Shown here: one piece after another, positions 1-64,000 of the stretch
How the letters are laid out: every line of letters begins with the position of its first letter
Position numbering within the stretch: position 1 is the first letter of the stretch
Assembly (NCBI GenBank): GCA_002440965.1
Contig: DJWJ01000019.1
Span: 8,119-72,118, forward strand
Direction: 5' to 3'
Origin: Candidatus Omnitrophica bacterium UBA6233
GTDB lineage: Bacteria; Omnitrophota; Gorgyraeia; Gygaellales; Profunditerraquicolaceae
Length of the DNA: 64,000 nucleotides
The notes under the pieces: generated by a model
Databases searched by the model: none
Seen by the model: the letters and a program-made list of their open reading frames with translations, nothing else
What the model was told of the DNA's origin: nothing
Translations under genes and position numbers: made by a program

Positions 1-1744
1 CTTGCCAATAATAGTTACCCCGCAGTTTAGGAGGATTATACGGATTAACCGAAACAATTTCAACACTCTTGTCCCGGTCAGCTTCTTTAAGTTTGTTAAA
101 TAACAAAGTAGCTGCATCTTTAACCTTCTCTTCGGACTTACCGCGTAACTTTACAATAATCATATGCTTATACGGAGGAAAATCCAACTGCCTTCTTTGC
201 TTCAATTCTTCTTCGTAAAATAAATTAATATCTTTTTTTAGCAGCGCCTGAAAACAATGGTGCGCAGGCGAAGCTGTCTGAATAAAGAATTTTTTCCCGG
301 TAAGCCTCATTAGCCCGGACAACAGGCCAAAAACCTTTTCCGTAGCCCGGAAATCAACCCGGTTCAAAGCGTTATCTATTCCCAAAACTCCGATAAGGTC
401 AAAATCCAGCCTCACCTGTTTAATAACAGCGCTGGTAGCTATGAATATATCCGCATTTTCCAAACTTGTATTTGCATCATCGATTATCTTAAGGCGCGCC
501 TGCGGAAATATCCTGGCAAGCTCACTCTCTATCTTTTCCGTCCCGCTCCCTGAAAACTTGATATATCCGGAATTGCATTCCGGGCAGATTTTTGGGGCCT
601 CGATTTTATAATTGCAATAATGGCAGCTGAGTAAATCGCCTTTAAAATGATACACCAAATTTATGTTGCAGCGAGGGCACTTAAGTATCTTACCGCAAGT
701 CTGACAGGCGCAGGATGTGGCAAAACCCTTGCGATTAAGAAATAACAGCGTTTTCCCTTTATTATTCAGAACAGTATAAACAGCCTCTTCTAATAATCTG
801 GACAAAACCGCTTTTTTATTCCTATCCTGAAAAGGCAGGCGGCGGGTATCGATAATTTTTATTTCGGGAAAATCTTTTCTTCGAGGGAGAACGATATAGC
901 CGGATTTATTTTTCGCGCATAAATAAAAGCTTTCCAGGGAAGGCGAACCGCTTCCTAAAATAATACTGGCCTGACTTAATTTAGCCCGCAATAAAGCGAC
1001 CTTGCGCGCGTGGTAATGGGGAACCTGATCCTGTTTATACACAAAATCATCTTCTTCGTCGATAATCACTAAACCCAAATCATCCACCGGAGCAAAAACC
1101 GCTGAGCGAGTGCCAAGAACAAGCTTTGCCCCGGATGAACTTAGCTTTAACCACTCTTTAAGCTCTTTGGGTTGCTTACGGAATAAAACTTGCGCCTCAA
1201 CTCCCAAACGCTCCCTAAGGATACCCGCCGCCTTGCTTACTTCCAAGATATCAGGCAATAAAACTATTACTGATAGTTTTTTTTCTAAAGCCCCTTTAAT
1301 CCTGGCGGCATAAATATCCCAACGCGCCTCTCCATCCAAATCATGAATTAAAAAAAGGGACGGTTCTATCTTTCCGGCAGCAGACTCATAAAAAATAGAA
1401 GCGCCCCCTTCTTTATCTGCTATTTTCCCTCTTCTTAAATCCTCAGGGATTGCCGTTTCAATCGCCTCTCCCCAAGAACAATAGTAATACTCGGCAATCT
1501 CCCGGGTAAGATTCAGCATATTCCTGGACAATATGGGAAAACTGTCGATTAACTCCAAAACTGGTTTTAAATTCTTTACTTCGCTTTTTTTAGATAAATC
1601 CACGACGTAGCCGGTTACACGCCTTGGCCCAAAACTTACCCAAACCCTTTTGCCAACCGCAATTTTGGAAACCAGGCTATCCGGAACAATATAATCGAAT
1701 GGCCCGCTAACCGGCAGGCCAACCGCGACTTTAGCGTATAACAT
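1..1744 (-). CDS. priA: Primosomal protein N' (PriA helicase), 5'-partial within window (C-terminus lies beyond position 1)
   Basis: Reverse-strand translation from ATG at 1742-1744 gives MLYAKVAVGLPVSGPFDYIVP (typical PriA N-terminus), later LVIIDEEDDFVYKQDQVPHYHAR (DExH box region) and a Cys-rich zinc-finger block (CQTCGKILKCPRCN...CHYCNYK...CPECNS) near 600-720; no stop down to position 1, hence absent from ORF track. Confidence 0.75.
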   Translation of the reverse strand, partial: MLYAKVAVGLPVSGPFDYIVPDSLVSKIAVGKRVWVSFGPRRVTGYVVDLSKKSEVKNLKPVLELIDSFPILSRNMLNLTREIAEYYYCSWGEAIETAIPEDLRRGKIADKEGGASIFYESAAGKIEPSLFLIHDLDGEARWDIYAARIKGALEKKLSVIVLLPDILEVSKAAGILRERLGVEAQVLFRKQPKELKEWLKLSSSGAKLVLGTRSAVFAPVDDLGLVIIDEEDDFVYKQDQVPHYHARKVALLRAKLSQASIILGSGSPSLESFYLCAKNKSGYIVLPRRKDFPEIKIIDTRRLPFQDRNKKAVLSRLLEEAVYTVLNNKGKTLLFLNRKGFATSCACQTCGKILKCPRCNINLVYHFKGDLLSCHYCNYKIEAPKICPECNSGYIKFSGSGTEKIESELARIFPQARLKIIDDANTSLENADIFIATSAVIKQVRLDFDLIGVLGIDNALNRVDFRATEKVFGLLSGLMRLTGKKFFIQTASPAHHCFQALLKKDINLFYEEELKQRRQLDFPPYKHMIIVKLRGKSEEKVKDAATLLFNKLKEADRDKSVEIVSVNPYNPPKLRGNYYWQ

Positions 1745-2822
1745 CGGAAATTTCCTTACAGCTGAACGGCCTCTTAATCTGCCGCATTGCGTTTCTGACT
1801 CTTTCAAGTTTATCAGGATGGGCTTTAAAATCCAAAACTATATCTTTAATTTCATAAACGTTTTGGGGAGCTAAACCAATGCCGTCCTGGGCCAAAGCTT
1901 CCACATTACCCTCTTCCTGGCCCGGTATTACCGAAATAAATACCGGAGCCAATTCCATATTGAGTATCTCGGCTATGGTAGAACCCCCGGGCTTAGTCAG
2001 GATAATATCGGAAACCGCCATCAATTCCTCGGCGTTATTCACGAATCCGAAAACTTTTGTATTCGGCAGATTTATTTTCTTCATTCTCGCAAAAAGTTTT
2101 TTGTTCGCCGCGCAAACGACCAAAACCTGGGAATCCCGATGTATCAACCTGCTAATCTTTTCAAGCGGGCCGGTGCCAAAAGAACCGGTCATAAGCAAAA
2201 CCGTAAATTTATCCGCCGATATTCCGATTTTAGCTGCCAGGCCCGCGCGATCGAATTGTTTTAAAAACTTGATATCCGACGGTAATCCGCACACCTTTAC
2301 CTTTTCATCCGGCACGCCTTCTTTAAGAAGCTTGTTTTTAGTAAAATCCGAAGCCACTATATATAAATCCGTGCCCTCCTGAATCCAAAAAGGATGCACG
2401 CCAAAATCAGTAATTATAGTCATAACAAAAGATTTTATTTTACCTTTACCTTTTAGATAAACCGCTATTTCCGAAGGCAGAAAATGCGTAGAGATAATGT
2501 AATCGGGGTTTTTACGGATTAAAAACGCGCTAAATTGACGGGTATTGACTTGATCGATTAAAAGCGCAATCATCCGGGTCAAAGGCCGGAACAAGCTGAA
2601 TTCAGTCAACCAGAACGAAAAATGCCAGAGTGAAACCGCATACCTTACAAGAAATGTGTAACCTTTGGTATAGTCGAACCTGAACAAAGCATTTGTTTTA
2701 TCCAATATATCGACTATTTCAATCTCGAGCTCCGGACGGTTCTCTTTAAGATAATTGTACACCGCTTCAGCAACCCTGCGGTGGCCTGCGCCGGCAGACG
2801 CGTAAGTAATTAGTATTTTCAT
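1731..2822 (-). CDS. Glycosyltransferase family 28 / MGDG-synthase-like (UgtP-type processive diacylglycerol glycosyltransferase)
   Basis: 363 aa ORF; N-terminal SAGAGH-type motif (YASAGAGHRR) and GT-B C-terminal domain typical of MurG/UgtP/MGDG synthase family. Confidence 0.55.
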   Translation of the reverse strand: MKILITYASAGAGHRRVAEAVYNYLKENRPELEIEIVDILDKTNALFRFDYTKGYTFLVRYAVSLWHFSFWLTEFSLFRPLTRMIALLIDQVNTRQFSAFLIRKNPDYIISTHFLPSEIAVYLKGKGKIKSFVMTIITDFGVHPFWIQEGTDLYIVASDFTKNKLLKEGVPDEKVKVCGLPSDIKFLKQFDRAGLAAKIGISADKFTVLLMTGSFGTGPLEKISRLIHRDSQVLVVCAANKKLFARMKKINLPNTKVFGFVNNAEELMAVSDIILTKPGGSTIAEILNMELAPVFISVIPGQEEGNVEALAQDGIGLAPQNVYEIKDIVLDFKAHPDKLERVRNAMRQIKRPFSCKEISDVIR

Positions 2823-2830
2823 CTTTAGTT

Positions 2831-2904
2831 AGGGACGGTTCTCAAACCAAGGCAAAACTGTCCCTACCTGGGGACACTTTTAGATTGAGTTGAGAACCGT
2901 CCCT
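2831..2904 (-). repeat. Structured hairpin of the GGGACGGTTCT family, ending 10 nt upstream of start codon of 1731..2822 and overlapping the 3' codons of gmhB
   Basis: 15-bp perfect stem AGGGACGGTTCTCAA (2831-2845)/TTGAGAACCGTCCCT (2890-2904) enclosing inner stem GTCCC(2860-2864)/GGGAC(2871-2875). Confidence 0.6.
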
Positions 2905-3463
2905 GATTTAGCATAAGGAAGTTAGCCGCGCTTTTGAGGTTTTTAAAGATAAAATCCGGCTGAACTTCCCAATTTTTTTGATTCGCAAGTTTTTCTTTTC
3001 CCGAAAGGACAAGAATGGATTTACAGCCAGCGCGATTTGCGGTAATTACATCACGAATAGTATCGCCTATAAAAAATGAACGTGTAATATCGAACTTAAA
3101 TTCCTTTGCCGCATTCTTTAACAACCCGGGCTTTGGCTTGCGGCAGGAACACCCGGCGTCTTTACGATGAATGCAATAATAAACTTTATCTATTTTACCG
3201 CCGGCTTCTTCTACTTCCAGAAGCATCTTGCGGGTAATAGCTTCAAGGGTGCGTTTGGCATATATGCCTCTTCCAACACCAGCCTGATTAGAAGCAATAA
3301 AGATTTTGAATCCGTTCTTGCTTAATTTGGCAATTGCAGATTTTGCGCCTGGCAAAAAACTAAACTTCTTAACCGAAGTAACGTATAACTTATCCCCCGG
3401 ATACCTGTTAATTACTCCGTCTCTATCCAAAAACACTACTTTTTCCATACTCTTGCGCGTCAT
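2864..3463 (-). CDS. gmhB: D,D-heptose 1,7-bisphosphate phosphatase (HAD-family, GmhB-like); true start possibly at Met6 (3448)
   Basis: 199 aa ORF with HAD motif I FLDRDGVIN and GmhB-like Cys-rich insert (CIHRKDAGCSCRKPKPG); C-terminal codons run into the 2831-2904 hairpin. Confidence 0.6.
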   Translation of the reverse strand: MTRKSMEKVVFLDRDGVINRYPGDKLYVTSVKKFSFLPGAKSAIAKLSKNGFKIFIASNQAGVGRGIYAKRTLEAITRKMLLEVEEAGGKIDKVYYCIHRKDAGCSCRKPKPGLLKNAAKEFKFDITRSFFIGDTIRDVITANRAGCKSILVLSGKEKLANQKNWEVQPDFIFKNLKSAANFLMLNQGRFSTQSKSVPR

Positions 3464-3476
3464 TGCAAAACTTTCT

Positions 3477-3522
3477 CGGACAGCGTGGCAAGCTTACCTC
3501 GGACAGCGTGGCAAGCTTATTT
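3477..3522. repeat. Perfect-to-21/23 tandem duplication of 23-bp unit CGGACAGCGTGGCAAGCTTA(CCT/TTT) between gmhB and GT2 gene
   Basis: Read directly: units at 3477-3499 and 3500-3522. Confidence 0.8.
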
Positions 3523-4264
3523 TTTGCATTTCCTTAAATTTAAGATAACTCAATATCTGATACAAAGAATCGAAATAAGCAATCACAAATCCATACATTC
3601 CATCTTTATACGCCTTCTTGCGCAGGTATCTTCTAAAGAACCTATCCACTGCGCGCCAGGCAGCCCAGATCAAAGTCATTTTTCTGCCGGTATTTATCCA
3701 TTTCTTTGCCTCTAAAGTCGATTGCCGGTTGATGCTATTCAGGAAATGTTCTAAATCCGGATAACCCTTATGGACAATGTCGTTTTTTAAATGCCCGCAT
3801 TTTCCGTCAATGATTGCCCGCGGATGGACTTCCGCTTCTTCATATTTGAATTTATCCTTTCTGAAAAGCCTTACCTTTGAAGCCGGATACCAACCTCCGT
3901 ACTTCACCCAATATTTCCCGATAAAATTACGCAGAGGAATATCGTAAGCGACAAACTCGTCGAACTTAATCGCTTCCTCAATCTCATTTTTTAATTCCGG
4001 AGCCACTTTTTCATCGGCATCCAGGCTCAATACCCACAAGTTAGACGCCTGAGCATAGGCCCAATTCCTATGCTTACCTTCTATATCCATCTTACGGTGA
4101 AAGATCTTATTGGTGTAAATTTTGACGATCTCGATGGTTTTATCCGTACTCTCATCGTCAACTACAATAATTTCATTCGCCCATTTTACCGACTCAAGGC
4201 ATTCGGCAATACAAGATTCCTCATTCTTTGTTATAATAACAACGGATAGATTAGCCATTAACAT
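3494..4264 (-). CDS. Family 2 glycosyltransferase (LPS-core type, WaaE/KdtX-like)
   Basis: 256 aa; VVIITKNEE...IIVVDDESTD...SLDADE motifs (GT2 DxD fold); C-terminal tail encoded by 23-bp tandem repeat. Confidence 0.6.
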   Translation of the reverse strand: MLMANLSVVIITKNEESCIAECLESVKWANEIIVVDDESTDKTIEIVKIYTNKIFHRKMDIEGKHRNWAYAQASNLWVLSLDADEKVAPELKNEIEEAIKFDEFVAYDIPLRNFIGKYWVKYGGWYPASKVRLFRKDKFKYEEAEVHPRAIIDGKCGHLKNDIVHKGYPDLEHFLNSINRQSTLEAKKWINTGRKMTLIWAAWRAVDRFFRRYLRKKAYKDGMYGFVIAYFDSLYQILSYLKFKEMQKISLPRCPR

Positions 4265-5369
4265 ACTCCTTTACAGATTGAATGATATAATCTTGCTCTT
4301 CCCGGGATAACTCCGGATAAATCGGTAAAGTCAAAATCTGGCGCGCCGCAATTTCGGCTTCCGGTAAATCGCCTTTTTTATATCCTAAATACTTAAAACA
4401 CTCCTGTAAATGCAGCGGGATTGGATAAAAAACCCGCGAATCAATTCCTTTCTGGCGCAAATATTCCAGTAAACCCTTGCTTTGTCCTTGGACCCGCAAA
4501 ACATATTGGTGGTAAATATGAGTCGTAAAATCCGCGACAAACGGAACCTTGATAGGTAAACTAGCCAGGTTCCGGTTATAAAATTCAGCGATTTCCATTC
4601 TCTTGTTATTCCAGCCAGCAAGGTATTTTAGCTTAACGCCTAAAACCGCAGCCTGAAGCGAATCCAGGCGGTTATTCCGGCCTAAAATCAAATGGATGTA
4701 GTTATTTCTATTTCCCTGATTACGCAAAATCTTTATTTTTTCAGCTAAACTTTTATTATTGGTAAGGATCGCTCCGGCATCCCCAAAGGCCCCTAAATTC
4801 TTACCGGGATAAAAACTAACCGCTCCGCAATCCCCCAAGGTTCCGGACTTCTTACCTTTATATTCGGCCCCGAAACTTTGCGCCGCATCCTCCACAACTT
4901 TTAGTCCGTATTTACGCGCTAATTTCAAAATTCCGGACATATTCGCGCATTGGCCATAAAGATGCACCGGGATAACCGCTTTAATCTTAACCTTGCTTTT
5001 TCTCGCCAGAATCTTTCTAACGCTTTCGACCGAAATATTATAGGTATCTTTATCAATATCGGCAAAAACCGGAACCGCGCCGATAGCCGCCGCAGCTCCT
5101 GCCGTAGCGTAATAAGTAAATGCGGGGCAAATCACTCCCTCGCCGCTCTTAATACCCAAAGCCAGCAAAGCAAGGCTCAAGGCATCTGTTCCGTTGGATA
5201 CCCCAATAGCGTATTTTACATTGCAATATTGCGCAACATGCCTTTCAAACCGCTCCACGCGTTCTCCAAGAATAAAACCGGCATGGTCAATCACCTCTTT
5301 AATCGCCGCATCCAATTCTCCCCTGATAGGAGCTATTTGCTTCTTTAAATCCAAGGCTGGTATTTTCAT
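4251..5369 (-). CDS. DegT/DnrJ/EryC1/StrS family PLP-dependent sugar aminotransferase
   Basis: 372 aa; GVSNGTDALSLAL and SFYPGKNLGAFGDAG motif retaining the PLP lysine. Confidence 0.75.
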   Translation of the reverse strand: MKIPALDLKKQIAPIRGELDAAIKEVIDHAGFILGERVERFERHVAQYCNVKYAIGVSNGTDALSLALLALGIKSGEGVICPAFTYYATAGAAAAIGAVPVFADIDKDTYNISVESVRKILARKSKVKIKAVIPVHLYGQCANMSGILKLARKYGLKVVEDAAQSFGAEYKGKKSGTLGDCGAVSFYPGKNLGAFGDAGAILTNNKSLAEKIKILRNQGNRNNYIHLILGRNNRLDSLQAAVLGVKLKYLAGWNNKRMEIAEFYNRNLASLPIKVPFVADFTTHIYHQYVLRVQGQSKGLLEYLRQKGIDSRVFYPIPLHLQECFKYLGYKKGDLPEAEIAARQILTLPIYPELSREEQDYIIQSVKEYVNG

Positions 5370-5396
5370 TGTTCCTCTTTCGTCAATGACGGAACA

Positions 5397-6488
5397 CTAC
5401 CGCAATAATCCCATTGCCGCCTCAAACACCGCGTCAACAGTTACCTGTTTTAAACACTCCTTATCCTTGCCGCAAACCGGAAGCTTGAAATCCCTGTAAC
5501 ACGGCCGGCATTCCACATCCCATTTTAATACCGGATGGTTCTTCTTATCGGGATACGGACCGTAAACCAACTCACTGACCGGGCCGAAAACCGAAACAGT
5601 TTTTACACCCAAAGCGCAAGCCATATGCATCGGGCCGCCATCATTGGATATTAAAAGATTAAGATTCCTGATTACTGCCGGAAGTATTTCTAACTTAACC
5701 TTACCGGTTAAATCTACCGGCTTATGGGCCATAGCATTAATAATTACTTCGGAAATTGGCTGCTCGGTTTCATCGCCTAAAACTATTATTTTTGCCTTAA
5801 ATTCAGCAGCGAGCCTATCCGCCACCTGCGCAAACTTCAATGCCGGCCAGTGCTTATAAACGGCATCCTTTCCCCAACTTCCTCCTGCTCCGGCGGCAAT
5901 TCCTATTACCAAATCTCCTTTTTCAATCCCCCTGGCCGCAAGCATATTTTGCGCCTTTGACTCGGCTTGGGCAGAAACCATCAGCTCCAAAGGCCTGTTT
6001 TTTGCTTCGAGCTGCAAAAAACGCAGCAAATCCAGATAGTATTCGACTACGTGTTTACCGCTATAAGAAACTAAATCTATTTTGTCCGTAAGGAATCCAC
6101 CCCTATTTTTATAATTAAACCCTACGCGCTTACGGATACCTATAATTTTCGCAAATAAACTATAGCGATAGTCCAAGGAAAAGTCAAAGCAAATATTAAA
6201 GTTACATTTTTTAATCTCCCGCCCGAGTTTTAAGGCCTCTTTCAGCCCGGCAAAAAATGACTCTTGATATATCTTCTTGAGGTCGCCGCGGTTTAAACCG
6301 AAAAGCCGGTTGATTTTAAGGCTTGCTTCCAGTAATGGCCGCACTCTTCTATTGCACCAATACCCAATAAAACAATCCGGGTATTTTTCTCTCAGAGCAC
6401 TTATTAACGGAGTGGTAAATAAAACATCCCCGATGCCAAAAGGATTAATAATCAATATCCTTTTATTTCCGCTACCTGTTGAAATCAT
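5397..6488 (-). CDS. Glycosyltransferase family 9 (ADP-heptose:LPS heptosyltransferase-like)
   Basis: 363 aa; RILIINPFGIGDVLFTTPLI N-term and GGPMHMACALGVKTVSVFGP C-term motifs characteristic of GT9. Confidence 0.7.
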   Translation of the reverse strand: MISTGSGNKRILIINPFGIGDVLFTTPLISALREKYPDCFIGYWCNRRVRPLLEASLKINRLFGLNRGDLKKIYQESFFAGLKEALKLGREIKKCNFNICFDFSLDYRYSLFAKIIGIRKRVGFNYKNRGGFLTDKIDLVSYSGKHVVEYYLDLLRFLQLEAKNRPLELMVSAQAESKAQNMLAARGIEKGDLVIGIAAGAGGSWGKDAVYKHWPALKFAQVADRLAAEFKAKIIVLGDETEQPISEVIINAMAHKPVDLTGKVKLEILPAVIRNLNLLISNDGGPMHMACALGVKTVSVFGPVSELVYGPYPDKKNHPVLKWDVECRPCYRDFKLPVCGKDKECLKQVTVDAVFEAAMGLLR

Positions 6489-7872
6489 CTTCGAATCTTT
6501 CTATATCGTCTTCACCAAGATAACTGCCGGTTTGAACTTCTACAATCTTTAAAGGCTCAGCCGAGGTATTCTGAAGCCGGTGCTTAGTCCTCTTAGGAAT
6601 GTAAATACTCTCATTGCTACGCACAATTTTAGTTTTATTCCCGGCAGTAACTTTAGCCACGCCGGAAACAACCACCCAATGCTCAGCGCGTTTTTCATGG
6701 CGCTGCAAACTCAAACGCTTTCGCGGAAATATTTCAATAAGTTTAATCTTAAAACCCGGGCTATCCCTTAAAACAGTAAAAGTCCCCCACGGCCTTTTTT
6801 CAGTAAAATGGACTAAACGTTCCTTACGGTTGGTTGACTTTAAGATATCAACCACTTTCTTAACATCCTGGGTTTTTCCCCGGTCGCAAATCAAAAGCGC
6901 ATCAGGTGTATCGGCGATAATCAGGTCTCTTACTCCGATTGCCGAAATGAGCCTATCAGCCTTACTAAAAATAGCTACTCCGCGGTTATCCAGATTACAG
7001 GTATCTGCCTGCGATATGTTCCCCGAATCATCCTTTGGGCTAACCTCAGCCAAAGCATCCCAGCTGCCTAGGTCTGTCCAGAAGAAATCAGCCGGGATTA
7101 GCGCGATTTTCCTGGAATACTCCATTATCCCGTAATCAACTGAAATTGGCTTAATCTCCGGCCATACCTTCTTAATATCTTTAACTGACCTGATAAAATT
7201 TAACTGCCTGGATAATTCCGGCAGATATTTACGCATCTCTTCCAGGAATACGCTCGCCTTCCAGATAAACATCCCGCTATTCCAGTAAAAACGCTTGTCT
7301 TTAAAATACTTTTTAGCGTTGCTTAAGGAAGGTTTCTCAAGAAAATCCTCAACCTTATAAGTCGATAGTCGATAGTCGATAGTCGATAGTCGTTCGGCAA
7401 CCCTAATATAGCCATACGCTGTTGAAGGATTGCTTGGTTTTATTCCTATTGTAACCAGGAAATTATCTTTAGCGCAAGCAATTGCTTTTTTGATAGCCTT
7501 CTTAAAATTAGAAATATTCTTAATGTAATGATCCGCCGGTAAAACCACCAAAACAGCTTTCTTATCAAACCGCGAGATTAATTCCGCGCAAAGCCCGATA
7601 GCCGGCGCGGTATTTTTACCAAGCGGCTCCAAAATTATATTCTTATCCGGAATGCCGAATTTAGCGACCTGCGCCTTAACCTCATAAAAATAAATATTAT
7701 TCGTAATGATAAAGGTATTCTTCGGGCTAACGACGCCTTTTAAACGCTGGATAGCCGACTCTAACAGGCTCGCCTCTCCGATTAAACGCATAAATTGCTT
7801 TGGCTCAAGTTCACGTGAAAACGGCCAAAACCTGCTCCCTACTCCGCCAGCCAAGATTACGGCATAGACCAT
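6472..7872 (-). CDS. manC: Mannose-1-phosphate guanylyltransferase / mannose-6-phosphate isomerase (bifunctional type II PMI, ManC/CpsB)
   Basis: 467 aa; N-terminal ILAGGVGSRFWP nucleotidyltransferase motif plus C-terminal cupin (RPWGTFTVL...EHRLQNTSAEPLKIVEVQTGSYLGEDDIERFED); ATG at 7870-7872 preceded by GGAGGG RBS (ORF track start 7875 is a TTG). Confidence 0.8.
   Translation of the reverse strand: MVYAVILAGGVGSRFWPFSRELEPKQFMRLIGEASLLESAIQRLKGVVSPKNTFIITNNIYFYEVKAQVAKFGIPDKNIILEPLGKNTAPAIGLCAELISRFDKKAVLVVLPADHYIKNISNFKKAIKKAIACAKDNFLVTIGIKPSNPSTAYGYIRVAERLSTIDYRLSTYKVEDFLEKPSLSNAKKYFKDKRFYWNSGMFIWKASVFLEEMRKYLPELSRQLNFIRSVKDIKKVWPEIKPISVDYGIMEYSRKIALIPADFFWTDLGSWDALAEVSPKDDSGNISQADTCNLDNRGVAIFSKADRLISAIGVRDLIIADTPDALLICDRGKTQDVKKVVDILKSTNRKERLVHFTEKRPWGTFTVLRDSPGFKIKLIEIFPRKRLSLQRHEKRAEHWVVVSGVAKVTAGNKTKIVRSNESIYIPKRTKHRLQNTSAEPLKIVEVQTGSYLGEDDIERFEDDFNR
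7361..7392. repeat. Heptanucleotide microsatellite (GTCGATA)x4.6 inside manC coding sequence
   Basis: gtcgatagtcgatagtcgatagtcgatagtcg; encodes RLSTIDYRLSTYK in manC. Confidence 0.8.
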
Positions 7873-8017
7873 CAAATATTACCCTCCAGAATATCTACTA
7901 AAACGATTTCATCCATCTCCTTTAGAACGCTTAGTATGCTTCTTTTTAATTTAGGAGTGAACACGCAGGAAAAGAAAAATTTTATTTTTTCCATCTCACC
8001 TTTATCAAGCAAGGCGT

Positions 8018-8572
8018 TTAAAATTCGGATTGCAGCATCTTAATCCTTAATACGCTTATCTTCGCTCTTTCTTTCTTTCTTTCTTTTGACACAATTAGTT
8101 TATGTAAAGCGAAAACTGCCGGATGGGGCAGATTAATTCTTAAACTGCCAATTTTAACATTAATAAGCTTACTTGTAAGCAAGTTAAGATATCTAAGCCT
8201 CTGGGCGTTAACACCAAGTTCGGGTAATTTAAACGGCTGGTCTAAACCTGCTCCTTTTTCCGAAACTAAAAATTCCAAAACAAGATCAGGATGCTCTAAT
8301 TTTATATATCCTTGCGGCCCCTTAAAACCAAGGATAAAACCAAGATCTTTCAATAAATCTTCCAAATCAACCTTGGCTTTTATACCTAATGGCAATGGAA
8401 CAAGCAAATCAACATCTCTAGTTGTTATAGAGGTGACATACTTTGACCCGGAGAAATATTCCTTATAGAAGGGAATGCACCAGCTTCCAACAAGAACCAG
8501 ATTTTTTAACGCCCCCACTTTATCTAATCTGCTTAAAACCTCAATGCACAAATCATACTGACTGTTTTCCAC
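8018..8572 (-). CDS. Nucleotidyltransferase-fold protein (Pol-beta-like NTase, possible toxin/Abi-type)
   Basis: 184 aa; GS-x9-DxD motif (SGSKYVTSITTRDVD) typical of minimal nucleotidyltransferases; no homology to glycan genes around it. Confidence 0.4.
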   Translation of the reverse strand: MENSQYDLCIEVLSRLDKVGALKNLVLVGSWCIPFYKEYFSGSKYVTSITTRDVDLLVPLPLGIKAKVDLEDLLKDLGFILGFKGPQGYIKLEHPDLVLEFLVSEKGAGLDQPFKLPELGVNAQRLRYLNLLTSKLINVKIGSLRINLPHPAVFALHKLIVSKERKKERAKISVLRIKMLQSEF

Positions 8573-8870
8573 GCAAAGAACTCCTCAAAAACTTGATTTG
8601 TTTTCGTAATTTGGATAAATATCCCCTGTATTTAGTTCTATAAAATTTCACATCTTTATAGCGTTTAATTTCAACAGGAGACAACTTTCCTTTATAGCGA
8701 AATTTAACTTTCCCATTCTCTCTTGAAATAACATAAAAATATTCATGCCCCTTGACCTTTTTCTTTATTAGGCTGCCTTTTGGCAGCTTAGCTAACTCCC
8801 TTAAATAATCTTTTTCCATTTGAAGGGAATTATTTAACTCTTCTCTTAACACATTCTTGATCGTACCCAT
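8553..8870 (-). CDS. Small highly basic hypothetical protein (105 aa), overlaps downstream NTase gene by 20 nt
   Basis: Lys/Arg-rich ORF (KKKVKGHEYFYVISRENGKVKFRYKGK), translationally coupled with 8018..8572; function unknown. Confidence 0.3.
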   Translation of the reverse strand: MGTIKNVLREELNNSLQMEKDYLRELAKLPKGSLIKKKVKGHEYFYVISRENGKVKFRYKGKLSPVEIKRYKDVKFYRTKYRGYLSKLRKQIKFLRSSLRGKQSV

Positions 8871-8930
8871 CGCCTTAGCCTCCTGATATGAATATCAAGA
8901 GTATTTTATAATATTCAGCCTTAAAATACA

Positions 8931-8980
8931 ACAAAAAAGTTACCATACAAAAATCAAAACTACATACTTTGTATGGTAAC
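8931..8980 (-). terminator. Rho-independent terminator downstream of heptosyltransferase gene 9088..9993
   Basis: Perfect 13-bp inverted repeat GTTACCATACAAA (8939-8951) / TTTGTATGGTAAC (8968-8980), 16-nt loop, followed on the transcribed (minus) strand by TTTTTTGTTG. Confidence 0.5.
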
Positions 8981-9087
8981 TTTAAGTGTGCCCAAATCCA
9001 CTCTCCTAATGTCCCTAACTAGAATTCTTATACAAATACAAATAATTAACAAATACGTTAACTATCTGCACTTAGCCCATATCAAAT

Positions 9088-9993
9088 CTATCGAATTAAT
9101 TTCTTATTAATTATCTCAATTATTTCTTCTGTGGCTATATCTTCCAATCTACTCTTCTCAATCACCATATGCCCCTTACCCCATGGCCCCCAGCGGCGGG
9201 CGGTTTTACCCGCTAAATCATTCCTAAAAAGCGCTAACACAGGCGTCCCTACTGCCGCGGCCAGATGCATCGGCCCGCTGTCGCAAGAGATAAGCAGCTT
9301 GCTTTGCCTTAGAATCTGCGCTAATTCAACCAAAGAAGTCTTGTTAACCAAATTAATCACATTCTTTCCTAAATTGTCAAACTCTTTTCTGTCGTCCTTT
9401 TCCCTTCCCACAACTATCAATTTAGCGCCAAAATCTTGCGCTAATCGCCTTATTAACTCCTGAAACTTCTCAACCGGCCACTGCTTCAGGCTATCGCTAG
9501 TAAAAGGATGAATAGCAATTGCTCCGGAATACTCAGGTTTATTATGCTGTGGCAGCCTGCCTAAGCGAATCGCTTTATCGACAGTCCTTGCGTCAATCAA
9601 ACCAACCAAGTCCAGATTACACTCCACCTCATGCTTAAGGCCTAAATTTTTATTATCTTGCATTTTATGGGTCAATAAAATGCCCCATTTCTTGTTATAA
9701 CCAACACGTTTGGGGATACCTGCCCAAAAACAAGCCCAGTGAGCTTCTTTCGCAGGATTCAAAACAACGCAAAGATCGAATTTCTGTTTCCTTAAGTTCT
9801 TTTTGAAATCATCATCCCAAATCGCTACTTTATCAGCGCATTCAATACACTCGGCTAATTCTTTGTTCGCAAAGCTAACTGCTAAAGTAAGCTGTGAACC
9901 GGGAAATGACTCTTTTAGCGCCCGGAAAGCCGGAATATTAAGCAAGAATTCCCCAAACCTGTCATTACGTATAACCAAGATATTTTTAATCAT
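9088..9993 (-). CDS. Glycosyltransferase family 9 (heptosyltransferase-like)
   Basis: 301 aa; C-terminal SCDSGPMHLAAAVGTPVLALF motif. Confidence 0.7.
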   Translation of the reverse strand: MIKNILVIRNDRFGEFLLNIPAFRALKESFPGSQLTLAVSFANKELAECIECADKVAIWDDDFKKNLRKQKFDLCVVLNPAKEAHWACFWAGIPKRVGYNKKWGILLTHKMQDNKNLGLKHEVECNLDLVGLIDARTVDKAIRLGRLPQHNKPEYSGAIAIHPFTSDSLKQWPVEKFQELIRRLAQDFGAKLIVVGREKDDRKEFDNLGKNVINLVNKTSLVELAQILRQSKLLISCDSGPMHLAAAVGTPVLALFRNDLAGKTARRWGPWGKGHMVIEKSRLEDIATEEIIEIINKKLIR

Positions 9994-11353
9994 TTATCTC
10001 TTCAGAAAACACTTCTTTCTGAAACAAATAAGCTGTCAAAAAAATAAAAATGCCTGCGAAATGAATCATAAACCTGGTTAACTCCTTTTCGACATGAAAA
10101 CAGAGGTCGGAGGAAGTCGTAAGGAATAGCGCGCACGAATAAAAAAGCAATGCGAGAAAAACAAAAGAAACCGCATATTTTAAAATTCCATCCGAAAACA
10201 TCTTCCTCTTCCATATAAATACTGAGATAACTATAATCCAAAGGATGTTCCATTTTTTAGGATTAAATACTTCTCTCTGTAATTCAAATAATAAAATCGG
10301 AGAATCTCTTAGGTTTTTCAGAAATTTGCCTGCTGTCAGCACCTTAAGATTAATATCGGAGTTTATCAGTCCCTTATGACACTTAAAAACCAGCCACGGA
10401 GAAACAATCAATAAAATAATCAAACAAGCCAAAATCGCCTGCCGCAACAGTATATATCTTTCCTTAGAGCAGGCTATCTTAGCGGCTAGGATTATAAAAA
10501 AAACTGCTAGAAATACAAGGGCCTCGTTTTTTATCCATACCGATACTCCGAACAATAAAGCCGAATTGACCAGAAACGCGCTTTTCTTATCCCGTAAGTA
10601 GAGAATAAAATAGATAAAGGCGCTGGTTATGCACGCCCCTAATACCAAATCCGCATAAACAATAGCAGCATACCTTGTCAGTTGAGGTATTGTCCCAAGG
10701 AAAAATACGGCGATAAGCGAATATTTCCGGCTAAAGAATTTAGTTAGCAGCGCGTAGAACAAACCGAGAAACATTATATAGACAACCGGCATAATTTTTG
10801 TAATTAAAACGTCGTTAAATCCGATAAAACGGTAGATCCAGGTCATATAAAATGGCAATAACAAAGGGTAGTCAAGATGCCAAACACTATATTCGCTCAA
10901 ATTGAAGAAATTACCCGGGATTCCTTCATTAAGGTAGAAAATTTTGGCTTTAAGCGAAAAATTTGCCACCGAGTCAAAAGCTTGCACGGGCATAGGAAGA
11001 ATATGGAGAATAATCCAAAAGACTTGGATAAATAATCCCAAGATAACCAACCTTTCAATCCAATCAAGAGGCTTGCCATCTATACTTGTCACGATTTCTT
11101 TAGCGGATTTTAAGTATAGGTAAATAAAAAGGCCTAAACCCATAGAAACTACTATTGCGATAAACTGAGCGTTGCTTCTTACGGATACAAGATAAAAAAT
11201 AAACTGGAGGTAACTTATAACGCCCAAGCCGACAAAGAAAGAGAAGGTTATAAACTCTATCCGTGAGTAGCGATATTTAAAAAGCAAACCGAGCAATAAA
11301 ACCAAATCCATACCCAATATTTCAATAGAAGCCAAGCCCAAACAAAAAATCAT
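9986..11353 (-). CDS. Polytopic membrane protein, GT-C-like (ArnT/PMT-type glycosyltransferase or polymerase)
   Basis: 455 aa, >10 predicted hydrophobic helices, no soluble catalytic motif recognisable. Confidence 0.35.
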   Translation of the reverse strand: MIFCLGLASIEILGMDLVLLLGLLFKYRYSRIEFITFSFFVGLGVISYLQFIFYLVSVRSNAQFIAIVVSMGLGLFIYLYLKSAKEIVTSIDGKPLDWIERLVILGLFIQVFWIILHILPMPVQAFDSVANFSLKAKIFYLNEGIPGNFFNLSEYSVWHLDYPLLLPFYMTWIYRFIGFNDVLITKIMPVVYIMFLGLFYALLTKFFSRKYSLIAVFFLGTIPQLTRYAAIVYADLVLGACITSAFIYFILYLRDKKSAFLVNSALLFGVSVWIKNEALVFLAVFFIILAAKIACSKERYILLRQAILACLIILLIVSPWLVFKCHKGLINSDINLKVLTAGKFLKNLRDSPILLFELQREVFNPKKWNILWIIVISVFIWKRKMFSDGILKYAVSFVFLALLFYSCALFLTTSSDLCFHVEKELTRFMIHFAGIFIFLTAYLFQKEVFSEEIND

Positions 11354-11772
11354 CCTTGCGATCCCTTCTTTTTAAAAATAACTTCCGCATCATTTACCTT
11401 TTTTAACACGCCATAGCCGCCTGGAACAACTTCATTAGACTTATAAAGCAAAACGAATTCCGGATCAAACGGATCCATTATTGCCGGCCAAAGCATATAT
11501 CTTGCCCGGACCATATCAAGTCCTTCTATCCCTACGAATTTATAAGTCTTTCCAGCAGGGATTTGCTCTTTACAATAATCAACGAAGTCATGCAAATCTT
11601 GACCCATTATGAAACGTTTTCTCTCCGCGTCATTATGGGTATAGAGAAACTTGAGCTGGATGTATTCCCCTCTCTTATTCTGCTTGATTAAAAAAACAAC
11701 CCAGAGTATCAGCCATAGAAAAACAACTAATAAATATATATTTTTTTTAACCAGGAGGTTTTTAAATTTCAT
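11350..11772 (-). CDS. Hypothetical protein with N-terminal membrane anchor
   Basis: 140 aa; single N-terminal hydrophobic helix then soluble domain; overlaps neighbours by 4 nt. Confidence 0.3.
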   Translation of the reverse strand: MKFKNLLVKKNIYLLVVFLWLILWVVFLIKQNKRGEYIQLKFLYTHNDAERKRFIMGQDLHDFVDYCKEQIPAGKTYKFVGIEGLDMVRARYMLWPAIMDPFDPEFVLLYKSNEVVPGGYGVLKKVNDAEVIFKKKGSQG

Positions 11773-11776
11773 TAAT

Positions 11777-12937
11777 TTAATCCTGCTTATTCTTAATACC
11801 CATTAAACTTATCAAAAAGGAGGAAAATACCACTTGTATCCCGATAAGAATAATCGTAAAGGCGAATAATTCCTTGCGTCCTTGCTCCAGCGGCCCCAGA
11901 AAAAACCAAGCCTTAACAATAGAAAACACTATCAAGATCCCTAAAATAATTAACAAGCTTCCAAGCAATATTCCCTTCTCCAAGTTAAAAGTTTTATAGA
12001 ATTTCAAAAAGAAACTGTTTTTTGTCAAGAATCCTTCGGTTAGAGCGTAGGTTTTAGCAAAAAATCCCAAGCTTATAAGCTGAAATCCGAATAAAACAGA
12101 CATACTAAAAAATATCATTGAGTGAAACTCGAATTTATGGTTAAACAATATAAAAGGCCCATTCAAAGATAAACACATCCCCGCAAATCCTGTCAAAAAC
12201 ACCAATCCGCCGGGAATAAAAAATAGATAATTAGGGCAATACATTAGCATAAACCTCAAGCTTCTCCAGCCATCCCTAAATGTCCTAAGCTTTGATTCTC
12301 CTTTTCTTAAATATAAATCAACGGGAACTTCCATTCTTTTCAGATTCAATCCCGATGCTTTTATAATAAGCTCTAAAGCATATTCCATACCGCAACTTAT
12401 CGGCCTTATCTTTTCATAAGCTTCTTTTGTAAATGCTTTCATACCGCAATACACGTCGGAAAAACCGGATTTAAAAAATATATTCAGAATGAAAGAAAGC
12501 ATAGGGTTTCCAAAATATCTATGTAAAAATGGCATAGCCCCATTATGTATTTTTCCCTTTGTCCGGCTCCCATTTATAAACTCATATCCTTGCCTTAAAG
12601 GTTTAACAAATTTCATAATATCCAAAAAATCATAGGTATCATCGGAATCCCCTATGATAATGTACTTACCCTTTGCCACAGAAATACCTAATTGATAGGC
12701 GCAGCCATACCCTTTCATCTTTTGCACAACCACATAGGCCCCTTCTTTTTTGGCTATCTCTACCGATTTATCTGTTGAGCCATTATCTGAAACAATAACC
12801 TCGCCTTTTATCCCGCTTTCCCGGATAGCCCTAAATGCCTTTTCAACACAAACACCTATGGTTTTCTCTTCATTCAGGCATGGCATAACAATAGAAATCT
12901 CGATAGGACTAGAATTATAATCTTTAACTGTTTGCAT
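11777..12937 (-). CDS. Polyprenol-phosphate glycosyltransferase (GT2, DPM1/ArnC/GtrB-like) with C-terminal membrane helices
   Basis: 386 aa; IVMPCLNEE...VSDNGSTD...DSDD catalytic motifs followed by ~4 TM helices. Confidence 0.65.
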   Translation of the reverse strand: MQTVKDYNSSPIEISIVMPCLNEEKTIGVCVEKAFRAIRESGIKGEVIVSDNGSTDKSVEIAKKEGAYVVVQKMKGYGCAYQLGISVAKGKYIIIGDSDDTYDFLDIMKFVKPLRQGYEFINGSRTKGKIHNGAMPFLHRYFGNPMLSFILNIFFKSGFSDVYCGMKAFTKEAYEKIRPISCGMEYALELIIKASGLNLKRMEVPVDLYLRKGESKLRTFRDGWRSLRFMLMYCPNYLFFIPGGLVFLTGFAGMCLSLNGPFILFNHKFEFHSMIFFSMSVLFGFQLISLGFFAKTYALTEGFLTKNSFFLKFYKTFNLEKGILLGSLLIILGILIVFSIVKAWFFLGPLEQGRKELFAFTIILIGIQVVFSSFLISLMGIKNKQD

Positions 12938-14162
12938 AGAATCCTCCGCGCTTTAAAGCCAAAGACAGCCCCACCAGATACCAAAACATTACTGCCACAC
13001 GGGAATAATAAAGGCTGGACTCTGTAAGGCCGTTAACCAAAAATGCGATAAAACAAGCTATCAAAGATATAGAAATGATTTTCAGGTAATCATCCTTAGA
13101 ACTCCTGTAGTATCTTATGAGCTCTCTAAAAAGCAGCCATAAAAACCATACAAAAATACCCAAACCAGCCAACCCCATCTCCCCTGCCATTTGAAAATAA
13201 TTGCTCTGCGCGTAAGCAGTATCCTGAGTATGCGCGTATTTTTCCGCTTCGGCGGTCTTATATTTAGCATAATTTTTCGCGTAAGTATTCACTCCCACTC
13301 CGATAACAGGATGATGGCTGACCATATTTGCGGCGTTCATATACATACTGAGCCTGTCCTCATTAAAAAGAAAAACTAAAGGATTATAATTCGAGTTAGC
13401 CGCCCAACTTTTGATATTTTTCGGCATAACAACCGGATAAATCAGGAAAATTGCCGCGAGAATAGTTATCAGAATTTTATGCCTGCGGACAATAGCTAAA
13501 AATAACACGCTAAAAAATAAACCTAAACCTGAACCGCGGGAAAGCGTAATATAAATACCCGCTGCCGCCAGCAAAGAAACTATACCCCAAGATACCCTTT
13601 CTCTTCCTTTATAATAATAAAGAAAAAGGCCGATTGCGATAGGCGCCAACAACCCAAGATAGATACCCATTACGTTGGGATTTGGAAAAGGCCCGGTGGG
13701 ACGGACCAGATTAATCAGGCACGATTGGATTGCCTCTCCTCTGACAAAATCCCATCCAAGCCTAAGCTGCCAAAGACCGTCAACACTGACTAAAATAATC
13801 CCCGCCACAATCCCTAGAACTATTCTCTTAATATGTTCTACTCCGCGGATCTCTTCGGCGCAAATTAGAAAGATTAATCCGCTTTTCAATAATTTGATTA
13901 TACCCTGAAAACTGGTTGAATAACTGACAGAATTCCTGAATGAAATAAACGCGATTACCAAAAATAACAAGAAGGGTAAAAGCAAAACATTATCCGTAAA
14001 TATACGCTCCCGCTTAATAATCTTTTTGGCAAAAAAAGCGAACGCCAGAAACCCCAGGAAGGTATTGGATAAACCGATAGAAATAGCCACTGAAAACGGT
14101 ATTATTACAATCGACCAATAACTAATGAATTCGAAAATGCTGACCATAAAAACTCCTCCCAA
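12924..14162 (-). CDS. O-antigen ligase (WaaL)/Wzy_C-domain family membrane protein
   Basis: 412 aa polytopic; ITLSRGSGLGLFFS loop motif typical of O-antigen ligase family. Confidence 0.55.
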   Translation of the reverse strand: MGGVFMVSIFEFISYWSIVIIPFSVAISIGLSNTFLGFLAFAFFAKKIIKRERIFTDNVLLLPFLLFLVIAFISFRNSVSYSTSFQGIIKLLKSGLIFLICAEEIRGVEHIKRIVLGIVAGIILVSVDGLWQLRLGWDFVRGEAIQSCLINLVRPTGPFPNPNVMGIYLGLLAPIAIGLFLYYYKGRERVSWGIVSLLAAAGIYITLSRGSGLGLFFSVLFLAIVRRHKILITILAAIFLIYPVVMPKNIKSWAANSNYNPLVFLFNEDRLSMYMNAANMVSHHPVIGVGVNTYAKNYAKYKTAEAEKYAHTQDTAYAQSNYFQMAGEMGLAGLGIFVWFLWLLFRELIRYYRSSKDDYLKIISISLIACFIAFLVNGLTESSLYYSRVAVMFWYLVGLSLALKRGGFYANS

Positions 14163-14163
14163 A

Positions 14164-14847
14164 TTAATTTTTCGTTAAGCGCAGCCTAACAAGACACCAC
14201 AATGCCCCTACTCCGTCTTTCCAGCCGATTTTCTTGCCTTCATTATAAGAACGGCCTTTGTAAGATATAGGAATTTCGACTATCTTATAACCTTTCTTAA
14301 GTATTTTCGCCGTGATCTCCGGCTCTATCTCAAACCTTTTCGCCTGAAGATTCAATTCTTTCGCCAAATCCAGCCTTATGAGCTTATAACAGGTCTCCAT
14401 ATCCGTCAGGGACGCTCCAAAGAGAATATTCGTGAAAGAAGTAAGGAAACTGTTAACCAAATAATGCCAAAAAGAAGTAACCTTCCAACTCTGCTTAAAA
14501 CGCGAACCATAGACTACCGGCAGGTTATTTTTCACGGCGCAATCAACCAATTTAACGCAGTCTTGCGGGTCATATTCCAAATCCGCGTCCTGCACAATCA
14601 CGTATTCTCCCGAAGCCTGCGAAAGCCCGGTTACAACCGCAGCGCCCTTACCCCTATTAGTGCTATGATGAATGACTTTAAGGTTCGGATATTGCAGGCC
14701 TCTCAAAATACTGCCGGAACCATCCGTTGAGCTATCATCAACCACAATGATTTCCTTATCGATACTTACCGAATTAATCTTATCGATAACCTGGCTTATA
14801 GTCGCCTCTTCATTGTAAACCGGAACGATCACAGAAAGCTTAGGCAT
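14164..14847 (-). CDS. Family 2 glycosyltransferase (soluble polyprenol-phosphate sugar synthase-like)
   Basis: 227 aa; LSVIVPVYNEE...VVDDSSTDGS...QDADLE motifs. Confidence 0.65.
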   Translation of the reverse strand: MPKLSVIVPVYNEEATISQVIDKINSVSIDKEIIVVDDSSTDGSGSILRGLQYPNLKVIHHSTNRGKGAAVVTGLSQASGEYVIVQDADLEYDPQDCVKLVDCAVKNNLPVVYGSRFKQSWKVTSFWHYLVNSFLTSFTNILFGASLTDMETCYKLIRLDLAKELNLQAKRFEIEPEITAKILKKGYKIVEIPISYKGRSYNEGKKIGWKDGVGALWCLVRLRLTKN

Positions 14848-14849
14848 TT

Positions 14850-16319
14850 TTATTCTCCATTTACAAGGGTATAATCATAACGCATAGATTGAGCATCCCA
14901 GGTAATACTTAAATCGAGCGGCAACGGTTTTGCTCCATTTTTACAAACATAATCCCCAGCTAGAATAAACCTAATCGCATTTTCATCAAATTTTCCTTCC
15001 TTGGGAAGATTCAGGCGCAGATCCGGGCAAAACTCTCCTCTTTCCGATAGCAATTTTATTTTGTCACCTAAATCACTGAGCATTTTATAGCTCGGGCCGT
15101 AGGCAACCGGATGGCCACCAGCCTTATCCAGAAAATGCAAAATTGCCGCTAGAAGAAAAACTGTGGCCAGAAGAGAAACAACCAAGGCCGCCCTAACTGC
15201 TTTGTATTTCCAAAGCCTAAAGGCGCAAAAGGCGGTTATTACGGCATAGGCGGGAAAAAGCACAATCAAATAATGCAGAGGCGTACGCACCTGAAAAACA
15301 AGATAACCCAAAGTAACGACACTTACCAGAAATCCGGAAACCTGAAAAGGCAGAGGATAAGCTGAATTATTTTTATCGAAAATAAGTTTTCCTCGCGTTA
15401 GGAATTTAATGTAAAAGATAAACCCGCCAGTAAACAACGCCGGAATCACAAAAGTAAGCGGATATAAAATCAATCCGGCAATACCCGAAGAATGCCACAG
15501 GACATGGAGAAAATCGCGCTTAAAATACGACCGGAAAAAATCCAGGGAAGACATCCAGATATGCGAACGAAAAATATTCCAGGGAATATCTTTGCCTTTA
15601 CCGGCATAAGCAAAAACAGCTCCTTTCTCTCCTTCAGCGAAAATATGATAGAGGTAAGGAAGGAATACCACGAAAAGCAAACCCAGGATTAAAAGAATAT
15701 GGGCTTTTTTAATTTTCTGCCGGTATTTGAATCCGACTAGCAAAAGCGCCAGGAAAAGGAAAAACCCCGACATATGTATCTGAGCTGAGATCGCGGCCAG
15801 CAAATTTAAAATAACAAAATATACCGGCTTCTCTTCTTGAATAAACTTACAAAAAATTATATTAAAGAAAATTAAAACTGCCGGCAAACTGCACTGGGCC
15901 CAAATATTAGTAGAATAGATAGTAAACGCAGGAGAAAAAGCCAAAAGAACAGCTGACAAAAGCGCATAAGTAAGCGGCATAAACGCGCAAAAGTACCCGA
16001 TTGCCACCAGCAAAACCACCAAATTCAAAACAGTAAAAAATGCGGTAAGAAAATAGAGGTTGTTTGTAAAACAAGTCAACACTCCCATTAAGTAAATAAA
16101 AAACGGCGGGTTATCGAAACCTACCCCAGAATTCATTCCGTGAGTAACCAGAAAACGCAACTGCCGGGCCTGATCACCCAAGAATATAGCGGCAAGCTGG
16201 TCATTTTTGAACTCAAAGAAAGATAAATGATAAAAACGCAATATTGCCGCTGCGGCAAAAATTACGGCTAAATAAATAATTATAAAAACTAAATTTTTCT
16301 TCATCAGGCTTTCTTGCAA
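14850..16319 (-). CDS. GT-C-like polytopic membrane glycosyltransferase (ArnT/PMT_2-like)
   Basis: 489 aa, ~11 hydrophobic helices then C-terminal soluble segment. Confidence 0.4.
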   Translation of the reverse strand: MQESLMKKNLVFIIIYLAVIFAAAAILRFYHLSFFEFKNDQLAAIFLGDQARQLRFLVTHGMNSGVGFDNPPFFIYLMGVLTCFTNNLYFLTAFFTVLNLVVLLVAIGYFCAFMPLTYALLSAVLLAFSPAFTIYSTNIWAQCSLPAVLIFFNIIFCKFIQEEKPVYFVILNLLAAISAQIHMSGFFLFLALLLVGFKYRQKIKKAHILLILGLLFVVFLPYLYHIFAEGEKGAVFAYAGKGKDIPWNIFRSHIWMSSLDFFRSYFKRDFLHVLWHSSGIAGLILYPLTFVIPALFTGGFIFYIKFLTRGKLIFDKNNSAYPLPFQVSGFLVSVVTLGYLVFQVRTPLHYLIVLFPAYAVITAFCAFRLWKYKAVRAALVVSLLATVFLLAAILHFLDKAGGHPVAYGPSYKMLSDLGDKIKLLSERGEFCPDLRLNLPKEGKFDENAIRFILAGDYVCKNGAKPLPLDLSITWDAQSMRYDYTLVNGE

Positions 16320-17023
16320 ACAAATATAAATTCCCTGGCTAGGTTAACCGGACAAACGCACTTAATCAGAGAACGTTTAAAGAATTTCCCTATCGATTTA
16401 AGTTTAAAAGTCCCTTCCTGGAACAACTCCGGCCAAAGGTTAGAACCGTAAACCCGCTCGGCCAGGAGGCCATTAGCTCCTAATAAGCTAACCCACTCTT
16501 TCCGGGTGGCTGTCTTTTCCAGAATCTGAAAATCATCCACCGGTTTATTTCCTTCTCTTCTAATATGCAGAAAGAAATCCAAGCTAAAAGAATTAGGCAG
16601 AATAATGCAAAATTTAGCATTTTCTTTAGCAACTCTGACTATCTCCCTTATCCCTAAACCCGGATCCAGATAATGCTCAAGACTACCTAAACAAGTTACA
16701 TAGTCAAATTGCTTATCCTTAAACGGTATCTTTTGCCCATCAGCTGTCATTAATCGAGCTTGCGGACAATTTTTTCTAGCTACAGAAATTGCGACATCCG
16801 AAATATCCAGGCCAAATTCTTCAATTTGCTTACTCCGTTTCAAAACTTCCCGCAAGAATATTCCTTCTCCGCAGGAGACGTCCAATATTTTCGCGCCAGA
16901 TTTAGGATTAAGTAAACGCGCCAGCCATCTGTAGTAGGCAGAATTAGTCCTAATCCCAGGACCGGAATAAATCCGATTATAGTCTGAAATAATCTCTTTG
17001 CTGCTTAATTGATTTTCATTCAT
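16304..17023 (-). CDS. Class I SAM-dependent methyltransferase
   Basis: 239 aa; SAM motif I ILDVSCGEGIFLREV. Confidence 0.65.
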   Translation of the reverse strand: MNENQLSSKEIISDYNRIYSGPGIRTNSAYYRWLARLLNPKSGAKILDVSCGEGIFLREVLKRSKQIEEFGLDISDVAISVARKNCPQARLMTADGQKIPFKDKQFDYVTCLGSLEHYLDPGLGIREIVRVAKENAKFCIILPNSFSLDFFLHIRREGNKPVDDFQILEKTATRKEWVSLLGANGLLAERVYGSNLWPELFQEGTFKLKSIGKFFKRSLIKCVCPVNLAREFIFVCKKA

Positions 17024-19101
17024 TGGATTAGCACCTTATATATGCGCGCCAAGGAATTAACATACACCAACTGAAAATCCTGCGGGCGCGCCAGCGCCCA
17101 TTCGTCTTCAATCGGAAATTTAGCAGGATCCTCCGATTCCCTATTCTCAGGAAATGGAAGAGCAATAAATAGATATCCAATTCGCTCTTTTTTTAAGTTA
17201 GTTCTCCAAGTTGCAAAGTCTTTCACCTTGCGGCATAAACCATCCGGATTATCATAAAGAGAGGTTTCCCTGGTATTCACCGAAACATATTTAACGTCAT
17301 TTTTAAGCTTAGATCCGAATAAAGGATAAAATTCCTGCCTGCCAGTATAAGTAACCCGGCTGCCGCTGCCAGTAACTTCATTAAGCTTCTGCCAAGCTCT
17401 GGCTATATCCAATTGCCAAGCCTCTTTCTTGCTAAAAGTAGAAGGATACCGGCTAAATTCATCCTTATCATATCTGCCATTGAGATAAACTAATCCTAAC
17501 GCTATAAATACCAATCCCGCAAAAACAGCCTTGCTAAACCCCTGGCTTTTATAAAACGCGGCCAGCTGTTTCCTATAAACAAACAAAGCTATAAATAACG
17601 CCAAAGAAAGTAATATGGAAAAAACCAATTCGTAGCGGTGGGCCAATTCAAAGGCCGAAAGTAAAACTGATATAAACGCGACAACGCCAAAATATTTTTC
17701 TCCTTTAGGTAACCGGGTTATAAAAATAACCGAACACACTAGCCCTACGCTAACAAAGGGAAAAATATAGCGAGTCACATAAGCATTCACCAATACTACA
17801 TACAAGGCAAACATTATCAAAGGAGTAATAGAAATAAGCAGATATTCCGCAAAATTCCGCTCTCTCTTCTTAAAAAATGTAAGCATAAACATTGGCAACA
17901 AAATACCCGGCAAGATTATGAGTATAAACTGTATCCCCAAACCTTCAGCAAAAATAATTTTCCATAGATCCAATCTATTTCCTGCGTAATATAGTTTATT
18001 ACATACAACCGTATCTATTAAACCTTTAAATATAGTTTTTCCGAACAGGGTTACCTGATTAGGGAATAAAGGGTTACCGGTAAGAATAAAGTTTTTAATA
18101 AACATATACCCGCCAAATAAAACTACCGTCACGGCAATAGATAATAATAAAATTAGGAGCTTCTTTAACCCGGGCTTTTGCGCCTTAATTGCCGTAAATA
18201 AACCATAGAAAATCAACGGAAATAAACCCGCTAACCAGACAATATTCAAAATCTTCGTTCCCACGAATATCCCTACTGTAATCCCAAATAAAAACGCATT
18301 CTTGATACTAAGCTTATCTTTAAGTATTAAGAAAGTAAAAATCACTAAGAGTAGTAAAACCGAGCAGATTACGTCTATCTGAGAGCCAGACTTAAGCTGC
18401 TTAAAAATATTAGGTATAAGCACCCAGAGAAAACCGCTTAATAAAGCAAACTTCTTGTTAACTGAATATTTTCTCAGAATCGTATAGATAGCTATTATCC
18501 CGATAATATAAAACGGAGCTTCTCCTAAATCAGCCAAAAAAGCGTTCCTTAAAGGCAACATTAGCCAAACAAAGAATAATTCAGCGTTAATCGGGAAATA
18601 AGAGATACCGCTTGTTTCCAAACGAGGATATATCGGATTGAATACCCCGCTAAAGACTACAAAAGGGTTATCCAGATTTCCGTTTCTTATCCAAACTGCC
18701 GGGAAAGAAAGGTGATACTGCAGGCTATCCGGACACCATGGCGGGTTGACTAAATTGATGAATGATTTTGCCAAGAAAAAGGCAACAAAAACCGCAAAAG
18801 CAAACAGGATTAAATTGCTTTTGATAAAAGGCTCGATATCGGGTTTGGCAGGAAATAAAACAGGCTTCTTACGGTAAACTAAGATTGTTACCGCAAGAAG
18901 CAGCATATTCGCCAAGAAAACATTCGGAAAATAAAACAGGCCCAGGCTGCCTAAAATCAGTTCCGTTAGAACTATCTGGGCAAAGAATAATATAAAAACC
19001 GTAAGCGCGCAATCACACAATCCTTTAACCCCAAAAAAATTCTTGGCAAGAATTACGGAGTTTAAAATTACCGCTAAATTAATTAAAATCAACATTAACA
19101 T
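17020..19101 (-). CDS. Large polytopic membrane protein with C-terminal soluble domain (GT-C/oligosaccharyltransferase-like architecture)
   Basis: 693 aa; ~13 hydrophobic helices in first 510 aa, then ~180-aa hydrophilic C-terminus. Confidence 0.35.
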   Translation of the reverse strand: MLMLILINLAVILNSVILAKNFFGVKGLCDCALTVFILFFAQIVLTELILGSLGLFYFPNVFLANMLLLAVTILVYRKKPVLFPAKPDIEPFIKSNLILFAFAVFVAFFLAKSFINLVNPPWCPDSLQYHLSFPAVWIRNGNLDNPFVVFSGVFNPIYPRLETSGISYFPINAELFFVWLMLPLRNAFLADLGEAPFYIIGIIAIYTILRKYSVNKKFALLSGFLWVLIPNIFKQLKSGSQIDVICSVLLLLVIFTFLILKDKLSIKNAFLFGITVGIFVGTKILNIVWLAGLFPLIFYGLFTAIKAQKPGLKKLLILLLSIAVTVVLFGGYMFIKNFILTGNPLFPNQVTLFGKTIFKGLIDTVVCNKLYYAGNRLDLWKIIFAEGLGIQFILIILPGILLPMFMLTFFKKRERNFAEYLLISITPLIMFALYVVLVNAYVTRYIFPFVSVGLVCSVIFITRLPKGEKYFGVVAFISVLLSAFELAHRYELVFSILLSLALFIALFVYRKQLAAFYKSQGFSKAVFAGLVFIALGLVYLNGRYDKDEFSRYPSTFSKKEAWQLDIARAWQKLNEVTGSGSRVTYTGRQEFYPLFGSKLKNDVKYVSVNTRETSLYDNPDGLCRKVKDFATWRTNLKKERIGYLFIALPFPENRESEDPAKFPIEDEWALARPQDFQLVYVNSLARIYKVLIQ

Positions 19102-19805
19102 TTATTCACCTTACCAAAAAACTTCACCCTCAAAATAGCCAAAATCGCAGGAATAATATCGAACATTCTGATGGTTTTACCCTCTTTATGCGTACGGGGC
19201 TTATAGCTTATCGGAACCTCTCCGATTTTATAATCCCTTTTACAAAGCATACTAACCAATTCAAACGCGAGAGCCTGTCCATTAGACTGACAATCTATTT
19301 TCTTTAAAACCTCCGTTTTAATTAAATTAGTCCCTATAATATCTGTAAAATTCTTCCGGTATAACAAATTTATCATAGAAGTCGCTATAATCGTGCCCAG
19401 CCAAAAAGGCCTTTCTCTAATCAATGCCCGGATAGAAACCCCCTTTCTATCCGCTAAACGCGAACCAAAAACAACATCCAAACCTTCATTCTCTATTTTT
19501 TCCATCATTTTCAGGACATCTTCCATCTTGTATTCCAAATCCGCTCCAGGCCCATAAACATAATCACCTTGCGCCAGGCACATTCCTTCCCAACCAGAAT
19601 ATCCGGCGCCCATATTCTTAGAATGGAGAATTATTTTAAGCTCCTTATCGCCTTTTAAACTCTCCAATATTTCTTTTGTGCCATCAGTCGAGCAATTATC
19701 TATAACGATAATCTCTTTATCAATCTTTAAAGCCTTAGCTTCTTCTATAGCTTTTAAAATCGTTGGTTTTTCATTAAAACAACTTATAACAATTGTTAGT
19801 CTCAT
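19095..19805 (-). CDS. Family 2 glycosyltransferase (polyprenol-phosphate sugar synthase-like)
   Basis: 236 aa; LTIVISCFNE...VIDNCSTDGT...GADLE motifs. Confidence 0.65.
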   Translation of the reverse strand: MRLTIVISCFNEKPTILKAIEEAKALKIDKEIIVIDNCSTDGTKEILESLKGDKELKIILHSKNMGAGYSGWEGMCLAQGDYVYGPGADLEYKMEDVLKMMEKIENEGLDVVFGSRLADRKGVSIRALIRERPFWLGTIIATSMINLLYRKNFTDIIGTNLIKTEVLKKIDCQSNGQALAFELVSMLCKRDYKIGEVPISYKPRTHKEGKTIRMFDIIPAILAILRVKFFGKVNKC

Positions 19806-21115
19806 ATTGCCTTTCTGAAGAAATTATGTAAAACCATCTCCACATAAGATAACATTGACTTGGTGAGGCCCGGATAAACTCCGAGCCAAAAAAGATTGTT
19901 CATCACCAAATCAGTATTTTTTAAATTCCCCGCCACCCTATACTTTATATTCTTATAAGCTGGCTGCTTAAGCAAGTTCCCTCCGAATAACATCCGCGTA
20001 GCTATTTTTTTATTCTCTAAATAACTGACAATATCCGTTCGATTAAATGGAGCTGTATCTCTTACTAAAACCGGAAAACCGAACCAGCTCGGATCAGAAT
20101 GTTCTTCTGCCTGCGGCAATATAAAATAATCGCCGTATTTTTCAAAAACTTTATAAAGGAATCTAAAATTATTTTTCCTCGCTTCGATAAACCGGGGCAA
20201 TTTTTCTAACTGCGCGCACCCGATAGCCGCTTGCATATCGGTAACCCTTAAATTATATCCTATATGCGAATACACATATTTATGGTCATAACCATATGGC
20301 AAATCACCAAATTTCTGAGAGAATCTCTTTCCGCAAGCGTTATCGCGCCCGGTTTCACAATGACAATCCCGTCCCCAATCACGAAAAGACATAACGATTT
20401 TCTTAAGAAGCGGATTCTCCGTTAAAACCGCTCCTCCCTCTCCCATAGTCATATGATGACTCGGGAAAAAACTACAAGTAGAGATATCGCCGAATGTTCC
20501 GGCATATTTTCCTCTATATCTAGACCCGAGGCTATCGCAATTGTCCTCGATCCACCACAATTTATGCTTTTTAACTATTTTTTTAACCTTGTCTATGTTT
20601 ATCGGATTACCCAGGGTATGCGCGGTAAAAATTGCTTTCGTCTTTCTAGTAATAGCTTTTTCTATTTTTTCTGCCTGAATATTATAAGTCCCTGACTCCA
20701 CATCGATAAATACCGGAACAAGATTGTTCTGGATTACCGGGTTAAGCGTAGTCGGAAAACCGCAGGCAGTAGTAATCACCTCGTCTCCCGGCCTTAAGCG
20801 CCTTTCTTTTAATAATGGCGAGGTTAACGCGCTTAAAGCCAAAAGGTTTGCCGAAGAGCCGGAGTTTACCAGCAGACAATACTTTATACCCAGGAAATCC
20901 GCCAGCCTGGATTCAAATTCTTTAGCGTATCTTCCGGCGGTAATCCAGAAATCCAAAGAAGCATCCACGAGATTAACCATCTCGCTTGCGTCAAAAACCC
21001 TTCCCGCGTAATTAATATAGCTTGCTGAAGGAACGAAGCTCCTTATAAATGATTGCTTATGGTATTTTCTAACCTTGGCAAAAATCTCTTTTCTCAATCT
21101 CTTCTCTCTATCCAT
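19802..21115 (-). CDS. ddhC: CDP-6-deoxy-D-xylo-4-hexulose 3-dehydrase (E1, DdhC/RfbH/AscC), PMP-dependent with [2Fe-2S] motif
   Basis: 437 aa DegT-fold; PLP-Lys replaced by His (SFFPSHHMTMGEGG); cysteines arranged C-X57-C-X1-C-X7-C (NCDSLG...DCHCETGRDNAC), the E1 iron-sulfur signature. Confidence 0.75.
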   Translation of the reverse strand: MDREKRLRKEIFAKVRKYHKQSFIRSFVPSASYINYAGRVFDASEMVNLVDASLDFWITAGRYAKEFESRLADFLGIKYCLLVNSGSSANLLALSALTSPLLKERRLRPGDEVITTACGFPTTLNPVIQNNLVPVFIDVESGTYNIQAEKIEKAITRKTKAIFTAHTLGNPINIDKVKKIVKKHKLWWIEDNCDSLGSRYRGKYAGTFGDISTCSFFPSHHMTMGEGGAVLTENPLLKKIVMSFRDWGRDCHCETGRDNACGKRFSQKFGDLPYGYDHKYVYSHIGYNLRVTDMQAAIGCAQLEKLPRFIEARKNNFRFLYKVFEKYGDYFILPQAEEHSDPSWFGFPVLVRDTAPFNRTDIVSYLENKKIATRMLFGGNLLKQPAYKNIKYRVAGNLKNTDLVMNNLFWLGVYPGLTKSMLSYVEMVLHNFFRKAI

Positions 21116-21116
21116 A

Positions 21117-22283
21117 TTATTGATAAATACTTATTATTTCATTCTTTAATTTAAGCACCCGCCTGATCTGCCGGATTATCTCCTCCTGATAACCGTATGT
21201 TGATACCAATATAGGCAAACTTTCACCGCGTATTTCTGCCGGCGGTTTTATACTTATACCGCGCAGCTTCTTTCCGGCGTACCTCAGGTTTGAATCGACG
21301 AAAAATGATATTTTTGATAAGTCAAGGGCTGAACCAATCAATCTCTGGGTATGAGTGCCTGCGCCCCAAACAATAATTTTATTCCTGCCGGACAGTTTAC
21401 TATGAATGGCTCTTCTAACCTTTAGATCAAGTTTTGAACAGCCGGCAATATAGCTTTTTATCTTTCTTGCGCTGATATTATCCTTAACGGTTTTCATATC
21501 GCTCTTGCCTGTTTTTTTCAAAAGGACAAAAAGCACAGGATCAATGTTCTTTCTCGCCTTATTTTCATTCCTCTTTACCGCTGCTATCGAAAATGAGAAT
21601 CTCGAAGCCAAATTCCCGATTGAATACCTGGAAAAATAATTGATATGTTCGATACTAAACTGCTGGAATGGCGGGTATATGTATTTGTCAAACCGCTCTG
21701 TATCAGGCACCTCTAAAAATACTAATCCGTTTTCATCTAATAAACTATGTATTTTTCGCATCGGCGCCTTGAGATCTACCAAATGCTCAAACACAGAGGA
21801 TAAAATCACTAACCCGAATTTTTCCTTGCCCTTATAGCTTGTTATGTTGTTAGAGGTAACATTAATATCGTATATCTTTTTAGCCGCTTTTGCGCATGAA
21901 GGCGACGGATCAATACCCTCTAAATCGCGATACCCGCGTGTTTTAAGCACCGATAGCAGGGCGCCTGTCGAACAACCGATATCCAATATTTTTGCGCATG
22001 GATGCTTTATATGAGGAATCAAAAAATTCACTATTTTCCTAAAATGGGCCATGTTCCCGGCTGGCACAGCGCCAGAATTATTATTGAATTCATATTTAGA
22101 CATCCGCGCATAGTAATTATCGAATTCCGCCTGCGGAGGGATATTGTCAGCGTAAATGAAACCGCATTTTTTGCATACGGCGACATTATATTTTTCCATC
22201 AGCGAGATTTCATTATTACGGAAATTCTGCACATAAAGCTGCCTTTTTTGAGCACAGCCGCAAACCGGACAATCTCTGGACAC
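21117..22283 (-). CDS. SAM-dependent methyltransferase with N-terminal zinc-ribbon (NDP-hexose C-methyltransferase-like, TylC3 family architecture)
   Basis: 388 aa; CPVCG...(28 aa)...CKKCG zinc ribbon, then SAM motif ILDIGCSTGALLSVL, then ~150-aa C-terminal domain. Confidence 0.5.
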   Translation of the reverse strand: MSRDCPVCGCAQKRQLYVQNFRNNEISLMEKYNVAVCKKCGFIYADNIPPQAEFDNYYARMSKYEFNNNSGAVPAGNMAHFRKIVNFLIPHIKHPCAKILDIGCSTGALLSVLKTRGYRDLEGIDPSPSCAKAAKKIYDINVTSNNITSYKGKEKFGLVILSSVFEHLVDLKAPMRKIHSLLDENGLVFLEVPDTERFDKYIYPPFQQFSIEHINYFSRYSIGNLASRFSFSIAAVKRNENKARKNIDPVLFVLLKKTGKSDMKTVKDNISARKIKSYIAGCSKLDLKVRRAIHSKLSGRNKIIVWGAGTHTQRLIGSALDLSKISFFVDSNLRYAGKKLRGISIKPPAEIRGESLPILVSTYGYQEEIIRQIRRVLKLKNEIISIYQ

Positions 22284-22285
22284 CT

Positions 22286-24079
22286 CTAATTGCCCTCCTG
22301 TATAAATATATTTTCTTTAAATTCTTTTCTATCCAGAAAAGGGGACATATCCTCAAGCCGGCTTGAAACTATCTTGCCGTTATCCAGCTTACTGGAGGAA
22401 AGCCGGGGAGCGAATTTATAATTCGTTTCAAGCATAACTTCGCACAAAATCGCGCCTTCCGAATTTATTATCTTAAGGATCTTTTCAGGCATGCCCTTAT
22501 GGGTTGTAATTTTTGCGGCCTTGATCCCAAAAGCGCCGGCCACTTTCACAAAAGAAGGGAAACTGACCCCTGATTTTTTATCGCATCCCACATACGGCGG
22601 GCCAAAAAAATTCTCCTGCGTCTGCCTTATCGAACTGTATCCGCCATTATTCAACACGAATATCTTAATCGGCAGTTTATTATATTTTATGGTCTGTAAT
22701 TCCTGTATATTCATCTGGATACTGCCATCTCCGGCTATGCAGATTATATCCCTATTCCCATTGCCTATGCATGCCCCTATGGAAGCCGGCAAATCATACC
22801 CCATTGCAGCACAACCTGAGTTCCATATTACCCGCTGTTTGTCTTTAACTATACCTGCCTGGAATAGAACTACGGATGGAGTCGCGTTTGCGGTAACAAT
22901 CGTCTCTCCGGGCCTGGCTAATTCGGTAAGAACCCGCATAAAATAATAAGGATTGACCGAAGCAGACCTGCTGTATTCCGGAAGCACTACCGGATACTTA
23001 TCCCTCCTCTTGCTGCACCACAACAACCAATCCTTGCAGTCAAAGCCGGAAATTTTATATTGCAAAAATTTGCTTAAGAAAAGCCCGGCATCGCAGTTAA
23101 TGGCAATATCCGGTTTAATTGTCGGTTTTTTTAGCTCTGCCGAATCTATATCCACAACAACTTTCTTTGCAGCATGCGCGAACGACTGCCAATTATAGCT
23201 AACCTGCCTTATATTATTCCTTGTCCCCAGGCATAAAACGAGGTCGGAATTCTGCAAAGCGAAATTTCCCGCACGGCTGCCTAATGTTCCTATCCTGCCG
23301 ATAAAATACGGATTATCGGAAGGCACTAAATCAAAACCGTTAAAAGTAGATAAAACGGGAACCTTTAATTTGCGGATTAGAGCCAGTAAAAATTCCTTCG
23401 CCCCTGCTATCCGTATTCCATTACCGGCAACTATGACCGGCCTTTTTGATTTCTCAAGCAATTCGAGAAAATGCCGTATTTTACCGTCAATATTATCTGG
23501 TTCCCGCCTGAGGATAATACCGGATCCGATTAGATTATTTTCTTCTATAACTGCTCCCTGAATATCCAAGGGAATATCCAACCACACCGGCCCCGGCCTT
23601 CCGGTAGCCGCTAGGTTAATTGCCTTATCCAATAATTTCCTTATATCTTCGGCTTTCCTGACCGTAGCGGCGAATTTTGTCAATGGCCTGACAACACTTA
23701 CTATATCCACTTCCTGGTCGCCTAACTGTCTTAATCTAATATTTGGACAGGAAGCAATCGTGGTTTCGGATTTTACCTGTCCGGATATATATAACACCGG
23801 AACTGAATCCGTCCATTGCCCCATAACGCCGGTTAACGTATTCAATCCCCCCGGGCCCGTAGTTACATTGACAACGGCGAGTTTGCCGCTTACCCTGGCA
23901 TAGCCTTCCGCGGCTATAGCGCAAGCCTGCTCATGATGCATAAAAATACACTTGAGAAGTTTATTCTTCCCGAATGAATTATTTAAATGCATTGCGCCGC
24001 CGCCGGTAACCATAAAAACGCGCCTAACTCCGTATTTCGTCAGGTACCTGGCGATATAATCGGAAACCTTGATTTTCAT
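22286..24079 (-). CDS. Thiamine-diphosphate-dependent enzyme of the acetolactate-synthase family (YerE-like C-C bond forming enzyme candidate)
   Basis: 597 aa, three-domain ALS architecture: N-terminal Pyr domain (VFMVTGGGAMHLNNSF), central domain, C-terminal PP domain with GDGSIQMNIQELQT. Confidence 0.75.
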   Translation of the reverse strand: MKIKVSDYIARYLTKYGVRRVFMVTGGGAMHLNNSFGKNKLLKCIFMHHEQACAIAAEGYARVSGKLAVVNVTTGPGGLNTLTGVMGQWTDSVPVLYISGQVKSETTIASCPNIRLRQLGDQEVDIVSVVRPLTKFAATVRKAEDIRKLLDKAINLAATGRPGPVWLDIPLDIQGAVIEENNLIGSGIILRREPDNIDGKIRHFLELLEKSKRPVIVAGNGIRIAGAKEFLLALIRKLKVPVLSTFNGFDLVPSDNPYFIGRIGTLGSRAGNFALQNSDLVLCLGTRNNIRQVSYNWQSFAHAAKKVVVDIDSAELKKPTIKPDIAINCDAGLFLSKFLQYKISGFDCKDWLLWCSKRRDKYPVVLPEYSRSASVNPYYFMRVLTELARPGETIVTANATPSVVLFQAGIVKDKQRVIWNSGCAAMGYDLPASIGACIGNGNRDIICIAGDGSIQMNIQELQTIKYNKLPIKIFVLNNGGYSSIRQTQENFFGPPYVGCDKKSGVSFPSFVKVAGAFGIKAAKITTHKGMPEKILKIINSEGAILCEVMLETNYKFAPRLSSSKLDNGKIVSSRLEDMSPFLDRKEFKENIFIQEGN

Positions 24080-24087
24080 TCTTCCTG

Positions 24088-25179
24088 CTATAATCCTCGG
24101 CTGTATATTGTATTCTTCAAACCTTCATTGTTGGCATAGGGGCTGTCGATCATATCAATCTTTATCGGTTCATCCTTCTTGCAGGGCTTTAACAAAACTT
24201 CTCCGCTCATCAATTCCCTGCAGGAAATCTGGCCTTTTTGCAAAGGTATAGCCAGATACACATCCTGCTCCATATCTTCATGATGGAAAATATGCCCCTT
24301 TGGTAAATCCCTTTTTGCATAGACTCCCCTGACAAGAGCGTCAAGATATGTAATTTCTTTCTCGGAAGGGAACCTTTTTGAAGCTCCGGAGGCGCCGCAC
24401 ATCTCTTTCGCTTTTTTAAAAGCCTTAAACCAGGCATCTATCTGATGAGGAAGAGAACAATAGGCAGAAACGGGGTGTTTACCGTCTTCTATATCTATGT
24501 GCCTTTCAAAAGTCCTTGCCCCTTTTGCGTAAGCTATCATTATGGAAGAAGACCAATCATGGTATTCATGGGTAGATAATCCGATGGTATGGTTAGGATA
24601 CCTATTTTTCAAGAAATCTATCTGATTTAGCTCCAGCTCGTGGTCTTCGGAAGGATATAACGCAACACAGTGATTTAAAGCAAGCGGGATATTCCTGTTT
24701 TCAAAAAAAACAACCAGATCATCAAGGTCCTTAAGAGACGAACCCCCGGTAGAAACAATAACCGGTTTCTTGGTCCGGGCAATCCTCTCTATCAATACCC
24801 AATCATTTAAATCGGAACTGGCAATTTTCAATATTTGAATCCCTATTTCCTCACAAAAACCTACAGAATGCTCGTCAAACGGCGTTGCCGAGGAGATCGC
24901 CCCTCCTTTTCTAATAGCATCCACCATAACCGTAAAATCCTCCGGAACCAACCGGGTATCTAGCGTTTTTTTAATATACCGCAGGTCTGCCCTATCGCGA
25001 AAATCCTTATGTATAAAATTGCTTACGTCCCTTATCTGAAGCTTGATGGAAGCTCTTACATTGTTAAACCTGATTATCCTGGAGAATTCACTTATAATCC
25101 TCAAGCCTCTTTCCAGATTGCCGTAATGGTTATTGGCTAATTCTAAAACAAACAAATCTTCAAATATATCCTTATTCAT
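24088..25179 (-). CDS. NeuB-family sugar-PEP aldolase (sialic/legionaminic/pseudaminic acid synthase paralog) with C-terminal SAF domain
   Basis: 363 aa; N-terminal LELANNHYGNLERG (NeuB TIM-barrel signature) and C-terminal SAF-like region. Confidence 0.65.
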   Translation of the reverse strand: MNKDIFEDLFVLELANNHYGNLERGLRIISEFSRIIRFNNVRASIKLQIRDVSNFIHKDFRDRADLRYIKKTLDTRLVPEDFTVMVDAIRKGGAISSATPFDEHSVGFCEEIGIQILKIASSDLNDWVLIERIARTKKPVIVSTGGSSLKDLDDLVVFFENRNIPLALNHCVALYPSEDHELELNQIDFLKNRYPNHTIGLSTHEYHDWSSSIMIAYAKGARTFERHIDIEDGKHPVSAYCSLPHQIDAWFKAFKKAKEMCGASGASKRFPSEKEITYLDALVRGVYAKRDLPKGHIFHHEDMEQDVYLAIPLQKGQISCRELMSGEVLLKPCKKDEPIKIDMIDSPYANNEGLKNTIYSRGL

Positions 25180-25206
25180 AACAATACTACCTCCTCTTAA
25201 GATAGA

Positions 25207-26085
25207 TTACTTGTCGGACAACAATGATTCTCTATTAATTGCCGCTTTGTTTTCCGAATACCACGAATAAAGTCCGCCTATCGATTTCTCCATCGGGCTG
25301 AAATTGAAATCAAGTATCTGGCTGCGGAGCCTTGCATTATCCCCGCTATACTCATAGCACATTCCTTCCTTAGCAACTTTAATCGGAAGCTTTTTGCCGG
25401 ATATTTCGATTACTTTTTCGGCTAACTTATATAATTCCACCGAGGCATCCGGCGTAATATTATAGCAGTTATACTTTGCCTCATTCTCTATGAAATGCGG
25501 AATAATCCTCACAAAATCCTCGATGTAAACATAATCGAATTTTCTATTCTGTTTTGCGGTAATCGGCAGATCGAAAATGGCCTTGCAAATTGCGTTAGAG
25601 ATGAACCTTATGGCATAATCTTCATATTTACCGAAAATACCGAAAATACGCAGTTCTACGATATTTTCGAGCTTCTCTATCTGTTTAGCTATAATATACT
25701 TGGAAAATCCATGCTCATCCTCGGGGACATACGTATCAAAAAAATCTTCGCTTACCTTTACCAACGGCTTGGACACATCGTATACCGCACCCGAACTTAA
25801 AAATACCATCTTGCCGAAATACCCTCTATTCCGGATTATGTTAAAGAACATACGTAAATTATTATAAAGCTGCCTGGACGGATCCTTGGCATTACGGTTC
25901 CCGGGGCGCACGGCGCTGTGGATTATCACATCCGGCTTATGAACCTGAAGATAACTTCTTACCGCATTTCCATCCAAAAGCTCCAGTTCTTTATGCCCTG
26001 GGGCAAATAATTCATACTTTTGCTTCAGGTATTCTGCCAGATTCCTGCCGATAAAGCCGCTGCCGCCGGTGAGAAATATTTTCAT
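25207..26085 (-). CDS. NAD(P)-dependent epimerase/dehydratase-family protein (candidate NDP-4-keto-sugar reductase)
   Basis: 292 aa; Rossmann motif IFLTGGSGFIGRNL. Confidence 0.6.
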   Translation of the reverse strand: MKIFLTGGSGFIGRNLAEYLKQKYELFAPGHKELELLDGNAVRSYLQVHKPDVIIHSAVRPGNRNAKDPSRQLYNNLRMFFNIIRNRGYFGKMVFLSSGAVYDVSKPLVKVSEDFFDTYVPEDEHGFSKYIIAKQIEKLENIVELRIFGIFGKYEDYAIRFISNAICKAIFDLPITAKQNRKFDYVYIEDFVRIIPHFIENEAKYNCYNITPDASVELYKLAEKVIEISGKKLPIKVAKEGMCYEYSGDNARLRSQILDFNFSPMEKSIGGLYSWYSENKAAINRESLLSDK

Positions 26086-26822
26086 AATTTATAAATCAGG
26101 CCGTCCCTGGCGGCTATGGTGTTCTTAAAAATCTTCCGGGCGGATTCTTTAGCTAATCTTATATCGCTTTCTTTCAAATAATCGCCGGCATCGAAATGCA
26201 CCAAAACCAATTTTTTTACTTTCGCGGCCCTAGCCGCCCTAGCCGCCTGTTCAGGATTTAAATGCGGCCACCCCCTATCGATAACTCCAGGAAGCAAGGA
26301 TGACTCTGCTATTAATAAATCTGCGTTTTTTGCCAAGGCCAGCATTCCTTTACATTCTCCGGTATCGGTGCAAAAAACCAATGTTTTACCGCCGGCGGAT
26401 AAACGGTATCCGTAACAAACAGTCGTATGCAAAAGTTTTTCATATTCGATATCAAAAGGGAACTTCAGGCCGCGGCTGATATCTTTAACCAGGATTTTTG
26501 ACTTAAGCTTACGGATAGGTTTAGAATACGGAGTATTAATGACAAGATTAAACATTTTCCGCGTTCCCTTTGGCCCAAAAACTTTGATGCCCTGCGGAAA
26601 AACGAATTTATTCAAAGCGTGCAACCCGATAATATGGTCCAAATGAAAATGGCTCAAAAAAAGATAAACGGGACGCTTGTCTTTTATGTAATGGTCAATC
26701 TTGGAAAAACCCGTCCCGGCGTCAAAAATAACATACTCCCTGCCGGTATCCACCAAGACGCAAAGGGTGTTACCGAGCCGGCCGTCATACCAACCCATAG
26801 TCCCCAAGAATATAACCCGCAT
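26082..26822 (-). CDS. MBL-fold metallo-hydrolase
   Basis: 246 aa; HFHLDH metal-binding motif. Confidence 0.6.
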   Translation of the reverse strand: MRVIFLGTMGWYDGRLGNTLCVLVDTGREYVIFDAGTGFSKIDHYIKDKRPVYLFLSHFHLDHIIGLHALNKFVFPQGIKVFGPKGTRKMFNLVINTPYSKPIRKLKSKILVKDISRGLKFPFDIEYEKLLHTTVCYGYRLSAGGKTLVFCTDTGECKGMLALAKNADLLIAESSLLPGVIDRGWPHLNPEQAARAARAAKVKKLVLVHFDAGDYLKESDIRLAKESARKIFKNTIAARDGLIYKL

Positions 26823-26836
26823 AAAATTAGACAGGA

Positions 26837-27769
26837 TTAATCAAAATTAATCCGTTCCCTCTCGATAACTAAAGGCCTTTTCCTGACTTGAGTATAAATT
26901 GCCCCGATATATTCCCCCAATACCCCGATAAAAACCAGCTGGACGGAGAAGAAGAAAAACACACCGACAACCAGAGGGGCGACTCCTAACTGGAAATTAT
27001 TCCAGAAAATTAATTTATATATTAAATATATCACCCCGATTATAAAGAATATGAAGGAAAATATCATCCCGAAAAAAATCGCCATCCTCAAAGGCACCTT
27101 GGAATTATTCACGATGCCTAACATCGCCATATCAAACAAGGTATAGAAATTATTTTTAGTAATTCCCGCGGCCCTATTTGGCTGGACATACTCTACAAGC
27201 GCAACATCGGAACTTATCTCAAGTATTAATCCCCTCAAGTATGGATACGGATCCTTGATGCCCCTTAAAGCTTCGACAACCTTCTTGTCAAAAAGGCCAA
27301 ACCCGGAATAATTCTCTATCTGTTTCTCTTCTGAAAGGGAATTTAATAACTTATAGAACAGCTTCCTTACGGTAAACATAAGAGAATTTTCCTTGCTCCC
27401 GGTTTTTACCCCCACAACAACTTCATGGCCGGCTTCCCACTGCCTTATGAAATCGTTTATCAATCCCGGAGGATCTTGCAAGTCGGAAGCGATATTGATA
27501 ACCGCGTCTCCTTTGGCTTGCAATAAACCGTAATAAGGCGAACGGATATGGCCAAAATTCCGGGCGTTCACAATTATTTTTAAATTTTTGTCCTTAGCGG
27601 CAATACTTTTAAGAATCTCAACGGTTTTATCCGTCGAGGCATTATCGATAAAGATATGTTCGTAAGTGTAGCCGCCCAAGGCGCCGAAGATTTCTTTTAC
27701 CTGCCGGTATAGCTCATAAACATTCTCTTCTTCGTTATAGCAGCCGGTTACGACGCTTATTTTCTTCAT
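26837..27769 (-). CDS. Polyprenol-phosphate glycosyltransferase (GT2, DPM1/ArnC-like) with C-terminal TM helices
   Basis: 310 aa; ISVVTGCYNEE...IDNASTDKT...ASDLQD then two hydrophobic helices. Confidence 0.65.
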   Translation of the reverse strand: MKKISVVTGCYNEEENVYELYRQVKEIFGALGGYTYEHIFIDNASTDKTVEILKSIAAKDKNLKIIVNARNFGHIRSPYYGLLQAKGDAVINIASDLQDPPGLINDFIRQWEAGHEVVVGVKTGSKENSLMFTVRKLFYKLLNSLSEEKQIENYSGFGLFDKKVVEALRGIKDPYPYLRGLILEISSDVALVEYVQPNRAAGITKNNFYTLFDMAMLGIVNNSKVPLRMAIFFGMIFSFIFFIIGVIYLIYKLIFWNNFQLGVAPLVVGVFFFFSVQLVFIGVLGEYIGAIYTQVRKRPLVIERERINFD

Positions 27770-27779
27770 CTTAATAAAA

Positions 27780-27833
27780 GGGGACGGTTCTATTTTTCTT
27801 AAATACCTAAACCGGAAAAATAGAACCGTCCCC
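27780..27833 (-). repeat. 19-bp-stem hairpin of the GGGACGGTTCT family, 10 nt upstream of start codon of 26837..27769; T-run follows on the minus strand
   Basis: GGGGACGGTTCTATTTTTC (27780-27798) pairs perfectly with GAAAAATAGAACCGTCCCC (27815-27833); 16-nt loop. Confidence 0.6.
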
Positions 27834-28808
27834 TTTAGCTCCCCTTTTAACCCTATAGCTTTCTATTGTTTGGATTAAACCCGCTAAAACAGAGAACTTA
27901 GGCTTCCAACCGAGTTTAGCCCTGGCTTTGCGGGAAGACAAATACTGATGTTTTATTTCATACTTCGCCTGATTCAATATTTTATAATCAACTGGTTTGC
28001 CAACGGATTTAGCAATCATTTTAACCAGTTCGATGACCGTAAGCGGATTTTCACAGCTAAAATTAAAAGCTTCACCGGCAAGGTTAAGCTTCCGCATTTT
28101 TTCCGCTAAAAGGATATAGCCGTTCACTATGTCCTCCACGAACACATAATCGCGGGTAAACAGACCGTCGCTGCGGATTAAAAGTTTTTTTCCGGCAAGC
28201 GCGCATTTAACCGCATCAGGAACAAGACGGCTGGAATTAAAATCTCCGGGGCCGTAGATGTTACCGCAACGAGTAACACATACAGGCAGGCCATAGGTAT
28301 GGGCGTAGGTATTGGCGATTAAATCCGCGCAGCTTTTGGAAACATCATACGGATGGCTGCCTTGTAACGGAGCCTTTTCCGTATAGGGAAGTTTTTCATG
28401 GATTCCATAGGCCTTATCGCTAGAGGCGAGAATAACTGCTTCGATGTTTTTTGCGTTCCGGCAGGCCTCCAAAACATTCCAGGTTCCCCGGATATTCGCA
28501 GAAAAAGCTGACAAGGGGCGGTTATGGCATTTCCCTACAATGGCCTCTGCCGCTAAATGGAATACCAGATTAATCTTATTTTCCCTTATTATTTTTTCTA
28601 ACAGTTTATAGTTCGCCACGCTGCCTTTAACAACGGATATCCTCTTATAGTCATCCGGAGCAAGAAGCGTGGCTTTTCTTTCAGTCTTAATATCTAATCC
28701 GATTATCCTGGCTCCGGAAGGAATCAACGCCCTGGTAAGATTAGAACCCAAGAACCCTTCAAATCCGGTAATCAGCACATTTTTTCCCGCCCAAAATTTC
28801 TTATTCAT
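27807..28808 (-). CDS. ddhB: CDP-glucose 4,6-dehydratase
   Basis: 333 aa; N-terminus KKFWAGKNVLITGFEGFLGSNL matches RfbG/DdhB signature (FW.GK.V..TGhTGFkGsWL). Confidence 0.7.
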   Translation of the reverse strand: MNKKFWAGKNVLITGFEGFLGSNLTRALIPSGARIIGLDIKTERKATLLAPDDYKRISVVKGSVANYKLLEKIIRENKINLVFHLAAEAIVGKCHNRPLSAFSANIRGTWNVLEACRNAKNIEAVILASSDKAYGIHEKLPYTEKAPLQGSHPYDVSKSCADLIANTYAHTYGLPVCVTRCGNIYGPGDFNSSRLVPDAVKCALAGKKLLIRSDGLFTRDYVFVEDIVNGYILLAEKMRKLNLAGEAFNFSCENPLTVIELVKMIAKSVGKPVDYKILNQAKYEIKHQYLSSRKARAKLGWKPKFSVLAGLIQTIESYRVKRGAKGDGSIFPV

Positions 28809-28817
28809 TGACCTATC

Positions 28818-29594
28818 TTAATCCTTCCATTTTTTCCAGGGAGCCTTGCCGCTATCCCAAAGCGCTTCCAACTCGCACCTATCCCGTAACGTATCCATAC
28901 ATTTCCAAAAACCATTGTGTTTAAACCCAACCAACTGATTATCCAAGGCCATACTTTTTAGAGAATCGAATTCCCATATAGAGCGGTCTCCGCTGATATA
29001 GTCGAAAACTTCCGGCTCAAGCACAAAGAATCCGCCGTTAATCCACGAGCCATCCCCTTTTGGTTTTTCGAGGAAAGAATTGACTGTTCCCGAATCTTTC
29101 ATTCTTAGGGCGCCAAACCTGCCGGCAAGCTGAACCGCGGTAACTGTCGCGCTTTTACCGGAACGCTTATGAAATTTAAGCAGCTGCCGGATATCCACGT
29201 CGCTAACTCCATCGCCATAAGTCATCATAAATGTTTTATTGCCTACGTATTTCTGAACGCGCTTCAGGCGGCCGCCGGTCATTGTGTCAAGGCCGGTATC
29301 GACAAGAGTAATCTTCCACGGTTCGGAAGACGTCGCGCGGACTTCCACAGCGTTTTTCTTCAAATCAATGGTAATATCGCTCATATGCATAAAATAATGG
29401 GAGAAATACTCCTTGATTATGTAGCCCTTATAGCCTAAACAGATAATAAAATCGTTGAATCCGAAATGAGAATACAGCTTCATAATATGCCAGATGATAG
29501 GCTTGCCGCCGATTTCGACCATCGGCTTGGGAATATTGGTCGTCTCTTCGCTGATTCTCGTTCCTCTGCCGCCAGCTAATATGACTACTTTCAT
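28818..29594 (-). CDS. ddhA: Glucose-1-phosphate cytidylyltransferase
   Basis: MKVVILAGGRGTRISEET...PKPMVEIGGKPIIWHIM; start at Met14 of track ORF (ATG 29592-29594) preceded by AAGGAGAG RBS. Confidence 0.8.
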   Translation of the reverse strand: MKVVILAGGRGTRISEETTNIPKPMVEIGGKPIIWHIMKLYSHFGFNDFIICLGYKGYIIKEYFSHYFMHMSDITIDLKKNAVEVRATSSEPWKITLVDTGLDTMTGGRLKRVQKYVGNKTFMMTYGDGVSDVDIRQLLKFHKRSGKSATVTAVQLAGRFGALRMKDSGTVNSFLEKPKGDGSWINGGFFVLEPEVFDYISGDRSIWEFDSLKSMALDNQLVGFKHNGFWKCMDTLRDRCELEALWDSGKAPWKKWKD

Positions 29595-29604
29595 ACGCTC
29601 TCCT

Positions 29605-30816
29605 TTATGGCTTAAAAACCGGTTCTTGCTCAAGCTTAGAGCTTAAGGCAACCGTCAAGCCTAATACCGTCCAAAAAAGAAAACTTAACTGAAAAGAATA
29701 CAGGTGAACCTCAAAAAAACTATGGACTAAAAACCCCAATAACCCCGCAGTCAGGCCCAATAAAGCAAAACTACCCAGAGATCCGGGCGCGCTTAAACTT
29801 ATCCTGATACTCCTGTAGAAAATATAGCCCATAAACAGAAGAAAACACAATAAGGAAAAAACTCCCGATTCCGCCCAAATTTGAAGGAAACAATTATGCG
29901 CGTAAAAAATACCCGGGCTATTGGTATAGGAAGCGCAATAATCCATAAAAGTGCCGATACCCTTACCCAAAAAAGGGTGCTCCCTAATCATCCGGCCGGC
30001 GCCGCGGAAAAGAGTGAACCTGTAACTATCCCGCCTGTTCTGGAAGAAAAATAAAAGCAATCCCAATAACGGCACAAAAAAAAGATAGCAAACCAAAAAC
30101 AGGGGCCAAAATACTTTTTTTAGCCGGAGACGGTTAGTGACTAAAACTATAAGAATTAAACCGGAAACAACGCCTAACCACCCGCCCCGGGAAAGAGCCC
30201 AAAGAGAAGACAGGATAAGCATAATGGTAATCAGAAAAAGGCACAATCTTACAGCCGCTTTTTTCCATTTCCACAGGCTAAGGCTCAAGGCAAGGGGAAT
30301 AACGCAGGTCAAATAAGCTGCCAAGGCATTTGGATTTTTAAAAGGGCCTATGCTGGGCAACGAATGGCCCCATGAACCCCTTCCTCTTAAGAATTCAAAC
30401 CCAAAAAACTTTTGCGTAAAAACCGTAAGCCCTACCAGCGCCGCGCTAAACAAGAGGACATAAACCGCCTTAACAATGCGCTTGGTATCCTTAAACGTAT
30501 CGATAATTGCCCAAAGAAGCAAAGGAAACCTGCCCCATTTCAAGATAAGCACCTTTAAGCTTTTAGCCAATAATGGCCCGCTGTTAAACAGGGACAAACC
30601 CATAAAGACAAAAAATAACAGCAGGAATAAAAACAAAACTTTATTGGCCTTGATACTGGAAAAATCGGGGAATAAAATTTTTTTAAGCAAAAAGAAGGCA
30701 AGGACAAAACCGGCAAAAGAACCGATCATCGCTATAGAGATGGGGATAAAGAATATCAACCCGTAAACAGAATATTCCACCGCCGCGTCCAAAAATCTTA
30801 ATATTTTTAATTTCAT
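29605..30816 (-). CDS. O-antigen ligase/Wzy_C-family membrane protein (second paralog)
   Basis: 403 aa polytopic; WALSRGGWLGVVSGL loop motif. Confidence 0.5.
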   Translation of the reverse strand: MKLKILRFLDAAVEYSVYGLIFFIPISIAMIGSFAGFVLAFFLLKKILFPDFSSIKANKVLFLFLLLFFVFMGLSLFNSGPLLAKSLKVLILKWGRFPLLLWAIIDTFKDTKRIVKAVYVLLFSAALVGLTVFTQKFFGFEFLRGRGSWGHSLPSIGPFKNPNALAAYLTCVIPLALSLSLWKWKKAAVRLCLFLITIMLILSSLWALSRGGWLGVVSGLILIVLVTNRLRLKKVFWPLFLVCYLFFVPLLGLLLFFFQNRRDSYRFTLFRGAGRMIREHPFLGKGIGTFMDYCASYTNSPGIFYAHNCFLQIWAESGVFSLLCFLLFMGYIFYRSIRISLSAPGSLGSFALLGLTAGLLGFLVHSFFEVHLYSFQLSFLFWTVLGLTVALSSKLEQEPVFKP

Positions 30817-32639
30817 AGAGGTATTATTTCGCGCAATTTCTTAACCGTTGCCGCCCCGTCCATTACGCCTGCCGTTCTTTCCAGCTCCTTGATTTTGCGC
30901 CTTAAGACGCGCGGGTCAAAAGAATCCGACTGGGCAATATAAATCTTATCCGCCTTGGTAGCTTTGTCTTTTTCGCTATTTAACAAGGTCTCCTCAAAAA
31001 GCTTTTCTCCCGGGCGCAAGCCGATAAACTTTATCTTTATGTCTTCTTCGGGCTTTAAGCCATAAAGAGCAATCAACTCTTTGGCTAAATCCAATATCTT
31101 AATCTGCTCGCCCATATCCAAAATAAATATTTCTCCCGCTTTAGCCATAGCTCCGGCCTGCAAAACAAGCTGGCTGGCTTCATTAATGCTCATAAAATAC
31201 CTTTTGACTTCGGGATGAGTCAGGGTTACCGGGCCGCCTTCTTCGATTTGTTTCTTGAATAACGGAACAACGCTTCCGTCAGAACCCAAAACATTCCCAA
31301 ACCTAACCGCCATAAATTTAGTTTTGCTCATCCTAGCCTTAGACTGCAAAACCATCTCCGCTACCCTTTTAGTAATACCCATAACACTCTTGGGGTTTAC
31401 CGCCTTATCCGTAGAAATAAAGATAAACCTTTCCACTTTGTAATGATCCGAGGCATAAATAAGGTTCCGGCTTCCGATAATATTATTTTTTACCGCTGCC
31501 GCGGGATTCTCCTCCATAAGAGGAACATGCTTATGGGCTGCCGCGTGGAATACAACTTGCGGCTTGTAAAGCGAAAACACCTTCTTTAACAAACCAATGT
31601 CTCTGATATCCCCAATGATGGTCTTAAACTTAATCTTCGGGTATTTTGTCAGAAATTCAATACCCAAATAATAGACATTGTTCTCATTGTGGTCGAATAA
31701 CAAGATTTCCCTAGGGCTAAAATTCATTATCTGCCTGCAAAGAGACGAACCGATTGAGCCGCCAGCGCCGGTAACTAAAACCACTTTATCAAATAAATAA
31801 TCCTTAATCTCTTTTTCATCGATATTTACCGTTTCTCTGCCCAAAAGGTCTTCCGGTTTAATATCCCGGGGCTTAACTTCCAAATCGCCATTAAGTATCT
31901 TTTGCAAACCCGGGACTATCCGGATTTTCACAGAAGGTATCTGGCAACGCGAAATGATATTCCTGATTACTTCGCCTTTGGCAGAAGGAATGGCTATGAT
32001 GATTTCGTCAATTCCGTATTTTTCGACAATCGAAGCGATATCGTTACAGGCTCCCAAAATACCCACGCCTTGAATACGCAAATTCTTTTTGTTCCTATCA
32101 TCGTCAATAAAACCGATAATCTCCATATTTGTGTTGGGATTAATCCTGGCCTCTCTTAACACCATTACACCGGCTTCTCCCGCCCCGATAATGATAGCCC
32201 TCTTCCGTTTGCTTTCCAGAACAGGACGGAACTTTTCCCGGAATAACCGCGTAACGAAACGGATCCCGGCGACAAAACAAAAACTTATGACACCATCCAA
32301 GATAAAGACCGAGCGCGGGAAACCATTAAAATAAGGGATGAAAACAACCACGGCGGTAAAACAGAATATGGCTAGAATATGCGCTTTGATTATTCTCCAG
32401 ATATCATCTATACTGGCGTATCTCCATAAACCGGAATAAAGGCCAAAATACCCGAAAATAATCATTTTGATAGCGGCAAAAACCGGGAGGGTTTTGATAA
32501 TTACCTGCCAAGAGCTGTTGTCAATTTTAAAATCCAACCGCAGGTAAAAAGCGAGGATATAGGCGCAAATCACCAAGGCCAAATGAATGGTTATGATAAT
32601 CAGGCGCCGGGATTTAAAGATTAATTCCTTTAGGTTCAT
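30813..32639 (-). CDS. Membrane-anchored NDP-sugar 4,6-dehydratase (CapD/WbpM/PglF family)
   Basis: 608 aa; 4 N-terminal TM helices, two Rossmann domains (AIIIGAGEAG; VLVTGAGGSIGSSL), YxxxK region. Confidence 0.8.
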   Translation of the reverse strand: MNLKELIFKSRRLIIITIHLALVICAYILAFYLRLDFKIDNSSWQVIIKTLPVFAAIKMIIFGYFGLYSGLWRYASIDDIWRIIKAHILAIFCFTAVVVFIPYFNGFPRSVFILDGVISFCFVAGIRFVTRLFREKFRPVLESKRKRAIIIGAGEAGVMVLREARINPNTNMEIIGFIDDDRNKKNLRIQGVGILGACNDIASIVEKYGIDEIIIAIPSAKGEVIRNIISRCQIPSVKIRIVPGLQKILNGDLEVKPRDIKPEDLLGRETVNIDEKEIKDYLFDKVVLVTGAGGSIGSSLCRQIMNFSPREILLFDHNENNVYYLGIEFLTKYPKIKFKTIIGDIRDIGLLKKVFSLYKPQVVFHAAAHKHVPLMEENPAAAVKNNIIGSRNLIYASDHYKVERFIFISTDKAVNPKSVMGITKRVAEMVLQSKARMSKTKFMAVRFGNVLGSDGSVVPLFKKQIEEGGPVTLTHPEVKRYFMSINEASQLVLQAGAMAKAGEIFILDMGEQIKILDLAKELIALYGLKPEEDIKIKFIGLRPGEKLFEETLLNSEKDKATKADKIYIAQSDSFDPRVLRRKIKELERTAGVMDGAATVKKLREIIPL

Positions 32640-33005
32640 AACCAGATATTATATATCAAAATACAGCTTTAGCAATTAGTTATGCGATTTTTTTACATTG
32701 TCATTATGGTTGGCACAGGGCCAATTAGGTTATAATGAGCTTAAAAAACAAAGTGGATTTATATGTCAAGGCTATTTAAGAAATGCAATGACCGCGATAT
32801 TTTTTAAGTACAATAGCACCAAACATCTCGGACTAGGCTCTTTTATAATGGCTTCTATATAAGGCAATTTAGGCGATAATTTTTAAAGTATAGTCGCAAT
32901 AAATTGGCATTATATAGGAATTGAGGCTTTTGCAGAAACAGATAAAGCACGCGTCTACCGTAAAAGAGATAATATGCGGTATGTTGTTAGGAAATTTTGC
33001 TGTAG

Positions 33006-33533
33006 TTAATTCAGGGGGGTTTTTATCTTTAGCGTTTTCTCAATATCTTTTAAAAGAAGATACAGGTGGAATTGGTCAATTGGTGAGCGCTCAAAACCAA
33101 AATGCTCATAAAAAGATCTGGCTGGTTCATCTTTGGCATGCACTACAATAGCTCTTCCACCGATGCTATCGGCTGCATAGGTAACCCGCAGCAAAGCCTC
33201 TCGCAACAAAGCCTTTCCTATGCCGACGCCTTGTTCGGTTTTATCAACAGCAAGCCGCGCGAGAATGATAACTGGAATAGGGTAATCAGCCAGCCCTTTT
33301 CCTACGCGTAGAGGGGCCTCCTGCTTGCCTACAGAACCAATGGTTAGCGTATAATATCCTACGACTTTATTATTTCTGATTGTTACGTATGTTTTTGAGG
33401 AACCATTTTGGTTATTAATAATTGCGTATTTTTTAAGATACGAATTGAGGGCTTCGTTACGGCAGTCAAATTCACTAATGGAATGTGATCTTTGGAGTAA
33501 AGTGGGAGTGCTTAAAGAAAGCTTCCTACTCAT
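33006..33533 (-). CDS. GNAT-family acetyltransferase toxin (TacT/AtaT/KacT-like, partner of DUF1778 antitoxin)
   Basis: 175 aa; LARLAVDKTEQGVGIGKALL acetyl-CoA motif; 8-nt overlap with upstream antitoxin. Confidence 0.7.
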   Translation of the reverse strand: MSRKLSLSTPTLLQRSHSISEFDCRNEALNSYLKKYAIINNQNGSSKTYVTIRNNKVVGYYTLTIGSVGKQEAPLRVGKGLADYPIPVIILARLAVDKTEQGVGIGKALLREALLRVTYAADSIGGRAIVVHAKDEPARSFYEHFGFERSPIDQFHLYLLLKDIEKTLKIKTPLN

Positions 33534-33801
33534 TAAAAATATCCGGCCCCTTAAAGAGGTTTTTTAGCTTTGGAATTTCGCGAGCCGGACTATCCAATGC
33601 CTCGCAGAAAGCCTTCCACTGTGGTTCAGGCAGTTGGAAATTGTTCCTATCAGCCATTAATTCTTCCGCTTCTTTCATTGCGCTTTCAAGAATAAATGCA
33701 GATAGCTTTTTTTGGCGTAGCGAAGCCACATACATAAGGAATCTTTTTTTCCTGCTGTCGATACGGAAGTCAATCCGTGTATTTTTCTGTATTGTTGCCA
33801 T
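33526..33801 (-). CDS. DUF1778/TacA-family antitoxin (RHH-like)
   Basis: Start at Met16 of track ORF (MATIQKNTRIDFRIDSRKKRFL...): ATG 33799-33801 preceded by AAGGAGGT RBS. Confidence 0.65.
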   Translation of the reverse strand: MATIQKNTRIDFRIDSRKKRFLMYVASLRQKKLSAFILESAMKEAEELMADRNNFQLPEPQWKAFCEALDSPAREIPKLKNLFKGPDIFNE

Positions 33802-33827
33802 ATTTCTTACCTCCTTTACCCAATAAA

Positions 33828-33855
33828 AATATAACATATTGTACACACATTGTCA
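33828..33855 (-). promoter_or_regulatory. Sigma70-type promoter of GNAT TA operon with TGTGTACA palindrome (putative autoregulatory operator)
   Basis: On minus strand TTGACA-16 nt-TATATT, ~30 nt upstream of antitoxin ATG. Confidence 0.5.
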
Positions 33856-33882
33856 ACACAAAGTTTTTACATTGCGATTTTT

Positions 33883-34446
33883 TTAATGCCGGACGCCTTC
33901 TTTGCGGATAACTTTTATTGCGGTCAAGAAAAGAATACGGAGATCGAAGGCAAAGGAGAGATGATTTAGATAATATTCATCGAAGGAAACCTTTACGGGA
34001 ATCGGCAGGTCATCCCTGCCGTTGACCTGGGCCCAACCGGTGATACCGGGAGTAAGCTTATAGACCCCATTATCCGTCCTTAAGGCGACAAGGTCATCCT
34101 GATTAAACAAAGCCGGGCGCGGCCCGACAAAACTCATATCTCCCTTTAAAATATTGAACAACTGCGGAAGTTCATCGAGGCTGGATTTACGCAAAAACCC
34201 GGAGCCGGGAATCAAATACTTTTCAGGATTTTCCATCAAATGCGTGGCTACCTGGGGCGTATTTAATTTCATTGTCCTGAACTTAGCCATTTTAAAAATG
34301 GTATTGTTTGCGCCAACGCGATCCGTCCAAAAAATAGCCGGCCCCTTAGACATTAGCTTAATGAATAAGGCGATAACTAACATCGGAACGCTCAATAGAA
34401 TTATTAATGCTAAAGCCAAGATTAAATCAAAAATTCGTTTCATCAT
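33883..34446 (-). CDS. Initiating undecaprenyl-phosphate sugar phosphotransferase, small type (PglC/WbaP-C-terminal family)
   Basis: MKRIFDLILALALIILL... single TM then FRTM...DELPQLFNILKGDMSFVGPRP catalytic motif. Confidence 0.8.
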   Translation of the reverse strand: MMKRIFDLILALALIILLSVPMLVIALFIKLMSKGPAIFWTDRVGANNTIFKMAKFRTMKLNTPQVATHLMENPEKYLIPGSGFLRKSSLDELPQLFNILKGDMSFVGPRPALFNQDDLVALRTDNGVYKLTPGITGWAQVNGRDDLPIPVKVSFDEYYLNHLSFAFDLRILFLTAIKVIRKEGVRH

Positions 34447-34481
34447 ATCACTAATACATTCCAAGATATTAGCTACGCTGT

Positions 34482-35297
34482 CTATCTTACTTTAATTCTT
34501 TTAGTTTGCCCTAAGAAATTGTCTCTTGAAACAATAGGCCTTCTTATCCTTTTTTCCAACTGTTTTCTGGCATTACCGGCGATATCTCCTCCTGCTTTGG
34601 CATCGGATTTAAGCTTCGGCACGCCTTGCGAATCTTCAACGCGATGGATTTCGGTAGTTGATCTTTCTCCAAGCATTGTAAAAATAAGCTCAAAATCGTC
34701 CATATGGTCGCGTAGATTTTCACGTTTTAACCGTTTTATCTTTTTATACTGGCTAGGCGTAATTCCAAAAGTGGCTTTAGAGATTTCTGCCGTTAAAATT
34801 TCATAATCCTTTTGTTCTTGCGCCCCGCGTTTCTGCCATTCATCCGTAAGTTCTTCCCGAATGGCAATGCCCCGTATCCGTTTTTCAATCCAGCTATCGG
34901 GATATCCTTTGAGCTTATAGAGCATCCTTGTTCGCTTGGTTGCCAATTCCGGGTCTTCTATCTCTTTAATACGTTCATAACCAACTTTAGCCAACCACCG
35001 CTTAAATGGCTCGGCTTTAGGAGATGGAATTGACTGAACAATACGAAAAATGCCTTCGGTATTGGCGCAATTCAGCTTTTGAGGCCCTCCTGCCGTCTTA
35101 ATCAAAAGGGGGGTGGCAAATTGCCCCCACCCTTTGGACAACTCCGGATCCCTTCTACGCATATCCTTTATGTACCCATCAGGCTGCACCGAATCCGTAA
35201 GTACCGCCACTACATCATTAATCACAAACCACCATTCATTATTATGAATGGTTTTACGCACCTTTTGCCCCTTAAATACTGCTATTTTTGTTTCCAT
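34482..35297 (-). CDS. Bro-N domain protein (phage antirepressor/DinD-like)
   Basis: 271 aa; N-terminal IAVFKGQKVRKTIHNNEWWFVINDVVAVL resembles Bro-N/DinD family. Confidence 0.55.
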   Translation of the reverse strand: METKIAVFKGQKVRKTIHNNEWWFVINDVVAVLTDSVQPDGYIKDMRRRDPELSKGWGQFATPLLIKTAGGPQKLNCANTEGIFRIVQSIPSPKAEPFKRWLAKVGYERIKEIEDPELATKRTRMLYKLKGYPDSWIEKRIRGIAIREELTDEWQKRGAQEQKDYEILTAEISKATFGITPSQYKKIKRLKRENLRDHMDDFELIFTMLGERSTTEIHRVEDSQGVPKLKSDAKAGGDIAGNARKQLEKRIRRPIVSRDNFLGQTKRIKVR

Positions 35298-35413
35298 ATC
35301 GCCCTTCTCCTTTCTCGCGTTATTATTATTTACCCTCTACTATAATTGACGCAAGAAAAGGCCAAATCTAACATTTATTTCTCAATACTAAACCCCTTTA
35401 ACCATCCCCTGAT

Positions 35414-35462
35414 CCCATCCTTGCAGGGTGAAGGGCGGGGGGAGCAGCCAAACAGCTTACCT
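35414..35462. repeat. Copy A of recurring GC-rich intergenic motif (CCATCCTTGCAGGGTGAAGGGCGGGG + AGCCAAACAGCTTACC tail)
   Basis: Direct comparison with copies B-D. Confidence 0.7.
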
Positions 35463-36634
35463 TATAATATCTTTCCCGACCATAGTTGCTGCAAAAAAAT
35501 CTCCCATGGTGATATTTCTATTTTACCGTGCAGCCTTTTCTCCTTTTCATTACAGACTACTATGCTTTTTTTTGGAGAACACGATTGGATAAAAGCCTCT
35601 AGCCCATTCATATCTTTTCCGTCAATCCGAGCAGATCCTTTTACCTCTATAGCAACCTCCCCCTGGCCCAGGACAAAATCAACCTCAAGCCCCGACTTGG
35701 TCCTCCAGAAATTTATCGCAAAGTCCTTACCCGCGTAAGATCTATAAGCAATCATCTCCATAAGCAAGAAATGTTCGAACGCCTTACCAAATTCCGCTCC
35801 TTTTTGTTCGGCTAAATGCCTCTTTGTCAGGTAACCGGCGACACCAACATCAAACATATAATATTTCGAGGCTTTTGTTATAACCTGCCGGGATTGCCTT
35901 TTCTTAAAAGGCTCTACCCTTACAGCCAACAGCGTATCTATAAGTATCTGGTAATACTCTTTGACCGTCTTGGAATCGACACCGCATTCGCGGGCAATAT
36001 TACAATAATTCGTTATCTCGCCATGCGAGTAGCCGAAAGCGTCAAAAAATCTTGAAAACGCGGGAATATTACGTGTCAGGCCTTCAGCAAAAACCTCTTC
36101 ACGTAAATAATCCTGCACATAAGCCTCTAAAGATTTTTTACAATCTATGCCGCTTTGCAAATAATGAAACGGAATCAGGCCATGATTTAAAGCGCGCAAC
36201 AAATCAAATTTTGTAATCTCCCGGCTGACAAGCGGAAAAAGCTCATAACGCCATGCCCTGCCTCCCAGCAGATTCGCGTGGCCTTTTTTTAATTTTCTTG
36301 CGCTTGAACCGCAAAGCACAAAACTCAAACCCTTATTTTCTATCAACCAGTGCACTTCGTCGAGCACTTGCGGAACTTTTTGCACTTCATCGAGTATTAC
36401 CGGTTCTTTAAGCACAACCTCGTCTTTTGCGAGTAACTGTTCGCGCAAAAGCGAGGGATTTTTTGATATTTCAAAAAATAAATCCGTTTTTAGAAAATCA
36501 TACACCACGCTATTGGGAAATCTTTCTTTCAGATATGTGGATTTGCCTGTCTTTCTGGCTCCCCATAAAAACGCGGATTGGCGATGCGGAAGCCGCATAA
36601 CCAGTTTTCTTGGGATATTTTTCATTTGTATCAT
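35462..36634 (-). CDS. COG1373-type AAA+ ATPase (AAA_14 + DUF4143)
   Basis: 390 aa; Walker A GARKTGKST, Walker B ILDEVQ. Confidence 0.65.
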   Translation of the reverse strand: MIQMKNIPRKLVMRLPHRQSAFLWGARKTGKSTYLKERFPNSVVYDFLKTDLFFEISKNPSLLREQLLAKDEVVLKEPVILDEVQKVPQVLDEVHWLIENKGLSFVLCGSSARKLKKGHANLLGGRAWRYELFPLVSREITKFDLLRALNHGLIPFHYLQSGIDCKKSLEAYVQDYLREEVFAEGLTRNIPAFSRFFDAFGYSHGEITNYCNIARECGVDSKTVKEYYQILIDTLLAVRVEPFKKRQSRQVITKASKYYMFDVGVAGYLTKRHLAEQKGAEFGKAFEHFLLMEMIAYRSYAGKDFAINFWRTKSGLEVDFVLGQGEVAIEVKGSARIDGKDMNGLEAFIQSCSPKKSIVVCNEKEKRLHGKIEISPWEIFLQQLWSGKIL

Positions 36635-36660
36635 CCTCCGGATTAGTATTACTAATTAGG

Positions 36661-36689
36661 AGTATATACCATTTTAGTTAGAGCGTCAA
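36661..36689 (-). promoter_or_regulatory. Near-consensus sigma70 promoter for ATPase gene 35462..36634
   Basis: Minus strand TTGACG-17 nt-TATACT (contains palindrome GTATATAC), 27 nt upstream of ATG. Confidence 0.5.
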
Positions 36690-36696
36690 GGCTTTT

Positions 36697-36750
36697 CCCC
36701 CATCTTGCAGAGTCAAGGGCGGGGTAAGAGCCTTTCTTTAACCTTACCTA
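36697..36750. repeat. Copy B of recurring GC-rich motif (CCCCATCTTGCAGAGTCAAGGGCGGGG + ...AACCTTACC)
   Basis: Alignment to copies A, C, D. Confidence 0.7.
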
Positions 36751-37934
36751 TTGAGGAGTCCGGCAAGAAATAGCGGCCGCTTTATACCAACCATATTATA
36801 GCCATCAGCAAAGATAATTTTTGTTTTGATACCCATACCCTTGAACTGGCTTCTCCCCTTGCCCTTACCGCCAACTTCAAAGACGATATCTTGCGAATCA
36901 CGAATAAGATAATCCGGCGTTTTTGCCCCGCGCATAGACTTAAGATAAAAAACTTCTTTGCCTAAGGCCCTAAACGCTTCCACAAAAAAATCCTCCCGCA
37001 AGCCACCGATAGCCTCATCAAACGGTTTATACAAAAGACGATACGGCAAAGCCATGACAACCTTAGGCTCCTTCATCACATTGCTCCCCATTGGGAAAAT
37101 CCGATGCAAAACAAAAGCCCGTTCCAAAAGCGTAATATACTGTTCAGCTTTATACTTGGTAATATGAACATTCTGTGACACCGAGGAATAGTTGATTCCG
37201 TCAACCCCTGAGCGCCCAATAAAACGGACAAGCTGTTCTATCTTTTCCAGCTCACCGGTCAGGAGCCTGGCGATATGAGGGATATCTTTACGAATAATCG
37301 TTTTGAGGATGTTTTCTAAAAGCGCCAGGGGCTGCGGTTCCCGCAAAGCGAATGGCATAAGGCCACCCTGGATATACGATAAAAAATGTTCTCCCGCCCT
37401 AAAAACATCCGCGGGGATCTTTCCCTCAACAATATTCTGGATGGTTAAGACGGTAAACTCCTGCCCATATTTGAATTTCGCGTACTCCCGCAACGAAAAA
37501 GGATAAAGGGTTTTGAGCAGGACACGCCGCGATAAATCGTAACCCGATTCATACATCCCTAATGCCGTAGAACTGGTGAAGATCACCCTGATGTCAAAAA
37601 CATCGTAGAGTTTCTTGAGGTCGGCTTCAAAACGGGGATAAACATGCACTTCATCCAACAAAAACAACCTTATCCGCATCGTTTCATGCAAAGCCTTAAC
37701 GAGATCAAAAAGATCACCCTCCATAGCATCCAGGGATACATAAAAAGACCCTTCATTTGCCAGGGCCAGTTGTTTAAGCATGATCGTCTTGCCTGCTCCG
37801 CGCGGCCCAACGATTCCAATAAAATGAGCTCCGGCATCCCGAGTAATGTCGTCATAAAGCTCACGCTTTTTATCGTATTTCTGTCCATCTTTCTTGGCCA
37901 GACGGTCAAATTCAAGCAATTGATTGATATTCAT
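36744..37934 (-). CDS. COG1373-type AAA+ ATPase (AAA_14 + DUF4143), divergent paralog
   Basis: 396 aa; Walker A GPRGAGKT, Walker B LLDEVH. Confidence 0.55.
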   Translation of the reverse strand: MNINQLLEFDRLAKKDGQKYDKKRELYDDITRDAGAHFIGIVGPRGAGKTIMLKQLALANEGSFYVSLDAMEGDLFDLVKALHETMRIRLFLLDEVHVYPRFEADLKKLYDVFDIRVIFTSSTALGMYESGYDLSRRVLLKTLYPFSLREYAKFKYGQEFTVLTIQNIVEGKIPADVFRAGEHFLSYIQGGLMPFALREPQPLALLENILKTIIRKDIPHIARLLTGELEKIEQLVRFIGRSGVDGINYSSVSQNVHITKYKAEQYITLLERAFVLHRIFPMGSNVMKEPKVVMALPYRLLYKPFDEAIGGLREDFFVEAFRALGKEVFYLKSMRGAKTPDYLIRDSQDIVFEVGGKGKGRSQFKGMGIKTKIIFADGYNMVGIKRPLFLAGLLNR

Positions 37935-37969
37935 CTTATCTTTCTATTTTACTGTTACAAGTATATCAC

Positions 37970-37997
37970 AAATATACATTCTGTCAAATTGTTTTAT
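37970..37997 (-). promoter_or_regulatory. Near-consensus sigma70 promoter with GTATAT-N5-ATATAC palindrome for ATPase gene 36744..37934
   Basis: Minus strand TTGACA-16 nt-TATACT; palindrome GTATATCACAAATATAC overlaps spacer/-10; near-identical module at 39034-39062. Confidence 0.5.
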
Positions 37998-38083
37998 GGA
38001 ATGCTTATCATTACAGATAATTCCTATCGCTAATGCAGCTAATTTTTATTTTACGCTTTCATGCCCCCTAGCCATCTCCCTAA

Positions 38084-38130
38084 TCCCCTCTTGCAGGATG
38101 AAGGGCGGGGGACAGCCAAGAAAACGCTAT
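38084..38130. repeat. Copy C of recurring GC-rich motif (CCCTCTTGCAGGATGAAGGGCGGGGG + ACAGCCAAG)
   Basis: Alignment to copies A, B, D. Confidence 0.7.
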
Positions 38131-38133
38131 CTG

Positions 38134-38493
38134 TTATTCCGCTAATTCTTTTTCTTTTAATATTTTGTAATTTGTTTTAAAGTAGGTATTGAATATTACC
38201 CGGAAACTATTGTAGGGAGATATCGCAGGCCAGACAACTTCGCAACTTTTACCCGGCAGGTAATAAGCATTAAGGATGGATAATTTGGTGTTTTCGCTAT
38301 ATTTACCACGCCTATATCCATGGTCGCCTTGAAGAACAATAATCGGTTTTTTTACAGATTTAAGAAGAATCTCGTCAATAACTTCTAATATCAGCTTATT
38401 AGTTCCTAACACCTGTTCTATATAAGCGGAACTATCCATCATCCCCTTTCGTTTCCACAAAGGTATAACATTGGCATCCCGGTCAAAAATCAA
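38134..38493 (-). pseudogene. C-terminal remnant of an alkaline-phosphatase-superfamily sulfatase/phosphoethanolamine- or phosphoglycerol-transferase
   Basis: 119-aa ORF containing IIVLQGDHGYRRG, which matches the conserved C-terminal metal-site motif (xxGDHG) of sulfatase/LtaS/EptA enzymes; N-terminal ~400 aa catalytic and membrane parts absent. Confidence 0.4.
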
Positions 38494-38515
38494 TGGTTCA
38501 TGAGGAGTATACTGC

Positions 38516-38788
38516 CTAATTTATGTTTCTATATACCGAGGCTCGAGAGGCAATCAAAGTAACAAAAACTTTATTCTTCTCTTTGTCAATCCCGTAAATC
38601 GCGCGGTAATCACCTACCCGGTATCTATAACGCCTCTTCTCACCCTTTAGCACCTTTATATTCGGGCCCCAGAAAGGATTACTTTCAAGCTCCTCAAAAC
38701 ACTTATTTAACCTTTTTGCCAGCTCTTCCGGGCAAGACTTATAGGACTTAAGCGCAGCCGGCATCAAAAGGACTTCAAAATTACCCAC
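38516..38788 (-). CDS. RelE/ParE-family type II toxin
   Basis: 90 aa; RYRVGDYRAIYGIDKEKNKVFVTLI typical RelE/ParE fold signature; overlaps antitoxin by 8 nt. Confidence 0.6.
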   Translation of the reverse strand: MGNFEVLLMPAALKSYKSCPEELAKRLNKCFEELESNPFWGPNIKVLKGEKRRYRYRVGDYRAIYGIDKEKNKVFVTLIASRASVYRNIN

Positions 38789-39014
38789 GCTTTACTTTTC
38801 TCCATCTGGTGCCTTTGCCTTTCAGGTATTGTCTTTCGCCCTCGGCAACAATCTTTTGCTCTGCCGAAGTAAGAGAGCCCTCTATCTGCTCAACAATCAA
38901 TTCCCGGACAAATGAGGACATTGACATATACCTCTTTTTGCAGATCTTAACTGTTTCGTTATAAAGCGAGGATGGCATTCTTATCAAAAGCTCTTTATTC
39001 ATAGTTACAGACAT
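38781..39014 (-). CDS. Ribbon-helix-helix (CopG-like) antitoxin
   Basis: Start at Met32 of track ORF (MSVTMNKELLIRMPSSLYNETVKI...), ATG 39012-39014 preceded by GGAGGTGA RBS. Confidence 0.5.
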   Translation of the reverse strand: MSVTMNKELLIRMPSSLYNETVKICKKRYMSMSSFVRELIVEQIEGSLTSAEQKIVAEGERQYLKGKGTRWRKVKRG

Positions 39015-39033
39015 TTTTATCACCTCCGAAGAA

Positions 39034-39062
39034 AGTATATCATAGTGATATACTTTTGTCAA
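39034..39062 (-). promoter_or_regulatory. Consensus sigma70 promoter with GTATATCACTATGATATAC palindromic operator for RelE/RHH operon
   Basis: Minus strand TTGACA-17 nt-TATACT; perfect 8/8 palindrome arms spanning spacer and -10. Confidence 0.6.
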
Positions 39063-39154
39063 GCGGCATCCGTTACCCTCTCCATAGTCCGTATACAAGG
39101 TGCCCAACGGCCAGACGAAGAGCCCAAGCTGCGCGGCAATCCGTTAGCTTTTAA

Positions 39155-39200
39155 TGGTTCCTCTAATCCCCTCTTCCAGCGTAAACGGCGGCTTCCAGCC
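39155..39200. repeat. Copy D (degenerate) of recurring motif (TAATCCCCTCTTCCAGCGTAAACGGCGGCTTCCAGCCAAG)
   Basis: Shares TAATCCCCTCTT-CAG and AGCCAAG blocks with copy C. Confidence 0.5.
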
Positions 39201-39286
39201 AAGCAAATTCCTGATTTTTTTGCTATCAACGACAGAATTCCTGTCCCACGAGAATCCACATGTTATGATGTACCTCTCTCCTAATG

Positions 39287-40438
39287 CTACTCATGACTCA
39301 CCCGCTGCTGGAGCAAACTCTTTGCCGCACTAATGACAGAACTAACCTCTATAGCCATCATGCAAAGGCTTACGAACTCATTTCCGAGTGGCGACAAATA
39401 AGGACAATCAGGTACTATTGCTCTTTCAATATCTATACAAGGGCTACAAGATGCTCCTTTATAGAGTACGACCGCACTCTTGGAAAACGGCCGATACCGA
39501 TTGGGAGAGTTTGGGCCAAAAAGCCCAATTACCCCTGCCCCTTGGGCGGCTGCCAAATGCATTGGCCCTGTATCATTGGCCACCACTAGCTTAACAACCG
39601 AAAACAATGAAATTAGCTGCCTGATATTTGTCTTCCCCGCTAGGTTGTTTACTTTTAACCGATATCTTGGCTCGACACTATTGACCAGATCATCGCAAAG
39701 TTTAACTTCGGCCTTACTTCCAGTTATACTAACGTTTAGCCCTTGCTCATCAATAATCCACTTAGCCAATTTAGCAAAGCAACTGACAGGCCATCTTCGG
39801 CCCAACCCGGTGTTACCCGACCCAGGATGCAAAACTACCTGAACATTTAACGACCTTGCCCATTCAACATTTTCAGCATCACATGGCAATGATACTAATC
39901 CATCTAGATCCTGCTCTATTCCACAAGGTTTAAGCAATTGAACGAAATTAAGTGCCGCATGTATGGAAGAATTGAATAAAACTGAAGTTGTTGAACCTAT
40001 ATGTTTACACTGTCGGTCTGAATGAAACGCGACGCGATGGGGCGCATTTGTCGCTCGCGCGCATAATGCTGAAATCCTGGCAAACTGTTCAAAATCAACA
40101 CACATTTCATAGCGAGACCTCCACAGCATCGCAACTAGAGAGCAAAAACGCCAGATTTCACTTTCTTTAAAAAGAATTACATTATCAACCCACGAAGCAG
40201 AAGCTGCGATTTCATATCCTTCCCCCGTTGTAAGAAAATCAATCTGATAGTCTGGGAATTTTTCCTTGAACAACTTAACTCCCGACATGATTAGGACAAC
40301 ATCACCCATACCATACAATTTAATAAACAAAACCCTTCGGCTGTGGATCTTTCGTGGTGGCATAAACCGCAGGACGCTGCATATCAGAAAAAGCAACGGC
40401 ACTCCCACCCAGTAATCCAGTAACTTACGTAATTTCAT
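39287..40438 (-). CDS. Glycosyltransferase family 9 (heptosyltransferase-like)
   Basis: 383 aa; NDTGPMHLAAAQGAGVIGLFGPN motif. Confidence 0.65.
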   Translation of the reverse strand: MKLRKLLDYWVGVPLLFLICSVLRFMPPRKIHSRRVLFIKLYGMGDVVLIMSGVKLFKEKFPDYQIDFLTTGEGYEIAASASWVDNVILFKESEIWRFCSLVAMLWRSRYEMCVDFEQFARISALCARATNAPHRVAFHSDRQCKHIGSTTSVLFNSSIHAALNFVQLLKPCGIEQDLDGLVSLPCDAENVEWARSLNVQVVLHPGSGNTGLGRRWPVSCFAKLAKWIIDEQGLNVSITGSKAEVKLCDDLVNSVEPRYRLKVNNLAGKTNIRQLISLFSVVKLVVANDTGPMHLAAAQGAGVIGLFGPNSPNRYRPFSKSAVVLYKGASCSPCIDIERAIVPDCPYLSPLGNEFVSLCMMAIEVSSVISAAKSLLQQRVSHE

Positions 40439-40503
40439 TTGATTGCGACATTAAGTATCTTACTAAAAGCATTTTTAATTAAAGCCTTGCCCACCCGTTC
40501 TTC

Positions 40504-41265
40504 TCAATTTTCTGAGTGTCCAGTAAAATAGTTCGTTTCAAGCGAAGCATATTTAGACCACTCTAAAAATTCAGTTTTATATTCGTTAACTTTTCGAATA
40601 CAATAAAATGATGCGACAGACATGGTTGGAAATAGTTTTGACAACAATCTTGAAATTATTTTAGGGAATGGATAAAATTGTGCGCCATAAAAATGCTCTA
40701 ATTTACAGAAACCCACTCCTATATTTCTATAAAATAGGACAACGTCTCTTTTAGAAAATACACGGACATGTGCTGACATTAGTTGATTGCACGTTGGATG
40801 ATACCCTAGCATCATAAGAATACGGTTATGTAAGGACAAAATATTAGGAACACCCATAAAAAAAATCCCGTTTTTTTTCAAACACCTAAACACCTCATGG
40901 TTTATCCAGAATATTTCTTTTGTATGTTCCAAGAATTGATTAGATATTATAAAATCAACAGATTCATCTTCAAATGGTAATTTATCATTTTCAATATTTA
41001 TTACAATCGGTTTGATACCAAGTGATCTCAATTTATCCGCATTCCATGAACCAAAATCTACTCCGTAAAGTTCAGCGCCGGGGTAATATTGTTTTACAAT
41101 AGACAAATCGTATCCGAGACCACATCCAATATCTATGACCTTCCCCAGCTTAGAAACGTTAATCTTCTTAACAATGTTTTCAAGAATGTGTCTACCACTT
41201 GTCTCTGTATGGTCCACGACTTTTAATCTACTTGTAGAACCTGGGATAACATTTTTAAAGAACAT
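40504..41265 (-). CDS. Class I SAM-dependent methyltransferase (type 11)
   Basis: 253 aa; VIDIGCGLGYDL motif I, FDFIISNQFLEH motif. Confidence 0.6.
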   Translation of the reverse strand: MFFKNVIPGSTSRLKVVDHTETSGRHILENIVKKINVSKLGKVIDIGCGLGYDLSIVKQYYPGAELYGVDFGSWNADKLRSLGIKPIVINIENDKLPFEDESVDFIISNQFLEHTKEIFWINHEVFRCLKKNGIFFMGVPNILSLHNRILMMLGYHPTCNQLMSAHVRVFSKRDVVLFYRNIGVGFCKLEHFYGAQFYPFPKIISRLLSKLFPTMSVASFYCIRKVNEYKTEFLEWSKYASLETNYFTGHSEN

Positions 41266-41295
41266 ATTTCTTTATCTCCTTAATGTTTATTGATA

Positions 41296-42480
41296 TCATT
41301 CTCGTATCGCCTTTAAATAGATATCTTCGATTTGTGTTGTTGTTACCTTATTACAAAAAAGAGATTTAATTCTATCGGATGCCGCAATCCCCATTTCTTT
41401 TCGAAGATTCTCATCAAAAAGAACCTTTATTGCACGAGACAAAGCTTGAATATCTCCCAATGGGACCAATATTCCCGTTTTGTTTTCTACAATCATCTCC
41501 GGAATTCCTCCGACCTTTGTGGCAATTACTGGAATCTGCATTGCTCCAGCTTCGAGCACTACCCGTGACGACGCCTCCGTGTGCGATGGTGCAACTAGGA
41601 TATCCATACATTTCATAACGGCAGGAACGCTCTTCACAAAACCCGTAAAAATAACTTCGCTGGCAATTCCTAACTCAAAAGCCAAATCCTTTAGAGAATT
41701 AAGCTCCGGACCGTCACCTACAACCAAACAGCAGAAGACAGATACACCTTCCTGCTTCAGTATGGCTAGCGCTTCAAATAACTCCCGATGCCCCTTCAGC
41801 TGAATTAACCGTCCGACGATACCAATAACTAACACGCCATCCTTAATTCCAAATTCTTCACAAAGGCCAGAATCAGGCATGCTACAATTATAATAGCCTA
41901 AATCGATCCCAGTATAAACGGTAATAACCTTCTCATTATTCTTACCAGATTTCCGAAAAAAAGACGCAGCCTTATCCGAAACGGGAAGAACATAATCCAT
42001 AGTATTAAGAATTATTGTTCGCAGAATTCTGCTCGTCGTATTTACCTCAAAATCGTCCATTATCTGGCAAACAGCGGGCCTACGCGTTATTTTTGCGGCA
42101 ATTCCTCCAACAATTCTCATAATGTTGTCACCTGGATGTAACAAATCAATCTGATTAATATTTATATATCGAATTAGTCTTTTCAAGAGCACAACAACAT
42201 GCCAACAATAATAAACCAAATGGTATGGATCATATTTGACAGAATTACGTCCCAGTGAAGCAATTTTTTTAGGAAAAGAGATGACTTCAACGTGAACGCC
42301 ACACGCTCGTGCTTCAGACGTAAAAGCATTCTCTTGAGTGCTCACAATAAACGGAGTAAAAAGATCTTTGTCCAAACCTTTAATCAATGACAGGGTATTA
42401 ACCTGACCCCCTCCGAGCGGCTTTACCCCGTGCTCCAAGAACAGTATGTTGTATTTACGTCTTACGGCTCTTTTATCCAT
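41296..42480 (-). CDS. Glycosyltransferase family 4 (GT-B, group 1)
   Basis: 394 aa; EASSRVVLEAGAMQIPVIATKVGGIPE (E-x7-E region). Confidence 0.7.
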   Translation of the reverse strand: MDKRAVRRKYNILFLEHGVKPLGGGQVNTLSLIKGLDKDLFTPFIVSTQENAFTSEARACGVHVEVISFPKKIASLGRNSVKYDPYHLVYYCWHVVVLLKRLIRYININQIDLLHPGDNIMRIVGGIAAKITRRPAVCQIMDDFEVNTTSRILRTIILNTMDYVLPVSDKAASFFRKSGKNNEKVITVYTGIDLGYYNCSMPDSGLCEEFGIKDGVLVIGIVGRLIQLKGHRELFEALAILKQEGVSVFCCLVVGDGPELNSLKDLAFELGIASEVIFTGFVKSVPAVMKCMDILVAPSHTEASSRVVLEAGAMQIPVIATKVGGIPEMIVENKTGILVPLGDIQALSRAIKVLFDENLRKEMGIAASDRIKSLFCNKVTTTQIEDIYLKAIRE

Positions 42481-42509
42481 CTACTCTCCAGTGATCCAAT
42501 TTTACCAGT

Positions 42510-43733
42510 CTACTGCAAGTAACGATTTATATGCGGAACGTGAAAGTGAAGGTCCTTTAAATAATAAAAGATAAAGAAAAAAGGAATAAAATCAAATCGA
42601 TTAAAAAAAATAAACAAATCACTCGAGGCCCGCAGAATTAGAGCCAACAATAAAAAGAAAAAGACTTTATTTGTCCTATAAAACTTAAAAAGGGCAAAAA
42701 TAATTAGTATCAGAGTCATTAATCCCATAAAGCCAGTTTGTAAATGAAGATTAATAAACGAATTATGATAATTATATTCGTTAATTTCCCCTTCAGGCCA
42801 TAGGTCTTTAACTACATTAACACCGAATATAACCCGTGATGTATCTAAATTATTAAAATAGTTGGTCCACATAGCCCAACGCACAGGATCCTTCTTCACT
42901 TCCTCTCCCACTATAAAACTATCCCTCGCATTCCTAAAAAAAGAATAATCCATAGCAAACTTAGACCAAGCAAAATATGCAATAAACAAACAAATAATTG
43001 CATAATAAATAAATTTTAGTTTAGCTCGAAAACTGATGAATAAAAGCCCAAGAAAAAGCACAAGACTTGAAACGATCCCGGAACGACCGATCCCCCAGAT
43101 TGAAATAACCAAAGTAAGAAATGCCGGCTTCAAATCAATCTTTTTCTTCTCCATACTCAATATAATATATAAGGAGACACAAGCGACCAATATCACCATC
43201 GAGATACCGTTACGGCTGCAATATTTCAAAGCGGCGTATCCTGGAACTCCAGTAAACATTAACATCAGAAAATAGCTCGCGAGGCCATAAAACACAATAT
43301 ATCCACCCCAATTATAGACATACCTCCTAACCAGAATCAGGGCAGCTCCGAAACTAGATGTGATAAAAACGTAAGGTTGAAATGATCTCCAGCCTGTTCG
43401 CCCTACAAAAAGCGATGAAACCAAAAAAGATATAACAAGAAACCCTACAAATATATATATCGAAACATACTCTCTGCGAATCCTGGTGCTTAAAAGTATG
43501 ATAGCGAGCATACCAAGCAACATGTTTACTTTAATTAATACATCAATGTTCCAAATAAAGGAGATTAATGATAAAGCGAGGCATAAAGAATAAAGAATAG
43601 TGAAAAATAATTTTTTTACTTTATAACTTTCTGGCAAAATAGAGTTTGAGAGCTCTGCACAACTCTGTTGATTATAATTTTTAATGTTCATGTATTCATC
43701 TAAGATCGTTGAGCAACCAGCGTCCAATGCCAA
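42510..43733 (-). CDS. Polytopic membrane protein, putative O-unit polymerase (Wzy-like)
   Basis: 407 aa, ~11 hydrophobic helices with one large loop; no soluble catalytic domain. Confidence 0.3.
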   Translation of the reverse strand: MALDAGCSTILDEYMNIKNYNQQSCAELSNSILPESYKVKKLFFTILYSLCLALSLISFIWNIDVLIKVNMLLGMLAIILLSTRIRREYVSIYIFVGFLVISFLVSSLFVGRTGWRSFQPYVFITSSFGAALILVRRYVYNWGGYIVFYGLASYFLMLMFTGVPGYAALKYCSRNGISMVILVACVSLYIILSMEKKKIDLKPAFLTLVISIWGIGRSGIVSSLVLFLGLLFISFRAKLKFIYYAIICLFIAYFAWSKFAMDYSFFRNARDSFIVGEEVKKDPVRWAMWTNYFNNLDTSRVIFGVNVVKDLWPEGEINEYNYHNSFINLHLQTGFMGLMTLILIIFALFKFYRTNKVFFFLLLALILRASSDLFIFFNRFDFIPFFFIFYYLKDLHFHVPHINRYLQ

Positions 43734-44671
43734 CAGAATTTGCGTAATAAAGGGACTCGTGACAGAAAATCATCAAATGCAACAAGCGCCCGCTGCAGAG
43801 TAATCGGAAGGTCAATCATCCGTTCTGCCGGACGCTTTGAATTTATATATAGTACGACATAATGAACAAAACCGCCGAGATACCAGATGCGCTGTAAACT
43901 CACCTTTTTCAGCCCCTCCGCCCTAAGGAAATGCTCAAAATCTGCTTCGGCAAACCCTTTAGTTTCCATATCCCCAATTGAAGTTTCTCCTGGATTAATA
44001 TTCCGGTTCGGGTGCAGCATTCTGCTAAGAAACCTCATCACTGGCATAACCGTATAATAAGGCCACCGGTTAGGCTCAAAACCAATTACTAGTTGACCAC
44101 CCGGCTTAAGAGCACGGTTGGCTGCTGCGAAAAAACTTCCAGGAGATGGTAAATGGTGAAGCGCTGCTACAATCAATACTGCATCCAAGCTATTATCCGG
44201 ACATGGCAATTGCTCGGCATCACAAACAACAAATACTGTGTGAGCGTTCTGTCCATTATCGAATGCACGCCTGCGTGCTCTCTTTACCATACCGACAGCA
44301 ACATCACTCTCAATTACTGTAATCCCCATATTTTTTAGCCGGCAAGCTTCTAAACCGCCGCCTCCACCGACCACAAGAACAACAGCCCCCTCTTGATAAT
44401 TACCGAAACAAACCAAGTAGTCATCATGATAACGAGACACGCGGTATGAGAACCTATGGGCGCGCTCTGCAAAGTAATCTGCATTATTTGAGTGAAATTT
44501 AGCTTCAAGAATTTTAAACTCCTCCAATTGCGGAGGCAACAGGATAGGAATGCCATCGTCCACAGGATAGGTCGCTTTGCAAGATAAACATTCCATCTGA
44601 TTAACGCCGACTCTCTTCAAGCTCCCCTTACATAATGGACATGCCAAAAATGGCATCAGATCATCCGACAT
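43700..44671 (-). CDS. SAM-dependent methyltransferase with N-terminal Trm112-like zinc ribbon
   Basis: 323 aa; CPLCKG...CLSCKATYPVDDGIPILL then VVLVVGGGGGLE and LKPGGQLVIGF. Confidence 0.55.
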   Translation of the reverse strand: MSDDLMPFLACPLCKGSLKRVGVNQMECLSCKATYPVDDGIPILLPPQLEEFKILEAKFHSNNADYFAERAHRFSYRVSRYHDDYLVCFGNYQEGAVVLVVGGGGGLEACRLKNMGITVIESDVAVGMVKRARRRAFDNGQNAHTVFVVCDAEQLPCPDNSLDAVLIVAALHHLPSPGSFFAAANRALKPGGQLVIGFEPNRWPYYTVMPVMRFLSRMLHPNRNINPGETSIGDMETKGFAEADFEHFLRAEGLKKVSLQRIWYLGGFVHYVVLYINSKRPAERMIDLPITLQRALVAFDDFLSRVPLLRKFCWHWTLVAQRS

Positions 44672-44689
44672 AAAAGATCCCCCCTCATT

Positions 44690-45736
44690 CTAAACTTCAG
44701 TGACCAGCCTTTTCCTCGTGATAGCTTGCAATTTTCTTATAGCCCATATAGCCGAAGTTATAATTTGTAAATTAATTAAAGCCATTTTTTTAGTTTTTCG
44801 ATTCTTTATTAAATAACCTAACCATATAAAAGGACTATATAAAATTCGTAAAGGGAAACATAAGAGAATCATCAGCACATAAGATAAAGCTGCCTGACTG
44901 CCTCCACCATACTCTAGAAAATAAAGATAATCCCCTTCACAATATAACTTTGCTGTATCTACTATCCATTTCGGTTCTGCTTTTGAACGACTTATTCCTA
45001 CAAAATGTACTATTTCAACATCTGCCAAATAATAAATTCTAAATCCAGCCTTCCTTATTCTACAACAATATTCTACATCCTCATAAAACATCGGTAATTT
45101 TTCATCTAATCCACCCAGCTTTCTGTAAATAGATCCCGGAAACATCATATAGCCACCGTGAAGCAAATCTACGTCGCAGCTATTATTATGATCCCAATAT
45201 CCCATTTCTGATGGTTTAAGAAACTTCCATTTCGGAAATATTGTATCAATAAAGAAGATTTGCCAAAACTTGCTCCAAATCGACGGAAACGATCTAGCGC
45301 ATGAAAATAAAATTTCACCGTTGCCCTTGAGTGTTTTAACGCCAATGCACCCAATAGAATCTTCATTTTTTAAAACATGCAGGGATTGCTGAAGAGCGTT
45401 ATTCTTGATTAAAGTGTCCGGATTAAGCATCAGAAAATACTTTCCTCGAGCAATAGTGAAAGCCTGATTATTTGCGGCAGGAAAACCGACATTTTTTTTA
45501 TTTTTAATTAGGATTACCTCTGGAAAACTCGCAGCAATATTTATTACAGAATTATCAGATGAACAATTATCCACAACGATTATTTCATATCTTAATCCAT
45601 CGGCATTTTCCTTTATAGACATAATACACTTTTGCAAATAACCCCATGAATTCCAATTTACAATAATAATAGATAAATCAATTAGTTCATTATTCGATTT
45701 TGAGTAAAATACGCTCATTAAAATTCCTGGCTCCAA
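44690..45736 (-). CDS. Family 2 glycosyltransferase
   Basis: 348 aa; LSIIIVNWNS...IIVVDNCSSDNS...LNPDT motifs. Confidence 0.65.
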   Translation of the reverse strand: MEPGILMSVFYSKSNNELIDLSIIIVNWNSWGYLQKCIMSIKENADGLRYEIIVVDNCSSDNSVINIAASFPEVILIKNKKNVGFPAANNQAFTIARGKYFLMLNPDTLIKNNALQQSLHVLKNEDSIGCIGVKTLKGNGEILFSCARSFPSIWSKFWQIFFIDTIFPKWKFLKPSEMGYWDHNNSCDVDLLHGGYMMFPGSIYRKLGGLDEKLPMFYEDVEYCCRIRKAGFRIYYLADVEIVHFVGISRSKAEPKWIVDTAKLYCEGDYLYFLEYGGGSQAALSYVLMILLCFPLRILYSPFIWLGYLIKNRKTKKMALINLQIITSAIWAIRKLQAITRKRLVTEV

Positions 45737-45799
45737 TACATATTTTTAGATTGCCCTATTTCCTGTCTACAATTTCCAGCGACCGGCCGATAGAAAAGT

Positions 45800-46756
45800 T
45801 TAATTAATTCTGATTCTACCTCTCCACCACTCTAAAAGATCTATCAAAGAATTTTCTATCGTATATTGAGGTATCCAGCCCAAACTGCTTAGTTTTATAT
45901 TATCTCCAACGAAGTCAGGAACATCAGACGGCCTGAGCTTATTTTTATCTATTTCTAGCAGAATATCTTTCCCAGAAAATGTGATTAGTTTATTCAATAT
46001 TTCTTGAATTTTAATAGACTTCCCCGTGCATACATTATAGACTTCACCAGCCTTGCCACTATTGATGATTCTCCAATAAGCGCTAACTACATCCCTTATA
46101 TCTGTAAAATCTCTCTTCGCCTCAAGATTCCCGACTTTTATACACGTTTTCTTACCGGTTTCAACATCAACGATTTGCTTTACAATATCTGAACATACAA
46201 AGCCTAAAGGCTGTCTCGGTCCAGTATAATGAAATGTCCTCGTAAAATAAATATTTAATCCAAAGTTTTTAAGATAATAAAATCCAATTTCTTCTTGTAC
46301 TTTCTTGCTAATTGCATAAGGATTAATAGAATTCAAGGGATAGGTTTCTTTTATGGGCATCTTATCTTCTGGAACTTTTCCATACTCTTCAGCTGATCCC
46401 GGAATAAGAATCTTGGCTTGCGGTACAATTTTCCTTATACCCTCCATCAAGTTTGTTGTCCCAATTATATTTGTTTGGAAGGTTGGAATTGGATTATTTA
46501 AAGAATCGAAAACTGAAACATATGATGCAAAATGAAAGATGACATCAGGTTGAGTCGTACTTAATGCTCTTTCGATTGAGTAAACATCATTGATATCGCA
46601 TTCAAAAAGAGTTGCTTCACTAAAATTATCCGTGATGTTTCTGTTTCCCGTAGAATGCCTGAATGTTCCATACAAATTATTATCATCTATATGTTTCAAA
46701 AAATGGTACATGGAAGTCCCCGCAAACCCTGTGATACCCAAAACTAGTATTTTCAT
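45800..46756 (-). CDS. NAD-dependent epimerase/dehydratase-family protein (NDP-4-keto-6-deoxyhexose reductase-like)
   Basis: 318 aa; ILVLGITGFAGTSM Rossmann, YAISK catalytic dyad. Confidence 0.55.
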   Translation of the reverse strand: MKILVLGITGFAGTSMYHFLKHIDDNNLYGTFRHSTGNRNITDNFSEATLFECDINDVYSIERALSTTQPDVIFHFASYVSVFDSLNNPIPTFQTNIIGTTNLMEGIRKIVPQAKILIPGSAEEYGKVPEDKMPIKETYPLNSINPYAISKKVQEEIGFYYLKNFGLNIYFTRTFHYTGPRQPLGFVCSDIVKQIVDVETGKKTCIKVGNLEAKRDFTDIRDVVSAYWRIINSGKAGEVYNVCTGKSIKIQEILNKLITFSGKDILLEIDKNKLRPSDVPDFVGDNIKLSSLGWIPQYTIENSLIDLLEWWRGRIRIN

Positions 46757-46769
46757 ACAGCCTCCCGCT

Positions 46770-47837
46770 CTAACGTCTGATTTTCAGGCTAATATATTTT
46801 ACCATTATTGATGTAACATAACGCTTATAATAATAAGTACTGTTCTCTAAATCTACGAGGTAAATTTCTGCATTGGTATAATAAAAACGAAAAATCGTAA
46901 AATACGCATATAATCCGAGATTAAGAAAAACTCCGGGCAATTGCGCTATGAGCCGTGTAAAAAAACGATCTATAGTGGAATCCAACCGTTTCATAAGAAA
47001 TTCTTTATATTCTCTCAACGTATATGCGCCTCTTGCCCGATAAATCAGCAATGTCTTAAAGCGACGCCAGGGTTCACGCGGACAAACCCGATGCCTGGCA
47101 GATTCCGAAAAGTCAGAAAATGACCATATTAAATTTGGCCAAATAAGTAGAGAGACCTCAAAACATTTATTCGTCCACAAAGAATTCCCATATCTAATCG
47201 AGATCATCGGATTTGCGAGAACTACAATCTTTCCAGCAATAGGGCTCTGAAAAATAACAGCAACGTGAACAAAGAGAGTCCCAAAATATGTTTTTTTCTC
47301 TCTCGCATTCCATAGCGATCGCTTGAATACAATACAACCAATGAACGAAAGATAGCTAGCAACATCAATAAATAACTGCTCTGAATCTTCTCTCTGATAT
47401 ATTCGGTTATCTACAAAATTAAGGTAGCGTTTTTTTAGCACCTTAGAAAGATTGACATTCTTTATTTCAGCATTTACAAGAATCAACTCATAGTTGTGCT
47501 GAAACTCATCTAAAACAGCCTTAATCGCACCTGGCTTTAAAATATCATCATCAGAAAACAACCAACAATACTTACCTTCAGCTAATTCAACAGCACGACA
47601 GCAATCCTGATCAAACCCTCCCTTAGCAGCAAGGCGAATATAGCGAATAAGCGGAAATTTTTGTTGATAATTCTTTACAATTTCTCCCGTATTGTCAGTT
47701 GAGGCTCCATCCACAATAATAATTTCAACTTCATTTGTCGCTTGTGAAACAATACTATCTAATGCTTCCCCAATCAACATTGCACGATTAAATGTGGCGA
47801 TACAAATTGATAAAACAATATTATTACTCATATTCAC
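46770..47837 (-). CDS. Family 2 glycosyltransferase
   Basis: 355 aa; LSICIATFNR...IIIVDGASTDNT. Confidence 0.6.
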   Translation of the reverse strand: MNMSNNIVLSICIATFNRAMLIGEALDSIVSQATNEVEIIIVDGASTDNTGEIVKNYQQKFPLIRYIRLAAKGGFDQDCCRAVELAEGKYCWLFSDDDILKPGAIKAVLDEFQHNYELILVNAEIKNVNLSKVLKKRYLNFVDNRIYQREDSEQLFIDVASYLSFIGCIVFKRSLWNAREKKTYFGTLFVHVAVIFQSPIAGKIVVLANPMISIRYGNSLWTNKCFEVSLLIWPNLIWSFSDFSESARHRVCPREPWRRFKTLLIYRARGAYTLREYKEFLMKRLDSTIDRFFTRLIAQLPGVFLNLGLYAYFTIFRFYYTNAEIYLVDLENSTYYYKRYVTSIMVKYISLKIRR

Positions 47838-49420
47838 TTCCCTGATCCTGCCATCTTTAATGCCAACGCTTCGACGCGGGCAGCAGCCATACCGTCTGCT
47901 TGATATGCATAACGCTTTAAAAAATCTTGGCGCGCAGATTCAAGTTTTACCTTTGTATTAGCCTCTGAACCATCCGCAATCATTCTAAATATATTTATGA
48001 TCTCCTGACATGATTCAGGAATAAGGACTGCGCCAGAATCTTTAAAAATATCGCTGAAAACCCAACCTGGAAAAACAGGACAAATGGTAAGTTTACCAGC
48101 GATAAGCGCATCTATGGTCGCTGTGGAACCAAAAGAAATAAAAGCGTCGCAAATCCGGATTAACTCCCTAATGTCTGACTTCTGAGAAACAAAAATAATA
48201 TTTTTATATTTTTTAGCCAAAGCACGCGTTTGGCGCACATTTTCAACCGGATGAGGTTTAACTACAAGACTTATTCCCGGCGTCTTATCAGCAGCCTGAA
48301 ATATAGCACACTTCATAGAACGTAAGAATTCCGGATTTGAGTATTTATCATGGGTCTTCAAATGGTAAGTAGAAGCCAACACGACCATCGCGTTTTCTTC
48401 CGGTACACGTAACATGGCGCGCTTCGATTTAACCTCTGAATTAGACAGATTAACAAGAAAATCATGACGTGGCGAACCTGTTATAATAATTCTCTCTGAG
48501 GAAACTTTCTGTTTCAGCATTGCCTCTTTCGAAACATCCCCCCAGACAGCAACGCGATCTGCAGTAAGAAAACGCCACTCGATCCCTTCATCCCCAGCTA
48601 AACCAAACTGGATATCCATACAAGGAATACCCATAAGCCGGCAAAGTAGCGTATAAATTCGCGTCCGAGGATCAGCTGTATCAGAATTAATTACCATTGC
48701 AGGACGATGCTTCTCTAAAATATGCCGAGCTACAACAGCATGCGGGATAATAAGAGGCAAATAAACCCGAAAAAACCGATTAAATAAATTTTTAAAATTC
48801 CTTACCAGATGACGGTCATTATCAGGCACTGCGTTTAATAATGCATTTGATAATCGTAAATTTATTTCAATTTGGTAAATTGATTTCTGTAGTTTAGAAA
48901 CCTGCCCCCCTATTTGTTCACCCCAATGCTGCCACAATGTTTGATATCTACAATTTTCAAAGGAAGATAGTTTCTTATCAAAACGATTCTGATCGCCCAA
49001 TACTACTATGTTACAATCTTTATGCATAACTAATCGGCTAACTACCGGCCGGAGAACATCTCTGTACATCTGATTAGTAAAACCAAGACAAAGAAGAGTT
49101 TTCCCGATTGGCCATGATGAACATCCATGCGTATTGTGGCGGTGACGAATTAAATTACGCAAGCCGTGTTTAAATCGAATCAGACCTGGCCTTATTCGCT
49201 GCATCATGTCTTTAGATGAAATATCGGATGCTAATACGGTTGGTATATGACTGTGTGCAAATTCAGCAGAGAACACATCCCAGAATTGTATGCCCTCCAC
49301 AGTAAGTGTTGTCGACAATGTTTTCCCGTTAGAAAGATTAAATTTACCGAACTCTTCAACTAAGGATGCGGAATAATTCAGCGTATCTATAACATTTAAC
49401 ATAGATTTATCTTTAGTCAT
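47834..49420 (-). CDS. GT-B-fold transferase with HP motif (KpsS/KpsC ulosonic-acid transferase or TagF glycerophosphotransferase-like)
   Basis: 528 aa; C-terminal LVVKPHPVE...FISFGSTATIDALIAGK pattern shared by Capsule_synth and Glyphos_transf families. Confidence 0.35.
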   Translation of the reverse strand: MTKDKSMLNVIDTLNYSASLVEEFGKFNLSNGKTLSTTLTVEGIQFWDVFSAEFAHSHIPTVLASDISSKDMMQRIRPGLIRFKHGLRNLIRHRHNTHGCSSWPIGKTLLCLGFTNQMYRDVLRPVVSRLVMHKDCNIVVLGDQNRFDKKLSSFENCRYQTLWQHWGEQIGGQVSKLQKSIYQIEINLRLSNALLNAVPDNDRHLVRNFKNLFNRFFRVYLPLIIPHAVVARHILEKHRPAMVINSDTADPRTRIYTLLCRLMGIPCMDIQFGLAGDEGIEWRFLTADRVAVWGDVSKEAMLKQKVSSERIIITGSPRHDFLVNLSNSEVKSKRAMLRVPEENAMVVLASTYHLKTHDKYSNPEFLRSMKCAIFQAADKTPGISLVVKPHPVENVRQTRALAKKYKNIIFVSQKSDIRELIRICDAFISFGSTATIDALIAGKLTICPVFPGWVFSDIFKDSGAVLIPESCQEIINIFRMIADGSEANTKVKLESARQDFLKRYAYQADGMAAARVEALALKMAGSGK

Positions 49421-49476
49421 ATATTTAAATCAAGTTGTGCCATATATTCCATATTTACTCCCAAGCTGATAATCAC

Positions 49477-50982
49477 CTAACGCGTGATACCAAAACGTTC
49501 CAAACTTGCTCGTGAAAAATCCAGTTTCAATACTCGAGCTACAATGTAAATAAGCGGTAGATAACCAAGCAAATATAGAATGACTTTAGCGCCTGCGATT
49601 ATTAAAGAATCTGTGAATAAATGGGCGGAAATAAAATAACTTACTGCACTTTCAACTGACCACAGTAATATTAACATATAGATAAACGGCGCCCAAAGTC
49701 GGGAAAAAAACCGAATCCAATCCTTATATTGCCTTGTGTAATGGGATAGCGCATACCCAATAACAATACATGAATAAAAAAAATAGGTAAGCAGCGTACC
49801 GCCAACTGCTATCCCTTCAATTCCATAACCCATACGTATGAATAGGAAATCCAGAATTATATTAAAGACGAGCGCAATACAGCCGAAAAAGGCGTATTGT
49901 TTCAATTTACCGGTAGTCACTAAAAAATAATCAGTCAGACCAAGGATGCCATAAAAGAAAATCCCAACAGCAACAATTCTGGCAGCAACAATGCCAGGAG
50001 CATAAGCCGGAAGAAAAGTCTTAACAACAAACGGCAGGACTAGATATAACGGACCTATTAACAATGGTAACAAGAAACTCAAGACCATGGGTGGTATAAA
50101 AACATATGACCGTAGCGCCTCAATACTTCTTCCTGTATTTCCAAAGTGATAACTGATCCGAGGATATAATACCTGGCTTGCCATTGACGGTATCAGGGAT
50201 ATTACACTAACTAACAAGAGTGCCAACCCCAAGTATCCTAATTGTGTCTCTCCCAGAAAAGCGATGACCATGAGACGGTCAATAGATGTCAACATTGTTA
50301 TTATAAAACCGGAAACTAAAATAGGTATGCCCACGCGCATTAATGACCATGCAAAAGACAAGTTGAATTTTGGCACTGGTTGCCAAGGATTACGGTATAA
50401 AGCGTACATTACAATTGCTGCCTGCGCCAGAATTGCGGCAATTAACCGTCCTTTTAGCCCACTAAAAATTACAAATAATATTGCTAGTCCTGCGGTAGCT
50501 ATAGCAAGCAAAACTTGCTGTTGGCTTAATTCCTTGAAGTGATTATGGGAACGCAACAAGATTCGATGATAAGTGTAAATTTGCTGCAGAATCAAAACAA
50601 CCGCCATAGCCTGCATTCCAAAAGATATTTCAGATGAATGCCCTGGTAAAAAAGAGATTACAAACACAACCATGGATGCAAGAATAGCTCCATAAATTGT
50701 AGTATACCTAGCCGCGCCATCAACATCCGCAACTCTTTGAGAATCACCTTGCCCTAAATAAATAGGCAGATCGCGCCCCATCGCAGAAAGTACACCAAAT
50801 TCCACATAAGCCCCATATGATAAAACTAATAAAACTGCATTCCAAACCCCATAATCATGAGGACCAAGCAAACGGGCGACCCAAAAACCCGAAACCAAAC
50901 CTATAGCCTGCGACGCAAATGCACTAACACTGTAATAAAATGCATCTTTAATTATATGAAATCGATTATGCAGCTGCCTCAT
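49477..50982 (-). CDS. Oligosaccharide flippase (Wzx, MOP superfamily)
   Basis: 501 aa, 12-14 TM helices, Wzx-like N-terminal amphipathic start. Confidence 0.6.
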   Translation of the reverse strand: MRQLHNRFHIIKDAFYYSVSAFASQAIGLVSGFWVARLLGPHDYGVWNAVLLVLSYGAYVEFGVLSAMGRDLPIYLGQGDSQRVADVDGAARYTTIYGAILASMVVFVISFLPGHSSEISFGMQAMAVVLILQQIYTYHRILLRSHNHFKELSQQQVLLAIATAGLAILFVIFSGLKGRLIAAILAQAAIVMYALYRNPWQPVPKFNLSFAWSLMRVGIPILVSGFIITMLTSIDRLMVIAFLGETQLGYLGLALLLVSVISLIPSMASQVLYPRISYHFGNTGRSIEALRSYVFIPPMVLSFLLPLLIGPLYLVLPFVVKTFLPAYAPGIVAARIVAVGIFFYGILGLTDYFLVTTGKLKQYAFFGCIALVFNIILDFLFIRMGYGIEGIAVGGTLLTYFFYSCIVIGYALSHYTRQYKDWIRFFSRLWAPFIYMLILLWSVESAVSYFISAHLFTDSLIIAGAKVILYLLGYLPLIYIVARVLKLDFSRASLERFGITR

Positions 50983-51923
50983 TTATTTTTTTTCGATAAA
51001 GCCCTTATCCTATATTCTTCTATCGTTTTCTTTATTCCATCTTCTAATAACATCTTCGGGGCGTAGCCCAAAGCATTAAGTCGTGAAACATCCATACATT
51101 TACGCGGCATACCATCAGACTTTGCGGTATCCCAATTTATAAAACCTTTATAGCCTGTTTTTTGAGCAATTAGTTTTACTAAATCCCGAATTGAAATATC
51201 AATACCCCAACCAATATTGATAAATGCAGATTCGTTGTAATTATCTATCAGGAAAAGAATGGCTTCGGCGGCGTCATCTACATGCATGAACTCCCGCCTT
51301 GCTGAACCCGTCCCCCAGACAGTAACACTATCTATCTCTGAGCCTACAGCATCAACAAATTTCTTAACAAGGGCGGCTAGCACATGTGAGCGCGAAGGAT
51401 CAAAGCTATCATTAGTCCCATACAAATTGCACGGCATCACGCTGATACCCCCAAACCCATATTGCTTACGGTAATATTCAACCATTTTAAGGCCCGCAAT
51501 TTTCGCTAAGGCATAACTTTCATTTGTCGGCTCTAATGGTCCAGTGAGTAAATACTCCTCTCTCATAGGTTGAAGGCATTCGCGCGGATAAATACAAGAG
51601 CTACCCAGGAAACAAAACTTTTTAACTCCACTCAAAAATGATTGATGTATTACATTATTCTGAATTGCGAGATTATCAAAAAGAAATTCGGCAGGATGCT
51701 CAAGGTTAGCCTGAATACCTCCAACGCGGGCAGCAGCAAAGATAACTATTTCCGGCTTCTGCATCGCGAAAAAATTCTTAACAGCGAGAGAATCTCTCAA
51801 GTCGAGTTCCCGATGATTACTCAAAACAAGATTTTCAAATCCCTTTTTTTTGAGCAAACGTACTATTGCTGATCCCAACATCCCGCTGTGTCCGGCAACA
51901 TATATACGATTATTTTTATCCAT
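50979..51923 (-). CDS. fcl: GDP-L-fucose synthase family (GDP-4-keto-6-deoxymannose 3,5-epimerase/4-reductase; could equally be a ColC-type GDP-colitose synthase)
   Basis: 314 aa; RIYVAGHSGMLGSAIVRLL, canonical Fcl N-terminus. Confidence 0.75.
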   Translation of the reverse strand: MDKNNRIYVAGHSGMLGSAIVRLLKKKGFENLVLSNHRELDLRDSLAVKNFFAMQKPEIVIFAAARVGGIQANLEHPAEFLFDNLAIQNNVIHQSFLSGVKKFCFLGSSCIYPRECLQPMREEYLLTGPLEPTNESYALAKIAGLKMVEYYRKQYGFGGISVMPCNLYGTNDSFDPSRSHVLAALVKKFVDAVGSEIDSVTVWGTGSARREFMHVDDAAEAILFLIDNYNESAFINIGWGIDISIRDLVKLIAQKTGYKGFINWDTAKSDGMPRKCMDVSRLNALGYAPKMLLEDGIKKTIEEYRIRALSKKNK

Positions 51924-51972
51924 TTGAATTCATCTATTAATAAACTATCCTTAAAAACATATGCCTAACATG

Positions 51973-52779
51973 TTATACTTTGCTCCATAATTCCGGAACT
52001 AAATCTCTCGGACTACTCCTGGCTTTTTCAGTAAACCATTTTTGTGGTGCAAATACCTTCTTGTTCGGATTTTTATTCAGCCATGCTCCCCACCAGCTAA
52101 AAGTACTATTAGCAATAATGTTATGCTTACACAAACTCATTAAACGCATGTCTTCATAATTTTTATCTGCCCCGTTGTGATCAACAAATGTAACCGGATA
52201 CGGAAGTTTAAAATTATCACGTACCCAAAGGATATCATCGGCAAATATAAAAAAATGCGGTTTCTTAAGATCGCGAACAATGCGTTTAGCGGAATCCAAG
52301 TAATAATCAAAACTGCAACTTTCTAATATCTGCTCCTTATAAGTATTAGGCAGGTAATCTGACCTACGTATATGCACACTTACCGAATCACAACACATAA
52401 TTTGCCCAACGACTTCTTTATCTCTACCCGATAATGGCAACTTTACAGATAGTTCGCACCTAATAATATCAGCAATACTTTTAAAATATTTCTCGCTTTG
52501 CCAATAACCGAGCAAGTAAACTTTATCAGGAAGTTGCAATATTTCGGGATCAAAATGAAAGTGTTTTTCCCGTACATGTTTTACTTCTGCTAATTCATCC
52601 GGTGTAGCAAAATTTTCTACAATATTTAAATGGTTTAAGGAATACGCGTGTATCTTATAAAACTCGAATTCCGATATATCAATTTTTAATTCCGCATGAC
52701 AAATTTCGGACAGATGCCGCCCAACAGCATATTGAAAACACTGATTCCCAAGTCCACCGATTAATCTAGTAATAATCAT
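51973..52779 (-). CDS. Glycosyltransferase family 11 (alpha-1,2-fucosyltransferase-like)
   Basis: 268 aa; ITRLIGGLGNQCFQYAVG = GT11 signature motif I. Confidence 0.8.
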   Translation of the reverse strand: MIITRLIGGLGNQCFQYAVGRHLSEICHAELKIDISEFEFYKIHAYSLNHLNIVENFATPDELAEVKHVREKHFHFDPEILQLPDKVYLLGYWQSEKYFKSIADIIRCELSVKLPLSGRDKEVVGQIMCCDSVSVHIRRSDYLPNTYKEQILESCSFDYYLDSAKRIVRDLKKPHFFIFADDILWVRDNFKLPYPVTFVDHNGADKNYEDMRLMSLCKHNIIANSTFSWWGAWLNKNPNKKVFAPQKWFTEKARSSPRDLVPELWSKV

Positions 52780-53957
52780 GCCTCATGCCTCTTAAGACAA
52801 TCGGTTAAAGTTTTAATATCTTTCTTATTTAATTCCGGATAGTTCCCGCAATAAAACCCCCGATCATGGACAAAATCAACATCAGGGAGTTCATATGAAT
52901 AAAGAATATATTTTTTGTAAAAAGGTTGTCTCTGAATGTTGCCGGCAATTATGGGACGGGTCTCAATGCCGGCGTTAGAGAAAAGTTTCATATATCTGCA
53001 TTTGAGCTGCGGAGTTTTGCATAAAACCGGAAATGCGAAATTAGAAAGCACCGAAATATGCGACCTATCAAGCGTTTGCAGGTCAGGATTATCTTTTACT
53101 ATAGACTCCAGCAATAAGTAATTTCTTTGTCTTATAGCTATATTCTCCTTTAAGAATTTTAATTGATATCGTCCCAGAAAGCCTGTTATCTCAGTCGGGC
53201 GAATATTATAACCCAGATCATAAAAAGTGTATTTCGCTTCGAATTCGGAATTAATATTGTATTTCTTCCGCCACCTATGTTGTTTAGGCGCACTTAAATT
53301 ACGGTCCCACCCATTTGCACGGACAATTCTAAGCATTTCATCTATCTCTCCGTCGTTTGTGCAAATCATCCCACCCTCGACAGTAGACATATGGTGTGCA
53401 ACAAAAAATGAAAACGAAGACATTATTCCGAAATTTCCAGTTTTACCAGAAGGTAATTCTGTTCCTAATGCTTCACAATTATCTTCAATTAGAATAATCT
53501 GGGCTTCATTACAAACTTTACGAATAACATCAAGATCTCCCGCAAAACCAAGCGCGTTAGTAACAAAAAATGCCCGGAGATCTGTCTGGTTCAGCCGTTT
53601 TTTAAGATTGGATGCCATAACGTTCAGAGTCCTTTGATCGCAATCAATTGGAACTGGTTGCATACCAAGCTGCAGAATAGGCATAACATTTGTAGACCAG
53701 GTTAACGCTGAAAAACCAATTTTATCCCCATCTTTCAATCTGCCAAGGTTTTTAAGCGCTTGAAGCATAGCAAGATTAGCGCTCCCTCCGCTATTCACAA
53801 GAGTCGCATTCTTTACACCTTGAAATACGGCAAATTCTTTTTCAAAGGCTACAACCTGTTCCCCCATACTTAACTTCTTGGCTTTTAAAATAAACTTTAC
53901 TAAGGCATCTTTCGTATCAAGTTCATTTAAAAAAGCACTTTTCATTAAGGGAATCAT
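52776..53957 (-). CDS. DegT-fold sugar 3-dehydratase of the ColD type (GDP-4-keto-6-deoxymannose-3-dehydratase-like), not a transaminase
   Basis: 393 aa; PLP-lysine position occupied by His (SFSFFVAHHMSTVEGG); no Cys cluster. Confidence 0.55.
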   Translation of the reverse strand: MIPLMKSAFLNELDTKDALVKFILKAKKLSMGEQVVAFEKEFAVFQGVKNATLVNSGGSANLAMLQALKNLGRLKDGDKIGFSALTWSTNVMPILQLGMQPVPIDCDQRTLNVMASNLKKRLNQTDLRAFFVTNALGFAGDLDVIRKVCNEAQIILIEDNCEALGTELPSGKTGNFGIMSSFSFFVAHHMSTVEGGMICTNDGEIDEMLRIVRANGWDRNLSAPKQHRWRKKYNINSEFEAKYTFYDLGYNIRPTEITGFLGRYQLKFLKENIAIRQRNYLLLESIVKDNPDLQTLDRSHISVLSNFAFPVLCKTPQLKCRYMKLFSNAGIETRPIIAGNIQRQPFYKKYILYSYELPDVDFVHDRGFYCGNYPELNKKDIKTLTDCLKRHEA

Positions 53958-53978
53958 AAAATAAACCTCACAATCTTT

Positions 53979-54887
53979 TTAAACAGTAAATCTAAAATGA
54001 TTTATTTTCTCTTTTTCCTGGAGTTGATATGCCTCAAGTCCAACAGTCGTTTCTCCCGGACGCGGAATCATATAAGCAACAACTTTATCTAAAAAACCCA
54101 TTCTGACATCTGCATGATAAATTCTTTGAGATAAATCAATGTCATTAACTCGATTCCAACTCTTCCGCCAGCAATTGATATTATACTTAATAAATTTAAG
54201 ATACGAGCGATACAACCATGTCTGCGTACCTCCTAATCTCGGGCAATCATTTGGCACGAGTCCATTTTTTCTTGTATAATACGGATCCAACGCTTTAACT
54301 CCTGTATCCACTCTTTTTACCCCATGACGCTCTTCTACATACTGTGCGGATACAAATTCATAGTTCCCATGTTGAGCAAATCGCAAAAGAACCTCGATAT
54401 GATCTGATATCCAAGTATCATCATCATCAATCCTAGCTATCCATTTACCCTTAATCATGCTCAATCCAGTATTCGCGGCAACCACAGGACCTGCCAGCCA
54501 ATGGTTTTCAGCGGTTTCGGGATACCGACAGACTCTTTGGGGTATATTGTAAAACCTGACTCGCGGATCTTTAATTTTAGAAATACGATGTTCAGTATCA
54601 TCAGTACAATGATCGCCTATAATAATAAGTTCCAGGTTCTTATAGGTCTGTCCCAAAACAGAAGGAACAGCCCTTTCCATTAAAATTTCCCCTCTGTTAT
54701 AAGTAGGAATATAGACCGATACCAATGAATTTTCATTAGGATTATTATACTGATGCTCATATTTCAAACGGACAACTTTAAGCATCAACGGTTCCGTAAC
54801 GGCATAACGTACAGAATTAAAACCACTTATCAATTTATCTTGAAAAGTACGCTTAGTAATTTTACTTTTATAAATTATATCTACCAT
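53979..54887 (-). CDS. Family 2 glycosyltransferase
   Basis: 302 aa; VSVYIPTYNR...IIIGDHCTDDT...DDDD. Confidence 0.6.
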   Translation of the reverse strand: MVDIIYKSKITKRTFQDKLISGFNSVRYAVTEPLMLKVVRLKYEHQYNNPNENSLVSVYIPTYNRGEILMERAVPSVLGQTYKNLELIIIGDHCTDDTEHRISKIKDPRVRFYNIPQRVCRYPETAENHWLAGPVVAANTGLSMIKGKWIARIDDDDTWISDHIEVLLRFAQHGNYEFVSAQYVEERHGVKRVDTGVKALDPYYTRKNGLVPNDCPRLGGTQTWLYRSYLKFIKYNINCWRKSWNRVNDIDLSQRIYHADVRMGFLDKVVAYMIPRPGETTVGLEAYQLQEKEKINHFRFTV

Positions 54888-54943
54888 AAAAAATCACCTT
54901 AGGTATTTCATTTATATTTTTTCCGGAATGCCTCTTTAAAGAA

Positions 54944-56212
54944 TTAATCATCCACACCGCCGCCCCATATTGTGTGCCTCAATCTCCATTGGCCATTAAT
55001 TTTTGACCAAAGATGAGGTGAACGGAAATGATCACAAAGTTCCATAAATCTCTCTGGTTTAATTTCTAAATAATTCATAATTTCTTTAAAGTATTTGTCC
55101 GGAAACTCACCATCGAATTTTTTCACTAGGGCAACACCTTCTTCCCGTGTCAAATGGTTATTCCTTATCTCCTGGGAAGCATCATAAGTAGCCCGTCCGA
55201 TCCCAAATTTAATAAATGTTGTATAATAATGGAGATCATCAATCTTATCATCAATACTATTGTATTTGCTATAAGTCCCCTGAGTCCTAAACGGTCTGGC
55301 CTTAAATCCCGTATTTTCAACCGCATAATAATACACTTCTTCCGGTGTCCACTTGAGGTAATATCCGAGATAATGCACCTCAATAGCTGCTTTTTCCAGC
55401 TCAACCGGGCTGCAAGGTAAAAAAGGCATCAGATCATTAAGTGAAACGTTATATTTATCTGTTAACTCCCTGATAGATATTCCTCCTAAGTAAATTTCAT
55501 CTAAATCTTTAAACATATAATATGATTTGTCGCGCAATGACTTGGTATTATCGGCAAGAGGATTGCCGTATTCAGCCTCATTTTCTCCGTAAAAAACAAG
55601 AGGTATCCCGAATTTCGCAGCAAGCTTGGGCCCTAAATTCTTTTGGCCCAAAATAAAAGTTTGAAAAGGATGGAACAAGTTTTCTATACTCAGCCTTGTT
55701 AAAAGCTTCATAATCTGTCCATTATGATTAAAGCTTAGATTGTCAAAACCTCCGATATCCAGCCAATTCTTAAAATTCTTGTAACCGTAATCCGTATATA
55801 AAATCGGGGACCAGGTCACTGTCAATGGATGCATTCCATACTTATACTTCAAAATATGCGCCTGATAAGCGCTGTCTTTACCGCCGCTGCCGGGAACTAT
55901 GCAATCATATTCACCGTCGTTGCGCCGGTATTTTTCCAGAAGCTTCAATAATTCATCTTCGCGTTTTTTCCAATCAATGCGCGTTTTTTCCTCGGCATGC
56001 AAACAGGCATCGCAAACACCCTCTTCATTAATATTTAAGGTGACCTTTTTACTTTGGATCGTATGCTTAAACTCGATAGCTGAGGCCGGCCTTTGATTAG
56101 ACATAACGCATCTTTTACAGAAAATCACTTTTTCCGGTAACCCGTATTTTACTTCAATATTTTCGCTCATTTTTTCATCAACTCCGAGTGCGCAGATACA
56201 ATCTGAGCCCAA
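54944..56212 (-). CDS. N-acetyl sugar amidotransferase (PP-loop ATPase; WbuX/WbpG/PseA family)
   Basis: 422 aa; SGGKDS PP-loop (CIVPGSGGKDSAYQ), N-terminal Cys-rich segment. Confidence 0.8.
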   Translation of the reverse strand: MGSDCICALGVDEKMSENIEVKYGLPEKVIFCKRCVMSNQRPASAIEFKHTIQSKKVTLNINEEGVCDACLHAEEKTRIDWKKREDELLKLLEKYRRNDGEYDCIVPGSGGKDSAYQAHILKYKYGMHPLTVTWSPILYTDYGYKNFKNWLDIGGFDNLSFNHNGQIMKLLTRLSIENLFHPFQTFILGQKNLGPKLAAKFGIPLVFYGENEAEYGNPLADNTKSLRDKSYYMFKDLDEIYLGGISIRELTDKYNVSLNDLMPFLPCSPVELEKAAIEVHYLGYYLKWTPEEVYYYAVENTGFKARPFRTQGTYSKYNSIDDKIDDLHYYTTFIKFGIGRATYDASQEIRNNHLTREEGVALVKKFDGEFPDKYFKEIMNYLEIKPERFMELCDHFRSPHLWSKINGQWRLRHTIWGGGVDD

Positions 56213-56901
56213 TTCTTAAAAACTCTCAATCCTTTTAACCCGCTCTTTTCAGGATGAAACTGTGTAGCACAGATGGAATCTTTTAAAAGAGCAGAGCAGT
56301 ATTCCGTATCCTCATAGTTTGTTTTCGTAAGAACAAAACTGGTATCATCTAAAACTGCATAATATGAATGCACAAAATACATATACTCGCCATCAGGTAT
56401 GTTTTGTAAAATAGGGGCACCCTGAAAGGCGGGATGAATTTTATTAAAAAACACCCGGTTCCATCCAACCTGCGGAACCTTGATCTTCCGCCCCGCTTTA
56501 TCTATACTATTGAATTTGATAACCCTGCCTTTGATAACATCCAGGCCTTTGTGCCCGCCGAATTCTTCACTTTCAGTCAAAAGAAGCTGCATCCCCAAAC
56601 AAATTCCCAAAAAAGGCTTACTTAATCCGATACGATCCTTTATTGCTCCGACTAAATCCATTTTTTTTAAATTATTCATTGCATCCCCAAAAGCTCCTAC
56701 GCCGGGAAGAATAACGCCCCCTGCCTGTAAAATAATATCTTTATCCGCAGTAATAACGCTGCGCAAACCTACACTGGCACACGCACGCTGGACATTAAAC
56801 AAATTACCCATGCCATAATCGATAATCGCTACCTGATGTTTATTTAGGTCCGGCATAGGTATCCTGTTCATTATACAGACGGCACTGAACCCCTTCATCA
56901 A
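56167..56901 (-). CDS. HisH-like glutamine amidotransferase subunit (WbuY-type)
   Basis: 244 aa; class I GATase triad region LGICLGMQLL...H.. Confidence 0.8.
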   Translation of the reverse strand: MMKGFSAVCIMNRIPMPDLNKHQVAIIDYGMGNLFNVQRACASVGLRSVITADKDIILQAGGVILPGVGAFGDAMNNLKKMDLVGAIKDRIGLSKPFLGICLGMQLLLTESEEFGGHKGLDVIKGRVIKFNSIDKAGRKIKVPQVGWNRVFFNKIHPAFQGAPILQNIPDGEYMYFVHSYYAVLDDTSFVLTKTNYEDTEYCSALLKDSICATQFHPEKSGLKGLRVFKNWAQIVSAHSELMKK

Positions 56902-57730
56902 TTAAATATTTTTTTATCAAAGGAAGCGGCTCGGATTTAAAATTTGTAAAAACCCGGCCGCTCTTTAAAAATTCAACATTGCCTTCGCTAAATAGTCCTG
57001 AATCAAATTCTGCTTCTTTAATAACATGATAATGCAGCATAGAGGCAATGGCCACGGCATCCGCTCCGCCCTGAATAATGGCATCTTTAACATCTTCCAG
57101 CTTCCCGGGACCACCGGAAGCAATCACGGGAATAGCAACAGAATCCGATACGGTTTTTATCAGCTCCAGGTCATAGCCTGACCCGGTTCCATCGCGGTCA
57201 ACAGAGGTTAATAATATCTCGCCGGCGCCCAGCTCTTCTGCCCGCTTTGCCCAGGCAAGAACCTCCACTCCCGTATATTCTCTGCCGTTATCAATATATG
57301 CCAGGTACTTTCCATCTGCTTGCCTGATCACCTCAATAGTAATGACAATCGTAGAAGATCCGAAGATCCGTGAAGCCTCATAAATAAAATTGGGATTCTT
57401 AATCGCGGCAGTATTCAAAGAAACTTTATCCGCTCCGGCCCTTAAAACACTCCGGATGTCCTCGATAGTCCTGAGCCCTCCCCCAACCGTCAAAGGAATA
57501 AAAATTTCTTGCGCTGTTTTATTAATTATATTATGCAGGCTATTGCGGTTATACAAGCTGGCAACCACATCGATGTAAATAAGCTCATCAGCGCCATGCT
57601 CATAATAAAACCGGGCAAAATCTTCCGGTTTACCCAAAACACGCAAGCCCTCTAAATGAATACCTTTAACAAGATTCGGACCTTTGATATCAAGCCTAGG
57701 GATAATGCGAATGTTCTTAGCCATTTTCAA
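56840..57730 (-). CDS. HisF-like cyclase/ammonia-channel subunit (WbuZ-type)
   Basis: 296 aa; (beta/alpha)8 HisF motifs [10 protein letters not shown]...DGTGSGYDL. Confidence 0.8.
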
Positions 57731-57744
57731 ATTAAATATTTTAA

Positions 57745-58602
57745 TTATTTAACTTTAAAAATTGAATTAACGGAATTTAATCTTATAATATGCGAATAAA
57801 AACTTGTTTTATTCTTAGCATCTGCGGTAATCGCTGTAGGCTCTTTAATAATAAAATAGGCTTCGTAGCTATTATTATAAGCTACAAATGCGATGTTAAA
57901 CCGTTCAATCATAGCTTTATTCTCCGATGAGGAAAAATCAGGTAAAAGTATAGGCCCGGTATCTACCTGATATAGTTCATTTTCTTTACTCACATTCAAT
58001 GTTTTTATAGGAAATTCCAAAATAGCGCGGTATCGCCCCGATTGATCGCTAATTTCTATGCGGCCATTAATAATAACGCTGCCCTCCGTAATCATCGCAA
58101 TTTTTATTTTATCTGATAATTGCTCGATTCTAGCCATTTTTATGTAGAAATCAATATCTCCAAACGCTTCTTTCCAAAAACCAGGCTGAACATTATCAAA
58201 CAGCGTATTAGCAAAGTTGCGTATGATCAGAAATTCCTTATCTGCAATAATCATGGAAAAATCGTAAGGCGGATCAAGGAATAGCCTGCCCTTAGAATAA
58301 GTGTCCTCCCCTTTACAGCTGGCTAATAAATAGTAATTTTTCGTTTGACCTGTAAGCGTATCATGGATTTCACACCGAGCCTCAACTTTAATCCTGGTAT
58401 TAGACTTACTGCTTCTTCCGCATAAAGTGATAAATGATTTGCTAAAATCACAACCTCTAGTTTCTTGTTTTTTAGCTACTTGCGCACCTATCCTCCGTAA
58501 CTGCGCGTCCTTTGAAATAATTCTATATCCAAAAACTAAGATAATAACAACAAAAAGCAGTCCTACGGTCTTAAAAACAATCTGAAAATATTTAATTACC
58601 AT
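57745..58602 (-). CDS. Hypothetical membrane-anchored protein (no recognisable family)
   Basis: Start taken at Met32 (MVIKYFQIVFKTVGLLFVVIILVF: signal-anchor), ~285 aa. Confidence 0.3.
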   Translation of the reverse strand: MVIKYFQIVFKTVGLLFVVIILVFGYRIISKDAQLRRIGAQVAKKQETRGCDFSKSFITLCGRSSKSNTRIKVEARCEIHDTLTGQTKNYYLLASCKGEDTYSKGRLFLDPPYDFSMIIADKEFLIIRNFANTLFDNVQPGFWKEAFGDIDFYIKMARIEQLSDKIKIAMITEGSVIINGRIEISDQSGRYRAILEFPIKTLNVSKENELYQVDTGPILLPDFSSSENKAMIERFNIAFVAYNNSYEAYFIIKEPTAITADAKNKTSFYSHIIRLNSVNSIFKVK

Positions 58603-58660
58603 TTCTTCCCCTTTCAATATTTTAAAGATAATAGAACAAAATTTAATCCCCCTATACGCA

Positions 58661-59377
58661 TCAGAAAGCACATCCTTTATTCTTATTTCCTTCAACCATC
58701 ATGATTTCGGCTATTTTAAAATCCATATAATCATCAATATCAATTGAACGGATTTTGGGCATAACATATACTTTACTATTTTTTAGGAATATTCCCTTTT
58801 TTTCGTCCAAAACATCTTTCCACCAAACGTATATCGAAGCATTCATGTCATACACTTTAGGCGCTTGCTGCCTTGAGCTGAAACGCCCCTCTTTAACCAG
58901 TTTGACCTTGCCCCTGACCACCTCCACCATATTAAAATACGGATTCCTGTTCGCTTCAGTAACCGAAAAAACATTATCCGCCTTCTGATTAACGAGCAAC
59001 TTAATGCAATTATTAATATCTTGAACTGATCTCAACGGAGCTGTCGCATGCAACAATACCAGGATATCAAACGGATAACCTTCCCCTTGGAGCCACCCCA
59101 TAGCGTGCAATAAAACATCTATGGTGCTGCTTTTATCTTGGGCTAAAAACTTTGGCCTGATAAAAGGAACCTCAGCTCCATACTTCTTCGATATATCCGC
59201 GATCTTTTTATCATCCGTAGAAACAATGATCCTGTCAATTAACCCGGAGTCCTTTGCCTGTTTGATACTGCGGGCGATCAACGGCTTGCCCAGAAACATT
59301 TTAATATTTTTGCCAGGCAACCCTTTTGACCCACCTCTGACCGGAATAATACATACTACTCTTTTATTTTTATACAT
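58661..59377 (-). CDS. CMP-nonulosonic acid synthetase (acylneuraminate cytidylyltransferase family)
   Basis: CIIPVRGGSKGLPGKN signature; start at Met5 (ATG 59375-59377) with GAGG RBS. Confidence 0.8.
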   Translation of the reverse strand: MYKNKRVVCIIPVRGGSKGLPGKNIKMFLGKPLIARSIKQAKDSGLIDRIIVSTDDKKIADISKKYGAEVPFIRPKFLAQDKSSTIDVLLHAMGWLQGEGYPFDILVLLHATAPLRSVQDINNCIKLLVNQKADNVFSVTEANRNPYFNMVEVVRGKVKLVKEGRFSSRQQAPKVYDMNASIYVWWKDVLDEKKGIFLKNSKVYVMPKIRSIDIDDYMDFKIAEIMMVEGNKNKGCAF

Positions 59378-59378
59378 T

Positions 59379-60317
59379 TTAAGCCTCAATAAGCTTGAGC
59401 ACCTTTACTCCGTCTTCGAATGTAACTTCCGGCTGACGGTTAAACTTTACTGATTTTATAAAACTCCGGATTTCATCCGTGTAGCTCTTATCCAAATTAA
59501 AAAGTTTTTTATCAGAAACGACTGTTTTTCTTCCCAGAGTATCAATTATTATCCTTTTGTTGATTAAATCGCAGGTAAGTGCCCCTTTTTCACCTTCTAT
59601 GCAGATAACTCTTTTCTTATTTTTCTGCAAGTAATCCAGATGCACGCTGCAGATAAAATTATCATAAACATATATTCCTTCAAAAACATCATCCGCATTG
59701 ATCTTTAGGTTACTGACCTTAGCCTTAACCACTTTGCTTGAGTAAGGATCGCCAAAGAGAAAGCGCATATAATCTATTTCGTGGGATAAATCTAAGGCAA
59801 CGCCTCCGCCGCGTTTTTTTGAAGCGCTGTAAGAAACGCGGTAATCGCGCCCTTTCCTCCAGAACGGTAGATACTGCCCAGCTTCAATCTTGGCAAAGTA
59901 GATGCTGCCGATCAAATTATGAGAAAGCTTGGTTTTAATAAACTTAAGCGCTCCCAAAAACCTTAAGTTATATCCAACGCCAACTTTTATTTTGTTTAGC
60001 CGGACAATTCTTTTTAATTTCTCCAGATCCCCGCTCAAATTATGCGCAATCGGTTTTTCAATGAACAGATGAATTCCTTTTTTTGCTAAAATTAACGCCG
60101 TATTCAGGTGTTGATAAGTTTCATTGGCGATCACTGCTAAATCCGCCTGAACAGTATGCAAAGACTTTACCATTGAAACTTTACGTTTATCTTTTAAACC
60201 GTCCAGGCAATGCTTAACTTTAGAATAGACAAATATCTGGCTAACTTCAGCCAGCTTATTTAAATTTCCCAAATGCCTTTTTCCTATGGATCCGCACCCA
60301 ACCAGCAATACTTTCAT
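59379..60317 (-). CDS. Gfo/Idh/MocA-family oxidoreductase
   Basis: MKVLLVGCGSIGKRHLGNL Rossmann; start ATG overlaps SDR stop (TAATG). Confidence 0.7.
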   Translation of the reverse strand: MKVLLVGCGSIGKRHLGNLNKLAEVSQIFVYSKVKHCLDGLKDKRKVSMVKSLHTVQADLAVIANETYQHLNTALILAKKGIHLFIEKPIAHNLSGDLEKLKRIVRLNKIKVGVGYNLRFLGALKFIKTKLSHNLIGSIYFAKIEAGQYLPFWRKGRDYRVSYSASKKRGGGVALDLSHEIDYMRFLFGDPYSSKVVKAKVSNLKINADDVFEGIYVYDNFICSVHLDYLQKNKKRVICIEGEKGALTCDLINKRIIIDTLGRKTVVSDKKLFNLDKSYTDEIRSFIKSVKFNRQPEVTFEDGVKVLKLIEA

Positions 60318-61087
60318 TACCAGACACTCCATCCGCCATCAACTAAAAGATTCTGGCCGGTAATATAAGCAGCGGCTTCTGAAGAAAGGTAGATTACTGC
60401 CCCGACCATATCAAGCGGTTTAGCCATCCGCTTAAGCGGAGTCTTATCGGCGTATCTCTTCACAAATAAAGGATCTTGCCGGTTAAAAACCCCTCCAGGA
60501 GATATAACATTAGCCCGGATGTTGTATTTTGCATAATAGGTAGCCAAATATTTAGTAAAATTAATGATACCGCCCTTGATTGCAGAGTAAGCTGCCGGCA
60601 TGGTTATTTTAGTGCCTCGATATATACTGAAATCCGGGGCCACTACCCCGTAAATAGAAGCAAAATTTATAATGACCCCTCCTGATTTTTTCTTCATCAA
60701 CTCTGCGGCCACCTTAGAGCAGATAAAATACCCGCCCAAGTGGTTATTCACATTCTCTTTCCAGGAATCAAAGGTAACTTTTTCCAATCCTAAACCCCAA
60801 TCATCGGTCCGGGGATAGGCACAATTGATCAAAATATCAATTCCTTTAGCTTCTTCGCAAACTGCATTTAAAGCCCGGTAAATCGAATCTTCTGAAGCTA
60901 TATCTAAATAAATAAACTTAATACCCCTAGTTTTAATCTTTCCTGCGGCTTGCTTATCAATATCGGCAATATACACCTTTGCCCCAAAATCGCTCAAGCC
61001 TTTTACGATTTCACTGCCGATCAAACCCGCTCCGCCTACCACAACCGCTACTTTATTTTTTAAATCAAAAATAGAATTATATCTCAT
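60317..61087 (-). CDS. Short-chain dehydrogenase/reductase (SDR)
   Basis: 256 aa; VAVVVGGAGLIGSEIV, YSAIKGG catalytic Y-x3-K. Confidence 0.75.
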   Translation of the reverse strand: MRYNSIFDLKNKVAVVVGGAGLIGSEIVKGLSDFGAKVYIADIDKQAAGKIKTRGIKFIYLDIASEDSIYRALNAVCEEAKGIDILINCAYPRTDDWGLGLEKVTFDSWKENVNNHLGGYFICSKVAAELMKKKSGGVIINFASIYGVVAPDFSIYRGTKITMPAAYSAIKGGIINFTKYLATYYAKYNIRANVISPGGVFNRQDPLFVKRYADKTPLKRMAKPLDMVGAVIYLSSEAAAYITGQNLLVDGGWSVW

Positions 61088-62253
61088 TTCTCTCCTATCG
61101 CATAAAAAGTTTTTTTAATATCTTTTAGGCTTGAAATATTCTTCTTGATTAGTCGATAAATTTTCCCCACTGTCCCACCTTTACCATATGGATTAGACAC
61201 GCCTTTGCAGAATTTCGAGAATTCAGGAGACAGCGCTTTTTGAATAGCTTTTGAAATTTGCCCTGATTCCGGTTTAACATCAATTACGCTCATCGCCCTT
61301 ATTCTGCCTTTTTGCCGATCACCGATATTAACCGTGGGAATCTTCAGGGACGGCGCTTCTATTATCCCGCTACTGGAATTCCCGATTACTAAGTTCACAT
61401 TTTTTAAACACGACAGATACCTTAACTGGCCTAAAGATGAAAAGGCTGCCGCTTTATTCGGTGATCGCCTGACGTATGCATCTATCAATTTAATAATGAT
61501 ACGCCCGCCCGGATCGGCGTTCGGCTTAGTAAAAATAATTTTAAGCCCCGGGCAAGCATCAAGGGCTTTAAGTAGTTCTGTAACCTGGTATTTAGCCGTA
61601 TTATCCTCTAAGGTAACCGGATGAAAAGTTACCAATGCCGACTTTTCGCCCAAACTAAAATCCAGCGATCGTTCTAATTCCGGTCTCGTCAATAATTTCA
61701 TTTCCAGGATATTATCTATTCCTATCGCACCGACGTTAAATACCCTACACGGAGACTCTCCCAATTGCACCACTCTTTGACGGTATTCTTCCGTAGAGGT
61801 AAAATGCAATAAACTCATCTTCGTAATAGAGTGCCTGATTGCTTCATCAATCAGCCCGTAAGTCGCTTCGCCTCCGCCGATATGAACTATGGGTATCCTG
61901 GCAATAAGGGCGGCAATAGCTGCCGCTAAGGCTTCAAATCTATCACCGAAGATAATGATTAAATCCGGCCTCAATCTGCTTAACGCTTGGCTATAACCAC
62001 CGATCCCCGTGCCGATCGATTTTGATATACCTGCTATTGAATCCGAGTTCGTAATTATTTTTACTTTTTTCGATATTTTAAACCCATCCTTTTCAATCTC
62101 TTTATAAGTCAACCCGAATTCCGCAGATAAATGCATCCCAGATACTAATATCTGAAAGTTCCAATCCCTGTCTTTATTTATCCTATCCATCAAGGGCTTC
62201 AGAAGGCCATACTCAGCCCGTGTTCCTGTAAATACACATATTGTCTTTTTCAT
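61084..62253 (-). CDS. neuC: Hydrolysing NDP-GlcNAc-family 2-epimerase (NeuC/LegG type)
   Basis: 389 aa; KKTICVFTGTRAEYGLLKPL N-terminus typical of NeuC. Confidence 0.8.
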   Translation of the reverse strand: MKKTICVFTGTRAEYGLLKPLMDRINKDRDWNFQILVSGMHLSAEFGLTYKEIEKDGFKISKKVKIITNSDSIAGISKSIGTGIGGYSQALSRLRPDLIIIFGDRFEALAAAIAALIARIPIVHIGGGEATYGLIDEAIRHSITKMSLLHFTSTEEYRQRVVQLGESPCRVFNVGAIGIDNILEMKLLTRPELERSLDFSLGEKSALVTFHPVTLEDNTAKYQVTELLKALDACPGLKIIFTKPNADPGGRIIIKLIDAYVRRSPNKAAAFSSLGQLRYLSCLKNVNLVIGNSSSGIIEAPSLKIPTVNIGDRQKGRIRAMSVIDVKPESGQISKAIQKALSPEFSKFCKGVSNPYGKGGTVGKIYRLIKKNISSLKDIKKTFYAIGEK

Positions 62254-62918
62254 ACAATCCCCTTAAGGAGCATAAAACTTTCCGCGTAAAAACAATTAGC
62301 CATGGCTCCTCTAAAAATAGCAAGAGCTTCAATATTCTTTTTACTCCTAGGAAACGGATGCTTTTGTATTTCATTTTTGTAGACAGCCATTATTTCAAGC
62401 TTGGTTTTAAAGTAACGGCTGATATCAACAAAATAATTCGGGATAAAGGTATTTTCCTCTAAAGTTAAGGCAAATTCTGTTTCGCTTATAGTTTCCATCA
62501 TTAATACAGTTTTTATGAATGGATTTCTGAATGTTTTAAGGCAGCTATAAGCCGCATTAAAAAAATACCTGTGGTCGGAATGGACATCTCCCTGGAATGG
62601 CAGGTAAACAGTCTCCGGTTTAACTTTCTCAATTACGGCAGATATTTTTGTTATCAACTCTGCAACTGGTATTATATCTATACTCTTAGCCGGTAGGCAC
62701 AGCCTGAAAGTATCAGTAAAACCGTAAGCTGCCGCCACTCTCTCTATTTCCTTTTGGCGGCGCTTCACCGCCGGTGTGCCAGGCCCATATTCTTTTGCAG
62801 TATCGGTAGCAATCAACCAAAACAAATCATCCCCCGCCGCCTTATGCTTCAGCAGTGTTCCGCCGCATCCGAGAGTCTCATCATCAGGATGCACTGCCAT
62901 TACCAGTACTTTTTTCAT
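62250..62918 (-). CDS. PIG-L/LmbE-family N-deacetylase
   Basis: 222 aa; AVHPDDETLGCGGTL zinc-binding signature. Confidence 0.7.
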   Translation of the reverse strand: MKKVLVMAVHPDDETLGCGGTLLKHKAAGDDLFWLIATDTAKEYGPGTPAVKRRQKEIERVAAAYGFTDTFRLCLPAKSIDIIPVAELITKISAVIEKVKPETVYLPFQGDVHSDHRYFFNAAYSCLKTFRNPFIKTVLMMETISETEFALTLEENTFIPNYFVDISRYFKTKLEIMAVYKNEIQKHPFPRSKKNIEALAIFRGAMANCFYAESFMLLKGIV

Positions 62919-63799
62919 AGTAAATATTCCCCTGTTTGTGGTAAAACCTTAAATTCATGTACCGTTAAAAGAATAGCTCCCGCATAGCATTTTACTAAAA
63001 CCTGCCTGCCTGAAATTCCTAGCACTTTACCGCATTCGATATTCGCGATATTATATTTTTTTTCAACCACCTGCCATATTTTAACTTCTTCGCCGCGCCA
63101 TATTAGATGCGCTCCAGGATAAGGCTTAGTCAATGCCCTCACCAGATTATAGATCGCCCTGCTTGTCATTCTAAAATCTATTCGCCCGTCTTCTTTAATT
63201 CTTTTCCGCCAACAGCTTGACTTTGAATGATCCTGAGGTATCCGGCTGTAATTATTCTTCTGTAATTTAGGTAAAAAACCCTCCATTTGCCGCAAGGCAA
63301 TATTCGTTACTTTCCGGTATAGACTCCCTGCATCATCGCTATATTCAATTAAAATATTTCTCTGGGACAATATATCTCCACTGTCACAACTTTCATCCAT
63401 AAAGAAAAAAGTAGAAGCGGTTTTGCCCAATCCGAGCGCTAACGCCCAAATCAAAGGATGCCTTCCCCTGTTTATAGGAAGTTTGGCTGGATGATATCCA
63501 ACTATACCTAAAGACGGAATTTTTAATATCGCTTTTTTTATTATTTGCGAGAATCCAAAACAAAAAATAATATCCGGGCGTTTATTTCTAATCCATTCCT
63601 GATTTTCTTTAATGTTAATATCTGTAACGTATTTATACGGTATTTTATTCTTAACGCATATACTGGACAAGTCGGCAAAATCCGCATTCAGTCCCGAGCT
63701 TTTCCGGGTAAGCACTCCAACAACATCAGCTTTTAGTTCTATCAATTTTTGTAACGCCGCTTTACTGAATTCTACCGTTCCGATGTAAACAATTTTCAT
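62915..63799 (-). CDS. Formyltransferase (Fmt/ArnA-N-terminal-domain family), probable sugar N-formyltransferase
   Basis: 294 aa; N10-formyl-THF binding region ILNIHPSLLP-like (VGYHPAKLPINRGRHPLIWA) and C-terminal Fmt-like domain. Confidence 0.6.
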   Translation of the reverse strand: MKIVYIGTVEFSKAALQKLIELKADVVGVLTRKSSGLNADFADLSSICVKNKIPYKYVTDINIKENQEWIRNKRPDIIFCFGFSQIIKKAILKIPSLGIVGYHPAKLPINRGRHPLIWALALGLGKTASTFFFMDESCDSGDILSQRNILIEYSDDAGSLYRKVTNIALRQMEGFLPKLQKNNYSRIPQDHSKSSCWRKRIKEDGRIDFRMTSRAIYNLVRALTKPYPGAHLIWRGEEVKIWQVVEKKYNIANIECGKVLGISGRQVLVKCYAGAILLTVHEFKVLPQTGEYLL

Positions 63800-64000
63800 A
63801 TTGAAATCTTTTCATCCTTTAAAAAATCACGTTTTGCCGTTTTTCCTATAACTTTATCCCAAAGCATGGGACTTAATCCTATACCCGGTCTCTTAACCGT
63901 TAGATTAGCTCCTGAAAAAATTTCCTGCTTTTTTATATCCCGCAAAGCCACAATGCTTTTTCTAACAATTGAGATATTTTTAGCTTCCGAATCCGATAAT
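63796..64000 (-). CDS. neuB: NeuB-family nonulosonic acid synthase, 3'-terminal 68 codons only (gene continues beyond window end); stop TGA overlaps downstream ATG (ATGA)
   Basis: Reverse translation gives ...ISIVRKSIVALRDIKKQEIFSGANLTVKRPGIGLSPMLWDKVIGKTAKRDFLKDEKISI*, a SAF (antifreeze-like) C-terminal domain as in NeuB/LegI/PseI. Confidence 0.55.
   Translation of the reverse strand, partial: LSDSEAKNISIVRKSIVALRDIKKQEIFSGANLTVKRPGIGLSPMLWDKVIGKTAKRDFLKDEKISI

Follow-up and report, generated by a model that had tools for sequence, protein, structure and literature searches.

The GC-rich repeat found between the accessory genes of this window (the whole 64-kb stretch of DNA analysed) is, judging by its homology, a pseudogene remnant, comprising the conserved 3′-terminal ~45-110 nt of a gene for a sugar-nucleotide epimerase/reductase. 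With a probability of about 0.5, we interpret the repeat as the scar of serial '3′-end displacement' recombination, which has built an array of gene cassettes with the 3′ end of that gene as recombination anchor. The repeat is probably also a reusable anchor for further recombination. Moreover, remnant-separated arrays recur in other Omnitrophota genomes and, on sequence comparison, this speaks for a recombination junction rather than a promoter element.

Results

Distribution of the repeat

The only copies of the repeat in the 64 kb are the four listed in Table 1 (A-D). The pattern CTTGCAGRRTSAAGGGCGGGG has exactly three matches against 0.01 expected from shuffles, which bears out the preliminary description of three copies with an exact core and one degenerate copy. 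The GC-rich character noted there in an AT-rich context is also correct (65-69% GC in the cores, 40% in the window). Copies A-C share 75-85% mutual identity over only about 45-75 nt, and copy D matches B at 73% over 26 nt and C at 78% over 45 nt. The length of ~28 bp first given is too short, as copies A, C and D all extend further (Table 1).

All local genes lie on the minus strand and copies A-D are found between accessory genes, each 0-30 nt 3′ of the preceding gene's stop codon. The copies had been placed 60-150 bp upstream of an accessory gene; the distances hold (gaps to the next minus-strand start codon of about 118, 65, 151 and 61-154 nt), but the position is simply that between two minus-strand genes. 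The 'CTTACC tail' ascribed to copies A and B is merely GGTAAG after two ATPase stop codons. Copy C does adjoin the truncated sulfatase-like gene, as had been stated.

Table 1. Repeat copies, cassettes and flanking genes in the window.
Feature	Position	Strand	Details
Copy A core	35415-35440		minus-strand genes around
Copy B core	36699-36724		
Copy C core	38085-38110		
Copy D core	39168-39193		degenerate
Copy A, decayed E remnant with indel	35368-35467	-	reaches natural E stop (…TTGAGAAATAAATGTTAG)
Copy B, shortest remnant	36697-36742	-	core CCCCGCCCTTGACTCTGCAAGATGGGGG; between ATPase2 stop and ATPase1 -35 box
Copy C, decayed E remnant	38046-38126	-	reads RFLGCPPPFILQEGIREMARGHESVK and stop; directly after sulfatase-like stop codon
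Copy D, C-terminal E remnant	39144-39257	-	reads GFSWDRNSVVDSKKIRNLLGWKPPFTLEEGIRGTIKS, stop codon included
Upstream flank, GT9 glycosyltransferase	39287-40438	-	polysaccharide cluster
Cassette 1, RHH antitoxin and ParE/RelE toxin	38516-39014	-	antitoxin 39014-38781; toxin 38788-38516; Pfam PF05016; promoter 39062-39034, 11/12 matches (promoter scan)
Sulfatase-like gene, C-terminal fragment	38134-38493	-	ORF; 5′ side truncated at about 38506
Cassette 2, ATPase2 unit	36737-38016	-	AAA_14 + DUF4143; PADLOC PDC-S01; ORF 37934-36744; promoter 37987-37960
Cassette 3, ATPase1 unit	35462-36696	-	AAA_14 + DUF4143; PDC-S01; ORF 36634-35462; promoter 36689-36661
Cassette 4, Bro-N protein	34482-35367	-	PADLOC PDC-S13, E=2.5e-107; ORF 35297-34482 plus conserved leader
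Downstream flank, initiating sugar phosphotransferase (Bac_transf)	33883-34464	-	
CapD/WbpM-like 4,6-dehydratase	30813-32639	-	kept downstream of the hotspot in L061, L077 and L080

The repeat is the 3′ end of an epimerase gene

Read on the minus strand, the repeat corresponds to the final 15-35 codons of a gene, here named E, for an NAD-dependent sugar epimerase. Copy D still translates to a peptide ending in DSKKIRNLLGWKPPFTLEEGIRGTIKS and a stop codon, and copies A-C are decayed versions of it. When copy D was searched against the PDB (phmmer), all 12 matches (best E=0.0025) fell at the C-terminus of a dTDP-glucose 4,6-dehydratase or a UDP-sugar epimerase. It also matched remnant P0122 (tblastn, E=3e-12) and an HMM built solely from other genomes (E=4e-17). 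Copy C was recovered by tblastn (E=0.002) and by the HMM from other genomes (E=1.8e-7), whilst copy A matched a remnant at 2249-2320 of locus L070 (blastn, E=7e-8) and its tail matches the end of an intact E gene in locus L080. Copy B scored only E=0.46 with the HMM from other genomes, and its homology derives from its resemblance to A and C (81-85% identical across 26 nt).

In the original arrangement, E was the gene directly before the initiating sugar transferase within a surface-polysaccharide cluster of Omnitrophota. The intact gene is gone from the window, where remnants have decayed to 45-110 nt. The matches included 90 fragment ORFs of 63-201 aa and no full-length protein; 16 of the 17 fragment ORFs named by organism in a source are from Omnitrophota. 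Remnants are truncated at variable 5′ points, from E residue 13 to about 300, and some span nearly the whole gene, but their 3′ end always falls at residues 310-320. In more than 25 copies the natural 3′ end is kept and 5′ parts are lost, exactly as displacement predicts.

Cassettes and related loci

Near-consensus sigma-70 promoters precede the RHH/ParE, ATPase2 and ATPase1 genes. The ATPase1 gene, represented by more than 120 protein clusters in Omnitrophota at 82-93% identity, shows homology to loci L061, L062 and L068 whose limits are exactly the -35 box and the stop codon, its promoter being conserved with the gene in unrelated contexts. The whole ATPase2 unit is 85.9% identical to positions 4316-5595 of L070, with unrelated flanks, and the Bro-N leader is common to the window, L041, L070 and L080. 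A Pfam search with the sulfatase-like fragment gave no match; in L041 this gene extends further upstream with different sequence.

Related loci show the hotspot at several stages of occupation. L077 represents the state without a cassette, containing a remnant only, and its E end overlaps the start codon of Bac_transf. L080 is the one-cassette state: an intact 320-aa E is followed by Fic, then by a displaced second copy of the E 3′ end (358 nt, 85.8% identity), and then by Bac_transf, CapD and Wzy. L061, L070 and L071 are arrays of 4, 8 and 7 remnants respectively (4-8 per 10 kb), with one remnant at every cassette boundary and all genes on the same strand, in keeping with the insertion junction that the preliminary description had favoured. 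Array cargo comprises DUF4143 ATPases, Bro-N/DinD, Fic, HigBA, MNT-HEPN, AbiE and ParDE, each with its own promoter. Cassette order in the window differs from that of L061, and cargo units turn up again in other arrays between different neighbours. The joins between cargo and remnant differ from genome to genome and therefore no transferable unit can be defined. Searches for a circular intermediate or vector, or for matches to viral contigs, found none. Motif scans of genomes and metagenomes gave only single matches per contig (16 and 24 respectively); we estimate that the 16 are at about chance level, and many of the 24 are repeated finds of a single unrelated GC-rich sequence.

L041 comes from a near-identical strain and differs from the window by a cassette of 1016 bp that has a copy of the repeat on either side, with copy C as the breakpoint. 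Identity between the two is 99.6% on one side of the repeat and 95.8% on the other. This presence or absence of a cassette between two copies supports the earlier suggestion of a recombination or att-like junction of inserted cassettes.

Proposed mechanism

We infer a Campbell-type or displacement mechanism for which host homologous recombination would suffice, without a dedicated recombinase. Incoming DNA that carries an E 3′-end stretch and a self-promoted accessory gene would recombine with the resident E 3′ end, so that the accessory gene would arrive just past the E stop codon and the older 3′ end would be pushed downstream as a 5′-truncated remnant. Repeated rounds would give an array headed by E or a remnant, in which cargo and remnants alternate up to the sugar transferase, and later recombination between remnants may delete, add or reorder cassettes. 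Copies A-C are a poor substrate for RecA, being ~45-75 nt long at 75-85% identity, and recent events such as the L041 indel are thus hard to obtain by plain homologous recombination. Also weighing against this reading are the conserved synonymous sites described below, the cargo-remnant joins that vary between genomes, and the failure to find a circular intermediate, a vector or a viral-contig match.

Alternative explanations

A possible, though rather doubtful, alternative is that the E tail (…ACGCTGGAAGAGGGGATTAGGGAGA…) is a true att-like site of a recombinase encoded elsewhere, e.g. at an array head, with integron-like site-specific capture and excision. The terminal ~45 nt of E are the sole part retained in all copies, including the most decayed, and third-codon-position variability is 0.07-0.13 in the tail vs 0.3-0.37 further upstream. 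This unusual conservation of synonymous sites in the last ~12 codons hints at a constraint at the DNA level, possibly a specific site. However, low synonymous variation could stem from gene conversion among copies or from the overlapping translation start of Bac_transf. Several breakpoints lie directly after AAGAGGGG (the L080 remnant, copy B and L041a), and the crossover between the window and L041, a single recent event, maps to about 3 nt although the copies involved are only about 75% identical. The layout of same-strand, single-gene cassettes with toxin-antitoxin and defence genes is also integron-like. Against this, no recombinase was found among all ORFs of at least 150 aa in the 64-kb window or in the L061, L070 and L071 arrays, whose heads lie outside the contig portions in view, and no repeat-bounded unit of the window, L041, L061, L070, L071 or L080 contains an integrase. 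The copies contain neither a hairpin nor paired R″/R′ boxes, the point where a remnant gives way to the downstream cargo shifts by 0-60 nt, and the near-whole-gene remnants are more simply explained by homology-driven duplication. It is also unlikely that Omnitrophota possess a previously undescribed integron-like platform in which the epimerase-gene 3′ end is a reusable site for a putative recombinase. A nuclease-ATPase from the DUF4143 or Bro-N cargo, which is always present, could be that enzyme, with a homing-like action. If real, this platform would build up a store of phage-defence and toxin-antitoxin cassettes within a cell-surface glycan locus.

We also think it improbable that the remnants are inert debris, left by illegitimate recombination that repeatedly imported or duplicated segments of the E 3′ end plus a neighbouring gene, and that the repeat has no present role. 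Frameshifts, stop codons and hairpin insertions do occur inside remnants, the copies in the window are short and diverged, and hypervariable polysaccharide regions have been reported for Omnitrophota (10.64898/2026.05.20.726742; 10.64898/2026.06.07.730766). However, debris sits poorly with the retention of the 3′ end and with a recent cassette indel bounded exactly by two copies. Moreover, copies A, B and C have the derived substitutions CCCCCGCCC in common, and thus an already decayed remnant kept being copied.

A cis-regulatory role for the downstream accessory gene, be it as operator, UP element, insulator/terminator or 5′-leader RNA, is very unlikely. It would fit the occurrence of the repeat upstream of each accessory gene and the conserved synonymous sites. 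The preliminary description, which raised this possibility, placed the repeat just upstream of -35 boxes; this is true of copy B (10 nt) but not of C and D (about 98 and about 100 nt in a promoter scan), and such unfixed spacing speaks against an operator or UP-like element. So does the fact that the same sequence is ordinary coding sequence in intact E genes of other genomes, and that ATPase1 homologues elsewhere keep their promoter without the repeat. The suggested 5′-leader RNA structure is not borne out either: when 71-nt DNA segments of either strand were folded, copies A, C and D did no better than shuffles (z of +0.4 to +1.8) and only B gave negative values (-1.2 to -1.8), no consensus structure was found, and no Rfam covariance model matched.

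Lastly, a long hairpin repeat (GGGGACGGTTCTATTTTTC…GAAAAATAGAACCGTCCCC), REP/MITE-like and mobilised by a Y1 transposase, might drive the rearrangements with the epimerase repeat merely its preferred neighbour, as it lies 5′ of all four L061 copies and inside many L070 and L071 remnants, and a Y1_Tnp gene adjoins the ATPase1 homologue in L068, but this is the most improbable reading, as copies A-D lack such a hairpin, which in the window occurs only at 27833-27780 and 1408-1356 and is intrinsic-terminator-like there. The epimerase repeat itself was rejected as a REP/BIME or MITE element, with only four copies in 64 kb and no palindrome.

Comparison with known systems

The arrays resemble integrons and CALINs in their same-strand, mostly single-gene cassettes parted by a repeated element, in cargo rich in toxin-antitoxin and phage-defence genes and in a cassette order that varies between genomes. 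However, no attC hairpin was seen in the 71-nt folding, with A, C and D at shuffle level. The four intergenic regions contained no R″ box (RYYYAAC), and GTTRRRY (R′) had two isolated matches with no partner. No IntI, attI or Pc was seen, with the array heads of L061, L070 and L071 outside view. Here the cassettes have their own promoters, whereas integron cassettes are mostly promoterless and share a common promoter, and the repeat consists of gene remnants that differ in length.

In tandem genomic islands (attL/attR) that sit at the 3′ ends of tRNA or protein genes, successive insertions are likewise bounded by direct repeats of the target-gene 3′ end, and the end of the target gene is regenerated. 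The units described here differ in being single genes of 1-1.4 kb without an integrase, and the repeats range from 45 to >400 nt. As for the short crossover core of such islands, the window/L041 event is confined to ~3 nt and other junctions are scattered, among few recent events.

Defence islands or hotspots between conserved core genes are a further known kind, as are hypervariable polysaccharide regions, which have been reported for Omnitrophota (10.64898/2026.05.20.726742; 10.64898/2026.06.07.730766). The present locus is similar in that a fixed spot (E | Bac_transf-CapD) contains defence and toxin-antitoxin genes that differ among strains and species, but the reported hotspots are not described as partitioned inside by remnants of a flanking gene.

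The remaining parallel is the 'C-terminal displacement' of Rhs genes and the orphan cdiA-CT/cdiI or rhs-CT modules (PMC2935791, PMC3150448). There the repeat is the region before the variable toxin domain and the cargo consists of alternative C-termini of the parent protein, whereas here it is the very 3′ end of a gene for a metabolic enzyme, the cargo comprises separate self-promoted genes after the E stop codon, and the parent gene is often lost. Both have a resident gene and, after it, a series of displaced 3′ pieces, 5′-truncated with the 3′ end kept, in which the repeats share homology with the 3′ portion of that gene and each piece retains a short conserved stretch of it. An intact parent stands at the head, as in L080, whilst the window has remnants only. 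In serial 3′-end displacement, as in the Rhs/CDI scheme, new DNA would enter via the conserved stretch and push the older ends downstream.

A GC-rich repeat between accessory genes

A GC-rich motif is present in the window as four direct repeats, which both direct reading of positions 35000-39800 and a repeat finder showed; in shuffles 0.01 occurrences of CTTGCAGRRTSAAGGGCGGGG are expected there versus the 3 found. The four-copy motif of the preliminary description is confirmed. Motif cores are 65-69% GC, in a window of 40% GC. Every ORF of at least 150 aa in the 64-kb window lies on the minus strand, where the order in gene direction is GT9 glycosyltransferase, copy D, RHH-ParE with a 5′-truncated sulfatase-like fragment, copy C, ATPase2, copy B, ATPase1, copy A, Bro-N, Bac_transf (an initiating sugar phosphotransferase), TacA-GNAT and a CapD-like dehydratase. 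Each copy therefore lies directly 3′ of one stop codon and 60-150 nt ahead of the next start. Neither a pattern search nor an HMM built from other genomes found further copies in the window.

The locus is 100% identical in several independent assemblies, and is thus not an assembly artefact. At 35524 and 36107 (inside ATPase1), 37767 and 39185-39218, several Logan contigs with 100% identity to the window break off; this suggests graph branch points, with variant strains or further copies present in the samples concerned. The breaks at copy D may reflect just another D-type copy in the sample and were not counted as evidence.

A genome-wide motif search, as the preliminary description had proposed, was run with the core of copies A to C on genome and metagenome collections; it returned one match per contig only (16 in the genome scan) and missed both the contig of the window and L041, a near-identical strain. 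Two palindromic look-alikes from these scans, one in L006 and one in a family of GC-rich contigs, were judged unrelated or chance. The L006 contig comes from an unrelated phylum, and in it the 21-mer CCCCGCCCTTCATCCTGCAAG, an exact match to copy C of the window, has palindromic surroundings (CCCGCC…GGCGGG); because the genome scan gave 16 single matches, this is probably a chance match.

Positions of the motif copies, neighbouring features and related loci
Feature	Contig	Position	Remark
Motif copy A	Window	35415-35440	
Motif copy B	Window	36699-36724	
Motif copy C	Window	38085-38110	
Motif copy D	Window	39168-39193	Degenerate
Promoter	Window	39062-39034	Near-consensus
Promoter	Window	37987-37960	Near-consensus
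Promoter	Window	36689-36661	Near-consensus
TacA antitoxin/GNAT toxin pair	Window	33006-33846	Between Bac_transf and CapD-like gene
105-aa protein and NTP_transf_8 nucleotidyltransferase	Window	8018-8870	AbiE-type toxin-like; between ManC and GT9 gene; GC dip 34.5%
Long hairpin repeat	Window	27780-27833, 1356-1408	
Long hairpin repeat	L061	3878-3932, 5253-5305, 6133-6200	
Truncated 42-aa ORF	L041	1367-1495	Truncated at motif
Conserved ~160-nt region	L062, L068	5771-5930 in each	Precedes non-hotspot ATPase1 homologue
Palindromic look-alike	L006	229-280	Bacteroidota MAG JAUZOL010000208.1
Related locus	L041		99.6% identical over 9.1 kb; extra 1016 bp between sulfatase fragment and ATPase2
Related locus	L061		Omnitrophota MAG; syntenic Bac_transf-CapD-Wzy genes
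Related locus	L070		Same MAG as L061; 8 epimerase remnants within 10-11 kb array
Related locus	L071		Groundwater Omnitrophica; 7 epimerase remnants within 10-11 kb array
Related locus	L077		No cassette; single 89-aa remnant overlapping Bac_transf start codon
Related locus	L080		Intact 320-aa epimerase, C-terminal end …LLVDSSKIRNLLGWKAPFTLEEGIREMVLKNKC and stop

Origin of the repeat

Translation of copy D on the minus strand gives an open frame, GFSWDRNSVVDSKKIRNLLGWKPPFTLEEGIRGTIKS, closed by a stop codon. This 37-residue peptide had 12 matches among PDB sequences (best E=0.0025), all at equivalent C-terminal positions and exclusively in dTDP-glucose 4,6-dehydratases and UDP-sugar epimerases or decarboxylases. 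Copies A to C have decayed translations (LGCPPPFILQEGIREMARG…, PPPFTLQ… and PPLTLQ…). The HMM, built solely from other genomes' copies, detected window copies D (E=4e-17) and C (E=1.8e-7). Copy A matches a remnant in L070 (blastn, E=7e-8) and ends in the natural tail …TTGAGAAATAAATGTTAG of an NAD-dependent sugar epimerase gene, hereafter E; copy B is tied to the family solely by 81-85% identity to A and C. Derived changes common to A, B and C (TCCCCCGCCCTTCA where others have GGAAGGCGCCGTTTA) show that an already decayed remnant was re-copied within this lineage. We conclude, with a probability of about 0.9, that the motif is a remnant of the 3′ end of E that marks cassette boundaries. A puzzling GC-rich repeat would thereby be explained as gene debris with a structural role.

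E encodes an extended-SDR NAD-dependent epimerase/dehydratase (PF01370) for which no NCBIfam equivalog scored above its cut-off; one remnant is labelled 'UDP-4-keto-D-QuiNAc 4-reductase' by JGI. The position of E ahead of an initiating phosphotransferase and a CapD/WbpM-type dehydratase is reminiscent of wbpK/wbpV-wbpL-wbpM. When one remnant served as query for a protein search, the matches were 90 ORFs of 63-201 aa, none of them a full-length protein, and 16 of the 17 organism-named ones were Omnitrophota.

Remnants start on E anywhere from residue 13 to ~300 and always end at the natural C-terminus. All ~25 copies have …TGGAAGGCGCCGTKKACGCTGGAAGAGGGGATTAGGGAGAYGGTT in common, and sequence specific to the cargo starts 3′ of the E stop codon. 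Third codon positions are less variable in the last ~12 codons (0.07-0.13) than further upstream (0.3-0.37) in the 10 long copies compared, which come from four genomes. This is suggestive of a DNA-level constraint; gene conversion or overlap with the Bac_transf translation start could also be its source.

Related loci

Besides a DinD-like Bro-N gene, the L041 insert contains a truncated ORF of 33 codons and a copy of the Bro-N leader; it is bounded by the motif on either side, and left of the motif identity to the window falls to 95.8%. In L061 the upstream cassettes (AbiE, an ATPase1 homologue, another DUF4143 ATPase and ParD-PemK) are unlike those of the window in set and order, and a motif copy is found at each of four cassette boundaries. 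The motif-flanked insert and the motif at the L061 boundaries lend support to the earlier suggestion of a recombination or att-like junction. In L041, a 42-aa ORF truncated at the motif is driven by the duplicated Bro-N leader, and its start (MKKTIGKEYINFLNEIKSRIV…) resembles that of a DUF1016/YhcG-type nuclease. The sulfatase-like gene, truncated at ~38506 in the window (38494-38515), extends upstream with different sequence in L041 (1-30), placing a second breakpoint between ParE and the sulfatase fragment.

The long arrays of L070 and L071, all on one strand, carry DUF4143 ATPases, Fic, Gp49/HigBA, MNT-HEPN, RhuM-Fic, CopG and Bro-N genes. In L080, E is followed by a Fic gene, a duplicate of the 3′ region of E (358 nt, 85.8% identity) and Bac_transf-CapD-Wzy; homology of the duplicate stops at …CTGGAAGAAGG, within the motif core. 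The architecture is recurrent in an understudied, mostly uncultured phylum, where arrays reach 8 cassettes of defence or toxin-antitoxin genes per 10 kb, divided by remnants of one epimerase gene within a surface-polysaccharide locus, a phage-receptor determinant.

Throughout the window (1-64000), genes of glycan biosynthesis follow one another on a single strand, forming a surface-polysaccharide region of unusual size with at least 4 Wzy_C-type genes, several GT2/GT4/GT9 transferases, aminotransferases, NeuB and others. The TacA/GNAT pair has no epimerase motif at its flanks; Bac_transf and the CapD-like gene are directly adjoining in L061, L077 and L080. The nucleotidyltransferase module at 8018-8870 is probably another toxin-antitoxin insertion and has no motif nearby. 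A long hairpin repeat, GGGGACGGTTCTATTTTTC…GAAAAATAGAACCGTCCCC with a T-run, has the look of an intrinsic-terminator family. Within the window, its overlap with the 3′ end of an epimerase gene (27807-28808) falls where the window and the L043 assembly differ, and in L061 the hairpin is found inside E remnants and also as an 84-nt in-frame insertion in Bac_transf.

Cargo genes

Relatives of ATPase1 form more than 120 protein clusters (82-93% identical), the named ones being nearly all Candidatus Omnitrophota, and the window therefore probably belongs to this phylum. Homology of ATPase1 to L061, L062 and L068 extends exactly from the -35 box (36696) through the stop codon (35462), and that of ATPase2 to L070 from 38016 to 36737; the cargo units are discrete. 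ATPase1 homologues also occur outside the hotspot without the motif, and ATPase1 and ATPase2 are just 20% identical, ruling out the motif as part of an ATPase gene unit. The conserved region preceding the non-hotspot homologues contains a hairpin (AGTTGACATCT…AGATGTCAACT), and their neighbours are a GIY-YIG gene (L062) and a Y1 transposase gene (L068), which may represent a different route of movement for ATPase1-type genes. Cargo junctions differ on both sides between genomes, and therefore no transferable unit (cargo with its upstream or downstream remnant) could be defined from cargos common to several genomes.

PADLOC assigned ATPase1 (E=6e-47) and ATPase2 (E=5e-22) to PDC-S01 and both Bro-N proteins to PDC-S13 (about 1e-105), the L041 Bro-N protein being a DinD equivalog too. 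The cargo (ATPases, Bro-N and ParE/RHH here; AbiE, HigBA, MNT-HEPN and Fic elsewhere) thus comprises candidate genes for phage defence and toxin-antitoxin systems. Searches with an HMM for the 3′ end of E offer a handle to harvest such cargo from Omnitrophota metagenomes, with an expected enrichment in candidate defence genes, e.g. PDC-S01 DUF4143 ATPases and PDC-S13 Bro-N/DinD.

Cassette gain and alternative readings

DNA with a cargo gene and a portion of the 3′ end of E would recombine with the resident copy of that end, through Campbell-type integration of a circle or along a homology-facilitated route. A complete E end would be regenerated with the new cargo next to it and the old end displaced downstream; later recombination between remnants would remove or reshuffle cassettes, as in L041 versus the window. 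The series from L077 through L080 to L061, L070 and L071, together with remnants that have lost 5′ sequence and kept their 3′ end, fits serial 3′-end displacement. We give this homology-driven mechanism roughly even odds; if it holds, cassette arrays can arise without a dedicated or integron integrase. No recombinase was found among all ORFs of at least 150 aa in the 64-kb window, which otherwise encode glycan biosynthesis, or in the array portions seen in L061, L070 and L071. A viral vector was also sought, and none of the viral contigs carries the motif, an E remnant or ATPase1.

It is possible that the motif acts instead as an att-like core for a recombinase encoded elsewhere, which would constitute a new capture system. 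The window copies are short and diverged, the crossover in L041 is narrow, breakpoints recur after AAGAGGGG and synonymous sites are conserved, all of which argue for site-specific exchange.

An operator or UP-like element, as also raised in the preliminary description, is not supported by the promoter scan: the motif lies ~100, ~98 and 10 nt upstream of the near-consensus promoters (in the order tabulated), a variable spacing. The 5′-leader RNA proposed alongside it fares no better: shuffled sequences fold at least as well as copies A, C and D, the motif has no Rfam match and RNAalifold gave no consensus fold 3′ of the E stop. A hairpin, attC, REP or terminator is ruled out by the same folding and by a box search, which found no R″/R′ boxes at the motif copies. 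A dispersed repeat is ruled out by the lack of extra copies in the window and the single matches per contig in the collection scans.

Comparison with known systems

Hypervariable polysaccharide regions in Omnitrophota are treated in two 2026 preprints (10.64898/2026.05.20.726742; 10.64898/2026.06.07.730766, the latter with 176 complete genomes), in whose main text a term search found no mention of remnant repeats. The feature is a gene-end displacement or cassette array, with a sugar epimerase gene as the base and a load of defence genes. Among described processes, Rhs C-terminal displacement and the orphan modules of CDI/Rhs systems (PMC2935791, PMC3150448) come closest; there, unlike in the epimerase-remnant array, the cargo consists of alternative ends of one and the same protein.

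Follow-up and report, generated by a model that had tools for sequence, protein, structure and literature searches.

Two promoters on the minus strand of the stretch of Omnitrophota DNA analysed here (64 kb, hereafter the window) look strikingly alike: one precedes a gene pair resembling a ribbon-helix-helix (RHH) antitoxin and a ParE toxin, and the other precedes an ATPase of the COG1373 family (ATPase 2). Does one repressor control both? A preliminary description of this locus took them for copies of a duplicated promoter/operator module through which a single repressor, most plausibly the RHH antitoxin, would regulate the toxin–antitoxin (TA) operon together with one or both neighboring ATPases. 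If true, this would tie a very common uncharacterized defence candidate (COG1373/PDC-S01) to TA control. Based on comparison with related loci, we consider another explanation to be the likely one, namely that the two promoters belong to independent, self-contained modules which are chance neighbors within a variable part of a locus for glycan biosynthesis.

Sequence and position of the look-alike promoters

The promoters and the ATPase genes (the latter assigned by Pfam and PADLOC profiles) are located as follows.
39034..39062, minus strand: promoter of the RHH-ParE operon, with -35 TTGACA at 39062-39057, a 17-nt spacer and extended -10 TGATATACT at 39042-39034; conserved in 44 related loci
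37960..37987, minus strand: promoter of ATPase 2, with -35 TTGACA at 37987-37982, a 16-nt spacer and extended -10 TGATATACT at 37968-37960
36744..37934, minus strand: ATPase 2 (AAA_14 + DUF4143, COG1373; PADLOC PDC-S01)
36661..36689, minus strand: promoter of ATPase 1, TTGACG-N17-TATACT, whose -35 is TTGACG and not TTGACA
35462..36625, minus strand: ATPase 1 (AAA_14 + DUF4143; PDC-S01)

The minus-strand sequence is TTGACAAAAGTATATCACTATGATATACT at the RHH-ParE promoter (39062-39034, TTGACA-N17-TATACT) and TTGACAGAATGTATATTTGTGATATACT at the ATPase 2 promoter (37987-37960, TTGACA-N16-TATACT). The hexamers and palindromes of the preliminary description are real sequences on this strand, but the ATPase 2 palindrome, which had been placed at 37970-37997, was off by 10 bases and lies at 37961-37977, where GTATAT-TTGTG-ATATAC forms a perfect, lineage-specific 6+6 palindrome. 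In the 64 kb, GTATAT-N3..9-ATATAC occurs at two sites, which are the TA and ATPase 2 promoters (0.00 expected from shuffles), and TTGACA-N15..19-TATACT also occurs at two (0.02 expected).

The element common to both promoters, TGATATACT, is an extended -10 (TGnTATACT). As an extended -10 sigma-70 promoter, each scores 11/12 with TG (at -15/-14); both fit the type, with a TAnnnT -10 hexamer and a -35 within the 16–18 nt range, and these elements are kept in the orthologous promoters. They resemble known promoters of this type (TGnTATAAT) in the TG one base before the hexamer, the consensus -35 and the 16–17 nt spacer, but here the hexamer is TATACT, and at the TA operon these bases have a second role as an operator arm. 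The preliminary description had named a palindrome that is a common extended -10 element as grounds for refuting shared control. This holds for one half of it: the right arm is such an element, but the full palindrome, with just two copies in 64 kb, is not common in this genome. An origin of the two promoters by segmental duplication was also rejected: outside the -35, the palindrome and the -10, the upstream flanking sequences do not align, and the half-site spacing differs too, which argues against a duplicated module.

Three things make the promoters look alike. A consensus -35 is common to them, and so is the type of extended -10, whose bases in the TA promoter are at the same time the right arm of the operator. 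The third is the left arm GTATAT of ATPase 2, which is limited to its closest relatives and whose half-site spacing is 2 bp under that of the operator. As for ATPase 1, its promoter is indeed located at 36689-36661, but GTATATAC (36669-36662), described as a shorter palindrome, is the -10 plus three bases, that is, just GTATAT overlapping the -10, and is not conserved, being replaced by TAATATAC in the one orthologue at 82% identity.

The toxin–antitoxin module and its predicted operator

The first module comprises the following features.
38504..39063, minus strand: the complete conserved TA module, which begins at the -35, extends ~12 nt beyond the ParE stop and occurs elsewhere in unrelated contexts
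39035..39053, no strand assigned: predicted operator palindrome GTATATCA-CTA-TGATATAC, overlapping the spacer and the -10
38781..39014, minus strand: RHH-type antitoxin, 77 aa, with Shine-Dalgarno GGAGGTG at 39027-39021
38516..38788, minus strand: ParE/RelE-superfamily toxin, starting with a GTG that overlaps the stop of the antitoxin gene; an ATG at 38764 is a possible alternative start

The two genes (39014-38781 and 38788-38516) are co-directional, antitoxin first, with an 8-nt overlap, and the same pair was found in 44 loci. The toxin matches Pfam ParE_toxin (E = 8.6e-9, 36.3 bits against a cut-off of 23) and, weakly, NCBIfam RelE_StbE (E = 0.0058); the NCBIfam scan otherwise gave no informative names. 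The antitoxin of the window has no Pfam match at E <= 0.01, and its best match in a laxer scan is DUF6290 (E = 0.018, 15.7 bits, well under the 27-bit cut-off). In the same laxer scan of its family, RHH_1 was matched by 11 of 24 proteins (best E = 7.6e-6), DUF6290 by 20 of 24 including the window protein, and CopG_antitoxin by 5 of 24. An AF2 monomer model of low confidence (pLDDT 67) places helices at 15-27, 32-47 and 50-66, corresponding to two RHH helices and a C-terminal helix, with the ribbon segment modelled as helix. A profile search of the family against PDB sequences found nothing significant. Thus, the window protein is a putative RHH antitoxin, an assignment which leans on its family members and on the low-confidence model.

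Gene order and coupling, the ParE/RelE toxin and an inherited palindromic operator together indicate that the pair is a predicted type II TA system. It resembles systems with RHH antitoxins (RelBE, ParDE of RK2 and Vibrio cholerae, CcdAB, and FitAB) in the antitoxin-first order with overlapping stop and start, in the small ParE/RelE-fold toxin, in the putative N-terminal RHH region followed by a C-terminal tail, and in the predicted palindromic operator over the -10 of its own promoter (PMC2812701, PMC10776004, PMC4803016). It differs from them in that the operator TATATCA-N3-TGATATA and the antitoxin family are confined to Omnitrophota metagenomes, and in that the family, by the profile search, has no solved relative.

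We compared 40 distinct TA promoters from the 44 related loci, reaching down to 52% RHH identity. The arms of the palindrome are 8 bp each, longer than the GTATAT/ATATAC of the preliminary description. Both arms of the core TATATC(A)-N3-TGATAT(AC) are invariant (2.0 bits per column in the 40 promoters), and TATATC and TGATAT are better conserved than the -35 (1.0–1.8 bits). The central three bases and all sequence upstream vary. In 170 kb, each TA locus has exactly one operator and there is none elsewhere. Because the arms are fixed in 40 distinct promoters while the flanks and center vary, the palindrome probably acts as the operator of the antitoxin, as had been proposed; the N-terminus MNKELLIRMP, which contains the predicted DNA-reading strand of the RHH protein, is likewise invariant or nearly so across the family. 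The palindrome is thus predicted to be an ordinary autoregulatory RHH operator.

The edges of homology are sharp, starting at the -35 and ending at the ParE stop in the 44 loci. When locus L027 was compared with the whole window, the common part was these 559 bp of the TA module alone (95% identity). Module 1 (39063-38504) would be a ParE/RHH type II TA operon with the operator TATATCA-N3-TGATATA across its spacer and -10. By analogy with RelB, ParD and other RHH antitoxins, we infer that two RHH dimers would occupy the two arms and thereby obstruct RNA polymerase, making the operon self-repressing, and that ParE probably modulates this repression. The analysis provides a well-defined predicted operator for a widespread RHH-ParE family of the Omnitrophota, a phylum with almost no genetics.

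The ATPase 2 module and the question of shared control

The conserved module of ATPase 2 extends from ~38020 to the stop codon at 36744 in at least 18 loci and includes one further element.
38000..38012, no strand assigned: palindrome AATGATAAGCATT (AATG-N5-CATT), conserved and located upstream of the -35 of ATPase 2

ATPase 2 orthologues retain AATG-N5-CATT, TTGACA, nnATG and the extended -10 TGnTATAyT. The left arm GTATAT drifts among them (GCATAT, GTATGT, GTAGCT, GAGTAT, GATTAT, and other variants), a perfect palindrome with 6/6 pairing being found in 2 of 19 distinct promoters and TGA in 10 of 22 loci. Both ATPases match the PDC-S01 profile (E = 8e-47 and 5e-22), consistent with their description as candidate defence genes. 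Members of this family, in which an ATPase is fused to a PD-(D/E)xK domain, are very common phage-defence candidates whose validation is pending (PMC12988326); in the literature on DUF4143 and COG1373 we found no functional study. As in PDC-S01, both window ATPases are single genes, each with its own promoter. Module 2 (~38020-36744) is probably a candidate defence unit of one gene, the COG1373/PDC-S01 ATPase, with a promoter of its own composed of the AATG-N5-CATT element, the -35 and the extended -10. With this, exact promoter-plus-gene limits are set for two mobile modules.

Could the RHH antitoxin nevertheless bind both palindromes, and perhaps that of ATPase 1, making the ATPases TA-controlled effectors? 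Several features point in this direction. Both palindromes are perfect, share GTATAT/ATATAC, overlie a -10 and are the only two in 64 kb; the exact 8-bp operator half-site TGATATAC is present in both promoters; the TA and ATPase 2 genes are adjacent on the same strand; and when a 2-bp shorter spacer is allowed, the ATPase 2 site matches the operator arms at 11 of 12 positions. There is also a precedent, which underlies this idea of an operator-like palindrome in a second promoter: the antitoxin MqsA regulates unrelated promoters including rpoS, csgD and others (PMC4803016). On the other hand, the arm common to the two sites is the extended -10. The half-sites are spaced as TATATC-N5-GATATA in the TA promoter and TATATT-N3-GATATA at ATPase 2, 2 bp shorter, although this spacing is invariant in the 44 TA loci. 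In the fixed register of the operator, the ATPase 2 site has 3/14 mismatches, no better than chance (5 sites of this quality found versus 6.35 expected). The left arm is not kept in ATPase 2 orthologues, nor is GTATATAC of ATPase 1.

The genomic distribution of the two modules also argues against shared control. Within 5–6 kb, over ~70 loci, this RHH or ParE was found near ATPase 2 in 0 of 19 genome loci and 0 of 7 further ATPase 2 loci, and ATPase 2 near the TA pair in 0 of 44 metagenome loci and 0 of 8 further TA loci. Matching of MAG accessions for a genome with both modules yielded JAKLQW and JAKLQT, which are different MAGs. A search of 215 kb surrounding 26 ATPase 2 loci detected no TA-type operator (<= 1 mismatch). 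The same held for the other COG1373 ATPases (L011, L014, L019, L020, L023, L025, and L063), each of which has its own unrelated near-consensus promoter. The RHH-then-ATPase order in L063 was rejected as evidence of an operon, since its ParE is internally deleted and the ATPase has its own promoter.

Because the TA and ATPase 2 modules never co-occur in the other sampled loci, co-regulation of both promoters by the antitoxin is not supported by these sequence comparisons, and we regard it as improbable; a functional ATPase–TA link, also proposed, finds no backing in the same loci. Unlike the MqsA case, the second site here departs from a spacing that is invariant in the family and is unconserved with its target, and target and antitoxin are not found together elsewhere. 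Such comparative evidence against a COG1373–TA link spares an experiment on the wrong hypothesis. What counts against independence of the two modules is that a perfect 6+6 palindrome would rarely arise by chance in any one promoter, and because it persists in the closest orthologues (L008, L022, and L071), the ATPase 2 site may be bound weakly or in a lineage-specific manner by the RHH protein or another factor.

Another such factor might be the ATPase itself, through a winged-helix region in DUF4143, or a host protein which also recognizes AATG-N5-CATT. The perfect palindrome in the window lineage, weak matches to HTH families within the DUF4143 region of paralogues, and the strong conservation of AATG-N5-CATT just upstream of the -35 in all ATPase 2 orthologues are consistent with this. 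The spacer palindrome, however, is gone in most orthologues though the gene is 73–90% identical, and AATG-N5-CATT has no second copy in the window, making an operator of this kind hardly probable.

TA-dependent expression of ATPase 2 could also arise by read-through. A GC-rich hairpin followed by a T-run lies behind ParE in several other loci and is missing in the window; if the terminator was lost here, autoregulated TA transcripts might cross the 500-nt gap into the co-directional ATPase 2 gene and add to its expression. A simple scan, which is insensitive, predicted no minus-strand terminator-like site at 38516-37987. Against this, ATPase 2 has a near-consensus promoter of its own which is conserved with the gene, and Rho-dependent termination may occur in the untranslated gap. 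We consider such read-through rather unlikely, and prefer two independent modules.

Cassettes and epimerase relics

The modules lie among remnants of an NAD-dependent epimerase gene.
39144..39233, minus strand: relic of the 3' end of the epimerase gene (VVDSKKIRNLLGWKPPFTLEEGIRGTIKS, then stop), upstream of the TA module
38051..38119, minus strand: second epimerase 3'-end relic (LGCPPPFILQEGIREMARGHESVK, then stop), upstream of ATPase 2 and shared with L010 together with ATPase 2
36697..36724, minus strand: third epimerase relic (PPLTLQDG), the shortest of the four, directly next to the -35 of ATPase 1
35362..35451, minus strand: fourth epimerase relic plus the sequence that natively follows the epimerase, located upstream of the Bro-N gene
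34482..35297, minus strand: Bro-N protein (PADLOC PDC-S13), the final cassette of the array

These genes are self-promoted defence-candidate cassettes lined up in an array and separated by epimerase 3'-end relics, an arrangement that is seen again in other Omnitrophota. Each repeat is a 3' fragment of the epimerase ORF, ~28 to 540 nt long or comprising the whole gene, with junction positions that vary by up to ~25 nt. Cassettes carry their own promoters, and their order differs between genomes. Every called gene or large ORF in the 64-kb window is either related to glycan synthesis or itself a cassette; no integrase and no Phage_integrase match were detected there. A search for phage carriage in IMG/VR contigs gave no exact match to the TA operator-plus-SD pattern or to the epimerase relic core.

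The array resembles integron cassette arrays and defence-island hotspots in its tandem small accessory genes (TA, ATPases, and Bro-N), the recurring repeat between them and their variable order. An integron was rejected, as there is neither an integrase nor an attC-like constant repeat, judged from repeat sequence and length. Whereas attC sites have a fixed architecture with R''/R' core sites, the repeat here is a coding 3'-end relic of variable length; whereas integrons have IntI and promoterless cassettes, the 64 kb hold no IntI or other integrase and every window cassette brings its own promoter. A copy of the epimerase 3' end precedes each cassette. Because units of relic, promoter and gene differ in order between genomes, we tentatively propose that accessory cassettes (TA pairs, PDC-S01 ATPases, and Bro-N/PDC-S13) might accumulate at the epimerase 3' end in Omnitrophota glycan loci and be exchanged in an integron-like manner by recombination between relics (circle excision and Campbell-type re-insertion), with no dedicated recombinase. 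The recurrent array may show how small defence genes move without a visible recombinase. The top three promoters of this 8.5-kb stretch drive the TA pair, ATPase 2 and TacAT, all of which are selfish or accessory modules, in line with the reading of two independent modules.

Gene layout and the two similar promoters

The window belongs to the Candidatus Omnitrophota metagenome contig JGI 3300001592 Draft_10000291 and is present in other assemblies too. Nearly the whole 64 kb is a single glycan-biosynthesis locus on the minus strand, and the region analyzed here reads, in minus-strand order:

40438-39287, minus: GT9 heptosyltransferase gene, first gene of the region
Between the GT9 and RHH-like genes, minus: 3' fragment of an epimerase gene
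39062-39034, minus: promoter of the toxin-antitoxin (TA) operon, TTGACA-AAAGTATATCACTATGA-TATACT
39014-38781, minus: RHH-like (ribbon-helix-helix antitoxin) gene, overlapping the toxin gene
38788-38516, minus: ParE-family toxin gene, 3' of the RHH-like gene
38493-38134, after ParE and before ATPase 2: orphan ORF without a family match
37987-37960, minus: ATPase 2 promoter, TTGACA-GAATGTATATTTGTGA-TATACT
37934-36744, minus: ATPase 2 (AAA_14 + DUF4143)
36625-35462, minus: ATPase 1 (AAA_14 + DUF4143)
3' of ATPase 1: Bro-N gene, then a sugar transferase gene, then a TacA/TacT pair

The preliminary description regarded the TA and ATPase 2 promoters as copies of one duplicated module. Both promoters are real, with the first coordinate pair off by 10 bases. 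The pattern GTATAT-N3..9-ATATAC occurs in the window only at these two promoters and in none of 100 shuffles, and the full promoter pattern occurs twice versus 0.02 expected. A promoter scan of 32500-41000 found 11/12 matches with a TG extension only at TA, ATPase 2 and TacAT. The palindrome arms are 8 bp at TA (GTATATCA-CTA-TGATATAC) and 6 bp at ATPase 2 (GTATAT-TTGTG-ATATAC), and the common TGATATACT consists of TGn plus TATACT, which is an extended -10. Since the upstream regions cannot be aligned beyond the -35, palindrome and -10, they do not represent a duplicated DNA segment.

The TacA/TacT (GNAT toxin) promoter (33828-33856) also has a near-perfect extended -10 (TTGACA-N17-TATATT), with the short palindrome TGTACA in its spacer. 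Accessory modules lie behind all three top-scoring promoters of the region.

The TA module and its operator

Databases contain 158 relatives of the RHH protein (74–100% identity among the 120 matches listed), and a metagenome scan yielded 44 loci with RHH relatives at identities down to 52%. Nucleotide comparison revealed that, in nearly all 44 loci, homology to the window starts at 39063-39064, the first base of the -35, and ends at 38516-38517, the ParE stop. In L027, a 10-kb locus whose RHH protein is 97% identical, the TA unit is the sole sequence in common with the 64-kb window. Operon and promoter together therefore make up a compact TA unit that occurs in unrelated contexts.

Among 40 distinct TA promoter sequences, the operator arms TATATC and TGATAT are invariant (2.0 bits per column) and thus more conserved than the -35 (1.0–1.8 bits); the three central operator bases and all sequence 5' of the -35 vary freely. 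The half-site spacing is constant throughout the family sampled. Every TA locus contains a single operator, which lies at the TA promoter, and no further copies were found elsewhere in 170 kb of TA loci. The N-terminal segment MNKELLIRMP of the RHH protein is invariant or nearly so, and is placed where such a protein would carry its DNA-reading strand. In a profile scan, Pfam RHH_1 was detected in 11 and DUF6290 in 20 of 24 family members; the window protein had no Pfam hit at E<=0.01, its DUF6290 match being sub-threshold (E=0.018). An AlphaFold monomer of the window antitoxin contains the expected helices at low confidence. The TA palindrome is a putative conserved operator, and the module, with predicted antitoxin binding, resembles other operons in which an RHH antitoxin regulates its own transcription, the usual arrangement in RelBE and ParDE (PMC2812701, PMC10776004).

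In several other loci (L027, L030, L034, L046 and L057), a hairpin and T-run (ccccgcttgacttcccgaaagggctcaggcggggtttt) 3' of ParE closes the TA module. The window lacks this element and has instead the orphan ORF (38493-38134), about 13 nt past the stop (38504-38516); moreover, no terminator was predicted before ATPase 2. Putative read-through from the TA promoter into ATPase 2 is therefore possible, as a matter separate from a shared repressor. In another TA locus (L063 250-1860), the RHH gene and operator are intact and ParE is cut to a few codons at either end, leaving an orphan antitoxin.

The ATPase promoters and the proposed shared repressor

ATPase 2 has more than 1300 relatives (73–92% identity among the 120 matches listed), and we compared 26 loci, comprising 19 genome loci and seven obtained via close homologues. 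Homology to the window begins at about 38012-38022 and ends with the stop codon at 36744; in L071, the 1278 bp of this unit are the only sequence in common. Judged from these limits, ATPase 2, like TA, is a promoter-plus-gene unit.

The orthologue promoters keep AATG-N5-CATT, GTAAAA, TTGACA, an ATG three bases past the -35, and TGnTATAyT. The left arm of the palindrome is not conserved (GCATAT, GTATGT, GTAGCT, GAGTAT, GATTAT, GTCTGT and other variants). Complementary arm pairs numbered 6/6 in two, 5/6 in five and at most 4/6 in 12 of 19 distinct promoters, and TGA, whose last base turns TGn into an operator half-site, occurs in 10/22 loci. The palindrome is thus largely an extended -10 plus a left arm restricted to the gene's nearest relatives.

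A single repressor of the TA operon and the ATPases had been proposed. In fixed register, the window ATPase 2 site differs from the operator at 3/14 positions, a match equaled four times elsewhere in the window (6.35 such sites expected by chance). It reaches 11/12 arm positions only when the spacer is shortened by 2 bp, and the longer operator spacing never varies in the TA family. No operator with one mismatch or fewer was found in 215 kb around the 26 ATPase 2 loci. Co-occurrence, scored on contigs and hence at locus scale, was absent: no RHH or ParE of the TA family lies within 6 kb of any ATPase 2 locus sampled, and no TA locus sampled contains ATPase 2. One TA locus, L063, has another kind of COG1373 ATPase as its neighbor, behind a separate promoter (TTGACA-N16-TAAAAT), and the L063 ParE is internally deleted. 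With the left arm unconserved, the spacing 2 bp short and no co-occurrence, a common repressor is not supported. In this one genome, where the site is a perfect palindrome holding one exact operator half-site, antitoxin control of ATPase 2 may occur, at low probability.

The ATPase 1 promoter is TTGACG-N17-TATACT, in which GTATATAC consists of the -10 and three more bases; the sole orthologue has TAATATAC instead. Every other COG1373 gene in these loci has a different near-consensus promoter of its own. The region thus pairs a TA operon of the ordinary, probably autoregulated kind with an independent candidate-defence cassette whose consensus promoter is similar.

A palindrome AATGATAAGCATT (AATG-N5-CATT; 38000-38012, one copy in the window) precedes the ATPase 2 -35 by about 13 nt. 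All orthologues keep it, with a variable center that is inverted in L019, and it may be the site through which this promoter is actually regulated. The ATPase 2 leader in the window is 25 nt long and shows no obvious Shine-Dalgarno sequence. In three orthologue loci (L015 ~5970-6003, L016 ~1477-1510, L023 ~5970-6003), no more than 6 nt separate the end of the -10 from the ATG, which would imply leaderless mRNAs. L017, another Omnitrophota contig with an ATPase 2 orthologue, carries a 76-nt imperfect-palindrome repeat in six copies and a ~108-nt promoter module (TTGACA-N17-TATATT with TG) in four to five, the sets spanning 710-9476 and 780-12584; here a promoter module would truly be duplicated.

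A cassette array with epimerase relics

PADLOC matches were PDC-S01 for the two ATPases and PDC-S13 (E=2.5e-107) for the Bro-N protein. PDC-S01 has been described as a defence candidate that consists of a single gene, encodes an ATPase with a fused PD-(D/E)xK domain and is very common, with validation pending (PMC12988326). The suggested defence role of the ATPases therefore fits, as candidate autonomous single-gene units rather than TA effectors.

Four relics of an epimerase 3' end (consensus LGWKPPFTLEEGIR, the last codons of an NAD-dependent epimerase) precede, one each, the TA module, ATPase 2, ATPase 1 and Bro-N. The array and further relic copies are:

35362-39233, minus: tandem array of self-promoted cassettes (RHH-ParE, two PDC-S01 ATPases, Bro-N/PDC-S13)
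L011 1-8725: eight copies between three COG1373 ATPases, a Gp49/HTH pair and two Bro-N genes
L020 1478-2756: two copies
L010 5824-5862: one copy
L073 5833-5903 and 8145-8216: intact epimerase running directly into the ATPase 2 promoter; second epimerase copy after the ATPase

The relic thus also lies between cassettes in other Omnitrophota contigs, in differing cassette orders. Its length ranges from about 28 nt to the whole gene, and the junction after ...GGGAGACGGTT shifts by up to about 25 nt; Pfam assigned two longer L011 relic ORFs to C-terminal or near-C-terminal epimerase parts. No integrase was found in the 64-kb window. Polysaccharide loci of a hypervariable kind are described for Omnitrophota in recent preprints, as is an integrative module in which an epimerase accompanies KilA-N proteins and two AAA ATPases (bioRxiv 10.64898/2026.05.20.726742, 10.64898/2026.06.07.730766). 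The array, which is more unusual than the paired promoters, looks like a recombination hotspot shuffling units of relic, promoter and gene, possibly through homologous recombination among the relics or the action of an unseen recombinase.

Other loci have the same cassette habit with different local repeats. In L084/L085 (3338-6735), from another genome, TA follows a GT9 heptosyltransferase gene, as in the window, and a DUF1016/YhcG nuclease and an AbiEii + HTH pair stand where the window has COG1373 ATPases; in TA loci such as L084, the module lies amid other defence-type cassettes. A DUF6788 and NTP_transf_8 gene pair inside the window glycan locus (~8018-8870, equal to L078 20232-21084) also occurs in this unrelated TA-bearing contig (L084 8282-9281), and may be another small two-gene accessory module.

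Follow-up and report, generated by a model that had tools for sequence, protein, structure and literature searches.

Three neighbouring genes in the 64-kb stretch of DNA that we analysed (the window) raise the question of which deoxy sugar they make and transfer. The DNA comes from an uncultured Candidatus Omnitrophota bacterium, and the three genes belong to a cell-surface polysaccharide locus of O-antigen or capsule type that spans more than 70 kb. The first-pass annotation had read them as a ColD-type dehydratase, an Fcl/ColC-family enzyme and a GT11 glycosyltransferase that, together with manC, would make and transfer GDP-colitose rather than, or in addition to, L-fucose. The three ORFs are real genes, with positions exactly as annotated and each with a match to its family (Table 1). 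The GT11 start overlaps the ColD-like stop by four bases, and the start of the Wzx-type flippase gene overlaps the Fcl-like stop by the same length, which suggests co-translation at both junctions. The flippase was assigned from its identical copy in L001, which matches Pfam PF01943 and PF13440.

Table 1. Sugar-nucleotide, transfer and export genes of the window discussed in the text
Feature	Position	Strand	Length (aa)	Match or remark
ColD-type PMP/PLP-dependent sugar 3-dehydratase	52776..53957	-	393	Pfam PF01041, 209 bits; His188
GT11 glycosyltransferase	51973..52779	-	268	Pfam PF01531; predicted alpha-1,2-colitosyl (or fucosyl) transferase
Fcl/ColC-family extended SDR	50979..51923	-	314	NCBIfam GDP-L-fucose synthase
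Wzx-type polysaccharide flippase	49477..50982	-	501	directly downstream of the Fcl-like gene
ManC, mannose-1-phosphate guanylyltransferase/mannose-6-phosphate isomerase	6472..7875	-		TIGR01479
Rmd-like GDP-4-keto-6-deoxy-D-mannose reductase	45800..46756	-	318	PDB 2PK3
E1/RfbH-type CDP-4-keto-6-deoxyglucose 3-dehydrase	19802..21115	-	437	NF011936 RfbH

Active site and phylogeny of the dehydratase

The 393-residue protein belongs to the DegT_DnrJ_EryC1 family (E = 1.4e-61), and the solved structures that it matches best are those of ColD (2GMS; 219 bits, E = 1e-63) and E1 (3BCX; 150 bits). It carries the motif SFSFFVAHHMSTVEGG, whose first histidine, residue 188, aligns in an ungapped stretch with the catalytic His188 of E. 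coli ColD, the site pinpointed by the PDB entries for the ColD mutants H188K and H188N (2R0T and 3B8X). Two aminotransferases of the same contig have lysine in this column. The earlier reading of a DegT fold with histidine in place of the PLP lysine is therefore borne out by the alignment, and a misread motif is not the explanation: residues 173 to 223 contain no lysine, so realignment is unable to place one at the PLP site.

The claim that the protein has no iron-sulfur cysteine cluster also held when it was aligned with the window’s own E1/RfbH enzyme (717 bits to NF011936, cutoff 423). That enzyme has a His-His pair at the lysine site together with a C-x-C-x7-C iron-sulfur motif (TCSFF... 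and DCHCETGRDNAC), and its neighbourhood yielded no recognisable E3 reductase gene. The ColD-like protein lacks C-x-C-x7-C, has no cysteine at the positions aligned with E1/RfbH, and shows neither DCHCETGRDNAC nor the cysteine upstream of it.

The His-His pair occupies the lysine site in all 34 ColD-like relatives, whereas aminotransferases have lysine there. All trees were built by neighbour joining, with one ColD and one ColC reference. E. coli ColD and 35 ColD-like sequences formed one clade with 100% bootstrap support, sister to an E1 clade that was itself 100% supported. ColD of E. coli O55, a GDP-4-keto-6-deoxy-D-mannose 3-dehydratase (PDB 2GMS/2GMU; WP_000611604.1; 388 residues), and the window protein (393) share the DegT/aspartate-aminotransferase fold, the histidine at the same residue number, the cofactor-site residues D159, E162, S183, N251/R253 and R334, and the lack of an iron-sulfur motif. 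They differ at Ser187, an alanine in the window protein, and are only 34% identical; the window’s E1 is about as similar to E. coli ColD. Because of the histidine at the lysine site, the lack of an iron-sulfur motif and the fully supported clade with ColD, the sequence supports assignment as a ColD-type enzyme.

The DegT fold of the protein and its weak matches to many aminotransferase models would fit a perosamine-synthase-like aminotransferase or a relic without catalytic activity. Perosamine synthases, however, score just about 98 bits, and there is no lysine at or near the Schiff-base position. The relatives form a highly conserved subfamily, about 391 residues long, of which we know of no assayed member; they are 47–80% identical across phyla with an invariant His-His pair, which indicates strong purifying selection. 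We find either version of this explanation scarcely credible.

Gene neighbourhood in relatives

The related loci came from Omnitrophota, Deltaproteobacteria, Saganbacteria, Cytophagales, Flavobacteriales, Patescibacteria and Gammaproteobacteria, and since many of the 34 are from related Chryseobacterium or Flavobacterium species, the following counts represent fewer independent cases than they suggest. An Fcl-like gene lay next to the ColD-like gene, in the same orientation, in 22 loci, often as the sole reductase near Gmd, and a GT11 gene adjoined it in 15. In 20 loci a Gmd gene lay no more than 10 kb away, and in 18 the distance was at most 3.1 kb. Neither a CDP-glucose 4,6-dehydratase nor an Rmd-like gene (each sought at 40% identity or more) occurred in any of the 34. 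In Chryseobacterium balustinum DSM 16775 the genes run Fcl-like, ColD-like, GT11, GT2, Gmd, and no further Fcl lies within 10 kb. The best reading is that the genes make GDP-colitose and transfer it with a GT11 enzyme, and this synteny with Fcl-like, GT11 and Gmd, conserved across phyla, supports it.

The adjacency could be coincidental if the ColD-like protein were a cluster-free 3-dehydratase for another nucleotide sugar, for example a CDP-, dTDP- or GDP-heptose 4-keto intermediate. The modest identity to E. coli ColD would fit, as would the CDP-glucose pathway encoded in the same window and the public labelling of relatives as CDP-6-deoxy-D-xylo-4-hexulose-3-dehydrase. The public labels, which are either generic or of the E1 kind, however, appear to be automatic and uncurated, and the window’s CDP route already has its own E1. 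The recurrent nearness of Gmd, the lack of a CDP-glucose 4,6-dehydratase of 40% identity or more in the related loci and the bootstrap support for the ColD clade also count against a different substrate, which we consider very improbable.

Supply of the GDP-sugar precursor

The manC gene reported in the window was confirmed (490 bits to TIGR01479, cutoff 373). No gmd had been seen there, and tblastn of the 64 kb agreed; the best match was the Rmd-like gene, at 26% identity. The Rmd-like protein was rejected as a Gmd, scoring 98.5 bits on TIGR01472 against a cutoff of 415. It matches the GDP-6-deoxy-D-lyxo-4-hexulose reductase 2PK3 (237 bits, E = 2.8e-69) and is predicted to lead a further branch from the Gmd product to GDP-D-rhamnose. 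Further along the contig, some 4.7 kb outside the right edge of the window, the search located gmd on the same strand (L010:1249-2319; TIGR01472, 512 bits). L009, from a second assembly, has the same 356-residue gmd, and its overlap with the window shows 100% identity. As the gene sits just outside the window, its absence from it is no obstacle to the pathway.

The Fcl-like enzyme and the GT11 transferase

The Fcl-like protein matched Pfam Epimerase (200 bits), the PDB Fcl structure 7LL6 (310 bits) and the NCBIfam GDP-L-fucose synthase model (E = 2.6e-126). On the last of these it scored 421 bits, under the cutoff of 500, while E. coli Fcl scored 551, E. coli ColC 304, and all the ColD-adjacent homologues tested 397–443. 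It belongs to the same extended-SDR family as E. coli ColC (WP_000698393.1) and Fcl (WcaG/Fcl, PDB 1BWS) and shares their Ser/Tyr/Lys triad and Cys/His acid-base pair, its S108, C110, Y137, K141 and H180 corresponding to S107, C109, Y136, K140 and H179 of Fcl. The proposed comparison of Fcl and ColC clades did not place the protein with ColC. Identity is 47.6% to Fcl and 40.2% to ColC, and in a neighbour-joining tree with a single ColC reference both E. coli proteins nested among the ColD-adjacent homologues, with no separate ColC clade recovered.

We predict that the enzyme is a GDP-4-keto-3,6-dideoxy-D-mannose 5-epimerase/4-reductase, the role of a GDP-L-colitose synthase. As the phylogeny does not group it with ColC, this role rests on gene context: the gene lies one gene (GT11) from the ColD-type gene in the same operon, while E. 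coli colC abuts colD. The enzyme may also make GDP-L-fucose, because it is closer to Fcl, keeps all of the Fcl catalytic residues, and has Fcl nested among its ColD-adjacent homologues.

The third protein scored 97 bits on Glyco_transf_11 (cutoff 23.9, E = 1.5e-27), and the three genes lie side by side as first described. It is 32.6% identical, a modest figure, over its full length to the Pfam GT11 protein WbgN of E. coli O55:H7, whose gene clusters with colD, colC and gmd, and both contain the motifs GGLGNQxFQYA, HIRRxDY and NSxFSWWGAWL. The O55 set of Gmd, ColD, ColC and WbgN matches by family the genes of the window and contig. WbgN is a characterised alpha-1,2-colitosyltransferase, so such a GT11 enzyme is not new; GDP-colitose is its natural donor, but it also accepts GDP-fucose (PMC12723683), and membership of GT11 alone thus leaves the donor unfixed. 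By analogy with WbgN, colitose in alpha-1,2 linkage is most likely.

The operon may instead serve fucose, with the dehydratase as an addition. The Fcl-like protein would be a GDP-L-fucose synthase and the GT11 protein an alpha-1,2-fucosyltransferase, with the ColD product reduced elsewhere, for example to GDP-3,6-dideoxy-D-hexose by the Rmd-like reductase of the same locus, or with a promiscuous Fcl making both sugars. GT11 enzymes are mostly fucosyltransferases, and the tolerance of WbgN for GDP-fucose, the greater identity to Fcl, the intact catalytic residues and the position of Fcl in the tree all fit. The Fcl-model scores of the protein and of the ColD-adjacent homologues tested, however, fall below the curated cutoff, which E. 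coli Fcl exceeds. The Fcl-like gene recurs beside the ColD-like gene, often with no other reductase near Gmd, and in its absence the pathway would stop at the ColD product. The related loci also lack an Rmd-like gene of 40% identity or more. We think a fucose cassette unlikely, though worth weighing.

A proposed colitose pathway

The three genes probably form a cassette for the synthesis and transfer of GDP-L-colitose (3,6-dideoxy-L-xylo-hexose). The synteny and the shared O55 families favour the GDP-colitose part of the original proposal, and the closeness of the Fcl-like protein to Fcl tells against it. ManC would supply GDP-mannose and Gmd convert it to GDP-4-keto-6-deoxy-D-mannose. By the chemistry known from E. 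coli ColD (reviewed in PMC8987622), the ColD-type enzyme would form a PMP Schiff base with the sugar C4, and His188 would act as acid/base to expel the 3-OH. Hydrolysis of the enamine would release GDP-4-keto-3,6-dideoxy-D-mannose and ammonia, with glutamate restoring PMP, and the step would use neither an iron-sulfur cluster nor an E3 reductase. The Fcl-family enzyme would then catalyse C5 epimerisation and NAD(P)H-dependent reduction of C4, yielding GDP-L-colitose. The GT11 enzyme would attach colitose to the repeat unit under assembly, the most likely linkage being alpha-1,2 as with WbgN, and the Wzx-type protein would flip the unit across the membrane.

The first-pass view that two types of 3-dehydratase in one locus are unusual was overstated. 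The O unit of Yersinia pseudotuberculosis O:6 contains L-colitose and E1-dependent yersiniose A (PMC5399914), thus combining GDP-derived colitose with a CDP-derived, E1-dependent branched 3,6-dideoxyhexose in one polysaccharide. The window similarly has, at the level of genes, both a ColD-type and an RfbF/RfbH module, the latter adjoining genes for an SDR and a TPP-dependent acetolactate-synthase-like enzyme. Unlike the Yersinia locus, it belongs to another phylum, is part of a much larger locus, and also encodes legionaminic-acid-like and D-rhamnose branches. Colitose is a rare 3,6-dideoxy sugar, and the pathway that this bacterium would share is familiar from E. coli O55/O111 and Yersinia.

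Results

Every gene of the 64-kb window is on the minus strand, within a single very large polysaccharide locus. The three open reading frames that the first-pass annotation had read as a GDP-linked 3-deoxygenation module are present at the positions listed in the table, and family scans confirmed both partners of the ColD-like gene, an Fcl/ColC-family enzyme and a GT11-family transferase. The stop of the ColD-like gene and the start of the GT11 gene overlap by 4 bases.

Features of the polysaccharide locus, in window coordinates unless a retrieved locus (L-handle) is named
Feature	Position	Strand	Score or content
manC	6472-7875		GDP-mannose supply
ORF, 489 aa	14850-16319	-	no Pfam match on record
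ORF, 693 aa	17020-19101	-	no Pfam match on record
CDP-sugar module	19802-29633	-	
E1/RfbH	19802-21115	-	717 bits vs cutoff 423
TPP-dependent acetolactate-synthase-like enzyme	22286-24079	-	
Divergent NeuB-like protein	24088-25179	-	
Further SDR	25207-26085	-	
CDP-glucose 4,6-dehydratase-like SDR	27807-28808	-	205 bits, below cutoff 278
RfbF	28818-29633	-	420 bits vs 300
Non-glycan block	~33000-39300	-	GNAT acetyltransferase (PF00583) beside TacA1 antitoxin-family gene; Bro-N; two AAA_14/DUF4143 ATPases; ParE toxin
Rmd-type GDP-4-keto-6-deoxy-D-mannose reductase (SDR, 318 aa)	45800-46756	-	PDB 2PK3, 237 bits
Wzx-type flippase	49477-50982	-	start overlaps Fcl-like stop by 4 bases
Fcl-family extended SDR, 314 aa	50979-51923	-	NCBIfam NF047922 GDP-L-fucose synthase, 421 bits vs curated cutoff 500
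GT11 glycosyltransferase, 268 aa	51973-52779	-	Pfam PF01531 Glyco_transf_11, 97 bits vs gathering score 23.9
ColD-like protein, 393 aa	52776-53957	-	Pfam PF01041 DegT_DnrJ_EryC1, 209 bits vs cutoff 19.8
Legionaminic-acid-like pathway	54944-64000 and L010:2322-7203	-	LegB 487 bits, LegC 482 bits, NeuB 492 bits; CBS-domain nucleotidyltransferase, NeuD-type acetyltransferase, formyltransferase, PIG-L deacetylase, 2-epimerase, CMP-transferase
WbuX amidotransferase	54944-56212	-	359 bits vs 203
HisH-like and HisF-like partners of WbuX	56167-57730	-	
ORF, 316 aa	57745-58695	-	no Pfam match on record
gmd	L009:1303-2373 (window-equivalent ~68,680-69,750)	same as window genes	

The solved structures closest to the ColD-like protein are four entries of E. 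coli O55 ColD (2GMS, 219 bits, E 1e-63), followed by E1 (3BCX, 150 bits) and perosamine synthases (about 98 bits). The stretch FSFFVAHHMSTVEGG of the window protein pairs with FSSFYSHHIATMEGG of ColD without gaps. Its first histidine is residue 188 in ColD, as marked by the mutants 2R0T (H188K, SKH) and 3B8X (H188N, SNH), and residue 188 in the window protein also, whereas two aminotransferases of the same contig align a lysine in that column. Histidine therefore does stand in place of the PLP lysine, as had been proposed. There is no lysine between residues 173 and 223, so none can be realigned into the site, and as the match to ColD is so strong and ungapped around the active site we consider the question of a misread motif settled. 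GDP-perosamine synthase was rejected as an identity on the replacement of the catalytic lysine, with none nearby, and on the low score of those enzymes.

The cysteines of the E1 motif are ligands of a [2Fe-2S] cluster. The window's own E1/RfbH carries TCSFF and DCHCETGRDNAC (C-x-C-x7-C); aligned with it, the ColD-like protein has no cysteine at the motif positions, in keeping with the earlier claim that it lacks the cluster. The four-cysteine motif is found in E1 and SpnQ and is absent from ColD (review PMC8987622). An E1 (RfbH/DdhC) identity was rejected on the missing motif and on a score of 230 bits against NF011936 (cutoff 423).

The ColD-like protein shares 34% identity with E. coli ColD, taken from E. 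coli O55:H7 CB9615 (retrieved locus L076:702-1868). As the window E1 resembles that ColD about as closely, we built a neighbour-joining tree of 48 sequences with 100 bootstraps and a single ColD reference. E. coli ColD and 35 ColD-like sequences formed one clade with 100% bootstrap support, sister to an E1 clade that also had 100%, and the lysine-bearing aminotransferases fell outside both. On this one reference, the assignment to the ColD type stands.

The subfamily, about 391 aa in length, is large and strongly conserved, with more than 5,000 database matches at E 1e-20 or better, the best 120 of which are 66-80% identical. All 34 relatives whose loci were compared have His-His at the active site. 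Identity within the subfamily runs from 47 to 80% across Omnitrophota, Patescibacteria, Bacteroidota and Proteobacteria, plus one archaeal match; sources among the best matches include a Candidatus Omnitrophota MAG (100%), Deltaproteobacteria, Ginsengibacter, Parabeggiatoa and one Candidatus Argoarchaeum archaeon. The Argoarchaeum match, at 68% identity, suggests horizontal spread. In public databases the relatives (P0008, P0014, P0021, P0102 and others) are named as CDP-6-deoxy-D-xylo-4-hexulose-3-dehydrase (E1), as UDP-4-amino-4-deoxy-L-arabinose aminotransferase or as generic DegT aminotransferases, which is probably a systematic mis-annotation of the subfamily.

The window itself has no gmd, as had been noted: the best tblastn match, at 26% identity, is the SDR at 45800-46756. 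This SDR was rejected as Gmd, with 98.5 bits on the gmd model (cutoff 415) and RMD as its best solved relative. The ENA contig is 79,291 bp long, and the loci retrieved from its two ends (L009 and L016) are 100% identical to the window in the overlaps. The true gmd is on this contig, about 4.7 kb past the right end of the window, as the second gene after wzz at the head of the cluster; the copy in the JGI sequence (L010:1249-2319) scores 512 bits against TIGR01472 (cutoff 415). Finding gmd on the same contig closes the gap in the pathway that the first-pass annotation had left. From the Gmd product the Rmd-like enzyme probably makes GDP-D-rhamnose. As a third consumer of that product, it leads us to predict D-rhamnose in the glycan; the 34 related ColD loci contain no homologue at 40% identity or more.

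These 34 loci came from a scan of species-representative genomes for relatives at 47-77% identity, and their called ORFs were compared with the window proteins. An Fcl-like gene (at least 45% identity) is adjacent to and co-oriented with the ColD-like gene in 22 and within 10 kb in 24. GT11 genes are adjacent in 15 loci (18 within 10 kb); for Gmd, at an identity of 50% or more, the counts are 20/34 within 10 kb and 18 within 3.1 kb. None of the 34 has a CDP-glucose 4,6-dehydratase at 40% identity or more. The pattern recurs in Omnitrophota, Deltaproteobacteria, Saganbacteria, Cytophagales, Flavobacteriales, Patescibacteria and Gammaproteobacteria, with the proviso that about 10 of the loci come from closely related Chryseobacterium or Flavobacterium and so are not independent cases. 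Together with manC and gmd, the association with Gmd suggests that the ColD-like enzyme acts on GDP-4-keto-6-deoxy-D-mannose.

In Chryseobacterium balustinum DSM 16775 the genes run Fcl-like, ColD-like, GT11, GT2, Gmd, inside a Wzt-type O-polysaccharide cluster. No other Fcl was found within 10 kb of the cassette, and the lone Fcl homologue is the one evident candidate for completing the ColD product. Flavobacterium aureirubrum J3 carries this cassette too (retrieved loci L025 and L036 for the two species). For Flavobacterium, Chryseobacterium and Echinicola, the literature search yielded no usable report of colitose proven chemically.

The Fcl-like protein shares 47.6% identity with E. coli Fcl and 40.2% with E. 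coli ColC; between the two E. coli enzymes identity is 39%. E. coli Fcl reaches 551 bits on the NCBIfam Fcl model, against 304 for E. coli ColC; the window protein falls between them, short of the equivalog cutoff, and four ColD-adjacent homologues, with a fifth that lies 4.7 kb from its ColD-like gene in retrieved locus L017, score 397-443. In a neighbour-joining tree of 32 sequences with one ColC reference, E. coli Fcl and ColC both fell among the ColD-adjacent homologues and there was no separate ColC clade. The window protein is a member of the Fcl family. With this one reference, the phylogeny that had been suggested as a check neither placed it with ColC nor told the two functions apart, and a ColC-like role therefore rests on gene context. 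Residues S108, C110, Y137, K141 and H180 align with both E. coli enzymes and correspond to Fcl S107, C109, Y136, K140 and H179, the catalytic Ser/Tyr/Lys and Cys/His pair of GMER/Fcl.

This likeness to Fcl, and the retention of its catalytic residues, would suit a locus that makes fucose, or fucose and colitose together, and GDP-fucose is a possible second product of the enzyme. The score below the Fcl cutoff argues against that reading, as does the recurrent placing of Fcl-like beside ColD-like genes. In the window the ColD partner is in the same operon, and from this context we infer that the Fcl-like protein serves as GDP-L-colitose synthase.

A Candidatus Saganbacteria locus (L020) has two Fcl-family genes, L020:5619-6560 and L020:9060-10004. 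The one beside Gmd is 42% identical to the window protein and belongs to an outlying clade, and the one beside the ColD-like gene is 58% identical. A possible division of labour between Fcl and ColC was seen in no other of the 34 loci.

The E. coli O55 cluster encodes Gmd, ManC, ColD, ColC and a 290-aa protein named "alpha-1,2-fucosyltransferase" in RefSeq, which scores 126 bits on the Pfam GT11 model. As the sole GT11 gene product of that cluster, it is presumably WbgN. The window GT11 shares with it the family motifs, HIRRSDY pairing with HIRRGDY of WbgN at the donor-binding motif HxRRxDY, and 32.6% identity along the full length; no solved structure was related to the window enzyme at E < 0.01. 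GDP-colitose is the natural donor of WbgN, which also tolerates GDP-fucose (PMC12723683). A GT11 colitosyltransferase is thus already known, and, since WbgN takes both donors, that of the window enzyme cannot be fixed from sequence alone. Gene context favours GDP-colitose. The tolerance of WbgN does lend something to the fucose or mixed reading, which we nevertheless consider unlikely.

The CDP-sugar module is real and also contains a methyltransferase and a metallo-beta-lactamase-fold protein; the Pfam listings for it include no E3-type Fe-S flavoprotein reductase. With its TPP-dependent enzyme and SDR it resembles the yersiniose route (YerE/YerF), in which, as PMC5399914 relays from a reference it cites, a two-carbon branch is attached by a TPP-dependent flavoprotein. 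The same paper describes a Yersinia pseudotuberculosis O:6 O unit with both L-colitose and yersiniose A, and a cluster with GDP-colitose genes. Two types of sugar 3-dehydratase in one locus, which had been called unusual, are indeed both present and uncommon, but have this precedent.

Several Wzy_C-type and several GT9 heptosyltransferase-like genes are also found in the window. Following the legionaminic-acid-like genes, WbuX and its HisH/HisF-like partners suggest an acetimidoyl- or formyl-modified nonulosonic acid. The non-glycan block interrupts the locus and looks like an insertion between two sub-clusters.

Discussion

Taken together, the families of the proteins, their active sites, the genes for substrate supply and the synteny make it likely that the three genes form a cassette for the synthesis and transfer of GDP-L-colitose, and the first-pass interpretation, in which a GT11-like enzyme uses GDP-colitose made by the locus, was largely right. 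Substrates, products and linkage are what we infer from these data. ManC would supply GDP-mannose and Gmd would convert it to GDP-4-keto-6-deoxymannose. By analogy with ColD, the ColD-type enzyme would then form GDP-4-keto-3,6-dideoxymannose: His188 would act as acid/base on a Schiff base with PMP, the enamine would be hydrolysed and glutamate would regenerate PMP. The Schiff base, enamine hydrolysis and regeneration by glutamate have been described for ColD (PMC8987622). C5 epimerisation and C4 reduction by the Fcl homologue would give GDP-L-colitose, the GT11 enzyme would transfer the sugar and Wzx would export the unit.

It is doubtful, though conceivable, that what has spread horizontally is a ColD-like enzyme with a canonical type of Fcl and a GT11, in which one Fcl serves both 3-hydroxy and 3-deoxy ketosugars with no dedicated ColC, or which makes another GDP-3,6-dideoxyhexose. 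If one Fcl does take both ketosugars, a single set of enzymes could give carriers both fucose and colitose. The remaining rivals to the GDP-L-colitose cassette are very improbable.

No new mechanism is involved: characterised precedents exist for the chemistry, for the gene set, for the GT11 transferase and for the pairing with an E1-type pathway. The cassette, with its ColD-type, Fcl-type and GT11 genes, has a wide distribution among cultured and uncultured lineages, including Patescibacteria and Chryseobacterium/Flavobacterium, and Chryseobacterium balustinum DSM 16775 is a cultured carrier in which the prediction can be tested. As the subfamily is widely mislabelled, as a generic aminotransferase or, in error, as the CDP-sugar enzyme E1, its recognition has value for annotation and aids glycan prediction in uncultured lineages. 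In this uncultured Omnitrophota bacterium, it predicts a rare sugar, colitose, in the surface glycan.
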